A DNA stretch of 64,000 bases from an uncultured Bacteroidota bacterium (GTDB lineage: Bacteria; CLD3; SB21): the NCBI GenBank assembly GCA_964478735.1, contig CAYZJB010000012.1, positions 1,269-65,268 on the forward strand, in the 5' to 3' direction. The position numbers and the translations under genes were made by a program. Shown in pieces: positions 1 to 64,000 of this stretch; within the stretch, counting starts at the first letter, position 1; every line of letters starts with the position of its first letter. The notes beneath the pieces were generated by a model that worked only from the letters and a program-made list of their open reading frames with translations, had not been told where the DNA came from and did no database searches.

Positions 1-941
1 TTTTTTTTAAACTCCGGCAGTTCGTCGAGGAACAGGACACCGTGATGCGCGATCGACACTTCGCCCGGCCGAGGAATATGGCCGCCGCCGATCAATCCGG
101 CATCGCTGATCGTGTGATGAGGACTGCGGAACGGCCGGATGGTGATCAACGCTTCATTGGCTTCGAGCAGTCCGGCGACACTGTGAATTTTCGTCGTCTC
201 CAGCGCTTCGTCCAGCGTCAGATCGGGAAGGATCGTCGGGAGGCGTTTGGCCAGCATCGTTTTGCCGCTGCCCGGAGGACCGATCATAATGATATTATGT
301 CCGCCGGCGGCTGCGACTTCTAGGGCGCGTTTGGCATGGGCTTGACCTTTGACGTCCTGAAAATCGATAAGGCCATTGCGGCGTGCGGCAAGGATGCCGC
401 GAATGTCGACGCGGTGAGGTTTGATATCGGCATCACCGTTGAGAATGTCGACGGCCTCTCGCAGTGTTTGCACCGGCAGGACGTCCAATCCATCGGTCAT
501 GGCCGCTTCCGACGCGTTGTCCGCAGGTAAAATAATTCCGCGCAGATTTTCCGATTTCGCTTTGACGGAAATGCTGAGCGCACCGGTCACGGGCCGCAGA
601 CTGCCATCGAGCGCGAGTTCGCCTAAAATGGCGTACCGATCCAGCATTTCCTGTTTGATCTGGCCGTGCGCGGCGAGGATGCCGAGCGCGATGGGCAGGT
701 CGAACGCGCTGCCTTCTTTTCGGATGTCGGCGGGGGCGAGATTGACGGTGATGCGCTTGATCGGAAAATTCAGGCCGGAATTTTTGATGGCGGCGTTTAC
801 GCGTTCTTTGCTTTCGCGTACGGCGCCGTCGGGCAGTCCGACGGTGATGTAGCCGGGCACCGCCCCTTCGAGATGCGCTTCGACCGTGACCATGACGGCG
901 TCGATGCCAAACGTCGTGGCACTTAAGATACGAGCTAACAT
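1..941 (-). CDS. comM: Mg-chelatase-like AAA+ ATPase ComM/YifB family. The N-terminus is in the window and the C-terminus runs off the window start.
   Basis: Reverse-strand translation from the ATG (complement CAT at about 939-941) reads [16 protein letters not shown]... At the window edge the frame reads ...[28 protein letters not shown], the ComM/YifB signature. It is absent from the ORF track because there is no stop within the window. Confidence 0.8.
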
Positions 942-1437
942 AGGATTTCCCTCATTTAAGACGAAATCAAATTATCCGTCCCTGCCGGAAAATGCAAGGG
1001 AGAAAAAAACGAACGAAAACACGAGAGGGATCGTTCCAGGGTGAAGTACATTTACAATCAGGATGGACTCGTTTTCAAATTCATTGAGTAACAGATCGCC
1101 CCAATGGGGCTGTCGGATTTTTGGCTTTGCCCTTCAAGAGATAGCATGCCCCTACGGGGCAAGGACTGACGTCAGCTGAAGGTCAATCGAATGTCTCAGA
1201 AAAAAAGCACTGTAGGTGCGCACGGTCAGTAACTCTCAATCTACGAGGAATCCGAAGCGCCGTAGGCGCGATTTGTTTGTAAACGAAATCAGATTTGTAA
1301 TGAAAAAGAAATTATGGTAATACCTACACACAAATTTACTGGTTTCCGCCGTTATGAACCGCCGATCTCTGATCGCGAAAGCCAGCGCAAGCAAGAAGAA
1401 AATGAACAAGAAACAGGAATGGAATAGTTCCCTACCG

Positions 1438-4400
1438 TCAACCTACCAGTGGAATTGAAAAGCTGAATGTCGATCCGTGGCCGACTTCGCTTTCGACCCA
1501 GACGCGGCCGCCGTGCAGTTCGACAATTTTTTTAACGATGGCCAGACCCAGTCCGGTGCTGGGTTCACCGGCCGTCGGGCGCGAGCTCAGACGGCCGAAC
1601 GACACGAAGGCGCTTTCGATGTCCCTGGCCGACAATCCCTGGCCGGTATCCGCCACGTGCATGACGATCTCGCGGTCCGTCGTATCGCAGGAAACCCGTA
1701 CCGTACCGCCGGGATGCGTGTATTTGATGGCATTGGACAGCAGGTTGTCGATGACCTCGCGGATTCGTGCGCGATCGAACGAGGCTTCGGGAACGGGATG
1801 GCCGTCGACGACGAGCCGGATGTTTTTTTGTTCGGCATACCGCCGGTGCAACTGTTCACACTCGTGTAGCAATGACGTCAGATCGTCCGGCTGGCGGTCG
1901 AGGGTTATTTTTCCAGATTCGATGGCCGCGACGTCGAGGAGACTGGAAATCAGGTGCGACATGGCTTCAGCGGACTGCAAGACGGTCCGTAAATCGCCTT
2001 TGGCCAGCGACACGGACGCGGAGGTGTCACGCAATTCGGTCAGAATCAGCCGGACGTATCCGATGATGCTGCCGAGCGGGTTACGCAGATCGTGGGCAAC
2101 GATGCCGAGAAATTCGTTTTTGCGGTCGTTGAGTTGTTCGAGCATCTGTGTTTTTTGTTCGAGTTCGACGGTCCGGCGGCGCACCAGCGCTTCCAGCCGG
2201 GTCCGTGCCGTTTCGATCTGCCGCACGCGCCACCGGTAAACCGCCCAGATGAAAACAATGCCGGTGATAACGAGCAGCGCCCGGAACCACCACGTTTTCC
2301 AGAACGGCGGGTGGATGACGACGTCCAGCCGGGCTTCCTGTTCGTTCCACACGCCGTCGTTGTTGGCGGCACGGACTTTAAACCGGTACGTTCCGGGATC
2401 AAGATTCGTATAGCGGGCGACATTGCGATTGCCGGCGTCATTCCAGGATTCGTCCAGCCCTTCCAGCATGTACCGGTATTCGTTGCGCAGGGGATTGGCA
2501 AAATCAAGGGCGGCAAATTCGAAAGATAAAAAATTATCCCGGTAGCCGAATTCGACGCGATCCTTAAATGATTGCACCGGCTGCTGAAATGACCGGGCAA
2601 ATAACCGGACGTCCGTAATAACGATTTTTGGCGGGTGCGGATTGTCGCGAATATGACGCGGATTGAAACGGTTCATTCCGTTGACGCTGCCCCATAAAAT
2701 TTCCTCGGCGGACGAGAGACAGGGATAGCTTGTACGATCGGTAAATCCGCGGCTTACGAGCCCGTCGTTCAAATCGTAATTTCGAAAGCGTTCCGTTGCC
2801 GGATCGAAGCGGGCGAGTCCACGGGAGGTACCGACCCACAGAAATCCCTGCGGGTCTTCAAGAATACCGTGTGCCATGTCGCCGTCGGCGCCATAAAACG
2901 AAGTAAACGTCCCGGGATCGGCGTGGTAGCGGTGCAATCCCCCGCCGTTGGTCCCGATCCAGAGCACGCCCGCCGACGACTCCAACAGAGCGGTGATTTC
3001 ATTGCTGGTGAGGCCGTTCTTGACGTCAAAATTCGTGAATGAACGTCGTGCGGTATCGAGCCGGCTCAATCCGTGGTCCGTCGTGCCGATCCAGAGCGAA
3101 CCGTCGCGCGTGCAGAGCAGGGTTGAAATAAAATCGCCCGGCAGGGACCGGTCGTTTTTTTCTTCGTGTTTGAAATTTTCAAACGTACGGGAATCCGGAT
3201 CCCATCGGCTCAATCCGAATCCGTCCGTTCCGATCCAGATGTCGCCCGTCGGATCCTGTACGATCGCATTGATTCGCCGACCGCCGATACCGGACGATTC
3301 CAGGTAATGCGTAAATTGTCGCGTGGCCGGATCCAACACGGTCAATCCTTCCGTGGTTCCGATCCAGAGCCGGCCGCGCCGGTCCTGACAGAGCGCACGA
3401 ACGCGGTCGTCGATCAGCGAATGAGGATCATCCGGCCGATGTTGAAATATTTCGAAATTTTCCGAGGTGCGGTCGAACCGGTGAAGGCCGCCTCCGTATG
3501 TCCCGATCCAAAACACATTGGGCGTCGTCCGATCTTCGATAATGGCCGTCACGTCGTCGTGTTGCAAACCACCGGGCCGGTGGCGTCTGTGTTCATAGTG
3601 GAAAAAAGGTTTCAGCGGGTCACAGGTATTGACGCCCTGGCTGCCCGTGCCGATCCAGATCGTTCCTCCCCGGTCTTCGTAAATGACGCGAATGAATTCG
3701 TCGGTCAAACCCCACGGGTTGTCCTCTTCGTGCGGATAATATTCGGCGTGCCGTCTCGACGGATCGAGGCGAACGACGCCGTCGCGGAATGTCCCGAGCC
3801 ACAAAAATCCCGATCGGTCTTCACGAAGCGCACGGACGCGGATCGGCAAGCCTTTTTGAATCAACGGATCGGCAATTTCGGTGTGGCGCGTGCGGGAGTT
3901 CCATCGATAGAGTTGGGTATGCGAGGCGATCCACATCCAGCCGTCGCGATCGGCGGCGATCGAGTAGACTTTCCGATCGACGGCCGGTTTACGCCGGATA
4001 TCCGGGATGGCCGGACCTATTTTCCCAGTCGACGGATTCAGCGTATCGGCGCCGAGGTCCGTTCCGATCCAGATCCGGCCACCGTCATCCTGACTGATCG
4101 TCCAGACGCGGTTGTGACTCAGGCCGGAATTGTCCGTGCGAAAGTGGCGGAAAGCCGGTCGCGATCCGTCCCAGACGACTAGATCCAGTCCTTCCATAAA
4201 CGTACCGAGCCACATCCGGCCCTGGCGGTCGACAAAAAGGCACTGAATGCGATCGTCGGCGATCGACGTTGAATCCGAGGGATCGTGTTGATAAACGGTA
4301 AATTTACCCGTTTCGGGATTGAAGGCATTGAGGCCTCCCGGCCACGTGGCGATCCAGAATATTCCCGTCGAATCTTCGACGATGTCGCCGTAGGAAACAC

Positions 4401-4653
4401 GCGATCCGGGATAGCTATCGTTGCGGAAGAGAACGATCGAATGTCCGTCGTACCGATTGAGTCCGGCGCGCGTACCGAACCACATAAAGCCCTGACGGTC
4501 CTGAAAAATTGAAAATATCGAGCCGCTCGACAATCCGTCTTCGACGTTCAGGTGGCCGAAGCGAATCGTCGATTGCTGCGCGGACGCCGGTAGCCGGACC
4601 AGAATGAAAAATACAACAACATACCGGACCGACGAAATGATACGCCAATTCAT
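1438..4653 (-). CDS. Sensor histidine kinase with an N-terminal signal/TM segment, many two-component-regulator beta-propeller repeats and a Y_Y_Y-like region, then TM, HisKA and HATPase_c. It has no REC or AraC domain.
   Basis: 1071-aa ORF. It has repeated D-x-x-G-x-x-W-I-G-T and GL-x-R propeller motifs. The HisKA motif is AHDLRNPL. The C-terminal ATPase region reads HGGRVWVESEVGHGSTFSFSIPL. No response-regulator gene is adjacent. Confidence 0.9.
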   Translation of the reverse strand: MNWRIISSVRYVVVFFILVRLPASAQQSTIRFGHLNVEDGLSSGSIFSIFQDRQGFMWFGTRAGLNRYDGHSIVLFRNDSYPGSRVSYGDIVEDSTGIFWIATWPGGLNAFNPETGKFTVYQHDPSDSTSIADDRIQCLFVDRQGRMWLGTFMEGLDLVVWDGSRPAFRHFRTDNSGLSHNRVWTISQDDGGRIWIGTDLGADTLNPSTGKIGPAIPDIRRKPAVDRKVYSIAADRDGWMWIASHTQLYRWNSRTRHTEIADPLIQKGLPIRVRALREDRSGFLWLGTFRDGVVRLDPSRRHAEYYPHEEDNPWGLTDEFIRVIYEDRGGTIWIGTGSQGVNTCDPLKPFFHYEHRRHRPGGLQHDDVTAIIEDRTTPNVFWIGTYGGGLHRFDRTSENFEIFQHRPDDPHSLIDDRVRALCQDRRGRLWIGTTEGLTVLDPATRQFTHYLESSGIGGRRINAIVQDPTGDIWIGTDGFGLSRWDPDSRTFENFKHEEKNDRSLPGDFISTLLCTRDGSLWIGTTDHGLSRLDTARRSFTNFDVKNGLTSNEITALLESSAGVLWIGTNGGGLHRYHADPGTFTSFYGADGDMAHGILEDPQGFLWVGTSRGLARFDPATERFRNYDLNDGLVSRGFTDRTSYPCLSSAEEILWGSVNGMNRFNPRHIRDNPHPPKIVITDVRLFARSFQQPVQSFKDRVEFGYRDNFLSFEFAALDFANPLRNEYRYMLEGLDESWNDAGNRNVARYTNLDPGTYRFKVRAANNDGVWNEQEARLDVVIHPPFWKTWWFRALLVITGIVFIWAVYRWRVRQIETARTRLEALVRRRTVELEQKTQMLEQLNDRKNEFLGIVAHDLRNPLGSIIGYVRLILTELRDTSASVSLAKGDLRTVLQSAEAMSHLISSLLDVAAIESGKITLDRQPDDLTSLLHECEQLHRRYAEQKNIRLVVDGHPVPEASFDRARIREVIDNLLSNAIKYTHPGGTVRVSCDTTDREIVMHVADTGQGLSARDIESAFVSFGRLSSRPTAGEPSTGLGLAIVKKIVELHGGRVWVESEVGHGSTFSFSIPLVG

Positions 4654-4754
4654 ATTGCCGCCTGCGGAATGATAACCGATGGCAGAGACGGGTCGTGAGA
4701 ACGATTAAAGATCGGAAATGTTGGGCGGGAAATCCATACCGGACTTGAGACGGT

Positions 4755-5457
4755 TTATACGCTTCCGAGCAGGCGCCGCATCTTATCCACGCACTGTGCG
4801 TCCATTCGTTGAAGGCGGTTTTTTTTCAAGTTCTCGCGGCAAATCCATCGAATGTCCATATCCTTGTGGGAAATCCATTTTTCCATCAGCGGTTTACCGT
4901 CAACGGGATCGGCCACGACGGCGACACTCCAGCCGTATCCGAGCGTTGTCGCAGCACCCGAAAGGCGTCGTCTTTTTTGTTTTTCGTTTTAGGAATCGAT
5001 GCGGTGATGGCATCGAGTGTTTTCAGCACGGCAGCGGCATGGTGTCGCGCGTTCAGCAGTCTGGGCTCACACAGACCCGCGACCGCGGCGCGCCGTTCGA
5101 GAAGATTGCCCCTGGCCCACGAGGCGAGTTGTTCCAGCAGCCCTTCCATATCCACATCGCCGATCCGTTGCAATGCCATCGCCACACCTTCCCGCACGCG
5201 CCAGCGGGAATCGGATGCCGTCGCCCGTAGGACCGGCCAGAGTTTTGTTTCACGCTTTGCGATAGAGCCCCGAGCCCGACGGCTCCGAAGGCTAATAGAA
5301 ATTCTGCCCGACTTCCGGCGGGTTCCCTTGTCGGCAGCCGCCTGGATGAGTTCCAGATCGACGCGCGGGCCTGGGGAAGCCCGCTATTTTTCAATAAAAA
5401 CGCGTCCCAGTTTTTGAGTTTTCGAAGCTCGGTGCGATACGCATCGATTTTACTCAT
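4755..5457 (-). pseudogene. AlkD-like DNA alkylation repair (HEAT-repeat glycosylase) gene disrupted by at least three frameshifts.
   Basis: ATG at 5457 gives MSKIDAYRTELRKLKNWDAFLLKNSGLP. The expected continuation is found in three different frames: PGPRVDLELIQAAADKG; then DSRWRVREGVAMALQRIGDVDMEGLLEQLASWARGN; then WISHKDMDIRWICRENLKKNRL. The ORF track splits this into two overlapping minus-strand ORFs at 5053-5457 and 4886-5197. Confidence 0.6.
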
Positions 5458-5593
5458 CGCGCGCTCATCGGTCTTTTTGCAATCGGCAAGATATGTAAAT
5501 CAACAAAAGATCCGCGGCAAATGGGATGTCAACGGTCATTGAAAAAGACACGGATTCCCGTTATGGTACGGGCGATTTGCCGGCGAGGTGTGA

Positions 5594-6502
5594 ATGGATC
5601 AGATTCTATTGCTCGCGATAAGTTTTGTTCTGGGTATCATCCTGCGCCGCACGAATCGGCTTCCGGAAAACACACCTGCGGTGTTGAACGGTTTCATCAT
5701 CTATGTGTCACTTCCCGCATTGACACTGTTGTATCTTCACGACCTGCGTCTGGACGCCGCTTTGCTGGCGCCGGCCTCGATGCCGTGGTTGTATTTTGCG
5801 TTTGCCGCCGCGTTGATTGTCGCCATCGGGCGACAGTTCAACTGGCCGCGATCCGTCGTCGGATGCCTGTTGCTGACGACGGGAATGGGCAATACGTCCT
5901 TCGTGGGTCTGCCGATGATCGAAGCGTATTATGGAACGCATGCGATTGGGATCGGACTTATTGCCGATCAGGCGGGGTCGTTTATGGTGCTCTCTACGTT
6001 AGGCTTGATGACAGCAACGCGGTTCAGTTCGGGCGATCTATCCTTCATGGCCATGGTGCGGAAAATCGTGTCGTTTCCTCCTTTCCTGTGTGCCATCGTT
6101 GCCCTGTCGACACAAAGCATTGAGATTCCGGGAGGGTTTCGTTCCGTGCTCGAACGTCTCGGTCAGACGCTGACGCCGATCGCACTTATTTCCGTCGGCA
6201 TGCAGTTGCAGCTCACGTCGTTGAACGAGAGTCTTCGTCCACTGAGTGTCGGATTGATTTTGAAATTGCTCATTCTTCCCGGCCTGATGCTTCTGATCTA
6301 TGCTCTGCTGTTCAAGGTCCGTGATCTCGTGCTTCAGGTGACGGTTTTTGAAGCGGCGATGCCGCCGATGATCACGGGCGGCATCATCGCGATGGAGTAC
6401 AAACTTGAGCCGAAACTGGCGGCGCTGATGGTCGGGATCGGCATTCCGATTTCATTTCTGACGTTGGCGGGATGGTGGTGGGTGTTGGCAAGGTGGGTTT
6501 AA
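5594..6502 (+). CDS. AEC-family (auxin efflux carrier / malate permease-like) membrane transporter.
   Basis: 302-aa polytopic membrane protein whose composition and length are typical of the AEC family. Confidence 0.8.
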   Translation: MDQILLLAISFVLGIILRRTNRLPENTPAVLNGFIIYVSLPALTLLYLHDLRLDAALLAPASMPWLYFAFAAALIVAIGRQFNWPRSVVGCLLLTTGMGNTSFVGLPMIEAYYGTHAIGIGLIADQAGSFMVLSTLGLMTATRFSSGDLSFMAMVRKIVSFPPFLCAIVALSTQSIEIPGGFRSVLERLGQTLTPIALISVGMQLQLTSLNESLRPLSVGLILKLLILPGLMLLIYALLFKVRDLVLQVTVFEAAMPPMITGGIIAMEYKLEPKLAALMVGIGIPISFLTLAGWWWVLARWV

Positions 6503-6612
6503 CCGTATGGGGAATGGCATCTGCTTTTGCGATACTGCGCTTGGTATAACTTTCATCTCCCACCGCCATGCGTGCATTTGCAGGAACGGTGCCCGATTTT
6601 GGTGATTTCTAA

Positions 6613-6876
6613 ATGGTATGGGCCTTCCACGGGGGCACGTTATTGCCTTGGGCAATAACGGTTTTTGAAATGGCGGGCGGAATTGTGTTGATCGCGGTTT
6701 TGTACGAACATGTTCTTTCCCTGATATTCGCAGCCCATATCGCCACGGGGATTGTCCTCGTACACGCCAGGTTGGGCTGGTTTGTCGTCGGACACGGGCA
6801 AAACGGTGCCGAATACAGTTTTCTTATACGTGTCGCGTGTCTGGCCGTATTTTGCCTACGCGGCGAGAAGCGTTAG
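6613..6876 (+). CDS. Small hydrophobic protein resembling the C-terminal half of a DoxX-family protein. It may be a truncated remnant.
   Basis: 87 aa with two or three predicted TM helices. There is no room upstream for the N-terminal half (110 bp to the previous gene, and a stop codon immediately upstream in frame). Confidence 0.3.
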   Translation: MVWAFHGGTLLPWAITVFEMAGGIVLIAVLYEHVLSLIFAAHIATGIVLVHARLGWFVVGHGQNGAEYSFLIRVACLAVFCLRGEKR

Positions 6877-8429
6877 CCGCCATACTCGCAACGGCGCAGC
6901 CACAACATCGTGATGTCGTCCGACTGGGGGTGATTCTGCGCAAAGGAGCGGATTTTTTCCATCAACGCCTTGCACCAGGGTTTGAGATCCTTCGTTGAAG
7001 ACGAGAGATGGTTGCTCAGTTTTTCTTCACCGAACATGTCCTCGTTCGGATTCTCGGCTTCCGTGATCCCGTCGGTGTACATGAATAACCCGTTTCCCGG
7101 CAACAGTTGGAATTTTTCAGTCCGGTAATCGTAGTGTTCCAAAACACCGAGCGCGGGGCCCGTCGGTCCGATCCGTTGCGTCTTGTTTTGGGAAATCAAA
7201 AACGGCGGATTGTGGCCCGCATTGGCGCATTGAAGCATGCCGGAGCCGGGTTCCAGGAAGGCGACAAAAAACGTGATGAATTTGTCCGGCGTCGACGAGC
7301 GAAAGACCAGCCGATTGAGTTTACGGACCAATTCGGCGAGGTTGTTTTCCGACTCGGCGTAGGACCGTAAAGCGGCATGCAGCGTACTGACCAACAATGC
7401 CGCCGCGATGCCCTTACCCGCCACGTCCGCAATCGTGAGGTACCACCGGTCGTCCCGGATCCTGAAGATGTCGAAGAAATCGCCGCCCACGTCCTTTGTG
7501 GGTACATTCATGCCATACGCTTCATACCCGTGGATCGCCGGCATGAGTTGCGGAATGAGGTTTTTCTGAATGGCAGCGGCAATGGCGATTTCCTGATCCA
7601 GGAGTTGTTTGGCAAACGCTTCCTTTTGGAGCGCATCCCGATCCAGAACTGCAACCATCTGTCGGACGACCGCATCCACAAGGACGCGATCCGTGTCGTC
7701 AAATCGATCGGGAGCGCCACGCGATTCTTTCTGCGACAAAACGATCTGTATCCGGTGCGTATCGGATGACCCTTCACAGGATAACATTTCCGGGTCCGGA
7801 ATCGGAAACGGTAGGCTTTCGGGAAAACCAATTATTGTAACGTCTTGAGATTCCGCCACCCGTATCCATCCCTGCGCCGCGCTCACCATGGCGGTGATTC
7901 GGGCAAGAGCGGTTTCAAAAAGTTCCGAGATGTTGGTCTTCGATGCAAGTTCGATCGTCGTGTCCACGAGGGAATTGAGCTGGGCAATACGATGGTGCAG
8001 TTGAAAAATCAGACGCTGTTCGATTTGCCGAGAAACGAAAAACACGTACGCGTGATACACGAGTTCGACGATCAGATCGAACGCGAGCGTATCCTCTTCG
8101 CTGTACGGCTGTGCGTCAAGCCGCGGTCCCGCGACGAGAACAAGATCTCGTTTGGCCGTGAGTGGAGCGGCGAGGAGAAAAGGTGAAAACACGCCGGATC
8201 CCCCATTGACGTCTGCCGGCAGCGATTCGACGAGCCGGTGATGTTGGTAGATGACGTGCCATGATCGCTCGCGGCGTTCAAAGAGCCCCGCATCACTCGT
8301 CAGCAGGGAGCCGCGAACGATGTGGGCGGCCAGTCGCCCGAATTCGTCCTTGCTTTTGGACTGAGCCAGAAGATCAAATTCCTCCCGCAACGATCCTATT
8401 TTCCAGGAAAGGCGGGCCGAACGATCCAT
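6873..8429 (-). CDS. GAF-domain protein phosphatase of the PP2C / SpoIIE / RsbU family.
   Basis: The C-terminal region carries PP2C motifs: DVGGDFFDIF..., LTIADVAGKGIAAALLVS, NAGHNPP and YTDGITEA. The N-terminal 300 aa are GAF-like. Confidence 0.85.
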   Translation of the reverse strand: MDRSARLSWKIGSLREEFDLLAQSKSKDEFGRLAAHIVRGSLLTSDAGLFERRERSWHVIYQHHRLVESLPADVNGGSGVFSPFLLAAPLTAKRDLVLVAGPRLDAQPYSEEDTLAFDLIVELVYHAYVFFVSRQIEQRLIFQLHHRIAQLNSLVDTTIELASKTNISELFETALARITAMVSAAQGWIRVAESQDVTIIGFPESLPFPIPDPEMLSCEGSSDTHRIQIVLSQKESRGAPDRFDDTDRVLVDAVVRQMVAVLDRDALQKEAFAKQLLDQEIAIAAAIQKNLIPQLMPAIHGYEAYGMNVPTKDVGGDFFDIFRIRDDRWYLTIADVAGKGIAAALLVSTLHAALRSYAESENNLAELVRKLNRLVFRSSTPDKFITFFVAFLEPGSGMLQCANAGHNPPFLISQNKTQRIGPTGPALGVLEHYDYRTEKFQLLPGNGLFMYTDGITEAENPNEDMFGEEKLSNHLSSSTKDLKPWCKALMEKIRSFAQNHPQSDDITMLWLRRCEYGG

Positions 8430-8693
8430 GGGCTGTGAATTCCTGTCTTAGTGGTCAGGGCTTCGTCATGCAGAAAGCCGCAATTCGCGCAAAGCATCTT
8501 CGGTGGTGGGGAACTTCCCGGCGGAGTTTTCCCGGACAAGCCATCAATGCCATTTCCGCACGCCATTATCTAACCCGGCAGGGCCGGAATATCGAATTGA
8601 ACACTTAACACAGAGGCCACCGAGCACGCAGAGAGCGATTTTTTCTCTAAGACTTACTATAGAATCCTCAAGGAGAAAATGCGAGAAACATCG

Positions 8694-8713
8694 TAGCCGT
8701 AACGGCTTTTCTC
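8694..8713 (+). terminator. Small hairpin (GCCGT-AA-CGGC) followed by TTTTCTC. A possible intrinsic terminator of an unannotated plus-strand transcript in the 690-bp intergenic region.
   Basis: Seen directly in the sequence. There is no plus-strand CDS upstream, so if real it would terminate an sRNA or leader. Confidence 0.25.
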
Positions 8714-8716
8714 ATA

Positions 8717-8741
8717 ACCCCACCCCGTCCCTCCCCTTGCT
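8717..8741. repeat. GC-rich motif CCCCACCCCGTCCCTCCCCTTGCT. It is a solo copy of the left arm of the palindromic element at 21404-21456.
   Basis: It matches 21408-21432 (CCCCACCCCTGCCCCTCCCCTTGCT) at 24 of 25 aligned positions. Both copies are intergenic. Confidence 0.35.
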
Positions 8742-9121
8742 CCCTCCATACATGCTGGGAAAACTCACCCACTAGAAATCCGGAAGCATGTAAATATCTA
8801 CGCAAAAAACGTAGATGTTGCGGATACAGAGTCTAAAAATCTTGCCGGAGTGGACGCTACCGCCCGTCATTTTCAAACGAGCCGGCCGGCTTTCGTTGTA
8901 CGCCAATTATCTGCACATGACATTATTCTCATCGGTCCTGTGTGCGCGAAATGGAGCGGAATGGAAGTTTCCAACCAACGTCGGCGCGCAGATCGACATT
9001 CGCCTCGTGGCCCTGTCGTATTTGAGATTTACCCTGTCGACCGGATATGCCGTCGCGTTTCGGAAGGGCCATAACGACGGGCAAGAATGGATGATGTCCC
9101 TTAAAATTCACTGATGACAAC

Positions 9122-10105
9122 ATGAATCTGCTGTTGAGCTTCTTTCCGGTCTGTTTGTTTCTCGCTGGCCTGATCGCCATGGACAGTTACAAACTGGTTC
9201 GCCGGGGAACTCTTGCAGCGGCGATATGCGCCGGAGCCATTGCCGCGGTGTCAGCATTGGTCATTCAGAGCCTGGGGTCGGCGGTCGTGAGTATGCCTCC
9301 GATGATCGCCGATCGCTACGTGGCGCCGGTTGTCGAAGAGGCGTTGAAGTCGGTGTATTTAGTCATCCTGATACGGCGAACCCGGATCGCTTTCACCGTC
9401 GACGCGGCGGTGGTGGGGTTTGCCGTCGGTACTGGATTCGCGCTCGTTGAAAACCTGTATTATCTCGAGAACATTTCCGACGGAAATTTTTTCCTTTGGC
9501 TCCTCCGGGGCGTCGGTACCGCCGTCATGCACGGATCGACGACCGCGATCTTTGCCATGCTTTACCGTACAACTCACGATGTTCAAACCCGTTTTGCATT
9601 TACGATAAGTATCGCGGGACCCGTAGCCGTTCATATGGCCTATAATCATTTTTTACTCGGGCCGACGGTCAATGCCATTATGATCCTCGCGGGATTTCCT
9701 TTACTGGTCATTGTGGCCTTCACGCGCTGCCGATCGCATATCGAACGCTGGCTCGGAATGGGATTTGACCGGGATGCGGAATTGCTGACGATGCTGGACA
9801 GCGGTCACATGAGCGACACGCCGATTGGCCGTTACCTGTCGTCCATTAAGAAGTATTTTCCATCGGAGATCGTGGTCGACATGGTTTGCCTCGTTCGCCT
9901 TCATGCCGAACTGTCGTTGCGCGCCAAGGGGATTTTGCTTATGCGAAGCGTCGGACTCCAACCGCCTTCGGATTACGATGTTCGGCCCAGGCTTGTCGAA
10001 ATGCGGTCGCTGACCAAGAATATCGGAAAGATCGGGCGACTGGCCCTGAGTCCCGTCCTGTCTCAGCGATATCGTGAAGTGTGGCAGCTTCGACTATTGG
10101 AATAA
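9122..10105 (+). CDS. prsW: PrsW-family intramembrane glutamic-type metalloprotease (anti-sigma-factor protease family).
   Basis: Polytopic membrane protein with the PrsW motifs: EE-x-x-K (VVEEALKS), F-x-x-x-E (FALVENLYY) and H-x-x-x-T (HGSTTAIFA). Confidence 0.75.
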   Translation: MNLLLSFFPVCLFLAGLIAMDSYKLVRRGTLAAAICAGAIAAVSALVIQSLGSAVVSMPPMIADRYVAPVVEEALKSVYLVILIRRTRIAFTVDAAVVGFAVGTGFALVENLYYLENISDGNFFLWLLRGVGTAVMHGSTTAIFAMLYRTTHDVQTRFAFTISIAGPVAVHMAYNHFLLGPTVNAIMILAGFPLLVIVAFTRCRSHIERWLGMGFDRDAELLTMLDSGHMSDTPIGRYLSSIKKYFPSEIVVDMVCLVRLHAELSLRAKGILLMRSVGLQPPSDYDVRPRLVEMRSLTKNIGKIGRLALSPVLSQRYREVWQLRLLE

Positions 10106-10187
10106 CCGACGCACGGCAAGATCGAATCAACTCGTTCGACCAGGGATAGTCTTTTCCATAGAGCTTATAGACAATAGCATAATTCTC

Positions 10188-10603
10188 TCACCACTCCGCC
10201 TTGGGCCGGCCTTTCCAGTACCAGGCGATGATGTCGGTCAGCGGGGGATCGCCGCCGATGTCGCGGAAACGCAGCGCGTTTTGAGCGCGATGGTAATGGC
10301 TGTGCATCGTCACCTGCGTGAGGGCTTCCGCGATGGTGATTTTGAGCGGAGGGTTTTTGAACCACGGGACCGTCACTTTGTACGAGAGCGTCGAATCGGT
10401 CGCGTTTTTCAAAAACACTTCGAGATTGGCGTGCTGTTCTTTCGCCCAGGATTTCAACCCCGCCGCGGTGCGGAAATCTTCCTGCTTTTTCCACGTGGGC
10501 GCTTTTTCGGAAACAACGCTACAAAAGGCATGTTGAACAAGGTGAATGTGGTGCAGGTGTTTCTGGATCGTCAGGTCGTTGAGCCCGCCGGGAAATTTTT
10601 CCA
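10188..10603 (-). pseudogene. Truncated duplicate of the 3' end of the DinB-family gene at 12398-12925. This is direct-repeat copy 1.
   Basis: Positions 10190-10603 match 12400-12813 with about two mismatches. An in-frame stop lies upstream of the duplicated part, so only the C-terminal 137 codons are present (...LEKFPGGLNDLTIQKHLHHIHLVQ...GRPKAEW). Confidence 0.7.
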
Positions 10604-10800
10604 GCAGCTCACGTGCGAGCAGAGATCAAGGTCATGAAAATCCGAATGACCTGATGGATGCGCTTAAGAATGGAAACTCAACAAGGCAGTCGCTTCGCGA
10701 TTAAGAAATTACAAACCTATATCGCTCCAACTATGATTATTTATTCATAATTGTCCAATTCAATCCCATAAAACATCCATAAAACATCCGTCCAAAAAAC

Positions 10801-10824
10801 CGTCCTGATACGTGTATCAGGACG
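10801..10824. promoter_or_regulatory. Perfect 11-bp inverted repeat CGTCCTGATAC-GT-GTATCAGGACG, about 55 bp upstream of the hydrolase start. It is a candidate operator.
   Basis: Seen directly. It sits in an AT-rich leader that also carries a tandem 11-mer repeat (CCATAAAACAT twice at about 10765-10790). Confidence 0.35.
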
Positions 10825-10878
10825 ACTTTCCCATTGGTTGGTTTATTTTTGGTAAACCAAGATTGGAAAGGAGTCCAT

Positions 10879-12042
10879 ATGATAAGAAACACTCTCTCAC
10901 GGATAGTTATTTTGGCCTGTGCCATTACCCTTGGTTGCGAAAACAGCCATCGCACGGAGAGTCGCGTCATCGCCGCAAAATTGGATGATCTGGCCGGTCA
11001 AATTCTGGCCGACTCGAGTATCCCAAGTGTGATTCTGAGGATTCACAGCCCAAAAACGGGTTTTACTTGGTCCCACGCACAAGGTCTCGCATACGGTAAA
11101 GTTCCAGCGCTGCCGGAGGATGCGTTTATGAGTGCAAGCATCGGCAAGATGATGACGGCCCTGCTTATTGTCAAACTGCAGGAGGCAGGACTCTTGGATG
11201 TGGACGATTCGTTGGGTATGTATCTTTCGAATGAAGTACTGTCGAATTTGCTTGTATACGAAGATCACGACTATAGTCGTCAGATTACAATCCGGCAACT
11301 GCTGACGCACACAAGCGGGCTCGACGATGTATTCGGCGGCGGAACGCCAGACGAAAATGGTCTTACGCCTCTTATGCAAGCGCTACTTGCAGAGCCGGAC
11401 CGCCAGTGGACTCCTCTGGATGTTATCCAGTTTTATAAGGACCATTTCCAGGCGCAAAGCGCACCGGGCGCACAGTTCCGTTACTCGGATACTGGGTATC
11501 AATTGCTCGGTTTGGTGGCGGAGAGCGCCAGTAATCAACCTTTTCACATGGCACTGTGGGAGCGCGTGCTCCAGCCGCTCGGCATGACGCATACGTATGT
11601 GATCGGCTATGATACTCCGCGCGGTTTGGTGGCTGGGCGACAACCGTCGACGGCGTACTTTGATGACATCGAACTCACGTTTCCCGCCGTGCGGTTTGAC
11701 TGGGCTGGCGGCGGTTTGTATACGACCACTCAAGATCTTGAAAATGCGCTCGACGCCATTCGACACGGAGCATTTTTGTCCGACTCGAGCCGTCAAGCCA
11801 TGCTGAATTGGGTCGATGACGGCGAAGGAGGGGGCTACGGTTTCGGTATCGCACGCTGGCGGTTCGGCGGGAGCCCGGATGCATATATGATAGGACACGG
11901 TGGCGCGACAAACGCATTTGTTTTTTATTCGGAGCGCCACGAAACCTATGTGATCGGCACCGTCAATCAAATCCGTCCCCACGAAATCGATATGGGAGTT
12001 GTCCTTTTGCGCATTCTGGAGATTCTTGAGGACGCGGAATGA
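10879..12042 (+). CDS. Beta-lactamase-related serine hydrolase (class C beta-lactamase / esterase superfamily). It may be secreted or a lipoprotein.
   Basis: An AAGGAG RBS lies 7 nt upstream of the ATG at 10879. The S-x-x-K nucleophile motif is SASIGK. The N-terminus is hydrophobic and ends near ...ACAITLGC. GC content looks lower than the flanking genes. Confidence 0.8.
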   Translation: MIRNTLSRIVILACAITLGCENSHRTESRVIAAKLDDLAGQILADSSIPSVILRIHSPKTGFTWSHAQGLAYGKVPALPEDAFMSASIGKMMTALLIVKLQEAGLLDVDDSLGMYLSNEVLSNLLVYEDHDYSRQITIRQLLTHTSGLDDVFGGGTPDENGLTPLMQALLAEPDRQWTPLDVIQFYKDHFQAQSAPGAQFRYSDTGYQLLGLVAESASNQPFHMALWERVLQPLGMTHTYVIGYDTPRGLVAGRQPSTAYFDDIELTFPAVRFDWAGGGLYTTTQDLENALDAIRHGAFLSDSSRQAMLNWVDDGEGGGYGFGIARWRFGGSPDAYMIGHGGATNAFVFYSERHETYVIGTVNQIRPHEIDMGVVLLRILEILEDAE

Positions 12043-12397
12043 GCCCAAAGGGGAAAACGCCTGAATTGAAATCGACGGATTTTTCTGATTCGACGCGTGC
12101 AGTGTATCTCCTGGCGGTATGGTAGTCGCTCTGGACACGATGCGCACGGGCCAGCGTGACGGATGCGATTTGGGAATCCACTACTCGGAATCGGAAGAGG
12201 TTGCGGGCGACCCATCGTTCGTTTACTCACGATCTCGATCAGAATAACATCGACATACTTGCGGCGACGAAAAAAAGCTCAAATGATAAGGCTCAGCCGG
12301 TCTTTCTTCCGGATTAGGTGGGTCAAGCTGCAATGGAGAGTTGATAAAGAGAGAGGCAGGTCACAACAGATGTTATCACGGTTTAGCGTGATGATAC

Positions 12398-12925
12398 CTA
12401 CCACTCCGCCTTGGGCCGGCCTTTCCAGTACCAGGCGATGATGTCGGTCAGCGGGGGATCGCCGCCGATGTCGCGGAAACGCAGCGCGTTTTGAGCGCGA
12501 TGGTAATGGCTGTGCATCGTCACCTGCGTGAGGGCTTCCGCGATGGTGATTTTGAGCGGAGGGTTTTTGAACCACGGGACCGTCACTTTGTACGAGAGCG
12601 TCGAATCGGTCGCGTTTTTCAAAAACACTTCGAGATTGGCGTGCTGTTCTTTCGCCCAGGATTTCAACCCCGCCGCGGTGCGGAAATCTTCCTGCTTTTT
12701 CCACGTGGGCGCTTTTTCGGAAACAACGCTACAAAAGGCATGTTGAACAAGGTGAATGTGGTGCAGGTGTTTCTGGATCGTCAGGTCGTTGAGTCCGCCG
12801 GGAAATTTCTCCAACGCTTTCCAGTGCTCGGCATCCGCCCACTCCATGTGACGGATCATGTCCCGCAGCCAGTGGCGAAGCGTGATGTGGATCAGTTCGC
12901 CTGTTTTGTCGACGGAGTCCGTCAT
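12398..12925 (-). CDS. DinB/YfiT-like (DinB_2) metal-binding four-helix-bundle protein.
   Basis: His-rich motifs HWLRDMIRHMEWADAEHW and TMHSHYHRAQ are present. The ATG at 12925 overlaps the TGA of the S46 peptidase gene (ATGA), which gives translational coupling. The ORF track lists a longer version running to 12985. Confidence 0.7.
   Translation of the reverse strand: MTDSVDKTGELIHITLRHWLRDMIRHMEWADAEHWKALEKFPGGLNDLTIQKHLHHIHLVQHAFCSVVSEKAPTWKKQEDFRTAAGLKSWAKEQHANLEVFLKNATDSTLSYKVTVPWFKNPPLKITIAEALTQVTMHSHYHRAQNALRFRDIGGDPPLTDIIAWYWKGRPKAEW
12400..12813. repeat. Direct-repeat copy 2 of 414 bp, lying inside the intact DinB-family gene. It pairs with 10190-10603.
   Basis: About 99.5% identity to copy 1. 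The intervening 1.8 kb carries the lower-GC hydrolase gene. Confidence 0.85.
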
Positions 12926-15033
12926 GCGGCGATTTTCATTTCTTTTATTAGATGATGCGCTCCACTGAAAAACTCCATCACCCACAGGATGTACCGAACG
13001 TCGACGCCGATCGAACGGCTGTACGCATCGCTCCAGGCGAAGTCGTTAACCGTGGCCTCGAAGGCACGATCGAAATTGAGTCCGACGAGCCGGCCGTACG
13101 CATCGATGACCGGACTGCCCGAATTGCCGCCCGTCGTATCCGAATCGTACAGCATGCCCACCGGTACGTCGTCGACGTTCTTGAGCCGATAGCGGCCGAA
13201 CGACTTGGACCGATAAAGCTCGATCATCTTTGACGGTGTGTCGAACGGCTTATCGCCCGTCTTGGCGATGAGACCCGACAACGTCGTCTGCGGCCGATAC
13301 ACGACCGCATCGGCGGGCGCATAGCCTCGCACTTTTCCGTAGGTGATTCGCATCGTAAAATTGGCGTCGGGTATGAAATCTTTTTTCAGAAATTGCTGGC
13401 GAACTTCCGCCAGCAGCGGATACAGCCGATTCAGTTCGGCATCCCATTGTTTTCGGTTGCCCTGAATCGATAAGCGCAGCGGTTGAAAAATCCGGACAAA
13501 TTTCATCATCGCGTCCTTGTCGGTCGCGATTTTATCCGGCTTCTGAAACGCGGTTCTTAAATAATTTTCGTCGCCCAGTTTTGAACTTTTATAAAGGCCG
13601 TCGACGAAGCGATCGAGCGATTTCGCATCGCCGGCGTCGAATAATCCGTCGACTTCTTTGATGCGCTGGTCCTCCGGCAGTGTCGACATGCGCAGCAGAA
13701 TTTCCCTGCACACGTCACGGTCCGCCGCAAGATTCGTTTTGTCTTCGATCGCCTGAATCCGTTTCATCACGGCCTCGATGACGCTGTCACGATCGGAGGC
13801 ATGGGATACGAGGGTAGCTCCGTCATACAGTTGCATTGCAATGCGAACGCGCCCGACCGATGAAAAAAGAAAATCCACGAGCGCGTCGCGTTCGACGCTC
13901 CGGGCCATGACGGTATAAATCGAATCCATCGTCGGAAGTACGTGGGCATATCGCGCCGTCCGGTTCGGATCCTTTGTGATAAATTCAGTCAGTTCTTTTT
14001 CCTGCGCACGTTTGCGATCGACGAACGATTCCGTCGTCAGCGTTTTGATCTGGCCCCTGTATTTTTTTTCGACGTTCGCCAGATACTCAATTCGTGCCGC
14101 GACCTGGATGGCAATCGCCCGATCGAGCGCGCCCGCGTCTTGAAGGCGCGCAATTTCCCACGCGTACAGACTGCCCACGGCGGCCATACGTTTCATTTCG
14201 AATTCGACGAACGACGCGCTGCGGTGGCGGAACGTCCTGCCGGGATACCCGAGGAGCATGACGAAGTCACCTTCATTCACGCCTTCGACGGCGAGCGGCA
14301 GGTGACGTTTGGGTTTATACGGGACGTTGTCCGGGGAATAATCGGCGGGAGAACCGTCCGGCGCCACGTACGCACGAAAAAATGCAAAGTCACCCGTATG
14401 CCGCGGCCACACCCAGTTGTCCACCTCGCCGCCGAATTGTCCAATCGCCTGCGGCGGTGCGTACACCAGCCGTACATCACGCAGCTGTGTGTAGACGAAC
14501 AAAAAATAGGATTGTCCGACCATCATTTCGGAGATTTCAATTTTCTGGCCGGGAAATTCCAATCTGGCTTTTTCCAATCGTGCGGCGCGGTTTTGCTCGA
14601 TCTTGCGCTGCCGTTCGAGCGAGGGCATATCGGTCGTGGTGCCATTGAGGATATCGGCGCTCACATCGACGACGTTTTCGAGGATCAACGCGTGGCCTTT
14701 TTTGACCGGAGATTCCGCTGAACGTGTTCCGGCAAGGAAACCGTTTTGAATGAAGTCGTTGTCGACCGTGGTGGCTTCCTGGATCGCGTCGAACGCACAG
14801 TGATAGTTGGTCAGGATCAGTCCTTCTTCGGAAACGAACGATCCCGTACAGCCGGGAATGCGGACGATCGCGTGCGCCAGGCTGACGCTGTCCGTACGGA
14901 AAATGTCGGCGGCATTCATCTTCAACCCTTTTTCTTCAAGCGCGATTTTTGCCGCCATCGTGATGGGAAACATGCCCTCGCCGGCGGTGAGCAAGGAGGA
15001 AAGGCACAAGAGAAGGGATAACAAACGTCGCAT
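12922..15033 (-). CDS. S46-family serine peptidase (dipeptidyl-peptidase 7/11-like), secreted.
   Basis: The signal peptide is MRRLLSLLLCLSSLLTA. The S46 catalytic-His motif is TNYHCAFD. The C-terminal GNSGSPV is the nucleophile region. The ORF track start at 15087 is an upstream TTG. Confidence 0.85.
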   Translation of the reverse strand: MRRLLSLLLCLSSLLTAGEGMFPITMAAKIALEEKGLKMNAADIFRTDSVSLAHAIVRIPGCTGSFVSEEGLILTNYHCAFDAIQEATTVDNDFIQNGFLAGTRSAESPVKKGHALILENVVDVSADILNGTTTDMPSLERQRKIEQNRAARLEKARLEFPGQKIEISEMMVGQSYFLFVYTQLRDVRLVYAPPQAIGQFGGEVDNWVWPRHTGDFAFFRAYVAPDGSPADYSPDNVPYKPKRHLPLAVEGVNEGDFVMLLGYPGRTFRHRSASFVEFEMKRMAAVGSLYAWEIARLQDAGALDRAIAIQVAARIEYLANVEKKYRGQIKTLTTESFVDRKRAQEKELTEFITKDPNRTARYAHVLPTMDSIYTVMARSVERDALVDFLFSSVGRVRIAMQLYDGATLVSHASDRDSVIEAVMKRIQAIEDKTNLAADRDVCREILLRMSTLPEDQRIKEVDGLFDAGDAKSLDRFVDGLYKSSKLGDENYLRTAFQKPDKIATDKDAMMKFVRIFQPLRLSIQGNRKQWDAELNRLYPLLAEVRQQFLKKDFIPDANFTMRITYGKVRGYAPADAVVYRPQTTLSGLIAKTGDKPFDTPSKMIELYRSKSFGRYRLKNVDDVPVGMLYDSDTTGGNSGSPVIDAYGRLVGLNFDRAFEATVNDFAWSDAYSRSIGVDVRYILWVMEFFSGAHHLIKEMKIAA

Positions 15034-15237
15034 GGAGCATCTCCGATTTGTGGGGGCGGGTTTACCGCAACCTGAATGGTCAGACAAATGTTCGTGCTTT
15101 CTTCAAGGAAATCAAGACGGAATCCGGGCAATAAGTTTGCCGTTGCACTCGCTGCTTTCGTGCCTTACCTTTGACCTATTAATCACGCGCTCCCTTCTTT
15201 TGCCTGACTCCCAGGCACGTGACAGTCGGACGGTCTC

Positions 15238-16525
15238 CATGGAACCTACTTTGCAAAGTCTCCAGGAGGAGAACCAACGCCTTCGCCGGGCCGTTGAGGA
15301 ATTGGCGATCCTGAACGAACTCGCCCGCGTGATCGGCGTTCAGACCAATTCCGAAGAAGTCATGCAAATCATCATCCGTCGCTCATTACGAGCCGTCAAA
15401 GGCGAACAAGGCGTCATTACCCTGATCGATCAGAACGAGCCGGGCACCATGAAGACGTTGGTTCGCACCACGGCGTCGTCATCCGACCACGCGCGGTTTC
15501 ACATTCACGAGAGCATGCTGGGGTGGATGCAACTGCACAAGAAGCCGCTGCTGCTTAACGATCCGGCCACCGACGACCGATTCCGTGGCGTGAACTGGGA
15601 CGGCGCCATCCGAAACGCACTGAGCGTTCCTCTTATGACGAAATCCGCGATGACCGGCATGTTGACGGTGTACAACAAAAGCGGCGGTGAAAAATTTGCC
15701 GACGACGATCAGCGGCTGCTGGCCATCATCGCGGCCCAGTCGGCACAGGTCATTGAAAATGCGCGGCTGTTTGAAAAGGAAAAGCAACTGCTCCAGATTC
15801 AGAGTGAGATGCGCCTGGCCGCGGAAATCCAGCTGGGTTTACTGCCCAAAACGGCGCCGGAAATTGCCGGCTATTCCATCGTCGGTACCAGCATTCCGGC
15901 ACAGTCCGTCGGCGGCGATTATTACGATTTTATCCGGATTGATGAACGCCGGCTCGCGTTGTGCCTCGGCGACGTCTCCGGTAAGGGCATGCCCGCGGCG
16001 TTGTTGATGGCCAATCTCCAGGCCACGTTGCGCGGTCAGACGATCGTGTCGGCTTCGGCGCGGGAATGTGTGTCTCGCGCCAATCGGCTCCTGGTCGAAA
16101 GCACGAGCAGCGACAAGTACGCGACCCTTTTTTATGGCATCCTCGATTTGTCGGAACATACCTTTCAATACACTAACGCCGCTCACAACCCGCCCGTGCA
16201 TTTACGGATCGACGGATCTTCGACCTTCCTGAAAAAAGGCGGGATCATGCTGGGCATGTTGACGGATATCGCATTCGAAACGGATACGGTGACGCTTGCG
16301 CCGGGTGACCTGCTGGTCATTTACTCCGACGGCATCACCGAGGCGTTCAATGCCGCGGACGAGGATTTTGGGGAAGAACGGTTGATGGAAATCCTGATCC
16401 GGCATCGGGAATCCCCGGTTGGCCGGCTGATGGAAGAGATTCTTTCCCAAGTTCGGGTTTTTATGGGCAACGCACCACAGTCAGACGACATGAGTCTGCT
16501 GATGGTCCGGCGGGACACGGTATAA
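15238..16525 (+). CDS. GAF-domain PP2C/SpoIIE-family protein phosphatase. It is the second paralog in the window.
   Basis: The ATG at about 15238 follows the in-frame junk in the track ORF. There is an N-terminal coiled coil (QSLQEENQRLRRAVEELAILNELA) and a GAF domain. PP2C motifs are GDYYDFIRI, LGDVSGKGMPAALLMA, NAAHNPP and YSDGITEAFN. Confidence 0.85.
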
Positions 16526-16564
16526 TCTGATGGCGGTTCCCGGAGTTCCACAAGGAGGTCCGCG

Positions 16565-17315
16565 ATGGTCATGAGTTTGGCCCAGGCTAAAATCACAGCG
16601 GATGTAATCCCGCGGATTAAGAGCGTGTACGCGGAGACTGTATTCCGCAGGCTCGAACGCGCGGACGGCTGTTTGTACGCGTGCCTGATTCGAAGCGTCA
16701 CGCACGAGGATCAATTCATGACCCTCAGCTTTTGGAAAACGCAGGACGACCTCAATGCCTTCACACAGTTCGGAATACGATGCCATGATGGACGAGTTGA
16801 ATGAAATTCTCGCCGAATCGACGGAATGGCAGATTCAGTTGACCGACGATTTGACGCTGCAGTATGCGCCCGTACCTGAAAAGCCGATGATCACGTCATA
16901 CAATGTGGCCACCGCCATGGACGGCGCCGTCGGATCGATCGTCGAACCCATGGTCGTCCGCGTCGTGTCGATGGAGATCGATCCCGGCCGAACGGAGGAA
17001 TTCAAACGTCTGTACCGGGAAAAAGTCATTGAGAAACTGAAAACCGTGAAAGGCTGTCTGGCCGCGTACCTCAGCGAAAATCATTTGATGCCCCATGCTT
17101 TCATTTCCGTGACGTTGTGGAACTGCCGGCAGGATGCGGATGCGTATGAACGTGGCGGAGTGTTTGCCGAACTCGTCGACGCCCTGAGGCCGACCTTTTC
17201 CGGACTGGCCAATCTGCAAATGCAAATGAACAAGTCCCGCAAAGCCGTGACGAGCGAAGACCTGCGCGTGGAGCGGTACGAGGTCGTATCCGGAAACAGC
17301 CTTTCCAAGTACTAA
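16565..17315 (+). CDS. Tandem ABM-domain (antibiotic-biosynthesis-monooxygenase-like) protein, apparently split by a +1 frameshift near 16775-16800.
   Basis: An AAGGAGG RBS lies before the ATG at 16565. The first ABM domain ends ...[13 protein letters not shown]. The second domain continues in the adjacent frame as [15 protein letters not shown]... The two track ORFs, 16565-16804 and 16755-17315, overlap by 50 nt. Confidence 0.55.
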
Positions 17316-17328
17316 CCGGGAATCCATA

Positions 17329-18435
17329 GTGAAAATTACACGAATTCGCGCCTATCGGGTGGAACTGCCGCTTCACGAAGGCAGCTATAAATGGTCGGGT
17401 GGAAAATCGGTTTCCGTTTTCGATTCCACGGTTGTCGAGATTACGACCGATGAAGGCATCACGGGATATGGCGAGGTATGCCCGTTGGGTCCGTTTTATC
17501 TGCCGTCGTACGCCGTCGGTGCGCGCGCGGGCATCGGGGAAATCGCGCCGCAGTTGCTCGGTGAGGATCCGACCCGGTTGACGCACATGAATCACCGCAT
17601 GGATGCGTTGCTCAAAGGACATCCATACGTAAAGTCGGCCATCGACATGGCGTGCTGGGATATTCTCGGCAAGGCGTCGGGCCGATCCGTCTGTACGCTG
17701 CTCGGAGGACGATGCGGAGACAAGGTCCAGTTGTATCGCGCGATCTCGCAGGAAACTCCGGATGCGATGGCGGCCAAAGTTGCCGGATATCGCAGGGAAG
17801 GGTATCGGAAATTTCAACTTAAAGTCGGCGGTGATCCAGATACGGACATCGAACGCATACGCGCGATTGCCGCGTTAATGGAAACGGGTGATGTGCTCAT
17901 CGCGGACGCCAATACGGGCTGGTTGATGCACCAGGCCGCACGCGTCGTTCGCGCCGTTGCGGACGTGGACGTCTATATCGAGCAGCCGTGTCTCTCGTAT
18001 GAGGAGTGCCTCACGATCCGGCGACGGACGAACCATCCGTTTATCCTTGACGAATGTTTGGACACCGTCCCGATGCTTTTGCGGGCACACGCCGATCACG
18101 CCATGGACGTGATCAATATCAAAATCAGCAAGTTCGGGGGATTGACCAAGGCGCGGGTCGTTCGCGATCTCTGCGTCGAGATGGGGATCGCCATGACGAT
18201 CGAAGACAGTTGGGGCGGCGATATCACCACGGCGGCCATCGCCCACCTCGCCCACAGCACGCCCGAGGCTTTTCGTTTCTCGGCCACCGATTTTAACAGT
18301 TACGTCACCGTGAAAATCGCCGACGGTGCGCCGAGCCGCGAACACGGCTGGATGAAGGCATCGGAGCATCCGGGACTAGGCATCCGGCCCATCGCCGCCG
18401 TGCTGGGCGATCCGGTGATCGACGTGGGCGTTTGA
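17329..18435 (+). CDS. Enolase-superfamily enzyme of the mandelate racemase / muconate lactonizing enzyme family.
   Basis: 368 aa. The N-terminal capping domain and C-terminal barrel carry the metal-ligand pattern ...IADAN..., ...EQP... and ...LDEC... The MR/MLE N-terminus reads [15 protein letters not shown]. Confidence 0.8.
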
Positions 18436-18496
18436 ATTACCGTTGCAAATCTCAAGAACGACAAAGGACCATTCAAAATTATTCAAGGAGAAGATC

Positions 18497-20140
18497 GTGA
18501 AAAGGGATCAAAGGGTTGATCGGGTCATGAAAACGCTGATGCTGACGGCGCTGTTGAGCGTTCCTTCCTCTGCGGGAATGCCGAATACAGGAGTGTATGA
18601 CGATCTGGTCACTCTTCTGCGCGAGGTGAGGCAGTTGGAACGCACGGAGACCCGCGATGGCGTTCCCGATTATACGGCGTCGACGATGTCCTCCGTTCAA
18701 CGAAAGCTGATGGCTTTGCGCGAGCGTCTGCATACGATCGACACGACCGGATGGACACTCGAACAAAAGATCGATCGTGAAATCGTCAGGGCGGAAATCA
18801 ACGGCTTCGATTTTTTTATTCGGATACTCAAGCCGTGGGAACGCGATCCCGCGTTTTATGTCCTGATTTTTGCGAACCAAAGCGACACGCCCGAACACGA
18901 GGGTCCCGTCAGCCACGCGATGATCGATTTGTGGAAGTATTCTTATCCATTGTCGAAAAGCGACGCGCAAAAGCTGACCGCACAGCTAAGAATCATTCCA
19001 CCGTTATTGGATCAGGCACGGCAAAACCTTACCGGCAATGCGAAGGACCTGTGGATGGGGGGAATTCAAAGCGCTCGTGAGCAGGTCCAGGATCTGGATG
19101 ATCTTATTAAAAGAATCGAAAAGCCGGACAAAAATCTGAAAGATGCGTTACAAAAAGCGAGGATCGCGACGATCATGTTCGCCGAGTGGCTTGAGCAGGT
19201 GGCCACACAAAAAAACGGTCCGTCGGGCATCGGCAAAGAAAATTATACCTGGTTTTTACGCAACGTCTTGCTGGTGCCGATGACGTGGGAAGAAGAGTTG
19301 ACGTTGCTGAGACGTGAACTCGACCGGGCGTATGCAATGCTTACGCTGGAACGACAGCATAACCGGAATCTACCTCCGCTGAATCCGGCATCCGAAACGG
19401 CGGAATTCGAAAGGCGGACAAACGCCGCGGTCAATAAAATGATGGCGTTTTTCACCGATCGCAAAGTCTATCCCGTTCGTCCCTATATGGAGCCGGAACT
19501 GCGCAAACATCTCGGACGGTTTCAGCTGGCAGACCAACGGAATTTTTTTTCGAACGTGCTCCATCACGAGCCGGCCGTGTTGTATTCGCATCTGATCCAC
19601 TGGTTTGAAATTGCCGCGCTCCGTGAAGAACCGCATTCGAGCCCGGTGCGCCGCGATCCGCTGCCGTTCAACATCTGGGTCAGCCGCTCGGAAGGGATGG
19701 CGACCGCCGTGGAGGAAATTTTCATGCACGCCGGATTGTACGACGACAACGCCCGCGCGCGGGAACTGGTCTGGATCATGCTGGCGCAGCGCTGTGCCCG
19801 CGGGATCGCCTCCCTGTATGCCCACGCCAACGAGATGTCGATGATCGAAGCTCAGGATTTTCAGATCGAGGGGACGCCGAAAGAATGGCGAGGCGTGCGG
19901 GGCCTGGTGATCGGTGAGCAACATTTGTATCTCCGTTTACCGGGCTACGGAACCAGTTACGTCACGGGAAAGTATCTGATCGACCGATTGATCAAAGATC
20001 GCAGCCGGCAGTTGGGTGATTCTTTTATCCTGTCCGATTTTTTTAACGAGGTCAACATGGCCGGTATGATCCCCGTTACGTTGATCCGGTGGCAATTGAC
20101 GGGTCGGGACGATGAGATGAAGAGTATTGTCAAACCGTAG
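18497..20140 (+). CDS. DUF885-family protein, secreted or a lipoprotein, of unknown function and possibly peptidase-like.
   Basis: An AAGGAG RBS lies 6 nt before the GTG at about 18497. The signal peptide is ...MKTLMLTALLSVPSSAG. Length and sequence character are typical of DUF885. The track start at 18443 is an upstream TTG. Confidence 0.6.
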   Translation: MKRDQRVDRVMKTLMLTALLSVPSSAGMPNTGVYDDLVTLLREVRQLERTETRDGVPDYTASTMSSVQRKLMALRERLHTIDTTGWTLEQKIDREIVRAEINGFDFFIRILKPWERDPAFYVLIFANQSDTPEHEGPVSHAMIDLWKYSYPLSKSDAQKLTAQLRIIPPLLDQARQNLTGNAKDLWMGGIQSAREQVQDLDDLIKRIEKPDKNLKDALQKARIATIMFAEWLEQVATQKNGPSGIGKENYTWFLRNVLLVPMTWEEELTLLRRELDRAYAMLTLERQHNRNLPPLNPASETAEFERRTNAAVNKMMAFFTDRKVYPVRPYMEPELRKHLGRFQLADQRNFFSNVLHHEPAVLYSHLIHWFEIAALREEPHSSPVRRDPLPFNIWVSRSEGMATAVEEIFMHAGLYDDNARARELVWIMLAQRCARGIASLYAHANEMSMIEAQDFQIEGTPKEWRGVRGLVIGEQHLYLRLPGYGTSYVTGKYLIDRLIKDRSRQLGDSFILSDFFNEVNMAGMIPVTLIRWQLTGRDDEMKSIVKP

Positions 20141-20179
20141 CCGCAAGCTTCAGCTTGCGAATGAAGAGGCCAATCGGAC

Positions 20180-20578
20180 ATGATCATACGTGAAAAAAAA
20201 CATCGGCTGCCGCAAATCGCATACGAAGGATTCGTCATCGTTTCATTTACGATATGTGTGAAAAACAGGTATCCCTTGTTCAACGAACGCGAGACGACCA
20301 GTGTTTTCGCTGACATTCTGTTGACGGAAGCCGGTCGGTTTGAATCTCTCGTCATCATTTACCTCTTCATGCCCGACCATCTCCATTTGGTTCTGCAGGG
20401 AAACTCGGATACGGCTCGGCCTTTGAAAGCGGTCAACGGCTTCAAGCAAAAAACAGGTTATTGGCTATCAAAGCATCGCGTCAATGCGGCCTGGCAGAAA
20501 GGTTTTTACGATCGGATTCTAAGAGACGAAAGCGACCTCGTGACGTGCGTTGATTACATCCTAAATAGTTCTCACTGA
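20180..20578 (+). CDS. REP-associated tyrosine transposase (RayT) / IS200-like HUH (Y1) transposase, probably C-terminally shortened.
   Basis: The HuH motif is in LFMPDHLHLVLQ. The catalytic-Tyr region is WQKGFYDRILRDE...DYILN. The protein ends right after DYILNSSH, where RayT proteins normally continue as YI-x-NP... Confidence 0.75.
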   Translation: MIIREKKHRLPQIAYEGFVIVSFTICVKNRYPLFNERETTSVFADILLTEAGRFESLVIIYLFMPDHLHLVLQGNSDTARPLKAVNGFKQKTGYWLSKHRVNAAWQKGFYDRILRDESDLVTCVDYILNSSH

Positions 20579-21327
20579 GCTTTGCCCTGGCCTATGCGGC
20601 GTTGGCCGAGGCCTGTGCCAACATGTATCTATGGTATGACGGCGACCCCCAGTGGTTGGGCAAAACGATCGAAATGAATCAAAAGGCTCTCAGGGTTCAA
20701 CCCGACCTGCAGGAAGCGCAATTCGGCATCGCCATGGTGTATCTGTATCAAAAGCGTTTTGCTGAAGCGAAAAAAACACTGGAACGCATCATACAGAAGA
20801 TGCCCGATTCGTACGACGCCGTTCGGTGGATGGGAATTATCTCCGACATCATTGGCAATTACGATGCTGCCGTCGAGTATTATCAACAGGCCGCGAAAAT
20901 AAAGCCCTACAGTGAAGAGCCGTGGATGCATCTCGACATGACCTTTCGCCGCATGGGCAATGAAGAAGCGTCGAACGAAGCGGCGAAAAAGATAATTGAA
21001 ATCGGCGCGAGAAAATACGCGGTGAATCCCAACGATGTGCTCACCCTCAGCCGAATGGCCATTCCGTATGCCCGTTTCGGCGACAGGGACAAAGCCCTGG
21101 CAGCCATTCAGCGCGTGTTGGAGATTGCCCCGGAGGACGGCCTTGCGTTGTACAACTGCGCGTGCACGTACACGGGGTTGAGTCAAAGGAACGAAGCCTT
21201 GACCATCCTGCGAAGATCACTCGAAATCGGCGGCAATGTTGTTCGCGAATGGGTCAAGACCGACCCCTATTTTGATTCGCTACGCGGGGAAACGGATTTT
21301 GAAACGCTACTTGCAGAATTTGCGTGA
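20567..21327 (+). pseudogene. C-terminal TPR fragment of a paralogous Ser/Thr-kinase-TPR gene. The 5' part was replaced by the RayT insertion.
   Basis: The frame opens immediately after the RayT stop, mid TPR repeat (FSLSFALAYAALAEACANMYLW...), with no plausible start. The C-terminal end ...WVKTDPYFDSLRGETDFETLLAEFA parallels the end of the downstream kinase (...WLKIDPTWEPLRNHKRFQKLIAQAD). Confidence 0.6.
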
Positions 21328-21351
21328 AAGCGATAACCCGGTGAGGATGAG

Positions 21352-21475
21352 ATGATTGGTACTACAATTTCCCACTGCAACATTCTCGAAAAACTCGGCG
21401 AACCAACCCCACCCCTGCCCCTCCCCTTGCTAAGGGGAGGGCGAGGGAGGGGTTGCGGGAGGCGTCGCCTATGAT
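21352..21475 (+). other. 40-codon upstream ORF. Its first 17 codons duplicate the kinase N-terminus, read through the GC-rich palindrome, and end in a TGA that overlaps the kinase ATG (ATGA).
   Basis: The uORF starts MIGTTISHCNILEKLGE and the kinase starts MIGQAISHYKILEKLGE. Of the 17 codons, 11 differ only at synonymous positions and 4 are non-synonymous. The uORF continues PTPPLPLPLLRGGRGRGCGRRRL and then stops. Confidence 0.3.
21404..21456. repeat. GC-rich imperfect palindrome (REP-like element): CCCCACCCCTGCCCCTCCCC-TTGCTAA-GGGGAGGGCGAGGGAGGGGTTG.
   Basis: Inverted repeat with stems of about 20 nt. The left arm recurs at 8717-8741. It lies about 0.8 kb from the RayT gene. Confidence 0.5.
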
Positions 21476-24107
21476 CGGACAAGCCATCTCGCATTATAAA
21501 ATCCTTGAGAAGCTCGGAGAGGGCGGGATGGGCGTGGTGTACAAGGCCCAGGACACCAAACTCGATCGCGTCGTCGCGCTGAAATTCCTGCCCCATTTTT
21601 TGACATCCAGCGAGACGGAGCGTGCACGGTTCCTCCAGGAAGCCAAAGCGGCCTCGGCGCTCAATCATCCGAATGTCTGTACGATCTACGGCATCGAGGA
21701 ACACGGCGGACAACCGTTCATCGAAATGGAACTGGTCGAGGGCGTGACACTCAAGCATAAATTTTCCGAATCGCCATTGAAGATCCAGGATGCGATCGGC
21801 TATGCCGTTCAGATCGGCGAAGCGCTTCAGGAAGCGCATACGAAAGGCATCGTCCACCGCGATGTGAAGTCCGAGAACATCATGGTCAATTCCAAAAACC
21901 AGATCAAGGTGATGGATTTTGGTCTCGCGAAACTTCGAGGTTCGGCGAAGCTGACTCAATCTTCAAGTACGACGGGAACGCTGGCATACATGGCGCCAGA
22001 GCAAATTCAGGGCGCAGATGTGGACGCACGAGCGGATATTTTTTCATTCGGCGTCGTGCTGTACGAAATGTTGGCCGGCCAGACACCGTTTCGCGGCGAG
22101 CATGAGGCCGCGATGATGTATTCGATCGTGAATGAAGAGCCCCAGCCGATTCAAAAATTCCGCGACGGCGTGTCCTCGGAACTCCTTCACATCTTGAATC
22201 GCGCGCTGGAAAAGGATCCTGAAGACCGTTATCAGACGGTCAAAGACATGACGATCGATCTGCGCCGCCTGAAAAAAGATTCGACACGAGTCGTTCGGCT
22301 CCCGGAAATTCAAGCATCAGGCGGATCCGTCCCGCGATTGTACATCATCAAGAACCTGCCGGTGAAATATGCCGTCGGACTGGGAATAACGATCGTGGTA
22401 CTCACGGCGTTTCTTTTCAGAGATAAGTTGTTTCCCGGTCTGAGCCGGACGCCCGACAAGAAAATGATCGTTGTGTTGCCATTTGAAAATCTCGGACCGA
22501 ACGACAAGGACTATTTCGTCGACGGGATGACGGATGAAGTTACCAGCCGTTTGTCGGGCCTCTCGGAACTGGGCGTGATAGCCCGTTCGAGCGCGTCGCA
22601 GTACCGGCAAACCACGAAATCGTTCAGGCAAATCGGCGAGGAATTGGGCGTGCAGTTTATCCTGCAGAGCACGGTACGGTGGGAAACCATCGACGGAGTA
22701 ACGCACGTGCGCGTCAATCCCTCGTTGATCAACGTCGACGACGGTACGCAAAAATGGTCGCAGTCCATGGAGTCTGTCATGTCCGGCGCGTTCAAACTGC
22801 AGTCGGACATCGCGACGCGCGTGGCGTCGGCTCTTGACGTCGTCCTGTTGAAATCGGAAAGGCAAAATTTGGAAACGACGTTGACCAAAAACGCGGAAGC
22901 CTACGACTATTATCTGCAGGCCATCCGCTACGGGAGAAGCGATGCGATTGCCGATATGACGATCGGGATCCAGCTTCTGGAACGTGCCATCGCCATCGAT
23001 CCAAACTTCGCCGCTGCGTATGCGAAGTTGTCGTATCTCCATTCCAACCTGTACTGGTTCTATTATGACCGTTCCGAAGCTCGCGTCGAACGTTCCCGCA
23101 TCGCGGCTGAAAAAGCCGTGGAGATCGCTCCGGGACTGTCGGAATCCCACGAAGCGATGGGGTGGTACTATTATCATGGGAAACTGGATTACCCGCGCGC
23201 ACTCGAACACTTCGATCTCGCCCTGAAGTATCGCCCGAGCAATTCGGAAATTCATTACGGCATTGCCGCGGTGCTGCGACGGATGGGCGACATGCAACGA
23301 TCGGTGGAATCCTTCCAGCGAGCCGTCGTCGGAAATCCACGCGAAGCGATCATCATACGTCAGATGGCCGAGACGATGGGTCTCCAGCGCGACTATGAAG
23401 AGGCGACGCTCCAATTCGATCGGGCGCTGCACCTCACACCGGACGACCGCGACATTTACCTGAACAAAATCGAAACCCTTTTGCAATGGAAGGGCGATAT
23501 CGAAGGCGCCCGTCGTATTCTCGACGATGCGCGTCGATTTGGAAAAACGGGAATCGACAGCGAGCGACTCCATTTTATCAGCTATTATATCTCGTTGATG
23601 GAAAAGGATTTTGAAGCCGCCGGACAGGCGCTGGGTCGGATGAAGACGTCCGGGTTTGGTGACCAATTCCAATACTATCCGAGACCATTGCTTCACGCCC
23701 ATCTGGAACGGCAGCGAGGGAATCCTACCATGGCCCACGCCTATTATGATAGCGCGAGAGTACTCCTGGAGAAGGACCGAAACGACCGCCCGAACGACGA
23801 ACGCGTACATAGCGCTCTGGGCATTGCGTACGCCGGATTGGGCCGGACCGACGATGCCGTGCGATCCGGTTTGAAGGGCGTCGAATGGCTTCCCGTCGAG
23901 AAGGAAGCCTGGCGGGGATCGTACCGGTTGATCGACATGGCCAATATTTACACGATGACCGGAAACGCGGACAAGGCGATCGACATACTGGAACGTTTGC
24001 TCGTTATTCCGGCGCCGATGTCGGTTCCATGGCTCAAAATCGATCCGACGTGGGAACCGCTTCGGAACCACAAGCGATTTCAAAAACTCATAGCTCAGGC
24101 GGATTGA
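21471..24107 (+). CDS. Transmembrane Ser/Thr protein kinase with a periplasmic TolB-N-like domain and C-terminal TPR repeats.
   Basis: Kinase motifs are GEGGMGVVYKA, VALKFL, HRDVKSENIMV, DFGLAK and GTLAYMAPE. The TM segment is VGLGITIVVLTAFLF. The motif MIVVLPFENLGPNDKDYFVDGMTDEVTSRLS is TolB-like. TPR repeats run to the end. The ORF track start at 21453 is an upstream TTG. Confidence 0.9.
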   Translation: MIGQAISHYKILEKLGEGGMGVVYKAQDTKLDRVVALKFLPHFLTSSETERARFLQEAKAASALNHPNVCTIYGIEEHGGQPFIEMELVEGVTLKHKFSESPLKIQDAIGYAVQIGEALQEAHTKGIVHRDVKSENIMVNSKNQIKVMDFGLAKLRGSAKLTQSSSTTGTLAYMAPEQIQGADVDARADIFSFGVVLYEMLAGQTPFRGEHEAAMMYSIVNEEPQPIQKFRDGVSSELLHILNRALEKDPEDRYQTVKDMTIDLRRLKKDSTRVVRLPEIQASGGSVPRLYIIKNLPVKYAVGLGITIVVLTAFLFRDKLFPGLSRTPDKKMIVVLPFENLGPNDKDYFVDGMTDEVTSRLSGLSELGVIARSSASQYRQTTKSFRQIGEELGVQFILQSTVRWETIDGVTHVRVNPSLINVDDGTQKWSQSMESVMSGAFKLQSDIATRVASALDVVLLKSERQNLETTLTKNAEAYDYYLQAIRYGRSDAIADMTIGIQLLERAIAIDPNFAAAYAKLSYLHSNLYWFYYDRSEARVERSRIAAEKAVEIAPGLSESHEAMGWYYYHGKLDYPRALEHFDLALKYRPSNSEIHYGIAAVLRRMGDMQRSVESFQRAVVGNPREAIIIRQMAETMGLQRDYEEATLQFDRALHLTPDDRDIYLNKIETLLQWKGDIEGARRILDDARRFGKTGIDSERLHFISYYISLMEKDFEAAGQALGRMKTSGFGDQFQYYPRPLLHAHLERQRGNPTMAHAYYDSARVLLEKDRNDRPNDERVHSALGIAYAGLGRTDDAVRSGLKGVEWLPVEKEAWRGSYRLIDMANIYTMTGNADKAIDILERLLVIPAPMSVPWLKIDPTWEPLRNHKRFQKLIAQAD

Positions 24108-24180
24108 CACGAGATTGACCGGTATTCGTCGACATAGTAGTCCAGACATTTCATCCATTTTGTATGCCCACCCGACGTTG

Positions 24181-24597
24181 TCAATTATATCTCCGACAGG
24201 ATAGACTTTCCCATCGATGCCGAAGGCATCGAACGAAATTAGACAAAAGAATCAGCAGTCCACACGCTGGACAGATTGCTTTCACCGAACCTGACGTGGC
24301 CGAATTTTTTCGGTCCCGGAGTAGCCACGCCTCGAAGCGTTTGGAGCAGACCAAATTGGTTCGTTGCCAAATGACCATCAATGCCTCCACAAGCTCCGTG
24401 TCCTTATACTGAGACTTGCGTCCCGGTTTTTTCCCCGCCGAATGCACACCTTCGCGATGAAGCAACCGAATCGCACTCTTACCATGCAGGCCTATAACCT
24501 TTACAAAGACGGCCGCCAAATACCGCCTGCGAACGGCCTCGACATACTCCAGTTTCGCTTTCGTGCTCACAATACGTGCTCCTTTCCTTGGTAACAC
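24181..24597 (-). pseudogene. N-terminal about 95 aa of an ISAzo13-like (ISNCY group) DDE transposase. The rest is deleted, leaving an IS stump.
   Basis: The sequence KAKLEYVEAVRRRYLAAVFVKVIGLHGKSAIRLLH...GKKPGRKSQYKDTELVEALMVIWQRTNLVCSKR matches the conserved N-terminal HTH region of ISAzo13-family transposases. The reading frame then degenerates. Confidence 0.55.
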
Positions 24598-24736
24598 ATA
24601 TTATGACGCAACGACCCAATTTCAGCCCTCGGTAACAATAATAATTAGGAGTCAATTCGAGACCGCATCCAAACGGGTTTTCCGGTTGACTCGCCGGGTT
24701 TTTTTTAATAGCTTGCGGCCTCGTTATGGTAACGCA

Positions 24737-25618
24737 ATGAAAAATAAATCGACGGTTGTCGTACTCATACTCTTCGGATTCTGTTTGATCAGCGCTCTGT
24801 TCGTTTTTCTGTTCAGCCTGAGCGATATAGAGTTTACCGTCCGCGATCACGTCGCACTGGTGGAAGTTGAAGGAACGATTGAAGACGGTCGGGACGTCGT
24901 GCGGCAGTTGAAAAAATACAAGGACGACGCTTCGGTCGTGGCCGTGGTACTCCGCATCGAAAGCCCGGGCGGGGGCATCACGCCGTCGCAGGAAATTTTT
25001 GAAATGGTCCGCCACGTCCGTGAGTCGGGTAAACCGGTGGTCGCCAGCATGGGCAGTGTCGCCGCGTCCGGCGGGTACTATATTGCGTGTCCGGCCGATA
25101 CGATCGTGGCGAATCCGGGAACGATCACGGGCAGCATCGGCGTGATCATTCAGTATCCCACCGTCGATGGTCTTCTCGATAAGATTGGAATCCGGTTTAC
25201 AACGCTGAAGGCCGGAAAATTCAAAGATGCATTGAGTCCGTATCGGGAAATGACCCGCGAAGAATCCGATTTTCTACAATCTTTTGTCTTCGACGCTTAT
25301 GAACAGTTCATCCACGCCGTGGCATCGGAAAGAGACCTCGACACGGCGCGACTGGCGGAATGGGCGGAGGGCAAGGTTTTTACGGGTGCGCAGGCCCATC
25401 AGCTCGGCCTTGTCGACGTGCTCGGCACGTACGAAGACGCGATCCAACTCGCGTGGACGATGGCCGGTAAGACCGGCGAGCCCAACGTGACGCGCGAGCG
25501 CAAGCGTCGCCCAAGTTTTTTTGAACTGCTGTTCGAAGAAGATGCGGAAAATGCCGGCCACGCACTGTTGCCGTCCTTCCGCAGCTATCCCGTTGTGAGT
25601 TATAAATATGGCTTCTGA
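24737..25618 (+). CDS. sppA: Signal peptide peptidase SppA (S49 family, 36K type).
   Basis: ATG at about 24737 (MKNKSTVVVLILFGF...). The S49 motifs GSVAASGGYYIA and KAGKFKDALSP are present. The track ORF start upstream is a TTG. Confidence 0.85.
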   Translation: MKNKSTVVVLILFGFCLISALFVFLFSLSDIEFTVRDHVALVEVEGTIEDGRDVVRQLKKYKDDASVVAVVLRIESPGGGITPSQEIFEMVRHVRESGKPVVASMGSVAASGGYYIACPADTIVANPGTITGSIGVIIQYPTVDGLLDKIGIRFTTLKAGKFKDALSPYREMTREESDFLQSFVFDAYEQFIHAVASERDLDTARLAEWAEGKVFTGAQAHQLGLVDVLGTYEDAIQLAWTMAGKTGEPNVTRERKRRPSFFELLFEEDAENAGHALLPSFRSYPVVSYKYGF

Positions 25619-25931
25619 AACGATCAATCTCACCAAAGCGGAAATCATTTCACGGATCAGCGAAGCCGTGGGCCTGACGCGTATCGAAACGGAGGCCGTG
25701 GTCAACGCCTTCATCGTCGTCATCAATGACGCACTTAAAAAAGGACAGGAAGTCGAGATCCGCGGATTGGGCAGTTTCCGGATCATCGAGCGCGAACCGC
25801 GCCTCGCCCGAAACCCGAAAACGGGCGAAAAGATCCAATTGCCGCGCCGCCGGGTACCCCAGTTCCGTCCATCCAAAGATCTGCGCAAATCGGTCAATGA
25901 AAACATTCAAACCTTATCAGATAACCCTTAA
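25608..25931 (+). CDS. HU / IHF-family nucleoid-associated DNA-binding protein.
   Basis: 107 aa. The HU fold signature is GLGSFRIIEREPRLARNPKTGEKIQLP. It overlaps the sppA stop by 11 nt. Confidence 0.85.
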   Translation: MASETINLTKAEIISRISEAVGLTRIETEAVVNAFIVVINDALKKGQEVEIRGLGSFRIIEREPRLARNPKTGEKIQLPRRRVPQFRPSKDLRKSVNENIQTLSDNP

Positions 25932-25945
25932 CCACGGAGGACAGC

Positions 25946-26041
25946 ATGCCTTGTGGACGCAAGCGTAAGCGTCGGAAAATGGCGACGCACAAACGCAAAA
26001 AGCGACTGCGACGGGACCGCCATAAGAAAAAGAACCGTTAA
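25946..26041 (+). CDS. 31-aa highly basic peptide (MPCGRKRKRRKMATHKRKKRLRRDRHKKKNR), like the bS22 / AURKAIP1-type small ribosomal proteins.
   Basis: A GGAGG RBS lies 6 nt upstream of the ATG. The Arg/Lys pattern R-R-K-x-M-x-x-x-K-R-K-K-R-L-R-R-x-R resembles mycobacterial bS22. The ORF track instead lists a 110-aa ORF in another frame (25953-26285). Confidence 0.45.
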   Translation: MPCGRKRKRRKMATHKRKKRLRRDRHKKKNR

Positions 26042-26091
26042 TTTCGTCAATTCAACCTCGTCGGTGCTCGCCGGCGAGGTTTTCTGTTTAT

Positions 26092-26826
26092 ATGAACCCT
26101 CGCAACATCAAAATTACCATCGAATACGACGGTACGGATTTCAGCGGATGGCAGTTTCAACCGCATGCACGCACCGTTCAGGGTACTCTGCAGGACGCAA
26201 TTCTGCAAATCACGCAGGAAGATGTCGTCGTCGAGGGAGCGGGACGAACCGATGCCGGTGTACATGCGAGGGCCCAGGTCGGTAATTTCAAAATTGTCAA
26301 ATCCATCGAACCGGCAGACTTGGCCAAAGGATTGAACGCCGTTTTACCTCACGACGTCCGGATCGTCGGCATCGACGAGGTCCCTCTCGACTTTCACGCC
26401 CGCTTTTCCGCTAAAGAACGGCGTTATCGCTATACCATTTCCCACCGCCCGACGGCATTATTACGAAACCACGTCTGGCATTATCCGCATGCGCTTGACG
26501 TCGAACGGATGATCCAAGCATGTCGGTTTTTGATCGGCGAAAAAAACTTCCGCTCGTTTTGCCTGTCCGAAGCCGAGGTCAATCATTATCGCTGCGACGT
26601 TCGCCATGCCGCGTGGATGCAGGAAAGCCTGATGCTGTATTTTGACATACACGCCAATCGGTTTTTACACAACATGGTACGTTGTCTCGTCGGGACGTTC
26701 GTTCAAATCGGAAGAGGAAAGATGGCGGTTGAGGAAATTCCCGTCATCCTGGAAAAAGAAGACCGTCGTCTGGCGGGTTTTACGGCGCCGGCGAAAGGAT
26801 TATGCCTGGAGTCCGTCATTTATTAA
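26092..26826 (+). CDS. truA: tRNA pseudouridine(38-40) synthase TruA.
   Basis: The N-terminus IEYDGTDFSGWQ is the TruA signature, and RTDAGVHA contains the catalytic Asp. Confidence 0.9.
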   Translation: MNPRNIKITIEYDGTDFSGWQFQPHARTVQGTLQDAILQITQEDVVVEGAGRTDAGVHARAQVGNFKIVKSIEPADLAKGLNAVLPHDVRIVGIDEVPLDFHARFSAKERRYRYTISHRPTALLRNHVWHYPHALDVERMIQACRFLIGEKNFRSFCLSEAEVNHYRCDVRHAAWMQESLMLYFDIHANRFLHNMVRCLVGTFVQIGRGKMAVEEIPVILEKEDRRLAGFTAPAKGLCLESVIY

Positions 26827-26882
26827 CGCGCGGAAAAAACCCGGTCGAAGGCGCTGTTGATTCGAATGTTTTCGAACATCGG

Positions 26883-27623
26883 TTAAAATTTTACGTCATT
26901 GAGGGTCCAGTCATAATCCAGGTACCCAACCGCTAATTTATCGTCTGCAACGGCCGCGGCGGCATTACGGTCGTCGAGGTACTTTGCAAGAAATTTCCCG
27001 ACCGATCCGTAGTTCCGAATGAAATCTGATTCATACCACTCGAAAATCCGGCTGATTTGTACGCGGCCGGACGATACGGATACTTTTTTTGGATTGTTCA
27101 CAAACCGGCGCGTTTGTTCTTCCATTTGTGCTTGAACCTGCGAACCCCTGTACGCGGCATTGAGAAGGTTGGGACAACCGATGGCGGAACAGACCAGGAC
27201 AAAATGCAGACGTGCGTCGCCAAATTTTGGAAGAAGGATCTGTTTTTCGATCATGTCCAGGCTGTAGGCCTGACCGGCGATACGATGCGTACGCTCCTGG
27301 AAAAAACTCTTGTCCGACCCATTGGTGATCGATTGCGTCGGATAACGATTCAACACGCCTTCAATGGCTGCTGCGTTGTATGCGTTGATCCAGAAAGCCA
27401 GTTGTTCCGGGAATGACATTTCCAGAGGACTCGCTGTCTCCAGGCTTTTCAGATAGCGATCAAACGCCGCCCGATCTCTCGCAAGAACTGCATAATTCAC
27501 ACGCCCGTTATTGTCAACGTGTTTCTTGAGTATTTGATCAAAAAGCGAGTGGTCGAAGGTTTGAGCCTTAACGGACAATATCCCGAACTGGATGCAAATG
27601 AAAACGGTGACTATGCTTGGCAT
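26883..27623 (-). CDS. Secreted DUF547-family protein.
   Basis: Signal peptide, then DUF547-like blocks (AFWINAYNAAAI, LHFVLVCSAIGCPNL, EWYESDF). Confidence 0.65.
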   Translation of the reverse strand: MPSIVTVFICIQFGILSVKAQTFDHSLFDQILKKHVDNNGRVNYAVLARDRAAFDRYLKSLETASPLEMSFPEQLAFWINAYNAAAIEGVLNRYPTQSITNGSDKSFFQERTHRIAGQAYSLDMIEKQILLPKFGDARLHFVLVCSAIGCPNLLNAAYRGSQVQAQMEEQTRRFVNNPKKVSVSSGRVQISRIFEWYESDFIRNYGSVGKFLAKYLDDRNAAAAVADDKLAVGYLDYDWTLNDVKF

Positions 27624-27700
27624 AAGATTTGTTCATTTCCTCAATAGTTGCAATTTCGCAGCTGATGCTATTTGAAAATAAACGATTTAAGAAGCGATCT

Positions 27701-27718
27701 ATTTCAGATTTCTGAAAT
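27701..27718. promoter_or_regulatory. Inverted repeat ATTTCAGA-TT-TCTGAAAT, with a further TTTCTGAAAA half-site 12 nt downstream, in the promoter region of the DUF547 gene.
   Basis: Seen directly. It is a candidate operator for a dimeric regulator. Confidence 0.25.
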
Positions 27719-27793
27719 CATCGCCTCATATTTCTGAAAATTCTCCTGGTTTTCCAGGGTTTAGGGTAAATTGATCGTCACTCGGTCAATTTG

Positions 27794-27836
27794 AAACGTT
27801 GCAGTCTTTCGGGGTTTCTGCAACGTTTTTTATTTT
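27794..27836. terminator. 10-bp stem hairpin (AACGTTGCAG...CTGCAACGTT) followed by a T-rich run, immediately 3' of the lptF/G stop. It looks like a bidirectional intrinsic terminator.
   Basis: Seen directly. The T-run on the plus strand is strong (TTTTTTATTTT). On the minus strand the hairpin is followed by UUUCAAAUU. Confidence 0.45.
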
Positions 27837-27838
27837 CC

Positions 27839-38487: not shown

Positions 38488-38886
38488 CTATAACCAGCAT
38501 ATTCTGATTTCATTTCCCAGCGGCGCGAACTCACGGTCACCCGTCACGAGTTCGGCTTTTTTCTGCTTTGCGAGCCCGGCCGCAAACGCGTCGGCAAAGG
38601 AAATTTTATGGTGGGCCTTAAAATGTGCCGCCTCAAGGGTCAATAGCTGATCGGCATCGATGATTTCGATTGGATATTTCATCAATGTGGTGCGATAAAG
38701 CTCAGCGCGTTCTTTGCCTCCCTCACGTAGCGCAATGTAATACATCTCCCCCCAGTTGACCACGCTGATCATGAGATGGACGCGCTCGTCAATCGCTTTG
38801 ACGAGTAAATCCGCGACGACATCCGCTCCTTTTTCGTCTTCCGCGTACGCCATCACGGCGTACCTGTCGAGAACATACCGCTTCAC
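38488..38886 (-). CDS. vapC: PIN-domain toxin (VapC-like).
   Basis: 132 aa with the PIN acidic pattern (D near the N-terminus, E, D...D). It overlaps the antitoxin gene by 4 nt. Confidence 0.75.
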   Translation of the reverse strand: MKRYVLDRYAVMAYAEDEKGADVVADLLVKAIDERVHLMISVVNWGEMYYIALREGGKERAELYRTTLMKYPIEIIDADQLLTLEAAHFKAHHKISFADAFAAGLAKQKKAELVTGDREFAPLGNEIRICWL

Positions 38887-39110
38887 AGGTCCCGTTCCCG
38901 TTTCTTTTCGTCCATCAATGCTTTGAGCAACTTTCCTTTGGTTCCCAGAAAACCCGTGTTTGATTTGATGAGTTCAGGTGTGACGGGTACCAATCGGATT
39001 TCGCCTTCTTCTTCATAAAACTGGATCAGGGTCCCCGACTTTATTCCATACTCTCGCCTAAGTTTAGATGGAATAACGACTTGGTCTTTTGTGGTGACGA
39101 CTGAAGAGTC
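38883..39110 (-). CDS. vapB: AbrB/MazE/SpoVT-type antitoxin (VapB-like).
   Basis: MDSSVVTTKDQVVIPSKLRREYGIKSG is the swapped-hairpin AbrB-fold signature. The track ORF extends to 39140. Confidence 0.7.
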   Translation of the reverse strand, partial: DSSVVTTKDQVVIPSKLRREYGIKSGTLIQFYEEEGEIRLVPVTPELIKSNTGFLGTKGKLLKALMDEKKRERDL

Positions 39111-39281
39111 CATAAAAATTTCCTTTTTACGTACTTGCATTCACACTTAATATGTAAGTCAAAAAGAAAAAAGTATTACTTTTTTTACGAGGTATGACGT
39201 GACGCTCGGAAATTTGTTCCGGCAACATCCTGACATTTTTTGCTGACGCAAACTGGACGGCGCTGGCGGGAACAAATAAAT

Positions 39282-39647
39282 TTACGGCCGATAAGTGACC
39301 GAAAACCCGGGTGTTTCTGCAATTTCGACTTCGTGAAGAGTCACGACCCCCGGAAGCGATCCACCGAGACGGTCGAAAATGTACCGTGCAATGTTTTCCG
39401 ACGTCGGATTGACGGATTGAAAATACGGATGATCGTTGAATGTCGTGTGGTCGAATTCCGAGAGCAGACCCGTCAGCTTCTCCCGCAGGATCGCATAATC
39501 GGCGGTCATGCCGTTTTCATCGAGCGAAGACGCCGTGAGACGGACACGGACGGTCCAATTATGCCCGTGCGTCCGCGCGCAGACACCGGGATAATTTCTC
39601 AGCGCGTGGGCCGCGGAAAACGATTCCGTCAGCTCGAGAAGGAACAT
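39282..39647 (-). CDS. queD: 6-carboxy-5,6,7,8-tetrahydropterin synthase QueD.
   Basis: The Zn-ligand pattern is C-x-x-x-HGH (CARTHGHNW), with a conserved TFNDHPYF-like block. Confidence 0.85.
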   Translation of the reverse strand: MFLLELTESFSAAHALRNYPGVCARTHGHNWTVRVRLTASSLDENGMTADYAILREKLTGLLSEFDHTTFNDHPYFQSVNPTSENIARYIFDRLGGSLPGVVTLHEVEIAETPGFSVTYRP

Positions 39648-40633
39648 CAGAGACGGTCGGTTTTGATCTTTTTCTTATTTGCGGAAAGGCCGGGAGTGTA
39701 GACGACGACGCGGTTGCGTCCGCCCGCTTTGGCTTCGTACAGCGCCTCGTCAGCCAGACGGATCAGCATGTCGTGGTCCTGGGCGTCATCCGGAAAACTG
39801 GCGACGCCGACGCTGATGCGGACGTTGAAATCCTTGTCGTCGAAGGGAGAATAAAAATAGCGGTCCTGTAAGTCGGCACGGATGCGGCTCATGACCATCC
39901 CGGCGTCACTGTTGCGCGTGCTGGGCATGATGACGGCAAACTCCTCACCGCCGTAGCGGCACACCAGGTCTTGCGCTCGCAGTGATTTTTTGATGTGTTG
40001 CGAGACCGAACCGAGAACGAAGTCGCCCGCGCGGTGCCCGTACGTGTCATTGAATTTTTTGAAATGGTCGATGTCGACCATGACCATGGACAGCGACTGC
40101 GTGTACCGGCGGGCCCGATTGACCTCGACGGGAAGACGATCATCGAACAGACGGCGATTGTAAACGCCGGTCAGCGCGTCCACGTACGTCAGTTTCATGA
40201 AATTATCGGAAATCTGGATCGCACGCTCGATCCGGACCTGCAATTCCTGTAAATCAAACGGTTTGATTAACATGCCGTCGCCGCCAGCGCTGAAAACTTC
40301 GATTTTGGTTTCGAGATTGTTGACCGCGGTAAGGGCGATGATGGGGATGAGCATCGTGCCCGGCAAGCGGCGCAATTGGCGGATCATCTCGATGCCGTTC
40401 ATCTCGGGCATCACGATGTCGGCGAGGATCACGCTGGGTTTTTCCGTCGTGGCCAGTTGAAGTCCTTCGCGGCCGTTGGATGCGACGGAAATGTCGAAAT
40501 TACGCTCCTTCAGAAAGTCCATGATGACGCGGCGAACGGCGATGTCGTCTTCAACAATCAGAATGCGGGGGCGATTGATGACGTCGCCCTGCTGCGCTCC
40601 GGGCATGGGGGTCTGGCTGGTATGCTCGTCCAT
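39647..40633 (-). CDS. Response-regulator receiver plus GGDEF diguanylate cyclase (PleD-like), with an intact GGEEF motif.
   Basis: REC motifs are ILIVEDD, the phospho-acceptor D in ILADIVMPEMNG, and the K in LIKPFD. The GGDEF domain carries RYGGEEF. Confidence 0.9.
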   Translation of the reverse strand: MDEHTSQTPMPGAQQGDVINRPRILIVEDDIAVRRVIMDFLKERNFDISVASNGREGLQLATTEKPSVILADIVMPEMNGIEMIRQLRRLPGTMLIPIIALTAVNNLETKIEVFSAGGDGMLIKPFDLQELQVRIERAIQISDNFMKLTYVDALTGVYNRRLFDDRLPVEVNRARRYTQSLSMVMVDIDHFKKFNDTYGHRAGDFVLGSVSQHIKKSLRAQDLVCRYGGEEFAVIMPSTRNSDAGMVMSRIRADLQDRYFYSPFDDKDFNVRISVGVASFPDDAQDHDMLIRLADEALYEAKAGGRNRVVVYTPGLSANKKKIKTDRL

Positions 40634-40640
40634 AAGGATG

Positions 40641-41423
40641 TCAAGTAATACTCTGCAGAAGCTTGCGCTTCGACTCGGTCAGCTTGCCTTTCTGTTTTAG
40701 TTCTTCCGTATACGCCTCCAGCAACAGCGGATTGGACTCGCGGATACTTACCGCCACGAGCAGTTCGACCAGATCGTGGATCGCTTCCAGCGTGACAAAC
40801 TTACCGCCGGTGCGGTCGGCAAACCACTGGAAGGTCGTCCGGGTCTCGCTCACATTGTTGCAAAGCACCGTATACATTTTTACATGTTTTTGGGTCAACC
40901 GGTTCGTTTCTTCCCGGTAATCCCGTCCGCTGGTACACTCCTCGAACGCATCCATCACGCCATGGGGCGGCTTGTCTCCGATCAAAATCAGGGCCTTGCC
41001 CTTGTTACCCGGTGACCAGTCGAGCTGGTTGGCCTCGTACAGTGCACACTCGACGGCTTCCGGACCGCCGCCGCCCGCGCCGGGGGCGATTTCGTGCGAA
41101 CGCAAAAACGTGATGATATCGTCTTCCTTATCGCTGAAAGGCAACGTCCGGGTCACGTACGGCCCTTGCTCATGATCCTTGTACGCAATAACGGCGATTC
41201 GGGCGTCCGGAACGCGCTTCCGGATTTCCCGCACGATCAGCTGAATGTGCATCTGAACTTCATTCAGGTACACGTCCATACTGCCCGTCGTATCAAAAGC
41301 CATGACCACGTCCAGCGAACTCGCCTTGCGAACCTTGTCCAGCACCGGTTTCATCACGCTCCGGTGTTCGGAAATTTTACGGAAAAGCTCTTCCTTCTGC
41401 TTCTTTACAAGGTCGCTCATCAC
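40641..41423 (-). CDS. Cytoplasmic von Willebrand factor A (vWA) domain protein with an intact MIDAS motif.
   Basis: The MIDAS motif DxTGS is DTTGSMD. No signal peptide. The C-terminal 60 aa are helical. Confidence 0.7.
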   Translation of the reverse strand: MMSDLVKKQKEELFRKISEHRSVMKPVLDKVRKASSLDVVMAFDTTGSMDVYLNEVQMHIQLIVREIRKRVPDARIAVIAYKDHEQGPYVTRTLPFSDKEDDIITFLRSHEIAPGAGGGGPEAVECALYEANQLDWSPGNKGKALILIGDKPPHGVMDAFEECTSGRDYREETNRLTQKHVKMYTVLCNNVSETRTTFQWFADRTGGKFVTLEAIHDLVELLVAVSIRESNPLLLEAYTEELKQKGKLTESKRKLLQSIT

Positions 41424-41466
41424 CGGGACGGGTTAAAGACCAATATAGGCCAAATCGAAGGCGGCA

Positions 41467-42258
41467 TCAATTTATTTTTCCACCGGGCCGCCACACGATC
41501 CGGGCCGTATAAATATGGAAATTTTTCAGGTTCTGCAGGTAGACAGCTACTCCAAGATTGGCATGAACCCATGAGGAATCAAGGAAAATATTCAGCGGCA
41601 CCGACCACTCCATCGGAGCGGGACGCCCGGCCTCAATGATCTGTAACTGTCGAACGACAAAATCATTGGACAGCTCACGCCCTCCATTTTCCCCTCGAAC
41701 CACATGGGTGACAAGCCCATTTTCATATACGGCAACGACCAGTCCCAGCGGTTCTGCGGCGATATCGTTATCGGGTCGTACGGTAACGGAGGCCGTGAAT
41801 TCGCCTGCGTGAAGGACCGCGTTTTGTACGGATATCTCGGCGTGCGAAGGTTGTACGGATAATGCCCGAACGTGCTCCCGCAAATCACCTTCCGAAGAGC
41901 CGACACATTCCGCCTGGCCCTGAATGACCGCCTGCGGCGTGTAGACGCTGCTCAACTCAAACTTCTTCCCGTACCGATACTGCCGCTGCGTGAAATCCTG
42001 TGATGCAAACGGATCTTTCCAGCCGAGATAATTCCAGTAATCCACGTGAAACGCGAGCGGAATGATCCGATCTTTCCATTCGCCACGCCCCAACCGGCTC
42101 AAAAGCCGATCCGCCGACGGGCAGCTCGAACAACCCTGAGACGTGAAAAGCTCAACCACGACAGGAAATTCCGGCACCGGTTCGTCTGCGTCAGAATGCA
42201 ACCACCACACCAGGCTACCGAGGAAAACAAAAATAACGATAAGCAGTTTCATGCCCAC
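41467..42258 (-). CDS. DUF1223-family secreted thioredoxin-fold protein with a CxxC motif.
   Basis: Signal/TM N-terminus. ELFTSQGCSSCP is the DUF1223 signature. Confidence 0.7.
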   Translation of the reverse strand: MGMKLLIVIFVFLGSLVWWLHSDADEPVPEFPVVVELFTSQGCSSCPSADRLLSRLGRGEWKDRIIPLAFHVDYWNYLGWKDPFASQDFTQRQYRYGKKFELSSVYTPQAVIQGQAECVGSSEGDLREHVRALSVQPSHAEISVQNAVLHAGEFTASVTVRPDNDIAAEPLGLVVAVYENGLVTHVVRGENGGRELSNDFVVRQLQIIEAGRPAPMEWSVPLNIFLDSSWVHANLGVAVYLQNLKNFHIYTARIVWRPGGKIN

Positions 42259-42298
42259 CTCGCAAAAAAATCAGCTTATCGTGAAACGCGGAAAGGGG

Positions 42299-42949
42299 CT
42301 ATGACTTCCCTAAAAGCGACACAATTTCTCGGCTTACTGCCTCGATATCGCGGTCTCCGTCGATCTCGGACAATCGGCCCTTGGACTGATAATAGGTTCG
42401 TAACGGCGACGTTTCGTCTTCATAGACCTTCAGCCGGTGGCGGATGGCGTCGGGAGTGTCGTCGGATCGTTGATACACCTCACCTCCGCATTTGTCACAG
42501 ACATGGTCTTTTTTCGGCGGATGGGTCAGCCGATTGTACACCGCCCCGCAGTTTTTGCAGATGATCCGGCTTCCTAACCGGTCGATCAGTTTCTGCGAAT
42601 CGACCCGAATATCGATCACCGCGTCCAATCCGATGTTCAGTTCCTTTAACAACCGGTCAAGGGATTCGGCCTGGTTGAGCGTACGGGGAAATCCATCCAG
42701 GATGAACCCTCGTTTGCATTCGGGCGATTGAATTTTCGCACGAGCAAGATCGATGATCACGTCGTCGGGAACGAGTTGCCCGGCATCCATATATGTCTTT
42801 GCCTTTCGGCCCACGTCCGTTTGATTTTTGATCGCCTCGCGTAGCATGTCACCCGTTGAAATTTGAACGATGCCCAATCGATCGACCAGTAATTTGGATT
42901 GAGTGCCCTTGCCGACACCAGGAGCGCCCAATAAAAGTAGCCTCATGAC
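42299..42949 (-). CDS. adk: Adenylate kinase with a zinc-binding lid.
   Basis: The P-loop GAPGVGKGT is present. The lid is CKNCG...CDKCGG. The start is taken as the ATG at about 42949. Confidence 0.9.
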   Translation of the reverse strand, partial: VMRLLLLGAPGVGKGTQSKLLVDRLGIVQISTGDMLREAIKNQTDVGRKAKTYMDAGQLVPDDVIIDLARAKIQSPECKRGFILDGFPRTLNQAESLDRLLKELNIGLDAVIDIRVDSQKLIDRLGSRIICKNCGAVYNRLTHPPKKDHVCDKCGGEVYQRSDDTPDAIRHRLKVYEDETSPLRTYYQSKGRLSEIDGDRDIEAVSREIVSLLGKS

Positions 42950-43005
42950 AGTCTCCCTAAGAGTCGGAGAGATAGTACGACCGTGATCGCGTAAAATCAA
43001 GCATT

Positions 43006-43725
43006 TTAAGGTTTTACGGTGAACGTGTTCACGATTTTGGATAGCGGATAACGTAGATTTTGGCTGTCGATATACTCTTCTTCGTCAAGGATGGGATCCA
43101 CGCGTTTTTCGAAGTCCATGTAGTAGACCGGCTTACCTTCCGATCGCCATTTTTTTTCGTACTTGGTCGGAAAGTAATCCGATGCCGGTTGATCGAGCCA
43201 CGCCGGACCCGAATCGAAACATGACGCACCCGACATCGCTTCGACAACCCAATCCCGATATTCTTCATCGTCCGTGGCGACGCGAACTTTTCCGGATATC
43301 CGCCGGGCGGCCAGTTTTAAAAAAACGGGATTGATCAAACGACGTTTTTTGTGCCGCTTTTTGAACCAGGGATCCGGAAAATGGATATAGAGATTTTCGA
43401 CGCCGCGATCGGCAAAAAGTTTATACAGATACAACTTTGCATCGCCGATCAACAGGCGGGCATTCGTCAAACCCAGGCGGGACAACTTCCGGTCCGCTTT
43501 GACGACAAATTCCGCTTCAATGTCGATCCCGACGATATTCCGCTCCGGATGCGCTTCCGCAAACGGGACGAGAAAACTCCCGTTGCCGATGCCGATCTCC
43601 AGGTCCAACGGCGCCTTGCGGGCAAAGACGTCCGGCCAGGAAATGGGCTTGCCGTCGGCAATTTGATTTTTGATACGGTCGTTACGCCAGTTGAGAATGA
43701 ACGCGGGTTGTCGTGAAGTCGCCAA
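43006..43725 (-). CDS. trmB: tRNA (guanine46-N7)-methyltransferase TrmB.
   Basis: The SAM motif is LEIGIGNG, and the FPDPWFKKRH block is TrmB-specific. Confidence 0.9.
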   Translation of the reverse strand: MATSRQPAFILNWRNDRIKNQIADGKPISWPDVFARKAPLDLEIGIGNGSFLVPFAEAHPERNIVGIDIEAEFVVKADRKLSRLGLTNARLLIGDAKLYLYKLFADRGVENLYIHFPDPWFKKRHKKRRLINPVFLKLAARRISGKVRVATDDEEYRDWVVEAMSGASCFDSGPAWLDQPASDYFPTKYEKKWRSEGKPVYYMDFEKRVDPILDEEEYIDSQNLRYPLSKIVNTFTVKP

Positions 43726-44505
43726 TTATTTGTCCTGAAAAGACGGTTTCCTTTTTTTCAGAAACGCCGTCACGCCTTCCTTCATATCGTGAGATCCGTA
43801 TAACTCGGAAAAAATCGTCGACTCGCAATCCATTGCTTTCTCGATATCCAGCGATGCCCCCTGTCCGATGGATTTCAGCGCCTGCCGCATGGCCAGTCCG
43901 CTTTTGGACGTGAGTTTGGCCGCAAATTTTTTTGCATCGTCCAGTAGGGTGTCCTTACCGACGACCATCTGCACCAAACCGATATTCAGCGCCTCATCGG
44001 AACGCACGGGTTCGCCCGTCAGGATCAGTTGGGTCGCTTTTGCCATCCCGACGATGCGGGGTAAACGCTGTGTACCTCCAAAACCCGGAATGATACCCAG
44101 CGTGATTTCGGGAAGGCCCATCATCGCACGGTCCGATGCAATCCTCACGTGACAGCTCATCGCCAGTTCCAACCCGCCGCCGAGGCAAAATCCGTTGATG
44201 GCCGCAACGACCGGCTTCGGTCCGTTTTCCAGTTTCAAAAAGACCTTTTGACCGAAGGCGCTCATCTCCTTGGCCTGGCTTTTCGACGTCAGTTTGGAAA
44301 TTTCTTCGATGTCCGCACCCGAGGCAAACGTTTTCCCTTCGCCGGTTACGATGAGCGCTTTAATTTCCGTATTGGAAAACATCGCATCCAGGCACTTGTC
44401 CAATTCCTGAAGCAGCGGCATTTTGAGACTGTTGCCGGGAGGATTGTTCAGTGCGATCGTACCGATTTTATCCGCCACGTCGACATTGAGAAACTGGTAA
44501 TTCAT
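43726..44505 (-). CDS. Enoyl-CoA hydratase/isomerase (crotonase-family).
   Basis: A GGAGG RBS lies before the ATG at about 44505. The oxyanion region is ASGADI and the catalytic Glu blocks are NGFCLGGGLELA. Confidence 0.85.
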   Translation of the reverse strand: MNYQFLNVDVADKIGTIALNNPPGNSLKMPLLQELDKCLDAMFSNTEIKALIVTGEGKTFASGADIEEISKLTSKSQAKEMSAFGQKVFLKLENGPKPVVAAINGFCLGGGLELAMSCHVRIASDRAMMGLPEITLGIIPGFGGTQRLPRIVGMAKATQLILTGEPVRSDEALNIGLVQMVVGKDTLLDDAKKFAAKLTSKSGLAMRQALKSIGQGASLDIEKAMDCESTIFSELYGSHDMKEGVTAFLKKRKPSFQDK

Positions 44506-44518
44506 GGGACCTCCGGGG

Positions 44519-44836
44519 TTATTTTCGAAAAGTGTAGTCTCGTTCGACGTGGCAGATACGGGTCGTGTACGCCTCATACCAACGGCGTCGACCTTCTTGC
44601 TGGGCAATCACGTGTTCGGCATGGGCCTTCCATTCGCGGACGGCCTCGAGGCTGGACCCGTACGACACGGTAATGCCGAGCCCATCCCGTGCGCTCTCAT
44701 GGCCCAGGTAGCCGGGCTGCTGCTGCGCCAGTTCGATCATGCGTTCGGCCGTGCCGGTGTAACCGTCGTCCACGTCGGTTCGAATGGACGTGAAGATCAC
44801 GGCGTAGTAGGGCGGTTTGGGTGTCGATGCAATCAT
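44519..44836 (-). CDS. ABM-domain (antibiotic biosynthesis monooxygenase-like) protein.
   Basis: MIASTPKPPYYAVIFTS...WSSLEAVREWKAHAEH is ABM-like. The track ORF extends to 44980 with a non-homologous N-terminus. Confidence 0.55.
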   Translation of the reverse strand: MIASTPKPPYYAVIFTSIRTDVDDGYTGTAERMIELAQQQPGYLGHESARDGLGITVSYGSSLEAVREWKAHAEHVIAQQEGRRRWYEAYTTRICHVERDYTFRK

Positions 44837-45962
44837 GGAAAGGTTCTGGAAATTTACGCGATGGCGGGACGGACGCAACAGGTTTTTGCGAGGAAGAAAA
44901 CATTTGCCCGCGGGCCGGGTGAAAATTGTATTAGAATTACACTTCCCGACGAGACGGAATATCATCGGCAACCCATTCACGTTTCCAATTCCGTTCAGTC
45001 TTCCACAGGGAGCAACTCTTTATTCGGGCCCATACCAGTACGGCGGTCTGGACGTTGAGATAGAAGGATGGGGCAACCCCCTGACGCCCGTAACGATGCT
45101 GAAACCGTTCGGCGGGTACGCGCTGAAAAACAACACGGGCAGTGAAAAAACGATCCGCGTGACCGTCAGTCAAACGAGCGTTCTCAAAGTGTCTTCGGCA
45201 CCGTCGTTGTCCACTGCCCCGGTGGTCGTGAACATCAAGGCCATGGCGGATTATCGGGGATTCACGCTCGGCGACCTGTTCAACTACGCTGTCGCAACAA
45301 CGGGAAACGAATTCTATGAGATCCCTGAACCGCCGTACGTGGGCGAATTCGTCTCCGTGTCATTTGAAGATAAACGCCTCGCCGTGGCACCCCTTCCGTT
45401 CAACCCGCAAGGCCAAGTCTGGACATTTACCGTGGAAGCCGTGCCGGGAAGTCGAAACCTGCGGTGGACATACGATCGGCTCCACATTTCGCCCGGCCAT
45501 CGCATTGCGTGGTATGACGTGTCTCACAACCGCCCGATAGACGACCCGGCACCCGGTGAGTGGCTGACCGTTTCGGCCAAACTTGGACAGAAAACACGAA
45601 TTCGGCTCATCGTTGGTACCGAAACGTTTGTGAAGGGAGAACTTGCCCGCACCGCTGCATCCTTGCCTCAAACTTTTGTTCTTCATCCCAATTATCCCAA
45701 TCCTTTTAACCCCCAGACCACGATTTCTTTTGATGTTCCCGTGCGTGGCCAGCTTCAGCTTGTCATTTTCAACGCTATCGGCCAGCATGTTGCTACGCTC
45801 GTCGACGGCGTGGTGGATCCGGGAAACTACCGTATTGTCTGGAATGGAAAAGACCGCTCTGGCGCGTCGGCAGCCAGCGGAGTATATTTTTGCCATCTTC
45901 GGTGCCTCCGGGATGACGGACGTTCATGGACAGCCGCACGGAAGATGTTACTGCTGAAATAA
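44817..45962 (+). CDS. Protein with a T9SS C-terminal sorting domain but no detectable N-terminal signal peptide. The start is uncertain and the gene may be 5'-truncated.
   Basis: The C-terminus NYPNPFNPQTTISFDVP...VIFNAIGQHV...WNGKDRSGASAASGVYF...KMLLLK matches the Por_Secre_tail pattern. No hydrophobic leader appears in any frame between 44840 and 45010. The 5' end overlaps the ABM gene on the opposite strand. Confidence 0.5.
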   Translation: MGVDAIMERFWKFTRWRDGRNRFLRGRKHLPAGRVKIVLELHFPTRRNIIGNPFTFPIPFSLPQGATLYSGPYQYGGLDVEIEGWGNPLTPVTMLKPFGGYALKNNTGSEKTIRVTVSQTSVLKVSSAPSLSTAPVVVNIKAMADYRGFTLGDLFNYAVATTGNEFYEIPEPPYVGEFVSVSFEDKRLAVAPLPFNPQGQVWTFTVEAVPGSRNLRWTYDRLHISPGHRIAWYDVSHNRPIDDPAPGEWLTVSAKLGQKTRIRLIVGTETFVKGELARTAASLPQTFVLHPNYPNPFNPQTTISFDVPVRGQLQLVIFNAIGQHVATLVDGVVDPGNYRIVWNGKDRSGASAASGVYFCHLRCLRDDGRSWTAARKMLLLK

Positions 45963-46035
45963 TGATATTTGCCCGCCATTTTTCCATGCATCGCTGAGTT
46001 AACCGCAAATGCTGAGGATTTTCAGACGCCTTGTT

Positions 46036-48099
46036 CTACAACCCGATCGACTTCATATACGCGTCGGGATTCGGCTCGCGGCCGAGAAATTCCTTCACCA
46101 GTTCGAGTGGATCCTGCGTACCGCCGCGCGCAAGAATGATGTCGCGATAACGTTTGCCGGTTGCACGATCCATGATCCCTTTTTTCTCAAAAAGAGAAAA
46201 CATATCCTGGGCGTACACTTCCGACCAGAGGTAACCGTAATATCCCGCCGCGTAGCCCGTCAGATGACCGAAGGCCGCATGCCAGTGGGTCCCATCCAGA
46301 AAAGGATACAACGTAATTTCGTTCTGCAAGCGCTTCGCCACGTCCGTCGTCGATTCCTTTCCATTCGGGTCATAGCCGTCGTGCAGCGTCATGTCGAGCG
46401 TGCCGTAATAAATCTGCTGCAGCGTGGCCAGACCGGAACCGGCATTTTTCGCCGCCTCCATGCGGTCGAACAATTCCCTGGGCAAAACTTCGCCGGTCTT
46501 GTAATGTTTGGCAAATAACTTCAGCGCATCGTAATTCCACACCCAGTTTTCGAAAATCTGCGACGGCGCTTCGACGAAATCACGATGAACGGCCGTGCCG
46601 GAGTAGCCAAATAAATCTGCGGTCGTCAACAGGTTGTGCAGGACATGGCCGAATTCGTGGAAAAACGTTTCAACGGACGCGCTGCCGAGCGAATGGTACA
46701 TGAGGCCCGGGCTTTCCGCGGTCGGTTTCGGGAAATTACACACCAGCGTGGCCGTCGGGATCTGATAACCGTTGGCCGTCGTTTTACCTTTGATCATGGC
46801 AAAACAGGCGGCATGATTGTATTTGTTGGCCCGCGGAAAAAGATCGAGATAAAACCGGCCGATGACCTTGCCGCGATCTTTGACTTCGAACAGGCGCACG
46901 TCTTCGTGCCAGACCGAGGGGTCCTTGATTTCCGTGTATTCGAGACCGAAGAGATTTTGCGTGATCTGAAATAACCCGTCGATCACGTTATGAAGCGCAA
47001 AATATTCGCGGACTTTTTCCTGATCGAGGGAGTATTTCTCTTTCAACAACCGGTCGTTGTAGTAGGACGCTTCCCAGGGTTGAATCACGTTGGTTTGCGG
47101 ATCGTTGACCGTTTTGCGTTTAACGTCGAGCAGTTCGTCGTAATCGCGTTTCGCTTTGATCCTGGCTTTGGCCATCAGGTCTTTTTCGAACGTCCATACG
47201 TTTTTTGGTGTTTTGGCCATTCGATCTTCGACCTGGTATTCGGCGAACGACTTATATCCCAGCAGGCTTGCCACTTTGACACGCAGGGTAAGTATTTCTT
47301 TGAGCACCTCAAGGTTCTTATCCGCTGCGCGGTTGTTGTACTTCGTGTAAAGCGCCTTGCGGGCCTGTTCCGACGGGGAGGATTTCATGAATGCCGAGTA
47401 CGAAGGATAGGAGAGGTCGATCTTATACGTCCCATCGTCCTGACGGCGCGGTTGTTTATAATCCTCAGGCAGACCTTCCAGATCAGCTTCCTGCACGATG
47501 AGATAATCCTGATGGTCGGCGATGTTTTTATTGAACGCAATACCGAGCTCGGACAGCCGGTTTTGCAGTCCCTTCAACTCGTCGCGTTTTTCTTTCGGGA
47601 GATTGAAACCGTTGCGTTTGAATTCACGCAGCATGTCGTCGAGATACGTTTTTTTGAAACCGGTCAACGATTTGCCCTCCTTCGTCGCCGCAAAATCATT
47701 GATTACTTTATACAATTGCTCATCCAGACCGAGATCGGTCAAAAACTGGTTCAGCACCTGCAGTTGTTTCTGGCTTTCTTCGCGCACGTCCTTGTCCGGG
47801 TGCGCGGAGTTCATCAGGTAAATGTTATAATGGACCTTGCCGAATTCATTGGTAATGTCGTCGTAGACGAGCAGCGTGTTGTCATACGTCCGTTTGTCGG
47901 CCGGAATGGCATAGAGGAGTTCCAGTTGTTTCTTGGCCATTTCAATCGCCGACTGGGCCGATTGGGTCACGTGTTCTTTGGTCAACGCACCCAACTTCAT
48001 GGGCTGGTTGAAATCGGCAAAAAACGGGTTGTCGTTTTTCGCATCGCCCGCCCATAGTGTGGCCGCCGCAAATAATGAAACGATGGTCATCTTGCGCAT
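46036..48099 (-). CDS. dcp: M3-family zinc metallopeptidase (peptidyl-dipeptidase Dcp / oligopeptidase A-like), secreted.
   Basis: HEFGHVLH (HEXXH) with a downstream E. The signal peptide is MRKMTIVSLFAAATLWAG, with an AGGAG RBS. The track start at 48300 is upstream junk. Confidence 0.85.
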   Translation of the reverse strand: MRKMTIVSLFAAATLWAGDAKNDNPFFADFNQPMKLGALTKEHVTQSAQSAIEMAKKQLELLYAIPADKRTYDNTLLVYDDITNEFGKVHYNIYLMNSAHPDKDVREESQKQLQVLNQFLTDLGLDEQLYKVINDFAATKEGKSLTGFKKTYLDDMLREFKRNGFNLPKEKRDELKGLQNRLSELGIAFNKNIADHQDYLIVQEADLEGLPEDYKQPRRQDDGTYKIDLSYPSYSAFMKSSPSEQARKALYTKYNNRAADKNLEVLKEILTLRVKVASLLGYKSFAEYQVEDRMAKTPKNVWTFEKDLMAKARIKAKRDYDELLDVKRKTVNDPQTNVIQPWEASYYNDRLLKEKYSLDQEKVREYFALHNVIDGLFQITQNLFGLEYTEIKDPSVWHEDVRLFEVKDRGKVIGRFYLDLFPRANKYNHAACFAMIKGKTTANGYQIPTATLVCNFPKPTAESPGLMYHSLGSASVETFFHEFGHVLHNLLTTADLFGYSGTAVHRDFVEAPSQIFENWVWNYDALKLFAKHYKTGEVLPRELFDRMEAAKNAGSGLATLQQIYYGTLDMTLHDGYDPNGKESTTDVAKRLQNEITLYPFLDGTHWHAAFGHLTGYAAGYYGYLWSEVYAQDMFSLFEKKGIMDRATGKRYRDIILARGGTQDPLELVKEFLGREPNPDAYMKSIGL

Positions 48100-48271
48100 C
48101 GTCAATCTCCTTTTTGAATGATCGATTGTTAAGGTCTTCATGCGTGTCTTGATTTGCTGTATAGAGAAAAGCCGTTGTACAACGCTTGCCGACGGCATAA
48201 GTTTCACCTTTTTTCCAAAATGGCAACACGATGTTGACATTCGGATAATATTTCCGTCGTACGTTTGATCG

Positions 48272-48799
48272 ATGCAAAATGGTTTTTCACAATTCGACAC
48301 GCGCCTCTTCTTTCTGATTTTTCATCTCGATCGCAGGGCGTGGATGACCGGGGTATTCAAAGTTTTTTCACGAACCGCCGACGGCCATTGGTACGGTGCC
48401 GTACCTTTGTTGGCGCTGCTGATCGATGCGACATCCGGCTTCGTTTTGGCCCTTGCGGGCATCGTGGCGTACGGAATCGAAATACCCGTTTATCACCTCG
48501 TCAAAAGCAAGACGCGCCGCCAGCGTCCTTTTCGATCCCTACCCAATGTCCAGTGGCGGATCTGGCCGCCGGATGAATTCAGCTTTCCCAGCGGTCATAC
48601 GGCCGGCGCCGTCATCATGGCAACGTTACTCGGCTCGCTTTATCCGTGGCTCACCCCCGTCGTTATCCTGTGGGCGATCGGCGTTGCGCTATCGCGCGTT
48701 TATCTTGGCGTTCATTACCCTTCCGATGTCCTTGCCGGCACGGCCCTGGGGTACGTCTGTGCAAAAATGGGCCTCTACGTCGGTTTCTTCGTTCTTTAG
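48272..48799 (+). CDS. PAP2-family membrane phosphatase.
   Basis: The three PAP2 motifs are KTRRQRPF (KxxxxxxRP), PSGH, and SRVYLGVHYPSD (SRxxxxxHxxxD). The start codon choice is uncertain. Confidence 0.8.
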   Translation: MQNGFSQFDTRLFFLIFHLDRRAWMTGVFKVFSRTADGHWYGAVPLLALLIDATSGFVLALAGIVAYGIEIPVYHLVKSKTRRQRPFRSLPNVQWRIWPPDEFSFPSGHTAGAVIMATLLGSLYPWLTPVVILWAIGVALSRVYLGVHYPSDVLAGTALGYVCAKMGLYVGFFVL

Positions 48800-48874
48800 C
48801 ACTCGTTCATCCCAAAACCGGGCATAATTCCACGACCTTCGGCGTTATTTTTAAAATTAAAACCGGAGGTTGTA

Positions 48875-49869
48875 TGGCATTGACGCTTATTTCCTCGCCG
48901 CTCGGCCACAATACGTTTTCACAACCGAAACCAACCGACGATTCGGGCCTTCTCGACGCGTATTCCGAAGCCGTAATGACGGCCGCGGAGCGCATCAGTT
49001 CCTCAGTGGTCAAAATCGATGTCCGTCAAAAAGGCCGTCGGGGCGGCAGCGGTTCGGGGTTTCTATTTACGCCGGACGGATTCATGTTCACCAACAGTCA
49101 CGTCGTGCACGGTGCGTCCTCGATCATCGTTCACCTGTACGACGGACGGCGGCTGGAGGCCACGCTGATCGGCGACGATCCCGACACGGACATTGCCGTC
49201 ATTCGCGTGGATTCGACCGAACTCATCAGTGCCGTACTGGCGGATTCATCCACGGTTCGCGTGGGTCAGGTAGCGATCGCCGTCGGCAACCCGTACGGTT
49301 TTCAATGCACGGTAACCGCTGGCGTCGTCAGCGCTCTCGGACGGTCCCTGCGTACGCAGAACGGCCGACTGATCGATAACGTGATCCAGACGGATGCCGC
49401 GCTCAATCCCGGAAATTCCGGCGGACCGCTGGTCAATTCGCGCGGAGAAGTCATCGGTGTCAATACCGCCGTGATCCGGCCAGCCCAGGGTATCTGTTTT
49501 GCTATTGCCATCAATACGGCACAGCGTATTGCCATGCAACTGATGTCCGAAGGACGAATCTCCCGGGCGTATCTGGGTGCGGCGGGACAAGACACTCCGA
49601 TCCCCAGATGGTTTGTCAAAAATTTTCTACTCAACACCACATCGGGGTTCCTGATCACGTCCGTCGAACGTGGCAGTCCGGCGGAACGTTGCGGACTGAA
49701 AGAGGGCGACGTGATGGTACGGTTCGACGACGAGCCGATCCGCGGCGTGGACGATCTGCATCGGCTTTTGACGGGCGCTCGCATCGGCACCCACTGCCGC
49801 ATCGGCGTGCTGCGAAGGTCGGAATTGATCGAGTTGGGTCTGGTTCCCGGTGAGCGCCCGAACCTGTAG
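48875..49869 (+). CDS. S1C-family (HtrA/DegP-like) trypsin-like serine protease with a C-terminal PDZ domain.
   Basis: A GGAGG RBS lies before the ATG at about 48875. The catalytic triad context is TNSHVV, D in DIAVIRV, and GNSGGPL. The PDZ domain reads GFLITSVERGSPAERCGLKEGD. Confidence 0.85.
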
Positions 49870-49919
49870 CTTATGATTTTCAGGCTGTCACGCAGAAAAA
49901 GCAAACCGTAACCCGTCCG

Positions 49920-50708
49920 CTAACGTTTCTTTTTTTTCTTGAGAAGTTCCCTGGCGAGTTCGAGATAAGCTTTGGATCCGGCGGAACGGGCATCGTACAG
50001 GATCGCGGGGAGACCGTGAAATACGGCTTCTCCCAATTTGACGTTCTTCGGAATTTTGATATCGAAAACCACTTCTTTGAAAACGAGCCGGGCTTCATCC
50101 TCCGTCCTCTGGCTGATGTTGGTTCCCTGTTCGTACATTGTAAGCAGAATGCCCTCGATTTTCAGCCCCTTGTTCATCCCGTCCTGAATTTTTCGGATGA
50201 CTTTCATGAGCCGGTTCATCGCCTTGAGCGACAGAAAGCCGCATTGGAGTGGAATCAGGATCGAATCGGATGCGGCCAGGGCGCCGACGGTAATGTTGCT
50301 CACGAAGGGCGGACAATCGATGATGATGTAGTCGTAGGAATGGTTCAGGTAGTTCCGGACCAAGCGCAACCGCGCCAGTTTTCCGGCGTACGAAAAAAGT
50401 TCTTCCTCTTCTTCGCTCGACCACACGTTGGCGGGCATGATGGCGAGTTTTTCCTGCGCCGTCGGATAGATCGCTTCCTGGATCAGTTCCTCGCTGATCC
50501 CATCGGCATGGCGGTAGAGATCGAAGACCCCCTGTTTGATCTGTTCTTTCTGTACGCCGAGACCGACCGCGGCGGCACCCGACGGATCGGTGTCGATCAC
50601 GAGTGCTTTTTTGCCCAGATGCGCGAGAGAGGCCGCCAGATTGATCGCAGTCGTGGTCTTCCCCACTCCGCCTTTGGGATTGGCTATGGCGACGACATGG
50701 GCCATCAA
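49920..50708 (-). CDS. ParA/MinD-family deviant Walker-A ATPase, ParC/PpfA-like by context.
   Basis: The deviant Walker A is KGGVGKTT. Its start overlaps the stop of the CheA-like gene by 4 nt. Confidence 0.85.
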   Translation of the reverse strand: MMAHVVAIANPKGGVGKTTTAINLAASLAHLGKKALVIDTDPSGAAAVGLGVQKEQIKQGVFDLYRHADGISEELIQEAIYPTAQEKLAIMPANVWSSEEEEELFSYAGKLARLRLVRNYLNHSYDYIIIDCPPFVSNITVGALAASDSILIPLQCGFLSLKAMNRLMKVIRKIQDGMNKGLKIEGILLTMYEQGTNISQRTEDEARLVFKEVVFDIKIPKNVKLGEAVFHGLPAILYDARSAGSKAYLELARELLKKKKKR

Positions 50709-52915
50709 TTCGCTCTCTGGGTTTCAAGAAATTGCCGGACCGAAGCTTCCGTCTGCTGGGCCAGCTCGCCCAGTTCCATCGGATCGATAAAAAGCCCGAT
50801 GTTTCCGTCCGCCAGCACGGCGCCCCCTGTGAACACCTGCCCCGCCTGAAGCAAATCGTCGAGCGGCTTGACGGCAATGTCGTCCGTTCCGATCACTTCG
50901 TCCACAAGCAGCCCTGTCGGCTTGACGGGCGTATCAACGATGAGGATCGTACGTCCGGTCGCGGATTGTTCGGGATGTACCAGCTGGTGGAGTGGAATCA
51001 CCATGATCAATTTTGCTTCATGCCTTAGCATGCGATGTCCGTGGACGCTCAACAGCTGGTCTTCAGCGGCCGACCGCGTGTCGTTGACGGCAAAAGACGG
51101 GATGACGTAGTGGTCGGCGCCGGATTTCAGGATGACGACGTTGGCGAATGTCTGCCGTTTGGGGATCCGAATGGCCCACCCCGGAGATTCCATTCGAATC
51201 TCGCAGCGCAACCGATCGAGCCCACGAACAATGAAATCATGTATACCCTGCGGGACCTCGTTGCGATATTGCAAAAGATCTTTGACAAACCGGTCAAGCC
51301 GTTCGCGGCGCGTGGACGCGGTTCCGGCGAGTGTTGCCATCAGGTCGACCCATCCCCGGCTGGCATCGGCCGATCTGAAGACAAAATCGTACGCATAGGG
51401 CGATTCATGCAGGGCGAGTTCAATTTCCACCGATTCATCACCGACAATCCGGTCGACAAACTGCCGCACCAGTTCGAGCAACGGATTCTCCAGGTCCTCG
51501 ACGAGTGCAAGTTCCATCCGCGTATCATGATCGTCGATCCAGACCTGAACGGACGCACGGCGCTTTTTCCCGACGCGCACGATCTCGCGTTCGAGCCGGT
51601 TGAGCAGGAGCCGTCCTTCGATGCGTTGAACGGTATCCGCGGCCTTCACCAGCCGTCGGGTCAATTTGGTCAACTGTCCCGTCACGTCATCCAGCGTGTG
51701 AGAAACCTGGCGGTTGTTTCCATCTTCACGCACCTCTCGGCTCAGGGCGGCCAGGGTGGAACGCAAGGCGGTCAGGTCGGCGGCCACGTCAATGATTTCC
51801 GGGATACGTTCGGTTTCCACCAACGTACGGTAAGGCAGGACATACTCCGTATCGAGAAACCGGTACATTTGTTTGTCGGTCTGCCACGCGTTCAGATCCC
51901 GGTACACGACACCGTCGTGACCGCTGAAGACTTCGTCCATGACGCCGGTTTCCGTGGCCAGCACGTGCGCGAGCTGCAGAAAATCGTCCAGCAGATCGGC
52001 CGCTTCATTGGGATCCCGGAATTTCCGCGTCAACCGCTTCAGCGATTCCATTGCCGACGATAGCGCAAGTTTGCGAAATTGTCGGCTTAATTCTTCGACG
52101 TTGCTTCGCCATGCTTCATTCAACCCCTTCGTGCGCCGCGACTGTTCAATGTGGCGAATGAGAAATCGTAGATTGTTCATGGCCACACGCAAGTCCGGAA
52201 ACAGCGGCCGCAAATCGATTGTTTTGCCGTTGCGGGTCAACTCGAGCGGGCGGCCCGCCTGGGTTAATTGACCGAGCGTCTGAAGATCACGTTGGATCTC
52301 CTCGATCTGCGTGTCATCGACGGGACCTGCGATCAACTGACGGTGCCTCTGTAACATGTCGTGCAACCCGGGAAATTCGAAGTCGCGCAATGAAAAGATC
52401 AGGTTGTCCAGCGAATCGAGATAGACCGTGCGTTGCGTGGCGCTCTTCAGGTTATCCGCCAGATTGTGAAAAATATCGAGATGAATCTCCATTACGTGAG
52501 CAATCTTACGTTGCAATTCGACGTCCATCGATCGCATGGAGGCCCCGAGCGATTGGCGTAGCGGTGTAAAACCTCCCTCCGCACGGTCGGATCCTGACGC
52601 CGCTCCCTTGGCAGAATCGAGCCACCGTGTGACGCGCTCTTCGATATCATCGAGAAGATCATCAGACGGTAATTCCCGCGCGCTCAGCAGGACCCGCCGG
52701 ATCGCGTCGTAGCCCTGGTATTCTGCAAATGTGATGAGGTCGTCGAGCAATGACCGGACCGTACCCATCGTCGGCGCCGCACTCTTTCGCCGGGCCTTAT
52801 GGACTTCACGTAACAGGCTCTCCAGAATGTGATGGGCGTCGTCCGCAAAGCGGATCTCTTCGACGCGGACACGTTCCGAGCTCATTCGGCCTTTCTTCGC
52901 ATAGGCAAAATCCAA
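50705..52915 (-). CDS. CheA-derived protein with a conserved C-terminal CheW-like (P5) domain but degenerate ATP-binding and HPt motifs. Predicted to be a non-catalytic array scaffold.
   Basis: The N-box-like region is NPLLELVRQFVDRIVGDE, against the CheA N-box DPLxHLVRNSxDHGIE. SPGWAIRIPKRQTFANVVILKSGADHYVIP aligns to CheA GTGTTIRILLPLTLAILDGMSVRVADEVFILP. TILIVDTPVKPTGLLVDEVIGTDDIAVKPL aligns to IVVILQSGGRRYALLVDQLIGQHQVVVKNL. G1 reads DASRG and G2 reads PQGIHD. Confidence 0.65.
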   Translation of the reverse strand: MDFAYAKKGRMSSERVRVEEIRFADDAHHILESLLREVHKARRKSAAPTMGTVRSLLDDLITFAEYQGYDAIRRVLLSARELPSDDLLDDIEERVTRWLDSAKGAASGSDRAEGGFTPLRQSLGASMRSMDVELQRKIAHVMEIHLDIFHNLADNLKSATQRTVYLDSLDNLIFSLRDFEFPGLHDMLQRHRQLIAGPVDDTQIEEIQRDLQTLGQLTQAGRPLELTRNGKTIDLRPLFPDLRVAMNNLRFLIRHIEQSRRTKGLNEAWRSNVEELSRQFRKLALSSAMESLKRLTRKFRDPNEAADLLDDFLQLAHVLATETGVMDEVFSGHDGVVYRDLNAWQTDKQMYRFLDTEYVLPYRTLVETERIPEIIDVAADLTALRSTLAALSREVREDGNNRQVSHTLDDVTGQLTKLTRRLVKAADTVQRIEGRLLLNRLEREIVRVGKKRRASVQVWIDDHDTRMELALVEDLENPLLELVRQFVDRIVGDESVEIELALHESPYAYDFVFRSADASRGWVDLMATLAGTASTRRERLDRFVKDLLQYRNEVPQGIHDFIVRGLDRLRCEIRMESPGWAIRIPKRQTFANVVILKSGADHYVIPSFAVNDTRSAAEDQLLSVHGHRMLRHEAKLIMVIPLHQLVHPEQSATGRTILIVDTPVKPTGLLVDEVIGTDDIAVKPLDDLLQAGQVFTGGAVLADGNIGLFIDPMELGELAQQTEASVRQFLETQRAN

Positions 52916-52993
52916 GCTTTCGACACGCCGGCTCCCGTCGTTTCCGGGTCAAAATCGTTGTCGCCATGGAGGGGCTTCACAAACGGCATCACG

Positions 52994-54868
52994 TTAATAC
53001 GACTTCCCGACCTTGAATTTTTTAAGCACGACGGAAAAATCCTGTACGGCCTGACGTATCTTGTGTACGTTTTCCTGCTGCATGACCCCGATGTCGCCCG
53101 CGCTTTTGGAGGCGAGCAGCGTGCCGTCGAGGACTTCCGTCGTGCGCGATAATTTGATCGCGTGCGTTTTCGCCAGGTGCGCCGACGCCTTGAGTTCGTT
53201 TTTTAACCCTTCGATCGCCTGATCCTGTTGATCGAACCACGCGATAAATTTGCGCAAACTTTCCGTCAATGTTTCGCCCTCGGTGGAAACCGCCTGAATT
53301 TTTGCTTGAACGGACTGGATGCGGTCCATCACGTCGCCCGTCTTCGAGTCGACGTCACGGTAACTTTCTTCGATGGCGGCCGTGACTTTTTCAAGCTCCC
53401 GCAGGACGCGGTCCGCAATGTCGGAGCGGTCTTCATACGCGTGAACGTACTCGCTCAGGTCCTGCGAAGCCGCTTCGATGTTGCGCGACACCGACACGAG
53501 GTTTTCGACGAGTTGTTCGCCGGCCTCGACGCTCGGCAGGCTCCGGTACGTTTCCAGCGAGACGTTCAGCGACAGGACGCGAACGCGATCGGCCGCATCC
53601 TTCGCGTTTTCACGGATTCCGAGCCCGTGATCGATGCGCTGTTTGAGATTCGCGTGAAATTGGTCCACCAGATCGCGAAGATGCGCGCCCGAAGACGTAC
53701 GCTCGACAAATTGCCGCTCCGAATCACGCAGCGCCTGGGCGGCGCTGCTCAGCCGGTGAAGCTCTTTGCGGGCATCGTCGACGGCGGTGACAAAGGCCCG
53801 GGCATGCTGCTGAACCGTCTCGAGCATCGGACCGACTTCCTGCAGCGCGCCTTTGACTTTTTCCATCCCCTCGACTTTCCGAAGGGATTCGCCGAGATCT
53901 TTGACGTTGAGATGCAGGTCGAGGAACATGTCCTCCGCCTGCGATACTTCCTGCACGTGGCGCTGCGTGGCCAGCGTGAATGCCTGAGCCGCTTCATCCA
54001 GCGTCTGGCACGCGTGTGTGATTGTTCCCACCCGTTCGTTCAGCGTACGAATTTCCTTATCATACTGGGCCAGCAGATCGTTGATTCCGTACGCAATGTC
54101 GTTGGCTTCGTCGTAGGCGTTCAGCTCCAGTCGCGGGGTCAGATCGAGCCCGATCTGCTGAATGAAGGTACGGGCCGATTTCAACGGACGAACCAGGGAT
54201 CGCGCGATCAGCGCCGAAAAAATCGCACCGATGGCCACGGCAACGATCGCCGTCCACCACAGGGAGGATTGAAGTCCCGCCGTCGAAGTCGACGCCGATT
54301 GCAAGACGGCCTTGTGCTGCTGAACCGCAATCGCCTGCAGCGACTCCAACCGAATGCTCACGTCCGCTTTGAGCGATCGAACCTCGCGCAGCAATTCATC
54401 GCGTTCGTTGAGCAGCACCTGTTGCGAAATCGGTCCGACGGTTTCCAGCCGTACCCGATGCTTGAACATGGCCTGCCCCGCCATCGCGTCGTACCGTTCA
54501 ACGGCGCGCTGCGCCTTGACCACGGCTTCCTGGATCTGAATGTCCGCTTCGTGCTGAGGCCGCTGCCCGATCCGTAATAAGGTTTCCGTCAATTTTTTGA
54601 GCAGGTCGACGCGTCGCTCGCCGATGAGGGCCACCTGATCCTTGTCCGTCTCGGCCATGTATGCATCAAGGTTATTGGAAATGGAGAACATGAGGGCGCT
54701 GCAGTCGTATGCATCTTTCAGAAGCGCCGCTTCCGGCGAGATCCGCTGGAGCGATTCGCCCGTCCAACGCGCGTTCAACCACGTCACGAGCGTGCCGACC
54801 AGAATGATCACGGCCATGACCGTAAACGTGAGAATAACCTTGAGCTGAATGCTTACCTGGTGAAGCAT
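52994..54868 (-). CDS. Divergent methyl-accepting-chemotaxis-like transducer: TM, periplasmic domain, TM, HAMP, then a long coiled-coil signalling domain.
   Basis: Two TM segments are present, the second LWWTAIVAVAIGAIFSALIA. The HAMP-like stretch is RSLVRPLKSARTFIQQIG. RVRVLSLNVSLETYRS...VEAGEQ resembles the MCP core [20 protein letters not shown] only loosely. Confidence 0.65.
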   Translation of the reverse strand: MLHQVSIQLKVILTFTVMAVIILVGTLVTWLNARWTGESLQRISPEAALLKDAYDCSALMFSISNNLDAYMAETDKDQVALIGERRVDLLKKLTETLLRIGQRPQHEADIQIQEAVVKAQRAVERYDAMAGQAMFKHRVRLETVGPISQQVLLNERDELLREVRSLKADVSIRLESLQAIAVQQHKAVLQSASTSTAGLQSSLWWTAIVAVAIGAIFSALIARSLVRPLKSARTFIQQIGLDLTPRLELNAYDEANDIAYGINDLLAQYDKEIRTLNERVGTITHACQTLDEAAQAFTLATQRHVQEVSQAEDMFLDLHLNVKDLGESLRKVEGMEKVKGALQEVGPMLETVQQHARAFVTAVDDARKELHRLSSAAQALRDSERQFVERTSSGAHLRDLVDQFHANLKQRIDHGLGIRENAKDAADRVRVLSLNVSLETYRSLPSVEAGEQLVENLVSVSRNIEAASQDLSEYVHAYEDRSDIADRVLRELEKVTAAIEESYRDVDSKTGDVMDRIQSVQAKIQAVSTEGETLTESLRKFIAWFDQQDQAIEGLKNELKASAHLAKTHAIKLSRTTEVLDGTLLASKSAGDIGVMQQENVHKIRQAVQDFSVVLKKFKVGKSY

Positions 54869-54874
54869 GAGAAC

Positions 54875-55297
54875 CTATTGCGGTCCAAGAACGCCGATTC
54901 CCTCGACCAGCGTTGACGGTAAGAGCCGGTAGTAGCGGGTGTCATCGATTACAAATCCATCTCGGCTGATGGGATTCAGTACGACGTCCTCCGACGCCGA
55001 AACTTTCTTTGGCCAGGGTCCGACGTGCCGGACGTCATCGACAAGAACACCGAATGTCCGTTCGCGATGACGTAAAATCAGAATCCGTTTCGTACCGTCG
55101 TTCACCGCTTGGTTTTCAAAAAAACGGGCAAGTCGGATCACGGGAATAAGGCGTCCACGGTAATTCATCAGTCCTTCCATCGTCTCCGGTGTCGTCGATA
55201 GCCGCTTGAGTGGACTTTCGCGTACGATCTCCGTCACATCATTGACGTCCATTACAAAATGAAGTCCGCCGGCAATTAATGTCACTGCGTGGGTCAA
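54875..55297 (-). CDS. cheW: Chemotaxis coupling protein CheW.
   Basis: 140 aa. The CheW pattern is L-x-F-x-L / DVNDVTEIV / NYRGRLIPVIRL. It lies 7 nt from the MCP-like gene. Confidence 0.85.
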   Translation of the reverse strand: MTHAVTLIAGGLHFVMDVNDVTEIVRESPLKRLSTTPETMEGLMNYRGRLIPVIRLARFFENQAVNDGTKRILILRHRERTFGVLVDDVRHVGPWPKKVSASEDVVLNPISRDGFVIDDTRYYRLLPSTLVEGIGVLGPQ

Positions 55298-55403
55298 ACC
55301 GGGGTTTCTCTTGAAGTTGTGCGGAAAATATTAGCAAAAATTGCGAGGGGTGCAAATCAAAAGACGCTCGAACAGGTTTGTTGAAACGGATAACGACAAC
55401 CTG

Positions 55404-55817
55404 CTAAATACCGATCACTTTGACGACAATCCGCTTTTTGCGCTGCCCGTCGAATTCTGCGTAATATATTTGCTGCCAGGGACCCAAATCGAGTCTGCCG
55501 TCCGTGACCGGTACGATGACTTCGTGATGCAGCAGGAGGCTCTTGAGGTGGGCATCGCCGTTGTCTTCTCCCGTTCGATGATGCCGGTAATTTGGGTTGA
55601 CGGGCGCCAGGCGATCCAGCCACTCGTCGATATCTTCGATGAGACCGCTTTCCGCGTCATTGACGTAAACGGCCGCCGTAATGTGCATGGCCGAAACCAG
55701 CGTCATGCCGTCCCGAATGCCGGACGCCGTAACGATCCGTTCCACCTCGCCGGTGATGTTGATATACTCACGGCGCTTACGGGTGTTGAACCAGAGATAA
55801 TCGGTGTGGCTTTTCAT
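55404..55817 (-). CDS. yjbQ: YjbQ/UPF0047-family protein (secondary thiamine-phosphate synthase-like).
   Basis: 137 aa. [13 protein letters not shown] and [15 protein letters not shown] are YjbQ-family blocks. Confidence 0.8.
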
Positions 55818-55838
55818 GGACGAGTATGAAAAATCGAA

Positions 55839-56609
55839 TCAGTGCACCGTCTGCCCGATTCGACGCCACCGGATGTCGAGAGAATTGGACGGTTCACTGG
55901 ACCAGATGATGGCGAAAGCCTTCCCGATCACGTAATCCATCGGAATGAATCCCCAGTGACGGCTGTCCACGCTGCGGTCGCGATTGTCTCCCATGGCGAA
56001 TACATGACCGGGCGGAACGGTAACCGGGCCGTAATTGTCACGGCTGCCTGCCCCATCGGGATAGACCGCTTCATAGCCTTTGCCTCGCGCAATGATCTCC
56101 GGATCTTCAAATTTGAGTCCGGCCACAACGTTGGCTTCGTCGAGGGCAACACCGTCGACAAACACTTTTTTATCGCGAATTTCCACCGTCTGACCCCCGA
56201 CGGCAATACAGCGTTTGATATAGTTAATACTCGGGTCGGGCGGATATTTGAAAACCAGCACGTCGCCGGGTCTGGGTTCATCGGGCGCGGGCAGCCGCCA
56301 GTGGGGAATCTCGACGTTCGTAAACGGCAACGTCTCCGGTGTGGTCGCACCGTAGATGAATTTATTGACCAGCAACAGGTCGCCGACCAGCAACGTGTTT
56401 TCCATCGACCCGGTCGGGATTTTGAACGGCTGAAATAAAAACGTTTTGATGACATACGAGAAGACCAGCGCAAAAATCAGGATGTGGACCAGTTCGTGCG
56501 TCGCACTCGTTTTTCTCGGCTCCGCCGCGCTGATGTCCGCCGACAAATCTGTTCCCGACGAACTCAATGGAACTTCACTCACCTTCCGCCCTTTCGATCT
56601 AACGGACAA
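55839..56609 (-). CDS. lepB: Signal peptidase I (S26), paralog 1.
   Basis: The catalytic Ser motif is PTGSMENTL. GDNRDRSVDSRHWG contains the catalytic Lys/box E region. Confidence 0.85.
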   Translation of the reverse strand: MSVRSKGRKVSEVPLSSSGTDLSADISAAEPRKTSATHELVHILIFALVFSYVIKTFLFQPFKIPTGSMENTLLVGDLLLVNKFIYGATTPETLPFTNVEIPHWRLPAPDEPRPGDVLVFKYPPDPSINYIKRCIAVGGQTVEIRDKKVFVDGVALDEANVVAGLKFEDPEIIARGKGYEAVYPDGAGSRDNYGPVTVPPGHVFAMGDNRDRSVDSRHWGFIPMDYVIGKAFAIIWSSEPSNSLDIRWRRIGQTVH

Positions 56610-57492
56610 TGGTACCGATCCGGTGCCACTGGACCTTGGTCAAATTCAGCGTGCTCAAAATCTTCAGCACCCACGACGTTTGTTTGGCGGCTTCGACGTT
56701 GGACCAGTAGATAAAGAGGCCTTCCCCGATGATGTGATTACGCGGTACGGGTCCCCAGGCACGGCTGTCCAGGCTATTGTCCCTGTTATCGCCCATCATG
56801 AAATAATAATTCTGGCCGACGGTGTACGTATCCGTCACCTGGCCGTCGACGACGTACTGCGATCCGCGGGCCTCCAGTTTTTTCCCATCGCGCAACGCGA
56901 GGTATTTCACCAACTCAATATGGTCGCGGATTTTGAGAAGGTCTCCTTCCGCAGGCACTCGAAACGGACCGAAATGGTCCATCGTCCCCATCGTCGACGG
57001 AAAGACGTCGCCTTCATTGGCAACGGCCGGATCCATCTGAACGCCCGGAACGTCGAACCGATCGCTGAATTTGACACCGTCGACAAACAGTTCTTTATTC
57101 TTCAACTCGACCGTCTGGCCCGCAACGGCGATGCATCGTTTGATGTAGTCGAGACCCCGTTGATCCGGTTTCAATTCCGCGTGCGGGAATCGAAAAATCA
57201 CGACGTCCCCCTGTTTCGGATCCTTGATGGCCGGCAGACGGAAGCGCGGCAGCATGATGGAGGTAAAGGGCACATTTTCGGGCGATTGGGCCCCGTAAAC
57301 AAATTTATTGACAAACAGAAAATCTCCGACCATCAGCGTATTTTCCATCGAACTGCTCGGAATGCTGAACGCCTGAAGCAAAAACGTCTGAACAAAATAA
57401 AACACGATCAATGCCCATGCCCACGATTTCACTTTTTCTTTGACGGTCTGAGGCGGTTTTTTTTTCCGTTTCCAGGGAAGAACAAATTTCAT
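56599..57492 (-). CDS. lepB: Signal peptidase I (S26), paralog 2, in tandem.
   Basis: IPSSSMENTL and GDNRDNSLDSRAWG. It overlaps paralog 1 by 11 nt and coaD by 4 nt. Confidence 0.85.
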   Translation of the reverse strand: MKFVLPWKRKKKPPQTVKEKVKSWAWALIVFYFVQTFLLQAFSIPSSSMENTLMVGDFLFVNKFVYGAQSPENVPFTSIMLPRFRLPAIKDPKQGDVVIFRFPHAELKPDQRGLDYIKRCIAVAGQTVELKNKELFVDGVKFSDRFDVPGVQMDPAVANEGDVFPSTMGTMDHFGPFRVPAEGDLLKIRDHIELVKYLALRDGKKLEARGSQYVVDGQVTDTYTVGQNYYFMMGDNRDNSLDSRAWGPVPRNHIIGEGLFIYWSNVEAAKQTSWVLKILSTLNLTKVQWHRIGTIVR

Positions 57493-57983
57493 GCGTTGAC
57501 TTCTTTCTTGGCTAGTTTGGCCCTGACATGGTCTGCCACCGATGGGGGAACGAAATCCGTCAGGGGACCGTCAAAGAGCGCTATTTCTTTGACGATGGTC
57601 GAATTGAGATACGTATACTTTTCTCCCGGCATCATGAACACGGTGGCCAGTTGAGGCGCCAGCTTGCGATTGACCAGTGCCATCTGGAATTCGTACTCGA
57701 AATCCGAAATGACCCGTAACCCTCGAATCAATGCCGAAGCATTTTTGCGTTTGGCATAGTCCACAATCAATCCGTCAAAACTGTCGACGTCGACATTTTT
57801 CATATCGGCACACACGGTCCGGATCATCTCCACGCGCTCCGCCGCGTCGAACAACGGAGTCTTTTTTGTATTTTTTGCCACCGTCACGACGACGCGGTCA
57901 AACAGGTGGACCGCTCGCTCAATGATGTCCAGATGGCCCAGCGTGATCGGGTCAAACGTTCCCGGATATATGGCCGTCTTCAT
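57489..57983 (-). CDS. coaD: Phosphopantetheine adenylyltransferase.
   Basis: The N-terminus AIYPGTFDPITLGHLDII is the CoaD signature, including the HxGH-type motif. Confidence 0.9.
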   Translation of the reverse strand: MKTAIYPGTFDPITLGHLDIIERAVHLFDRVVVTVAKNTKKTPLFDAAERVEMIRTVCADMKNVDVDSFDGLIVDYAKRKNASALIRGLRVISDFEYEFQMALVNRKLAPQLATVFMMPGEKYTYLNSTIVKEIALFDGPLTDFVPPSVADHVRAKLAKKEVNA

Positions 57984-58004
57984 ACGCCCGATTGCACCAT
58001 AAGG

Positions 58005-58559
58005 TTACACCCCCAGGAATTGCATGATGTGTACCTGGCTTTCACCCCATCGTTTGGACTTGTGACGGTGCCACGCGTCGCCGGGATTCGCCAGATCGTC
58101 TTTGGGAGAGCACTCGATAATCAAAAATCCTTTCCGCCTAAGATATCCCCCTCCCCCTACCTTTTCAACGAGAAAATGTCCGACCTGAAAGGCGTACGGC
58201 GCATCGGCAAAGATCAAATCGAACACGGGCCCCGGCCGCGATAAATATTCTTCAACATCCGCCTGGATAATCTCGCTGACCGCATCGAATCGCGCCTTAT
58301 AAATGTTTCGGCGGATCAATTCGATGGCTTTCGCATGACGATCGACAAAAACCGCCGAACGCGCTCCCCGGCTCAGCGCCTCCAGCCCGATGGCACCGGT
58401 GCCGGCAAATAGATCGCACACGCGGGCCGTCGACATATCGACGACGTTGGCCAGTACGTTGAAGATGAATTCCTTGACGATGTCTTTGGTCGGCCGGATG
58501 AAATCGAGATCGAAGGAGTGCAGGACCAGTCCTTTGCGAAGACCGGCAATGATCCGCAT
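58005..58559 (-). CDS. rsmD: 16S rRNA (guanine966-N2)-methyltransferase RsmD.
   Basis: MRIIAGLRKG is the N-terminus. The SAM motif is DLFAGTGAIGLEALSRGA. The DPPY-type motif appears as FADAPY. It forms a conserved rsmD-coaD pair. Confidence 0.85.
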   Translation of the reverse strand: MRIIAGLRKGLVLHSFDLDFIRPTKDIVKEFIFNVLANVVDMSTARVCDLFAGTGAIGLEALSRGARSAVFVDRHAKAIELIRRNIYKARFDAVSEIIQADVEEYLSRPGPVFDLIFADAPYAFQVGHFLVEKVGGGGYLRRKGFLIIECSPKDDLANPGDAWHRHKSKRWGESQVHIMQFLGV

Positions 58560-59552
58560 TTACCGGGCCTTGCTCGTGTCTTTTGCCGTGCCGCCCGTGT
58601 CCGTTTTAGCGGACGTGTGAATTACAGGAATGATCACGTTGTACTCAAGCGCCGCAACGTCGGGTTTGGGGCGCCCGGAACGTTGAACCGTGTAATTGAT
58701 GGTGTACTTGGTCATCTCGAAATTCAGCTGCTGCTGCTGAAGCATTTTCAAGAATTTGAGAAAATCGGAGGCAGGGCTCTCGATTTTCAGAGTACTTGAA
58801 TACTTGTCAAAAATCACGCCCTTGGTTTGTCCGGGACGTTCTTCCAGTGAGGCTTTGCTGAGATTACGCACGGCCAGTTCCCGAATGATACCGTTGGTCT
58901 TTTTTACGTCGGGAAACGCGACGGATACCGATGAGGAGTCGGTTTCGTCGATCTGCGGCGAAATGAGCACGCCCAGCATCTGACGGCGATACGCATAGCC
59001 TGGAACGGCCGAGGAGGATCGGATGTCCTTGGCGTCGCGGCTTTTGACCAGATCCAACTGGGTGACCTGATTGCTGTACGCCTTCAGGTCGTTTTCCGTT
59101 TTCCCGAACATGTCGAGCGTAAAATCGTTGCCGTCCAGATCGACACTGGACAACCAGACGTTGGGATTGTTGGTATTGGACGTGTCCAGAAACAATAGGA
59201 ACCGATGATCACGCTCGTGCATCAGAAGTGTGTTGCGCACGTAGTCCATCCGGCGCTTTTCGCGACGCATCTGGTCAATTTGTTCCTGCGTGAGCGGAAC
59301 GACTTGTGGGGAAAGAATATTCAGCGGTCCGGTGTATTGCTCAATGAACGCGACCAGCGGATACCGGTTGATATACCCGAGCACGCCTCCGGCGATGAGC
59401 AGCGTAAAAAGAACCATAAAAATGACGACCCGGCGCGAGCTCTTTTTTGCCTCCAGCCGGATGACGTCAGTAGCCGACTCTACGACAAACACCGGCCGTT
59501 CACGCGGACCGTGCATGGACAGATCGTTTTTCAAAAGGTTGATTTTGATCAT
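58560..59552 (-). CDS. PilN-like (possibly a PilN/PilO fusion) type IV pilus / competence assembly membrane protein.
   Basis: The ATG at about 59552 gives MIKINLLKNDL, matching the PilN INLLP motif. It has a single TM (VVIFMVLFTLLIAGGVLGYI) and a periplasmic domain. Its start overlaps the pilM-like stop by 1 nt. Confidence 0.5.
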   Translation of the reverse strand: MIKINLLKNDLSMHGPRERPVFVVESATDVIRLEAKKSSRRVVIFMVLFTLLIAGGVLGYINRYPLVAFIEQYTGPLNILSPQVVPLTQEQIDQMRREKRRMDYVRNTLLMHERDHRFLLFLDTSNTNNPNVWLSSVDLDGNDFTLDMFGKTENDLKAYSNQVTQLDLVKSRDAKDIRSSSAVPGYAYRRQMLGVLISPQIDETDSSSVSVAFPDVKKTNGIIRELAVRNLSKASLEERPGQTKGVIFDKYSSTLKIESPASDFLKFLKMLQQQQLNFEMTKYTINYTVQRSGRPKPDVAALEYNVIIPVIHTSAKTDTGGTAKDTSKAR

Positions 59553-60568
59553 CAGTTGACCAGCATTTTTATGGCGGCACCGATACACTCCGCATACGGC
59601 GCATAGTCGACCGGTTCGATCTTGATTTTAGATTTGTGCGGATTGTCGTCGCCTTCATCCGCTTCGGATGTTTCCTGGGGTTTGTATTTCGGATCCAGGA
59701 CGATCCTTCCGGTGGGCTGGATCGCCGACGCACGGTACCGCGCTTCCATCTGCGGCGCGACGGCCGTGCAAAACGGCCCCGTCACGATCGTACGGCCCAA
59801 AACGCCGGACTTGCCGCTTTCGGCGTTGTGGAGATGAATCATATTATCCAGAAACGGACCGATAAACGAAGCCAGCCGGTCCGGCGTACTTTTCGCCGGC
59901 GTAGGAAATTGAAAAATGTATTCCGGATCGTAATCGTTGCACAAAAGCACCGTCGTCACTCCGGGTTTCGCTTCGACCAGCGCCGTCATCCCGTCGGGAC
60001 ATCGGTCATGATTGACCTCATACGTCGCATGGGCGCAAAGGATGTCGACATCCAGGCAACTGAAGTTCAGGCGAAATTTTTCCAGTACGGCCTGCAGCGT
60101 CTCGGCGTACCGGCGCCGAATACCGACCACAAGCAGCGACGAGAGAAAGCCGTCCCCAGCCGCTTTCATATCGCAGGTATTGACAACGTAATCGTCGAGC
60201 TCTCCGCTGACGTACTGGCCGAATTCCCACTGCACGTGACGGCGAAAATCCTCATCGGCCGAGTCGCTGTCCACGCTGATCTTCTGGAGACAGGCGAGAT
60301 TTGAATTGAGGCTGATGTTCATCGACTGAGCCTGAATGCCGTTGTCTTCGACGCACCCGTTGAGGTACGGGTAGATATCGCGGATGTTTTTTTCGACGGC
60401 CTCGATGCCCGTGCCGAACTTCAGATTCGTTTTCACGGCGCCGATATTCCGTATCCGGAATTGCTGAGGCGCACGTTCCACTTCGGCAAACAAGATGTCC
60501 TGGCCGCTGAAGCTCAACCCCAGCGCGGTTGCACTGACTTCGGTAACCGTATCGTCGTATTCAGACAT
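59552..60568 (-). CDS. PilM-like actin-fold pilus assembly protein.
   Basis: The N-terminus LGLSFSGQDILFAEVE is like the PilM/FtsA phosphate-1 loop. Gene order pilM then pilN is conserved. Confidence 0.5.
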   Translation of the reverse strand: MSEYDDTVTEVSATALGLSFSGQDILFAEVERAPQQFRIRNIGAVKTNLKFGTGIEAVEKNIRDIYPYLNGCVEDNGIQAQSMNISLNSNLACLQKISVDSDSADEDFRRHVQWEFGQYVSGELDDYVVNTCDMKAAGDGFLSSLLVVGIRRRYAETLQAVLEKFRLNFSCLDVDILCAHATYEVNHDRCPDGMTALVEAKPGVTTVLLCNDYDPEYIFQFPTPAKSTPDRLASFIGPFLDNMIHLHNAESGKSGVLGRTIVTGPFCTAVAPQMEARYRASAIQPTGRIVLDPKYKPQETSEADEGDDNPHKSKIKIEPVDYAPYAECIGAAIKMLVN

Positions 60569-60576
60569 TGGCGTGA

Positions 60577-61143
60577 TTATAAAATCATATCCGCGCGGTC
60601 GTCCCAGGAAATTTCCCCTTCAATGACGCCGCCGACGCGCTTCAGTTCCTTTTCATCGTTGGTCGGCTTGATGCTGAAGGTCTTTCGTCCCGTTTTGACC
60701 ATCGTTTCGACAATGAATTTTTCTCCCGACAGGGGGTTGATCGTCGCCGAATCGAGATATTTCATGCGGAATTCGTGAAGAGACATATTTTCGAGCGCGT
60801 CACGATGTTCGTCAAATCTCAGATACGCCTGATACATCGGACGGAAGAGCGAATCCGGCACGATCGTCGTATCGGCACGTTTGGCGAAAGCGACAAGTTT
60901 CTGCAGATCCGTCGTATAGGAAGTATCCTCATACAGATACAGATACTGCAACTGGAACAACGTGCGCATTTTGACCCGGCTCAGTTTGGTCAGCAGGCGC
61001 TCCGTTTCTCTTTCCTGCATCGGAACGACGATCGACCAAATCAGGATGCCGACCATCAGGACAATGCCGATTTCAAGAAAAATGTTTCCTTTGGCCGTCG
61101 GTCTCAGTTCTTTTGATTTTTGTTGTGATTGTTCTTCGGACAT
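60577..61143 (-). CDS. N-terminally membrane-anchored hypothetical protein.
   Basis: 188 aa with a single TM (IFLEIGIVLMVGILIWSIVV). No prepilin G|F cleavage motif. It lies between comEA and pilM. Confidence 0.4.
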   Translation of the reverse strand: MSEEQSQQKSKELRPTAKGNIFLEIGIVLMVGILIWSIVVPMQERETERLLTKLSRVKMRTLFQLQYLYLYEDTSYTTDLQKLVAFAKRADTTIVPDSLFRPMYQAYLRFDEHRDALENMSLHEFRMKYLDSATINPLSGEKFIVETMVKTGRKTFSIKPTNDEKELKRVGGVIEGEISWDDRADMIL

Positions 61144-61166
61144 GATGCCTCCGCGCGCGCTTCGAT

Positions 61167-61691
61167 TTAATGAATAGTAATATAGGGTCGTATTTTTTCC
61201 AACATTTTCTTGCCGATTCCCTTGACGGCAGTCAATTGATCGACGTTTTCAAAAGGCCCGTTTTGCCGTCGGTAGTCGATGATACGTTCGGCCAGTTTCG
61301 GCCCGACCTTGGGCAGACTGGCCAGTTCCTCTGTTCCCGCCGTGTTGATATTGACCTGAAGGACCGGTGCATCTTCGAGGCGCTCAAGCCAGACCACGGC
61401 AGAATCCGTTTGTCCCTGCTGGACCAGTGATTCGATGTGCTGCGCCCGGTGATGCCATGTGATTTCAGAAACCACCGATGTGTCGGCACGGCCGGAATCC
61501 GCGATCGCAATGACCGTCCTGAATTGCGCCTCTTTTTCTGCAGTCACGTCGGGCGCCGGCGGTATTATCCACGACCGAACGGTCGGAATCCCCGCCCCGA
61601 TCGCCGTGATGACGGCAATGAACTGGATCGCGACGATTTCACTTCGAGTAAAACCGAACGTCTCAAAGAACAACCGAATTTTTTCCCTCAT
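61167..61691 (-). CDS. comEA: ComEA-family helix-hairpin-helix DNA-uptake/binding protein.
   Basis: The C-terminal tandem HhH reads VNINTAGTEELASLPKVGPKLAERIIDYRRQNGPFENVDQLTAVKGIGKKMLEKI. There is an N-terminal TM. Confidence 0.8.
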   Translation of the reverse strand: MREKIRLFFETFGFTRSEIVAIQFIAVITAIGAGIPTVRSWIIPPAPDVTAEKEAQFRTVIAIADSGRADTSVVSEITWHHRAQHIESLVQQGQTDSAVVWLERLEDAPVLQVNINTAGTEELASLPKVGPKLAERIIDYRRQNGPFENVDQLTAVKGIGKKMLEKIRPYITIH

Positions 61692-61699
61692 CCCACGCT

Positions 61700-62839
61700 C
61701 TAATTGACAAAGGCCTCTTTGACTTTTTTGAAGAAATTCTCTTTCGACGCCGACGGATACATATTCTCGCTTTTCATCAGTTGCTCAAGCAGTTTCTTTT
61801 CCGCGTCCGTCACCCGGGTGGGCGTATAAATGAAAATACGTACGAGCTGGTCGCCCGCCCCGCTGCCGTTGAGACGGGGAACTCCTTTGCCCCGCATCCG
61901 CAGTACTTTCCCGGACTGGATCCCCGACGGTATCGTCAATCGGGCCTTCCCCGTCAGCGTGGGAACCTCGACCTCGCTGCCCAAAACCGCCTCGGGAAAG
62001 CTGATGGTCAGATCGATCACGACGTCGTCGCCGTGCCGTTCAAAAACGTCGTCTTCGATTTCTTCAATGATGACAATGACGTCTCCGGGTTGACCTCCCT
62101 GCGGACCCGTATGACCCTGACCCCGGAGCGGAATGTAATTTCCCGTCGTCACTCCGGCAGGAACCTTGACGCTCAGCGTAACCTCGCCCTGCGTGACGCC
62201 ATTACCATGGCACTCCGGACACGGTTTTTCGACGACCGTTCCCTGTCCGTCGCAATTACGACAGGCTGCGATATTGACAAACTGGCCGAACACGGAACGC
62301 GAAACCTGACGAACCTGGCCGGACCCGCCGCACACCGAGCAGGTGATTCGCCTGCTTCCGGCGGCCGATCCGCTTCCACCGCAGGAATCGCAGGATTTAC
62401 GTTTACGGAGTTTGATTTTTTTGGTCACGCCCGTCGCAACTTCGGCCAGCGTCAATTTCAGCCGTACTTCAATGTCGGCTCCGCGATTACTGCGTCGGCT
62501 GCTTCGTTCACCAAAAATATCGCCGAATCCAAAACCTTGAAAAATATCGCTGAAATGTGAAAAAATATCGTTGATATCGGTAAATCCAGGATCGCCCATG
62601 CCGCGGAGACCTTCATGACCGAAACGATCGTAGTTGGTACGTTTCTGATCATCCGACAGGACCGCATATGCTTCGGCGACTTCTTTAAAGTGTTCCTCGG
62701 CCGACTTGTCGCCCGGATTTCGGTCCGGATGATATTTCATCGCCAGTTTGCGATACGCCTTTTTAATGTCGTCCAGAGACGCGTTTTTCTGAACGCCGAG
62801 TATTTCGTAATAATCTCGCTTGGTCATGTCTAAATGCAA
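61700..62839 (-). CDS. dnaJ: Molecular chaperone DnaJ.
   Basis: The J-domain has HPD (YHPDRNPGD). A G/F-rich region follows, then four CxxCxGxG zinc-finger repeats. Confidence 0.9.
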
Positions 62840-63052
62840 CCGTTATAGCTGGCAAATATAGGAGCATGACCCTGATAAATCAATATTAATCAATTCTGAA
62901 ACGGGCTATTTTTGGGTCAGAACCGGCCTTTTTCAAAGGACAATTTTCTTTACTTTATTGGTGTTTTCCATTATGTTAGTCGGCTTTTGGGCTAATCATT
63001 GTCTGGAAGTGATTTTTTTCCTAAAAAATACCGCTTATCGGAGAAAGCTTGA

Positions 63053-64000
63053 ATGAGCGCCTGGTTAATCGAAAAATGTAAGCCTTTTGCACAGTTCGTC
63101 GAAGACGTAAAATCCAAAGGGCTGTACAGCTATTTCACGGAATTGGAGCTGACGGGAATCCACATCAAGGTTAAGGGAAAGTCGCTGATCAATTTTTCAT
63201 CCAACGACTATCTCGGATTGACGCATGATTCGCGGGTCAAAGACGCGGCTAAACGAGCCATCGAACAGTTCGGCTCCGGCCTCTGCGGGTCCCGGTATGT
63301 CGTCGGAACGACCGTCGAACACGTCCGGCTCGAAGATAAAATCGCCGAATGGAAAGGCAAAGAATCCTGCGTCGTCTTTACCACCGGTTATCAGACGCTG
63401 CTTGGAACGGTTTCGGCCATTCTTGTCAAACATGACGACTCGGTCGAGGACAATATCGTCCTCGCCATCGACAAGCTCAGCCATGCCTGCATCCTCGACG
63501 GATGCGCGCTGGCTGTCGGAACACCGCTAACGCGCGGGTCAACAAAGATTTTGGACGGACAAATCCGTTATTTCCGGCATAACGATCCCGGAAGCCTCGA
63601 AGCCATCGTAGAATCCGCCACCGCCAAGGGCAAAAACGTCATGATCATTATCGAGGGCGTCTACTCGATGGACGGCGATATCTGCAAATTGCCGGAATTT
63701 GCCAAGATCGCGGAGAAATACGACGCGTGTATCGCCTTGGACGACGCGCACGGCACCGGCGTGCTGGGAAAAACAGGCAAAGGTACTCCGGAACATTTCG
63801 GTCTTGAAGAAGACGTCGACCTGTTGATGGGCACGTTCTCCAAGGCGCTCGGGTGCGTGGGCGGATTCGTCTGCGGACAAAAAGACGTGATCTCCCATAT
63901 CAAACATAAAGCCCGCAGTTTGATCTTCTCCGCTTCTCCGCCGGTCTCCAACGTCGTTTCCGTCAGCACCATTATCGACATCATTCGTTCCGAGCCGGAG
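63053..64000 (+). CDS. PLP-dependent alpha-oxoamine synthase (BioF / Kbl / serine-palmitoyltransferase family), 3'-partial at the window end.
   Basis: ATG at about 63053. The PLP-lysine context is GTFSKALGCVGGF. It is absent from the ORF track because there is no stop in the window. Confidence 0.75.
   Translation, partial: MSAWLIEKCKPFAQFVEDVKSKGLYSYFTELELTGIHIKVKGKSLINFSSNDYLGLTHDSRVKDAAKRAIEQFGSGLCGSRYVVGTTVEHVRLEDKIAEWKGKESCVVFTTGYQTLLGTVSAILVKHDDSVEDNIVLAIDKLSHACILDGCALAVGTPLTRGSTKILDGQIRYFRHNDPGSLEAIVESATAKGKNVMIIIEGVYSMDGDICKLPEFAKIAEKYDACIALDDAHGTGVLGKTGKGTPEHFGLEEDVDLLMGTFSKALGCVGGFVCGQKDVISHIKHKARSLIFSASPPVSNVVSVSTIIDIIRSEPE

What the first reader, a model, noticed from the sequence alone, without database searches (positions are those of the whole stretch)
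20180..21327. RayT/IS200-like HUH transposase replaced the 5' part of a paralogous Ser/Thr-kinase-TPR gene
The 132-aa ORF has the HuH motif (DHLHLVLQ) and the RayT-type catalytic-Tyr region (WQKGFYDRILRDE...DYILN). It stops where RayT proteins normally continue, so it is C-terminally shortened.

Immediately after its stop, the same frame opens mid-TPR-repeat with no start codon. It runs 250 codons to an end (...WVKTDPYFDSLRGETDFETLLAEFA) that parallels the C-terminus of the full kinase-TPR gene downstream (...WLKIDPTWEPLRNHKRFQKLIAQAD). The simplest reading is that the insertion truncated a tandem paralog.
Basis: partly seen in the sequence, partly recalled or inferred. Interest (0 to 1): 0.55.

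Follow-up and report, generated by a model that had tools for sequence, protein, structure and literature searches.

The report
Recent deletion fused two gene remnants
A recent deletion of about 4.8 kb joined the front of a RayT-type transposase gene to the tail of a sensor-kinase gene, so this is ordinary gene decay and not a transposase inserting into the kinase gene.

Summary
Both truncated ORFs are real. ORF 20180-20578 is a RayT-like Y1/HUH transposase cut after codon 129 of 163. The frame from 20569 to 21327 holds the last ~248 codons of a 703-aa Ser/Thr-kinase/TolB-like/TPR gene.

The proposed mechanism is wrong. Two close relatives (L003, L017) have the same neighbourhood. There an intact 163-aa RayT follows DUF885 and precedes three intact kinase genes.

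The window lacks 4.79-4.87 kb found in both relatives. The missing stretch holds the RayT 3' end with its downstream hairpin, a whole kinase/beta-propeller gene, one or two small ORFs, and the first 455 codons of the 703-aa kinase-TPR gene. A 9-13 nt filler of unknown origin sits at the junction.

The two ORFs are in different frames, not the same frame.

The junction is identical in two independent per-run assemblies. Both of its sides are over 99% identical to L017, so the deletion is very recent and the open TPR frame says nothing about function.

The C-terminal likeness to the downstream kinase reflects a shared generic domain (TPR_END_plus, NF047558).

The gene is RayT-like rather than IS200-like: in the relatives it is bracketed by inverted GTAG-hairpins. 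No further copies of that hairpin occur in 64 kb.

Low interest.

The parts
18497..20140 (+). DUF885 gene (547 aa). It is the conserved left anchor of the locus.
   Evidence: Pfam PF05960. Gene call on identical Logan contigs. Syntenic in L003, L017 and L014.
20137..20159 (+). Left REP-like hairpin upstream of RayT: GTAG, then C, then a 7-bp stem CGCAAGC / GCTTGCG with loop TTCA. It overlaps the DUF885 stop codon. Its inverted partner downstream of RayT was lost in the deletion.
   Evidence: The pattern CGCANNCTTCAGNNTGCG occurs once in the 64-kb window (0.01 expected). In L003 and L004 it occurs exactly twice, on opposite strands, bracketing RayT. Folds; L017 partner sequence.
20180..20578 (+). 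Truncated RayT-like Y1/HUH transposase ORF (132 aa). Codons 1-129 (20180-20566) are orthologous; the junction supplies SSH and a stop.
   Evidence: The window-L003 DNA alignment on this side runs to 20567.
20568..20580 (.). Deletion junction with 9-13 nt of filler (GTTCTCACTGAGC) and no identifiable source. It replaces L003 10389-15258 (4,870 nt), or L017 2484-7270 (4,787 nt).
   Evidence: blastn breakpoints. Junction alignments. Filler not found elsewhere in L003 or the window. Identical junction in L007-L010.
20569..21327 (+). 3' remnant (252 codons plus stop) of a 703-aa Ser/Thr-kinase/TolB-like/TPR gene. Homology to codons 456-703 starts at 20577-20581. An internal ATG at 20623 gives the 234-aa product that gene callers report.
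21145..21312 (+). TPR end-of-group domain (NF047558) inside the remnant.
   Evidence: remnant residues 193-248, 83.6 bits against a cut-off of 32. The downstream kinase C-terminus scores 42.1 bits.
21352..21474 (+). 40-codon ORF whose first 17 codons (21352-21402) copy a kinase N-terminus (MIGTTISHCNILEKLGE). Its TGA stop overlaps the real kinase ATG in the sequence ATGA.
21408..21452 (.). 45-nt G/C-rich palindrome in the kinase leader. It is present in the window and L017 and absent from L003, where 54 nt are missing.
   Evidence: (-27.3 kcal/mol for the 76-nt stretch 21395-21470 that contains it, z = -4.8).
21471..24107 (+). Intact 878-aa Ser/Thr-kinase/TPR gene, third in the array in the relatives. 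The deletion did not touch it.

Best explanation
The region is the scar of one recent deletion of about 4.8 kb in a strain-variable locus.

The ancestral order, still present in two close relatives, is DUF885, REP-like hairpin, RayT (163 aa), inverted REP-like hairpin, kinase/PD40-propeller (875 aa), one or two small ORFs, kinase/TolB-like/TPR (703 aa), kinase/TPR (878 aa).

In the window's lineage an illegitimate (non-homologous) join with 9-13 nt of filler connected RayT codon 129 to about codon 456 of the 703-aa kinase gene.

What remains:
- A RayT stump. It keeps the HUH motif and the catalytic Tyr. It lacks the residue aligned with metal ligand N119, the rest of helix alpha-D and the whole C-terminal tail, so it is probably inactive.
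- An out-of-frame, promoter-less TPR tail, which is probably a young pseudogene.

Shown: the synteny, the breakpoints, the reproducibility of the junction and its recency.
Inferred: the mechanism of joining, that the window's ancestor carried the same genes in the gap, and that both remnants are non-functional.
For: 1. Synteny. Window 10705-20567 matches L003 528-10388; window 20581-21397 matches L003 15259-16076; window 21471-24109 matches L003 16096-18734. L003 has intact RayT and three intact kinase genes. L017, from a different sample and strain, has the same intact order and gives the same left breakpoint.
2. Polarity. Four strain variants of RayT are 163 aa and only the window's is 132 aa. 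Full-length homologues of the TPR piece carry kinase and TolB-like parts upstream.
3. Not an assembly artefact. Per-run Logan assemblies of SRR10095373 and SRR10095374 contain the junction, 99.95-100% identical to the window.
4. Recency. Against L017 the RayT block differs at 3 of 461 nt and the TPR remnant at 6 of 747 nt. Only 2 of these changes are unique to the window, one synonymous and one D606N. The flanking genes differ by 4-11%.
5. No other RayT or kinase copy in the 64-kb window.
6. Loss of function is plausible. The break falls between N129 and N130; N130 aligns with the metal ligand N119 of TnpA_REP.
Against: - The 9-13 nt filler has no identified source, so the joining mechanism is not established.
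- I could not check whether the missing genes lie elsewhere in this genome, which would make this a translocation rather than a loss.
- The Logan assemblies may come from the same samples as the window's own assembly. They confirm the junction but not that it is fixed in the population.
- The TPR frame is still open, and dN/dS against L003 is 0.07. That would also fit a functional gene, although the recency of the deletion makes this uninformative.
Confidence: 0.9

Rival explanations
1. One reading: a RayT/IS200-like element transposed into a tandem kinase-TPR paralogue and displaced its 5' part.
For: The two remnants abut with no kinase 5' part upstream. The transposase belongs to a family whose relatives are mobile.
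Against: - RayT occupies the same site, intact, next to intact kinases in L003, L004 and L017.
- The transposase gene is itself truncated at the junction, and its downstream hairpin is missing.
- A whole extra gene is missing between the two remnants.
- A more distant relative has neither RayT nor kinases after DUF885, so RayT and the array go together.
Confidence: 0.03
2. The junction is an assembly chimera between strain variants or tandem paralogues.
For: The locus is a tandem array of paralogous kinases with repeated 5' segments, and the strains are mosaic.
Against: - Two separate per-run assemblies give the identical junction.
- The breakpoints lie in unique sequence with no shared repeat.
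- A filler is present, which k-mer mis-joins do not create.
Confidence: 0.03
3. The deletion is real, but one or both remnants work. Either a 234-aa stand-alone TPR protein is translated from ATG 20623 on the RayT transcript, or the tail-less RayT stump is an uninhibited nuclease.
For: - The TPR frame is open, with an ATG and a GAGG 12 nt upstream. Gene callers call it.
- A separate 260-aa TPR-only ORF of the same family lies next to an unrelated gene in L012.
- Removing the C-terminal tail of E. coli TnpA_REP increases cleavage (PMC3479197).
Against: - The ATG and the GAGG pre-exist inside the intact gene, so they are not evolved start signals.
- The remnant starts inside a TPR helix pair.
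- There has been too little time since the deletion for its intactness to mean anything.
- The RayT cut removes far more than the Delta152 construct did, including the N119-equivalent ligand.
Confidence: 0.1
4. The junction arose during uptake of DNA from a related strain (homology-facilitated illegitimate recombination), with one homologous crossover in the DUF885 3' end and one illegitimate join.
For: Against L003, a near-identical block starts abruptly around 20081-20107 and ends exactly at the junction. A filler is present at the join.
Against: Against L017, the near-identical block runs across the junction on both sides, from about 19880 to 21327. A plain deletion inside an L017-like haplotype therefore explains the pattern without any import.
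Confidence: 0.05

Closest known systems
REP-associated tyrosine transposase RayT / TnpA_REP (E. coli YafM, PDB 4ER8; RAYT family of Nunvar 2010 and Bertels 2017)
   Same: - Y1 HUH fold.
- HUH motif, catalytic Tyr and the (D)YIxxNP helix all align.
- It is the best NCBIfam model (NF047646).
- It has sequence beyond the IS200 core.
- One copy in the 64-kb window.
- In the relatives the gene is bracketed by two related hairpins in inverted orientation, each preceded by GTAG, as E. coli REPs are (PMC3479197).
   Different: - Only distantly related: E = 2e-4 to 4ER8.
- The intact orthologue scores 79.7 bits against a cut-off of 80.
- No further copies of the hairpin in 64 kb, so REP amplification is not shown.
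- The window copy is truncated and has lost its right-hand hairpin.
IS200/IS605 TnpA (IS608, ISDra2)
   Same: Same Pfam family, PF01797. A small single-ORF unit with hairpins at both ends.
   Different: - NF033573 scores 21.5-22.2 bits against a cut-off of 55.
- The hairpins are inverted, not on the same strand.
- No second copy in the window and no tnpB.
- The position is stable across strains.
Hanks-type Ser/Thr kinases with TolB-like and TPR sensor modules, ending in a TPR_END_plus domain (NF047558)
   Same: The remnant is colinear with the last 248 residues of such a protein, 96% identical in amino acids to the L003 orthologue and 6 of 747 nt different from L017. It carries the end-of-group domain.
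   Different: The kinase, the linker and the TolB-like part are missing. What is left is one module without its own start.
Pseudogene formation by illegitimate deletion in tandem paralogue arrays
   Same: Two genes cut at one junction, a short filler, no repeat at the breakpoints, polymorphic among close strains.
   Different: Nothing unusual. The only notable point is that a domesticated-transposase gene is one of the casualties.

Membership tests
RAYT / TnpA_REP | Y1 HUH transposase domain (PF01797) | tested here: met
   37.1 bits against a cut-off of 23, profile positions 9-118 of 121.
RAYT / TnpA_REP | HUH motif and catalytic Tyr aligned with H59/H61 and Y115 of 4ER8 | tested here: met
   H67/H69 and Y126 align. 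Residue roles are from PMC3479197.
RAYT / TnpA_REP | Score at or above the curated cut-off of NF047646 (REP_Tyr_transpos) | tested here: inconclusive
   The intact orthologue P0035 scores 79.7 against 80. The window's truncated copy scores 54.2 against 80.
RAYT / TnpA_REP | Complete alpha-D helix with the N119-equivalent metal ligand, and the C-terminal extension | tested here: not met
   The window copy ends at N129 plus SSH. N130, the NPVRAGLV segment and the 30-aa tail are deleted. They are present in the relatives. An equivalent of E161 was not established.
RAYT / TnpA_REP | Gene flanked by REP hairpins in inverted orientation with a 5' GTAG | tested here: met
   L003 9963-9980 (+) and 10483-10500 (-). 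In L017 both have the form GTAG-C-7 nt-TTCA-7 nt, the downstream one with one mismatch in its stem. The window keeps only the left one, 20137-20159.
RAYT / TnpA_REP | The flanking REP is over-represented genome-wide | not testable with these tools
   Only 64 kb plus about 20 kb are available. There are no additional copies in them, which leans against this feature but is not decisive.
RAYT / TnpA_REP | Single copy per genome, vertically stable position | tested here: inconclusive
   One copy in the window. Same position in four strains. The whole genome was not available.
IS200/IS605 insertion sequence | TnpA reaching the NF033573 cut-off | tested here: not met
   21.5-22.2 bits against 55.
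IS200/IS605 insertion sequence | Subterminal hairpins on the same strand at both ends, and multiple copies | tested here: not met
   The hairpins lie on opposite strands. There is no second copy in the window.
Ser/Thr kinase / TolB-like / TPR sensor proteins | Kinase domain present | tested here: not met
   The remnant has only TPR hits. The kinase domain of the parent gene lies inside the deleted stretch.
Ser/Thr kinase / TolB-like / TPR sensor proteins | C-terminal TPR array ending in TPR_END_plus, colinear with full-length members | tested here: met
   96% amino-acid identity to L003 codons 456-703 and 6 of 747 nt different from L017.

The most novel reading that the evidence does not exclude
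The RayT-REP unit sits at the edge of a hyper-plastic array of sensor kinases. Its single-strand nuclease activity might seed the rearrangements seen there: the 4.8-kb deletion, the repeated kinase 5' stubs that all break at the same G-rich codons, and the palindrome and leader indels. That would make it a domesticated transposase that diversifies a signalling-gene array. A related possibility is that the deletion created a RayT-promoter-driven stand-alone TPR end-module that modulates the remaining kinase.
Probability: 0.04. Interest if true: 0.55.

Novelty: new member of a known kind. Interest (0 to 1): 0.15.

Why it matters
Mostly as a correction. Automatic annotation will call a 132-aa 'transposase' and a 234-aa 'TPR protein' here, and one could read a transposon insertion into the pair. 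Both are remnants of a single very recent deletion. The locus also gives a clean, dated example of strain-level gene loss in a sensor-kinase array of an uncultured bacterium whose nearest named relatives are annotated as Bacteroidota. It adds a RayT-like gene with a GTAG-hairpin pair from a lineage far from the enterobacterial and pseudomonad RayTs whose REPs and REPINs are best characterised.

Tried and rejected
- Source of the 13-nt filler: none within 2 mismatches in L003, and no second copy within 1 mismatch in the window. There is only a weak resemblance to the sequence just upstream of the right breakpoint: by my own reading of the sequences, 8 of 13 with an 8-nt gap in L003 and 5 of 7 in L017. 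I left the breakpoint as 20577-20581.\n- More copies of the RayT-flanking hairpin, the downstream stem, or the kinase-leader hairpins in the window: none beyond the single sites.\n- Rfam, whole window at gathering threshold and both local regions at E <= 1: nothing except chance miRNA-hairpin matches to the palindrome.\n- Scans of genome contigs and metagenome contigs with DUF885 returned only distant loci, L005 at 69% and L006 at 65%. The useful relatives came from exact-protein look-ups instead.\n- 'Stand-alone TPR proteins exist in relatives': P0001 and P0002 start 21-58 nt from a contig end, and for P0002 the frame is open to that end. P0003 is a full gene with one in-frame stop. P0014 is another remnant. 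P0020 is TolB-like plus TPR without a kinase. P0004, P0008, P0013 and P0019 were not checked.\n- Relaxed selection on the remnant: the amino-acid differences from L003, polarised by outgroups, show no excess on the window branch. Only 2 unique substitutions exist against L017, so the test has no power.\n- Homology-facilitated illegitimate recombination looked attractive from the L003 comparison alone, but became unnecessary once L017 showed near-identity on both sides of the junction.\n- RayT-catalysed deletion: there is no hairpin or REP-like sequence at either breakpoint, and the enzyme's own gene is cut.

Full report
**What is in the sequence**

ORF 20180-20578 encodes 132 aa and matches Pfam Y1_Tnp at 37.1 bits, cut-off 23, profile positions 9-118 of 121. 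A second reading frame opens at 20569, directly after a TAG at 20566-20568, and runs 252 codons to the stop at 21325-21327. The second frame gives only TPR-family hits. It contains a TTG at 20602 and an ATG at 20623.

**The transposase remnant**

- A database search returned 116 homologues. Most of those that are not obviously partial are about 155-166 aa. The best hit, P0035, is 163 aa and 98% identical.
- Its 90%-identity cluster has four 163-aa variants plus the window's 132-aa form.
- Against solved structures, the intact orthologue aligns with E. coli TnpA_REP (4ER8, E = 2e-4). H67/H69 align with H59/H61, Y126 with Y115 and N130 with N119.
- In that structure Y115 is the catalytic tyrosine and N119 a metal ligand on helix alpha-D. 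The last ~25 residues are an auto-inhibitory tail, and removing them after G152 raises cleavage activity (PMC3479197).
- The window copy stops being homologous after N129 and ends SSH-stop. It keeps HUH and Tyr but loses the ligand, the rest of alpha-D and the tail. That is a much deeper cut than the activating Delta152 construct. I infer that it is probably inactive; this was not tested.

**The TPR remnant**

- Its homologues are the C-terminal modules of larger proteins. P0027 carries part of a kinase domain, a TolB-like domain and part of the TPR module. P0007 and P0020 carry TolB-like plus TPR.
- The checked short 'stand-alone' hits do not hold up. P0001 and P0002 begin 21-58 nt from a contig end, and for P0002 the frame is open to that end. 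P0003 is a full kinase/TolB-like/TPR gene with a single in-frame stop. P0014 is another 5'-truncated remnant next to an unrelated hydrolase-like gene.
- The resemblance of its C-terminus to that of the downstream 878-aa kinase is 27% identity over 146 aa. It is explained by a shared NF047558 TPR_END_plus domain, 83.6 and 42.1 bits against a cut-off of 32.

**The decisive comparison**

An exact-sequence look-up of P0035 retrieved L003, part of a 59-kb JGI metagenome contig, with the same neighbourhood. Its gene order is ABM, MR_MLE, DUF885, RayT (163 aa), kinase/PD40 (875 aa), two small ORFs, kinase/TolB-like/TPR (703 aa), kinase/TPR (878 aa).

blastn aligns the two sequences as follows:

| Window | L003 | Identity |
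|---|---|---|
| 10705-20567 | 528-10388 | 91% |
| 20581-21397 | 15259-16076 | 94% |
| 21471-24109 | 16096-18734 | 95% |

The window therefore lacks L003 10389-15258, which is 4,870 nt. The missing stretch holds RayT codons 130-163, the hairpin after RayT, one complete kinase/beta-propeller gene, two small ORFs, and codons 1-455 of the 703-aa gene.

A third strain, L017 (JGI 3300037479), has the same intact order, though with a single 115-aa ORF between the first two kinase genes. It gives the same left breakpoint and a right breakpoint 4 nt further left, for 4,787 nt missing.

At the join, the window carries 9-13 nt (GTTCTCACTGAGC) that match nothing nearby. No repeat or hairpin lies at either breakpoint.

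**Direction and reality of the event**

The truncated state is derived. Four other strain variants keep the 163-aa RayT, and both truncated ORFs correspond to widely conserved full-length proteins. The junction is not an assembly artefact. Per-run Logan assemblies of SRR10095373 and SRR10095374 contain it and are 99.95-100% identical to the window over 8.3-11.7 kb. A more distant relative (DUF885 84% identical) has DUF2259 and a large secreted protein after DUF885, with no RayT or kinase. The next relative, at 69%, also has no RayT or kinase there. RayT and the kinase array therefore belong together in a variable segment. RayT did not land in a pre-existing kinase gene.

**Age**

- Against L003, RayT codons 1-129 differ at 2 nt (dS 0.012), while the flanking genes have dS 0.15-0.42. 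The remnant shows dS 0.24 and dN/dS 0.07.
- The block 20107-20567 is the least diverged 460-nt stretch in 13.4 kb: 2 mismatches against a median of 33.
- Against L017, both sides of the junction are nearly identical: 3 of 461 nt in the RayT block and 6 of 747 nt in the remnant. Only two of these changes are unique to the window, V608 synonymous and D606N.
- The near-identical block runs from about 19880 to 21327.
- The deletion therefore happened very recently, in an L017-like haplotype. The open TPR frame and the low dN/dS reflect history before the deletion and say nothing about present function.
- This also removes the need for the import-plus-illegitimate-join idea that the L003 comparison alone had suggested.

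**RayT or IS200?**

- The intact orthologue scores 79.7 bits on NF047646 (REP-associated tyrosine transposase, cut-off 80) and 21.5 bits on NF033573 (IS200, cut-off 55).
- In L003 and L004 the pattern CGCANNCTTCAGNNTGCG occurs exactly twice, on opposite strands, bracketing the gene.
- Each of the two copies is preceded by GTAG. In L017 both have the form GTAG-C-7 nt stem-TTCA-7 nt stem, the downstream one with one mismatch in its stem.
- Inverted flanking hairpins with a 5' GTAG are the RayT/REP arrangement (PMC3479197). REPs or REPINs are almost always found flanking RAYT genes (PMC5581495). IS200/IS605 ends instead carry same-strand hairpins.
- The window keeps only the left hairpin, 20137-20159. 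It is the only match in 64 kb, with 0.01 expected by chance.
- I found no further copies, so REP amplification is not shown. Bertels et al. report that only two of the five RAYT groups are clearly REP-rich (PMC5581495).

**Verdict**

It is wrong on the frame. The interpretation that an insertion truncated a paralogue is not supported. One recent deletion cut both genes and removed a third. This is ordinary strain-level gene decay, and the RayT is a new member of a known family. Interest is low.

**Caveats**

- The joining mechanism is inferred.
- Loss versus relocation of the missing genes could not be checked outside the 64 kb.
- Non-function of the remnants is an inference.

Noticed in passing
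window 21352-21402; L003 10554-10604, 16031-16078, 19007-19055; L002 ~196-250; L017 ~8045-8095: About 50-nt 'stubs' copy the first 16-17 codons of the Ser/Thr kinases (MIGTTISH.NILEKLGE) and lie just upstream of, or after, the real kinase genes. All of them lose homology at the same point, right before the G-rich P-loop codons GGCGGGATGGGCGT. The window and L017 stubs differ at about 10 positions in 25 nt (20 over 21328-21377), although their flanks are nearly identical. This may be a recurrent breakage or gene-conversion hotspot; it is unexplained.
   Followed up: partly
window 21471-21474; L003 16094-16099: The stub ORF upstream of the third kinase ends with a TGA that overlaps the kinase ATG (ATGA) in both the window and L003. 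This holds even though the sequence between stub and start differs by a 54-nt indel, a multiple of three. It could be a translationally coupled uORF or a coincidence.
   Followed up: partly
window 21408-21452: A 45-nt G/C-rich near-perfect palindrome lies in the kinase leader. The 76-nt stretch containing it folds at -27.3 kcal/mol as ssDNA, z = -4.8. It is identical in L017 and absent from L003. Its right arm resembles the kinase P-loop codons. There is no Rfam family and no other copy in 64 kb.
   Followed up: partly
L003 10660-10758, 18895-19006, 19065-19168; window 24215-24231: A leader element of about 110 nt has two hairpins (CGATGCCgaaGGCATCG and TCGACTCCaacGGAGTCGA) separated by ATAGAAAAATAGAAG. 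It precedes gene starts three times in L003. The window keeps only the first hairpin, just after the kinase gene. There is no Rfam match.
   Followed up: partly
window 20107-20567; L003 ~9902-10750; L017 ~2000-2850: The end of DUF885, RayT and the whole spacer up to the first kinase start are 5-10 times less diverged among the three strains than the flanking genes: 0.4-1.1% against 4-11%, with dS 0.012 against 0.15-0.42. This suggests a recent sweep or exchange of the block. The block's edges do not coincide with the REP-like hairpins.
   Followed up: partly
L002 329-760 (GCA_037932185.1); L011 1320-1322; L012 627-1409: Other members of this kinase/TolB-like/TPR family are also damaged. One is an internal deletion fusing 73 aa of kinase to the last 70 aa of the TPR end (P0028). 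One carries an in-frame stop at a conserved Gln. One is a 5'-truncated TPR tail beside an unrelated gene. The family seems prone to decay.
   Followed up: partly
window 17307-18595 versus L017 369-511: L017 appears to lack the MR_MLE (enolase-superfamily) gene that lies between ABM and DUF885 in the window and L003. This would be another strain-specific indel at this locus.
   Followed up: no
window 10181-10605 and 12400-12820: Two stretches of about 420 nt each align at 93-94% to the same DinB-family genes of L003 and carry an identical internal inverted repeat at 10347-10422 and 12557-12632. They are apparently duplicated DinB-family genes.
   Followed up: no
window 24109-24600: Synteny with L003 ends right after the kinase stop, and with L017 at about 24257. 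A 138-aa ORF on the minus strand (24181-24597) has no Pfam hit. This is a further rearrangement boundary.
   Followed up: no

What the first reader, a model, noticed from the sequence alone, without database searches (positions are those of the whole stretch)
49920..55297. Compact chemosensory-like module: CheW, divergent MCP, CheA-derived pseudokinase scaffold, translationally coupled ParA-like ATPase
Four minus-strand genes are packed tightly. The cheW/mcp gap is 7 bp, the mcp to cheA-like gap is 79 bp, and the cheA-like stop overlaps the parA-like start by 4 nt.

The 736-aa protein is clearly CheA-derived. Its C-terminal 150 aa align block-for-block with the CheA P5/CheW fold:
- SPGWAIRIPKRQTFANVVILKSGADHYVIP against GTGTTIRILLPLTLAILDGMSVRVADEVFILP
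- TILIVDTPVKPTGLLVDEVIG against IVVILQSGGRRYALLVDQLIG
- FTGGAVLADGNIGLFID against ATILGDGSVALIVD

The ATPase motifs are degenerate:
- The N-box LVRNSxDHG reads LVRQFVDRIVG.
- G1 DDGAG reads ADASRG.
- G2 GRGVGMD reads PQGIHD.
- No H-x-x-K-G HPt motif is visible in the N-terminal 150 aa.

A dead CheA scaffold fused in an operon to a deviant-Walker-A ParA/MinD ATPase (KGGVGKTT) recalls ParC/ParP (Vibrio) and PpfA/TlpT (Rhodobacter) array-positioning systems. Those systems use CheW-only or MCP partners, not a CheA pseudokinase. No CheY, CheR, CheB or active CheA is present in 64 kb.
Basis: partly seen in the sequence, partly recalled or inferred. Interest (0 to 1): 0.75.

Follow-up and report, generated by a model that had tools for sequence, protein, structure and literature searches.

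The report
Kinase-dead chemoreceptor module coupled to ParA
A rare four-gene operon in uncultured Bacteroidota-like bacteria encodes a chemoreceptor, a CheW adaptor and a CheA kinase that has lost its active site and phospho-histidine, joined to a divergent ParA-type ATPase, so this chemotaxis-like complex cannot signal by phosphorylation and probably works through, or is positioned by, the ParA ATPase.

Summary
Four tightly packed minus-strand genes encode:
- CheW;
- a divergent transmembrane MCP;
- a CheA-derived protein with P3, a degenerate P4 and P5, which I call CheA*;
- a ParA/Soj-type ATPase whose start overlaps the CheA* stop (TGATG).

CheA* aligns in one stretch to T. maritima CheA P3-P4-P5 (E 3e-24). 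The N, G1, F and G2 boxes are lost in all three subclades. The window protein has no HPt domain. The most distant relative keeps a P1 domain with His replaced by Tyr.

All four genes are under purifying selection (dN/dS 0.02-0.19), and their order is conserved in ten related loci. The CheA* family is very rare: three 50%-identity clusters among 1.84 billion representatives.

The ParA is 72-95% identical within the module family, against 23-30% (distant members L007/L010) for CheA*. Its nearest outside relatives in the one metagenome collection scanned are parAB-operon ParAs at no more than 44% identity. It has replaced residues invariant in those ParAs (Q62S, N64A, E176K, L150V).

My best reading is a self-contained, phosphorylation-independent receptor lattice with CheA* as a ParP-like adaptor to the ParA. 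It is a new variant of the ParC/ParP and PpfA/TlpT kind. What the module outputs is unresolved.

The parts
54875..55297 (-). cheW, 140 aa. Only the N-terminal subdomain (residues 5-92) matches the CheW profile. The C-terminal third is divergent.
   Evidence: Pfam PF01584 at 6.2e-20. It is conserved at the same position in L001-L010. dN/dS is 0.18-0.19.
52994..54868 (-). Divergent transmembrane MCP, 624 aa. Layout: TM1 at about aa 5-30, a periplasmic sensor at about 33-200, TM2 at about 201-225, a HAMP-like region at about 226-275, then a long hairpin signalling domain.
   Evidence: It has no Pfam MCPsignal hit itself. It is 24% identical over its full length (E 3e-53) to L010:1050-2930, which hits MCPsignal at 61.7 bits, HAMP at 28.7 bits and 4HB_MCP weakly. 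The family profile hits solved MCPs (2ch7 at 3.6e-8, plus Tsr, PcaY and Aer). Hydropathy shows two peaks and no methylation-consensus site. dN/dS is about 0.10.
53459..53584 (-). MCP hairpin tip, aa 429-470: VRVLSLNVSLETYRSLPSVEAGEQLVENLVSVSRNI. It is a degenerate version of the usually near-invariant ..[26 protein letters not shown].. tip that contacts CheA-P5 and CheW.
   Evidence: Alignment to T. maritima MCP 2ch7 and to the more canonical L010 tip VHVLALNASLEGAKAGEFGKGF.
52997..53026 (-). Conserved basic C-terminal peptide of the MCP, ..LKKFKVGKSY-COOH. It is a candidate tether or partner-binding motif.
   Evidence: This is the best-conserved segment between the window and L010 MCPs: 64% identity, against 12-26% in the signalling arms. 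A function for it is inference only.
50705..52885 (-). CheA-derived pseudokinase scaffold, CheA*. It is 726 aa from the ATG, or 736 aa if the upstream TTG at 52915 is used.
   Evidence: phmmer and profile hits to CheA structures. Only three 50%-identity clusters share the full-length architecture among 1.84e9 representatives. dN/dS is 0.10-0.12. JGI annotates it as 'hypothetical protein'.
51851..52885 (-). CheA* N-terminal family-specific region, aa 1-345. It is modelled as three helical bundles. Invariant motifs are (T/M)(F/M)AEY(Q/R)G(Y/F)D and (V/M)Y(L/V)DS(L/V)(D/E)N; a further motif, LD(T/S)xY, lies at aa 344-348, on the boundary with the P3-like part. It replaces P1 and P2 and is the candidate ParA-contact region.
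51626..51850 (-). CheA* P3-like dimerisation helices, aa about 346-420.
   Evidence: This is part of the single aligned stretch to 1b3q chain positions 4-65.
51149..51625 (-). CheA* degenerate P4 (Bergerat-fold) domain, aa about 421-579. Relative to T. maritima CheA the N box has H405->E, N409->Q, H413->R and G414->I. G1 DDGRG reads DASRG. The F box is lost. G2 GRGVGMD is reduced to GI-HD. The lid is shortened by about 11 residues.
   Evidence: Column-by-column comparison with 110 CheA representatives, in which these positions are at least 90% conserved. The model hits CheA P4 structures with TM about 0.5. There is no HATPase_c Pfam hit. It is still under purifying selection, with dN/dS about 0.12.
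50771..51148 (-). CheA* P5 (CheW-like) domain, aa about 580-705.
   Evidence: Pfam CheW at 4.8e-12. NCBIfam CheA models match only here. It aligns to CheA P5 in 1b3q, 2ch4 and 6s1k.
49920..50705 (-). Divergent Soj/ParA-type ATPase, 261 aa. Its ATG shares one base with the CheA* stop (TGATG). It keeps the deviant Walker A KGGVGKT, D38, D40 and the Walker B D130. Motif 2 reads DTDPSGAA. It has an acidic insert WSSEEEEELF and a polybasic C-tail LLKKKKKR.
   Evidence: Pfam AAA_31 at 2e-47 and CbiA at 1e-23. The best solved relative is M. xanthus chromosomal ParA, 8RAY, at 2e-61 and 44% identity. It is 72-95% identical within the module family. Site-by-site comparison with 76 parAB-type ParAs is. 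dN/dS is 0.02-0.04. No parB lies downstream; the next gene is a convergent HtrA-like protease.
49900..49921 (-). Terminator-like hairpin right after the parA stop. It is weak evidence for the operon end.
   Evidence: Consensus scan. The number of such sites in the region is not above the shuffled expectation.

Best explanation
The operon encodes a self-contained chemoreceptor-type complex that has given up phosphotransfer.

**Shown.**
- A transmembrane MCP with a conserved periplasmic sensor, a CheW, and a CheA-derived scaffold (CheA*: P3 dimerisation, dead P4, P5) are all present.
- A translationally coupled Soj/ParA-type ATPase follows CheA*.
- CheA* lacks every ATP-binding box and has no HPt histidine.
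- All four genes are kept together and are under purifying selection.
- The ParA keeps its ATP-binding core and a basic residue at the DNA-binding position.
- The ParA has replaced residues that are invariant in ParB-partnered ParAs.

**Inferred.**
- MCP, CheW and CheA* together form a receptor lattice, or core-unit-like complex.
- CheA* plays the role ParP plays in Vibrio. Its P5 domain sits in the receptor lattice, and its family-specific 345-aa N-terminal region (and possibly the basic C-terminal peptide of the MCP) contacts the ATP-bound ParA dimer.
- The ParA ATP cycle on the nucleoid or at a pole then positions and partitions the complex, following the logic of ParC/ParP and PpfA/TlpT.
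- Because the kinase is dead and the MCP tip has diverged from the canonical tip, any sensory output must go through protein contacts rather than a CheY. The ParA is the only enzyme in the module.
For: **Composition and order.**
- The gene set and order are shown.
- The order cheW-mcp-cheA*-parA is conserved in L001-L010. In L007 every gene junction overlaps.

**CheA ancestry and loss of kinase function.**
- Ancestry. Loss of kinase motifs in all three subclades.
- P1 is absent from the window protein. It is present in P0023, with His replaced by Tyr.

**MCP.**
- MCP homology.
- Between distant members the sensor region is better conserved than the signalling arms. There is no methylation consensus.

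**Selection and rates.**
- dN/dS is 0.02-0.19 for all four genes and 0.07-0.19 (window vs L002/L006) for every CheA* domain, including the dead P4.
- Between the window and L007, CheW, MCP and CheA* are 30-36% identical. Neighbouring housekeeping genes are 48-82% identical, and the ParA is 81.5%. This fits an insulated, co-evolving complex attached to a constrained ATPase.

**ParA.**
- It keeps K11, K16, D38, D40, D130 and K223 (at the R238 DNA-binding position).
- It carries S, A, K, V and F where 73-76 of 76 parAB-type ParAs have Q62, N64, E176, L150 and Y81. The roles of those residues are taken from PMC12462528.
- Of the 80 nearest ParAs, 68 are followed by an ORF with the ParB box II motif (GERRxRA), taken as parB; this one is not.

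**Precedent.** ParA-like ATPases encoded with chemotaxis genes position arrays, and ParP uses a P5-like domain plus an N-terminal ParC-binding domain (PMC5706961, PMC11407121).
Against: - No interaction was tested or modelled. The ParA-contact role of the CheA* N-terminus is pure inference.
- Positioning a lattice that has no known output is an incomplete explanation.
- The ParA is not demonstrably related to ParC or PpfA; I had neither sequence.
- The N64A change in Motif 2 may cripple ATP hydrolysis. That would fit a switch better than a gradient-driven positioning motor.
- The ParA is more conserved than most neighbouring housekeeping genes. That is unexpected for a mere cargo-positioning accessory of a fast-evolving complex.
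- The rest of the genome was not available, so other che genes, an active CheA or a separate parAB operon cannot be excluded or confirmed.
Confidence: 0.45

Rival explanations
1. Receptor-gated ParA switch. The MCP senses a periplasmic ligand. The conformational signal passes through CheW and CheA*. It changes sequestration, dimerisation or ATP hydrolysis of the ParA-type ATPase. The ParA is then the pathway output, controlling a nucleoid- or membrane-associated process such as division-site choice, replication or segregation, or placement of a motility or secretion machine. It would not be a positioning device for the array.
For: - The module is complete by itself under this reading: sensor, coupling proteins and one enzyme. 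It is conserved as a unit in three divergent subclades.
- The sensor and HAMP regions of the MCP are better conserved than the signalling arms, so input matters.
- There is no kinase, HPt His, CheY, CheR, CheB or methylation site.
- The ParA is the most constrained gene of the set: dN/dS 0.02-0.04, and 81.5% identity where CheA* is 30%.
- Its Motif 2 has lost N64 and Q62, which are invariant in 76 of 76 relatives. That suggests an altered, partner-dependent hydrolysis step.
- Other ParA/MinD ATPases act as regulatory switches, for example Soj, FlhG and MipZ (PMC11407121).
Against: - I found no precedent for a chemoreceptor pathway with a ParA output.
- No target of the ParA is visible in the neighbourhood.
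- No interaction data exist.
- The known role of ParA-like genes next to che genes is positioning.
Confidence: 0.25
2. ParP-like accessory of canonical arrays. The genome encodes an ordinary che system elsewhere. CheA* inserts through P5, or heterodimerises through P3, into arrays driven by an active CheA and tethers them to the ParA. Alternatively, CheA* is phosphorylated in trans, as R. sphaeroides CheA3 is by CheA4.
For: - P3 and P5 are retained.
- ParP integrates into arrays by a P5-like domain.
- Split or complementary CheAs are known in R. sphaeroides (PMC6829392).
- One His (H191 in 736-aa numbering) is invariant in the N-terminal region.
Against: - The cognate MCP tip and CheW are themselves divergent and evolve as fast as CheA*. 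That argues for an insulated complex rather than mixing with canonical receptors.
- There is no canonical HPt motif, and the deepest member has Tyr at the His position.
- No che genes lie within the 64 kb window or within the 10 kb flanks of related loci.
- The presence of another CheA is untested.
Confidence: 0.15
3. The ParA is the cell's chromosome-segregation or Soj-type ATPase. The kinase-dead receptor lattice serves as its membrane or polar landmark or regulator, as HubP, PopZ/TipN or bactofilin-PadC do elsewhere.
For: - Its closest solved and metagenomic relatives are chromosomal ParAs.
- It is very highly conserved.
- Basic residues are kept at the DNA-binding positions, K220 and K223.
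Against: - No parB is adjacent, whereas 68 of the 80 nearest relatives have one.
- The ParB-pocket and Motif 2 residues invariant in parAB-type ParAs are replaced.
- There is an identity gap: at least 72% inside the module family, and at most 44% to everything else found.
Confidence: 0.08
4. CheA* is still an active or unorthodox kinase, or the three che-like genes are decaying relics with no function.
For: - The Bergerat fold appears to be retained.
- The three che-derived genes evolve fast.
Against: - The N, G1, F and G2 positions are neither canonical nor conserved among the family's own members, and the lid is deleted. A conserved alternative active site is therefore unlikely.
- ORF lengths, gene order and dN/dS of about 0.1-0.2 are kept across lineages down to 23% identity. 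That excludes decay.
Confidence: 0.04

Closest known systems
ParC/ParP chemotaxis-array positioning system (Vibrio, Pseudomonas)
   Same: - A ParA-family ATPase is encoded next to chemosensory genes.
- The partner protein has a C-terminal CheW/P5-like domain that can sit in the receptor core unit, and an N-terminal region free to bind the ATPase.
- ParP's AIF domain is reported to be closer to CheA-P5 than to CheW (PMC5706961).
   Different: - The partner here is a near-full-length CheA derivative that keeps P3 and a dead P4. It has a 345-aa helical N-terminus and no proline-rich linker.
- No active CheA, CheY, CheZ or CheB lies in the operon or the window.
- The MCP and CheW are dedicated and divergent.
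- The ATPase's nearest relatives found are parAB-type ParAs. Orthology to ParC was not tested.
- The lineage is FCB or Bacteroidota-like, not gammaproteobacterial.
PpfA/TlpT system of Rhodobacter sphaeroides cheOp3
   Same: - A ParA-like ATPase in a che cluster partitions a chemoreceptor cluster, using the nucleoid as a matrix.
- A basic residue is present here at the position needed for non-specific DNA binding (K223 for R238).
   Different: - The PpfA cargo is a cytoplasmic receptor cluster with active CheA3/CheA4 signalling to CheY6.
- Here the receptor has two transmembrane segments and the only CheA is catalytically dead.
- The activator in R. sphaeroides is the receptor's N-terminus. Here the partner is unknown.
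Canonical CheA histidine kinase (P1-P5)
   Same: - P3, the P4 fold and P5 are homologous and collinear (E 3e-24 to 1b3q).
- A distant family member keeps a P1-like domain.
- It is encoded with a CheW and an MCP.
   Different: - All ATP-binding boxes are lost and the lid is shortened.
- There is no phospho-accepting His and no P2.
- P1 and P2 are replaced by family-specific helical bundles.
Chromosomal ParA/Soj of ParABS systems (for example M. xanthus ParA, PDB 8RAY)
   Same: - It is 44% identical.
- It keeps the deviant Walker A with the signature Lys, D58 and D60 of Motif 2, Walker B, and basic DNA-binding positions.
   Different: - It has no adjacent parB.
- It carries Q62S, N64A, Y81F, L150V, L152N, E176K and R235K/R238K, where parAB-type ParAs are (near-)invariant at most of these positions (L152 and R238 are more variable: L in 49/76, R in 64/76).
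- It has an acidic insert and a polybasic C-tail.
- It is translationally coupled to a CheA derivative.

Membership tests
CheA histidine kinase | P1 HPt domain with a phospho-accepting His (H-x-x-K-G) | tested here: not met
CheA histidine kinase | P3 dimerisation domain | tested here: met
   The family profile aligns through 1b3q chain positions 4-65, which is P3, within one continuous stretch. Pfam H-kinase_dim itself is not hit.
CheA histidine kinase | P4 HATPase_c domain with N, G1, F and G2 boxes | tested here: not met
   The fold-level match is kept. All four boxes are replaced or deleted, and they are not conserved among the three subclades. No HATPase_c Pfam hit.
CheA histidine kinase | P5 CheW-like regulatory domain | tested here: met
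   Pfam CheW at 4.8e-12, residues 593-715. It aligns to P5 of solved CheAs.
Methyl-accepting chemotaxis protein | MCP signalling domain with a conserved hairpin tip | tested here: inconclusive
   The window protein fails Pfam MCPsignal. Homology is established through L010 (MCPsignal 61.7 bits; 24% identity, E 3e-53) and through the family profile against solved MCPs (3.6e-8). The tip consensus is only partly kept.
Methyl-accepting chemotaxis protein | Methylation sites (A/S/T/G-x-x-E/Q-E/Q-x-x-A/S/T) used with CheR and CheB | tested here: not met
   The regex finds no consensus site in the window protein. No cheR or cheB was found in the window.
ParC/ParP array-positioning system | ParA-family ATPase encoded within a chemosensory gene cluster | tested here: met
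   parA-like follows cheA* directly with a 1-nt overlap, in every related locus.
ParC/ParP array-positioning system | ParP architecture: N-terminal ParC-binding domain, proline-rich linker, C-terminal AIF (CheW/P5-like) domain | tested here: not met
   The C-terminal P5-like domain is present. However, P3 and a dead P4 intervene, and there is no proline-rich linker. Sequence similarity to the ParP N-terminus was not tested, because I had no ParP sequence.
ParC/ParP array-positioning system | The ATPase is a ParC orthologue, and the cluster contains an active CheA, CheY and the rest | tested here: inconclusive
   I had no ParC sequence to compare. The nearest relatives found are parAB-type ParAs at no more than 44% identity. 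No active che genes are in the window. The rest of the genome is unseen.
ParC/ParP array-positioning system | Polar anchoring through HubP/FimV and ParC-dependent array localisation | not testable with these tools
   This needs cell biology.
PpfA/TlpT system | Cargo is a cytoplasmic (non-membrane) chemoreceptor cluster | tested here: not met
   The MCP has two strong hydrophobic segments, at about aa 5-30 and 201-225, flanking a 170-aa domain.
PpfA/TlpT system | ATPase binds non-specific DNA through C-terminal basic residues | tested here: inconclusive
   K220 and K223 occupy the R235 and R238 positions, so the charge is kept. Binding itself was not tested.
Chromosomal ParABS ParA | Adjacent parB, plus the ParB-binding pocket and Motif 2 residues (Q62, N64, Y81, L150, E176) | tested here: not met
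   There is no parB; a convergent protease gene lies downstream. Of the 80 nearest ParAs, 68 have parB. The module ParA has S, A, F, V and K where 73-76 of 76 relatives have Q, N, Y, L and E.
ParA/MinD P-loop ATPase superfamily | Deviant Walker A with signature Lys, Walker A' aspartates, Walker B | tested here: met
   KGGVGKT with K11 and K16, plus D38, D40 and D130, all present and invariant.

The most novel reading that the evidence does not exclude
The module is a chemoreceptor-type signalling pathway that has abandoned phosphotransfer altogether. A ligand-sensing MCP-CheW-CheA* lattice gates the ATP cycle, or the sequestration, of a specialised ParA-family ATPase. That ATPase has lost its ParB pocket and the Motif 2 Asn and Gln. 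It is the pathway's output, linking an extracytoplasmic signal directly to a nucleoid- or membrane-based spatial process.
Probability: 0.25. Interest if true: 0.85.

Novelty: new variant of a known kind. Interest (0 to 1): 0.6.

Why it matters
Chemosensory arrays are understood as kinase-control machines. ParA-like ATPases next to che genes are understood as devices that place those machines.

Here the kinase is dead in every member of the family, yet the receptor, adaptor, scaffold and ATPase are kept together under purifying selection. That gives a natural test case for two questions:
- What can the CheA scaffold (P3, P4 fold, P5) do without catalysis?
- How does a ParA-family ATPase recognise a non-ParB partner?

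The ParA carries clean substitutions at positions that are invariant in ParB-partnered ParAs. This makes partner specificity and the role of Motif 2 directly testable.

If the receptor gates the ParA, it would be a new output class for chemoreceptor pathways.

The limits are real. The family is very rare, it is known only from metagenomic contigs of uncultured bacteria, and nothing about interactions or phenotype is known.

Tried and rejected
- **Word-indexed homologue searches.** Single-protein queries found only close relatives. A third search with the six-sequence alignment added no new family members.
- **Genome collection scan.** The GTDB-species scan with the CheA* profile found one locus only (L009, 'uncultured Bacteroidota bacterium').
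- **Metagenome scan with the CheA* profile.** It found none.
- **Full-length AF2 model.** It was poor (pLDDT 52), and the P5 domain was not folded. I used it only for the P4 match.
- **AFDB50 fold library.** It was not available.
- **Promoter and terminator scans.** Counts were not above the shuffled expectation, and the sigma-70 consensus is probably the wrong model for this lineage.
- **PADLOC.** Only generic P-loop and coiled-coil noise, so a defence-system reading is rejected.
- **Literature.** Searches for a natural kinase-dead CheA, or a CheA-like protein paired with a ParA, returned nothing relevant. Sample accessions are not mentioned in any paper held.
- **Exact-sequence look-up of the window's CheA\* contig.** It failed, so the source assembly and its taxonomy stay unknown.
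- **Decay or pseudogene reading.** Rejected on dN/dS.

Full report
**What is there**

- cheW (54875-55297) hits Pfam CheW at 6e-20.
- The last gene (49920-50705) is a ParA/MinD-family ATPase: AAA_31 at 2e-47 and CbiA at 1e-23.
- The 736-aa ORF has a C-terminal CheW-like domain (4.8e-12). It has no Hpt, H-kinase_dim or HATPase_c hit. NCBIfam CheA models match only that C-terminal part.
- The 624-aa ORF has no significant domain hit of its own.

Exact look-up finds the CheA-like product from the ATG at 52885 (726 aa, NCBI source) and the ParA product from the ATG at 50705 (261 aa; NCBI, JGI and Logan sources) in public collections. With those starts the CheA-like stop and the parA start share one base, TGATG. 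This does not change the picture.

**The 726-aa protein is CheA-derived and catalytically dead**

Evidence for CheA ancestry:
- phmmer against solved structures finds only CheA. There are two stretches: P3 plus the start of P4, and P5.
- A profile of five family members aligns in one continuous stretch to T. maritima CheA-289 (P3-P4-P5; 1b3q and 3ja6) at E 3e-24.
- The template-free model, although poor overall (pLDDT 52), finds CheA P4 structures as its top fold matches.

Evidence for loss of kinase function comes from aligning the family to 110 CheA representatives. Positions that are at least 90% conserved in CheA are replaced or deleted:
- The N box reads LVRQFVDRIVG, with H405->E, N409->Q, H413->R and G414->I (T. 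maritima numbering).
- G1 DDGRG reads DASRG in the window clade, GHPA in P0003, GSRP in P0022 and SAQE in P0023.
- The F box GFST is gone.
- G2 GRGVGMD is cut to GI-HD.
- About 11 lid residues are missing.

These positions are not conserved among the family's own three subclades, so a hidden alternative active site is unlikely.

**The N-terminus**

The window protein has no HPt domain by sequence. The most distant family member, P0023 (934 aa, locus L010), carries an extra N-terminal domain. That domain matches a profile of 138 CheA P1 domains (hhalign 95.7%, hmmsearch 4e-10), and the phospho-accepting His is replaced by Tyr. The family therefore descends from a complete CheA. The kinase and the His were lost early, and P1 was lost later in the window lineage.

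The remaining 345 N-terminal residues are family-specific.
- They model as three helical bundles (pLDDT 72.9).
- Foldseek finds nothing significant.

I treat this as a generic bundle topology, not as an HPt domain.

**The 624-aa protein is a divergent MCP**
- It is 24% identical over its full length (E 3e-53) to the L010 protein at the same operon position. That protein passes Pfam MCPsignal (61.7 bits) and HAMP.
- The six-member family profile hits solved MCPs: TM1143 at 3.6e-8, plus Tsr, PcaY and Aer.
- It has two hydrophobic segments flanking a domain of about 170 aa, and no methylation-consensus site.
- Its hairpin tip (LSLNVSLETYRSLPSVEAGEQLV) is a degenerate form of the usually near-invariant tip.
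- Between distant members, the sensor region is better conserved than the signalling arms. So is a basic C-terminal peptide..FKVGKSY.

**Conservation, rarity and selection**

The order cheW-mcp-cheA*-parA recurs in all ten related loci. They share the same housekeeping synteny: dnaJ, a comEA-like gene, a pilM-like gene, rsmD, coaD, two lepB genes and yjbQ. In L007 all the junctions overlap.

An exhaustive HMMER search of 1.84 billion representatives finds only three 50%-identity clusters with the full-length architecture. Every other hit is an ordinary CheA matching only P3-P5. One GTDB species representative carries the module, labelled 'uncultured Bacteroidota bacterium'. The window also carries type IX secretion genes.

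| Gene | dN/dS |
|---|---|
| CheA* | 0.10-0.12 |
| MCP | about 0.10 |
| CheW | 0.18-0.19 |
| ParA | 0.02-0.04 |

Every CheA* domain, including the dead P4, is constrained. These are working proteins, not relics.

Rates differ sharply. Between the window and L007, neighbouring housekeeping proteins are 48-82% identical. CheW, MCP and CheA* are 34, 36 and 30% identical. The ParA is 81.5% identical, and it is still 72% identical to the L010 ParA where CheA* is 23%.

**The ParA**

Its best solved relative is the M. xanthus chromosomal ParA, 8RAY, at 2e-61 and 44% identity.

A metagenome scan returned 80 relatives, all at 44% identity or less.
- 68 of them have an ORF with the ParB box II motif (GERRxRA), taken as parB, immediately downstream.
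- None has a CheA- or CheW-like neighbour.

The module ParA is therefore an isolated offshoot of the Soj/ParA clade. No parB follows it; the next gene is a convergent HtrA-like protease.

Site by site:
- It keeps the signature Lys and the P-loop Lys, D38 and D40, the Walker B Asp, and lysines at the R235 and R238 DNA-binding positions.
- It has S, A, K, V and F where 73-76 of 76 relatives have Q62, N64, E176, L150 and Y81.

According to PMC12462528:
- N64 helps coordinate Mg2+ and the catalytic water;
- Q62 links the catalytic motifs across the dimer;
- L150, G151, L152 and L192 form the ParB pocket;
- Y81 and nearby acidic residues receive the ParB arginine.

The partner surface and part of the hydrolysis machinery have therefore been remodelled. 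That fits a non-ParB partner and perhaps an altered hydrolysis step.

**How it most likely works**

What is shown:
- the composition of the module;
- the CheA ancestry and the loss of kinase and HPt function;
- MCP homology;
- conserved coupling to a remodelled ParA;
- purifying selection on all four genes.

What is inferred:
- MCP, CheW and CheA* form an insulated receptor lattice.
- CheA* acts like ParP, with P5 in the lattice and the N-terminal region binding the ATPase. ParP's CheW-like domain is itself closer to CheA-P5 than to CheW (PMC5706961).
- The ParA ATP cycle positions or partitions the complex, as in ParC/ParP and PpfA/TlpT (PMC11407121).

The weak point is that a kinase-less lattice has no known output.

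The main rival, and the most novel reading, is that the ParA is the output and the receptor complex gates it. In favour of this:
- the sensor domain is conserved;
- no adaptation or phosphotransfer parts are present;
- the module is self-contained;
- the ParA is under extreme constraint;
- its Motif 2 is altered.

Against it: I found no precedent and no visible target.

Other rivals:
- An accessory role in canonical arrays encoded elsewhere is weakened by the divergent MCP tip and CheW. It cannot be excluded without the genome.
- A chromosomal-ParA reading is weakened by the missing parB and the replaced ParB-pocket residues.

**Verdict**

This is a new variant of the ParA-coupled chemoreceptor-array kind, built on a naturally kinase-dead CheA. 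It is very rare and is so far known only from metagenomic contigs. Literature searches found no description of such a system. That is absence of evidence within the held library only.

Noticed in passing
window 52997-53026 (MCP C-terminus): The MCP ends in an invariant basic peptide, ..LKKFKVGKSY-COOH. It is kept as ..FKVGKSRY in the L010 homologue, at only 24% overall identity. It is the best-conserved segment of the cytoplasmic part, and it recalls C-terminal tether peptides such as NWETF or the basic ParA-activating peptides. Its partner is unknown.
   Followed up: partly
window 49920-50705 (ParA-like): The protein has a polybasic C-terminal tail (LLKKKKKR; IIKRNSKNK in L007) and an acidic insert (WSSEEEEELF). 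The helix next to the partner pocket is strongly basic (K161, R165, K168, R171, K172), where M. xanthus ParA is acidic or neutral. This suggests an acidic partner motif. The invariant AEYxGxD motif of the CheA* N-terminus is one candidate.
   Followed up: partly
window 54875-55297 (cheW): Only residues 5-92 of the 140-aa CheW match the Pfam CheW profile. In L010 the CheW matches over its full length. The C-terminal subdomain has diverged in the window lineage, in parallel with the MCP tip and CheA*.
   Followed up: partly
window 58560-61691: The conserved upstream synteny includes a PilM-like protein (59552-60568, PF11104 at 27.8 bits), two conserved hypothetical proteins (58560-59588 and 60577-61143) and a ComEA-like HHH protein (61167-61691). 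Together they could be a pilus or competence assembly set, lying between dnaJ and rsmD.
   Followed up: no
window 20180-20578: An IS200-like Y1 transposase ORF of 132 aa (PF01797 at 3.9e-9).
   Followed up: no
window 32621-36904 and 44817-45962: Type IX secretion markers are present: a PorV homologue (35837-36904), a 1052-aa FG-GAP protein with a Por_Secre_tail sorting domain (32621-35779), and a FlgD_ig-domain protein (44817-45962). These fit an FCB-group organism.
   Followed up: no
window 39647-40633, 1438-4653, 6873-8429, 14807-16525, 21453-24107: The region is dense in signalling genes: a REC-GGDEF response regulator, a 1071-aa Reg_prop/Y_Y_Y hybrid-type sensor kinase, two SpoIIE-type phosphatases (one with a GAF domain), and an 884-aa Ser/Thr kinase with TPR repeats. 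None is a che gene.
   Followed up: no
L010 (logan:SRR18853680 contig, 6482 bp): This is the least-derived version of the module. The MCP still passes Pfam MCPsignal and HAMP. The CheW matches over its full length. The CheA* keeps a P1-like domain with His replaced by Tyr, followed by an acidic linker. It is useful as an evolutionary intermediate.
   Followed up: yes
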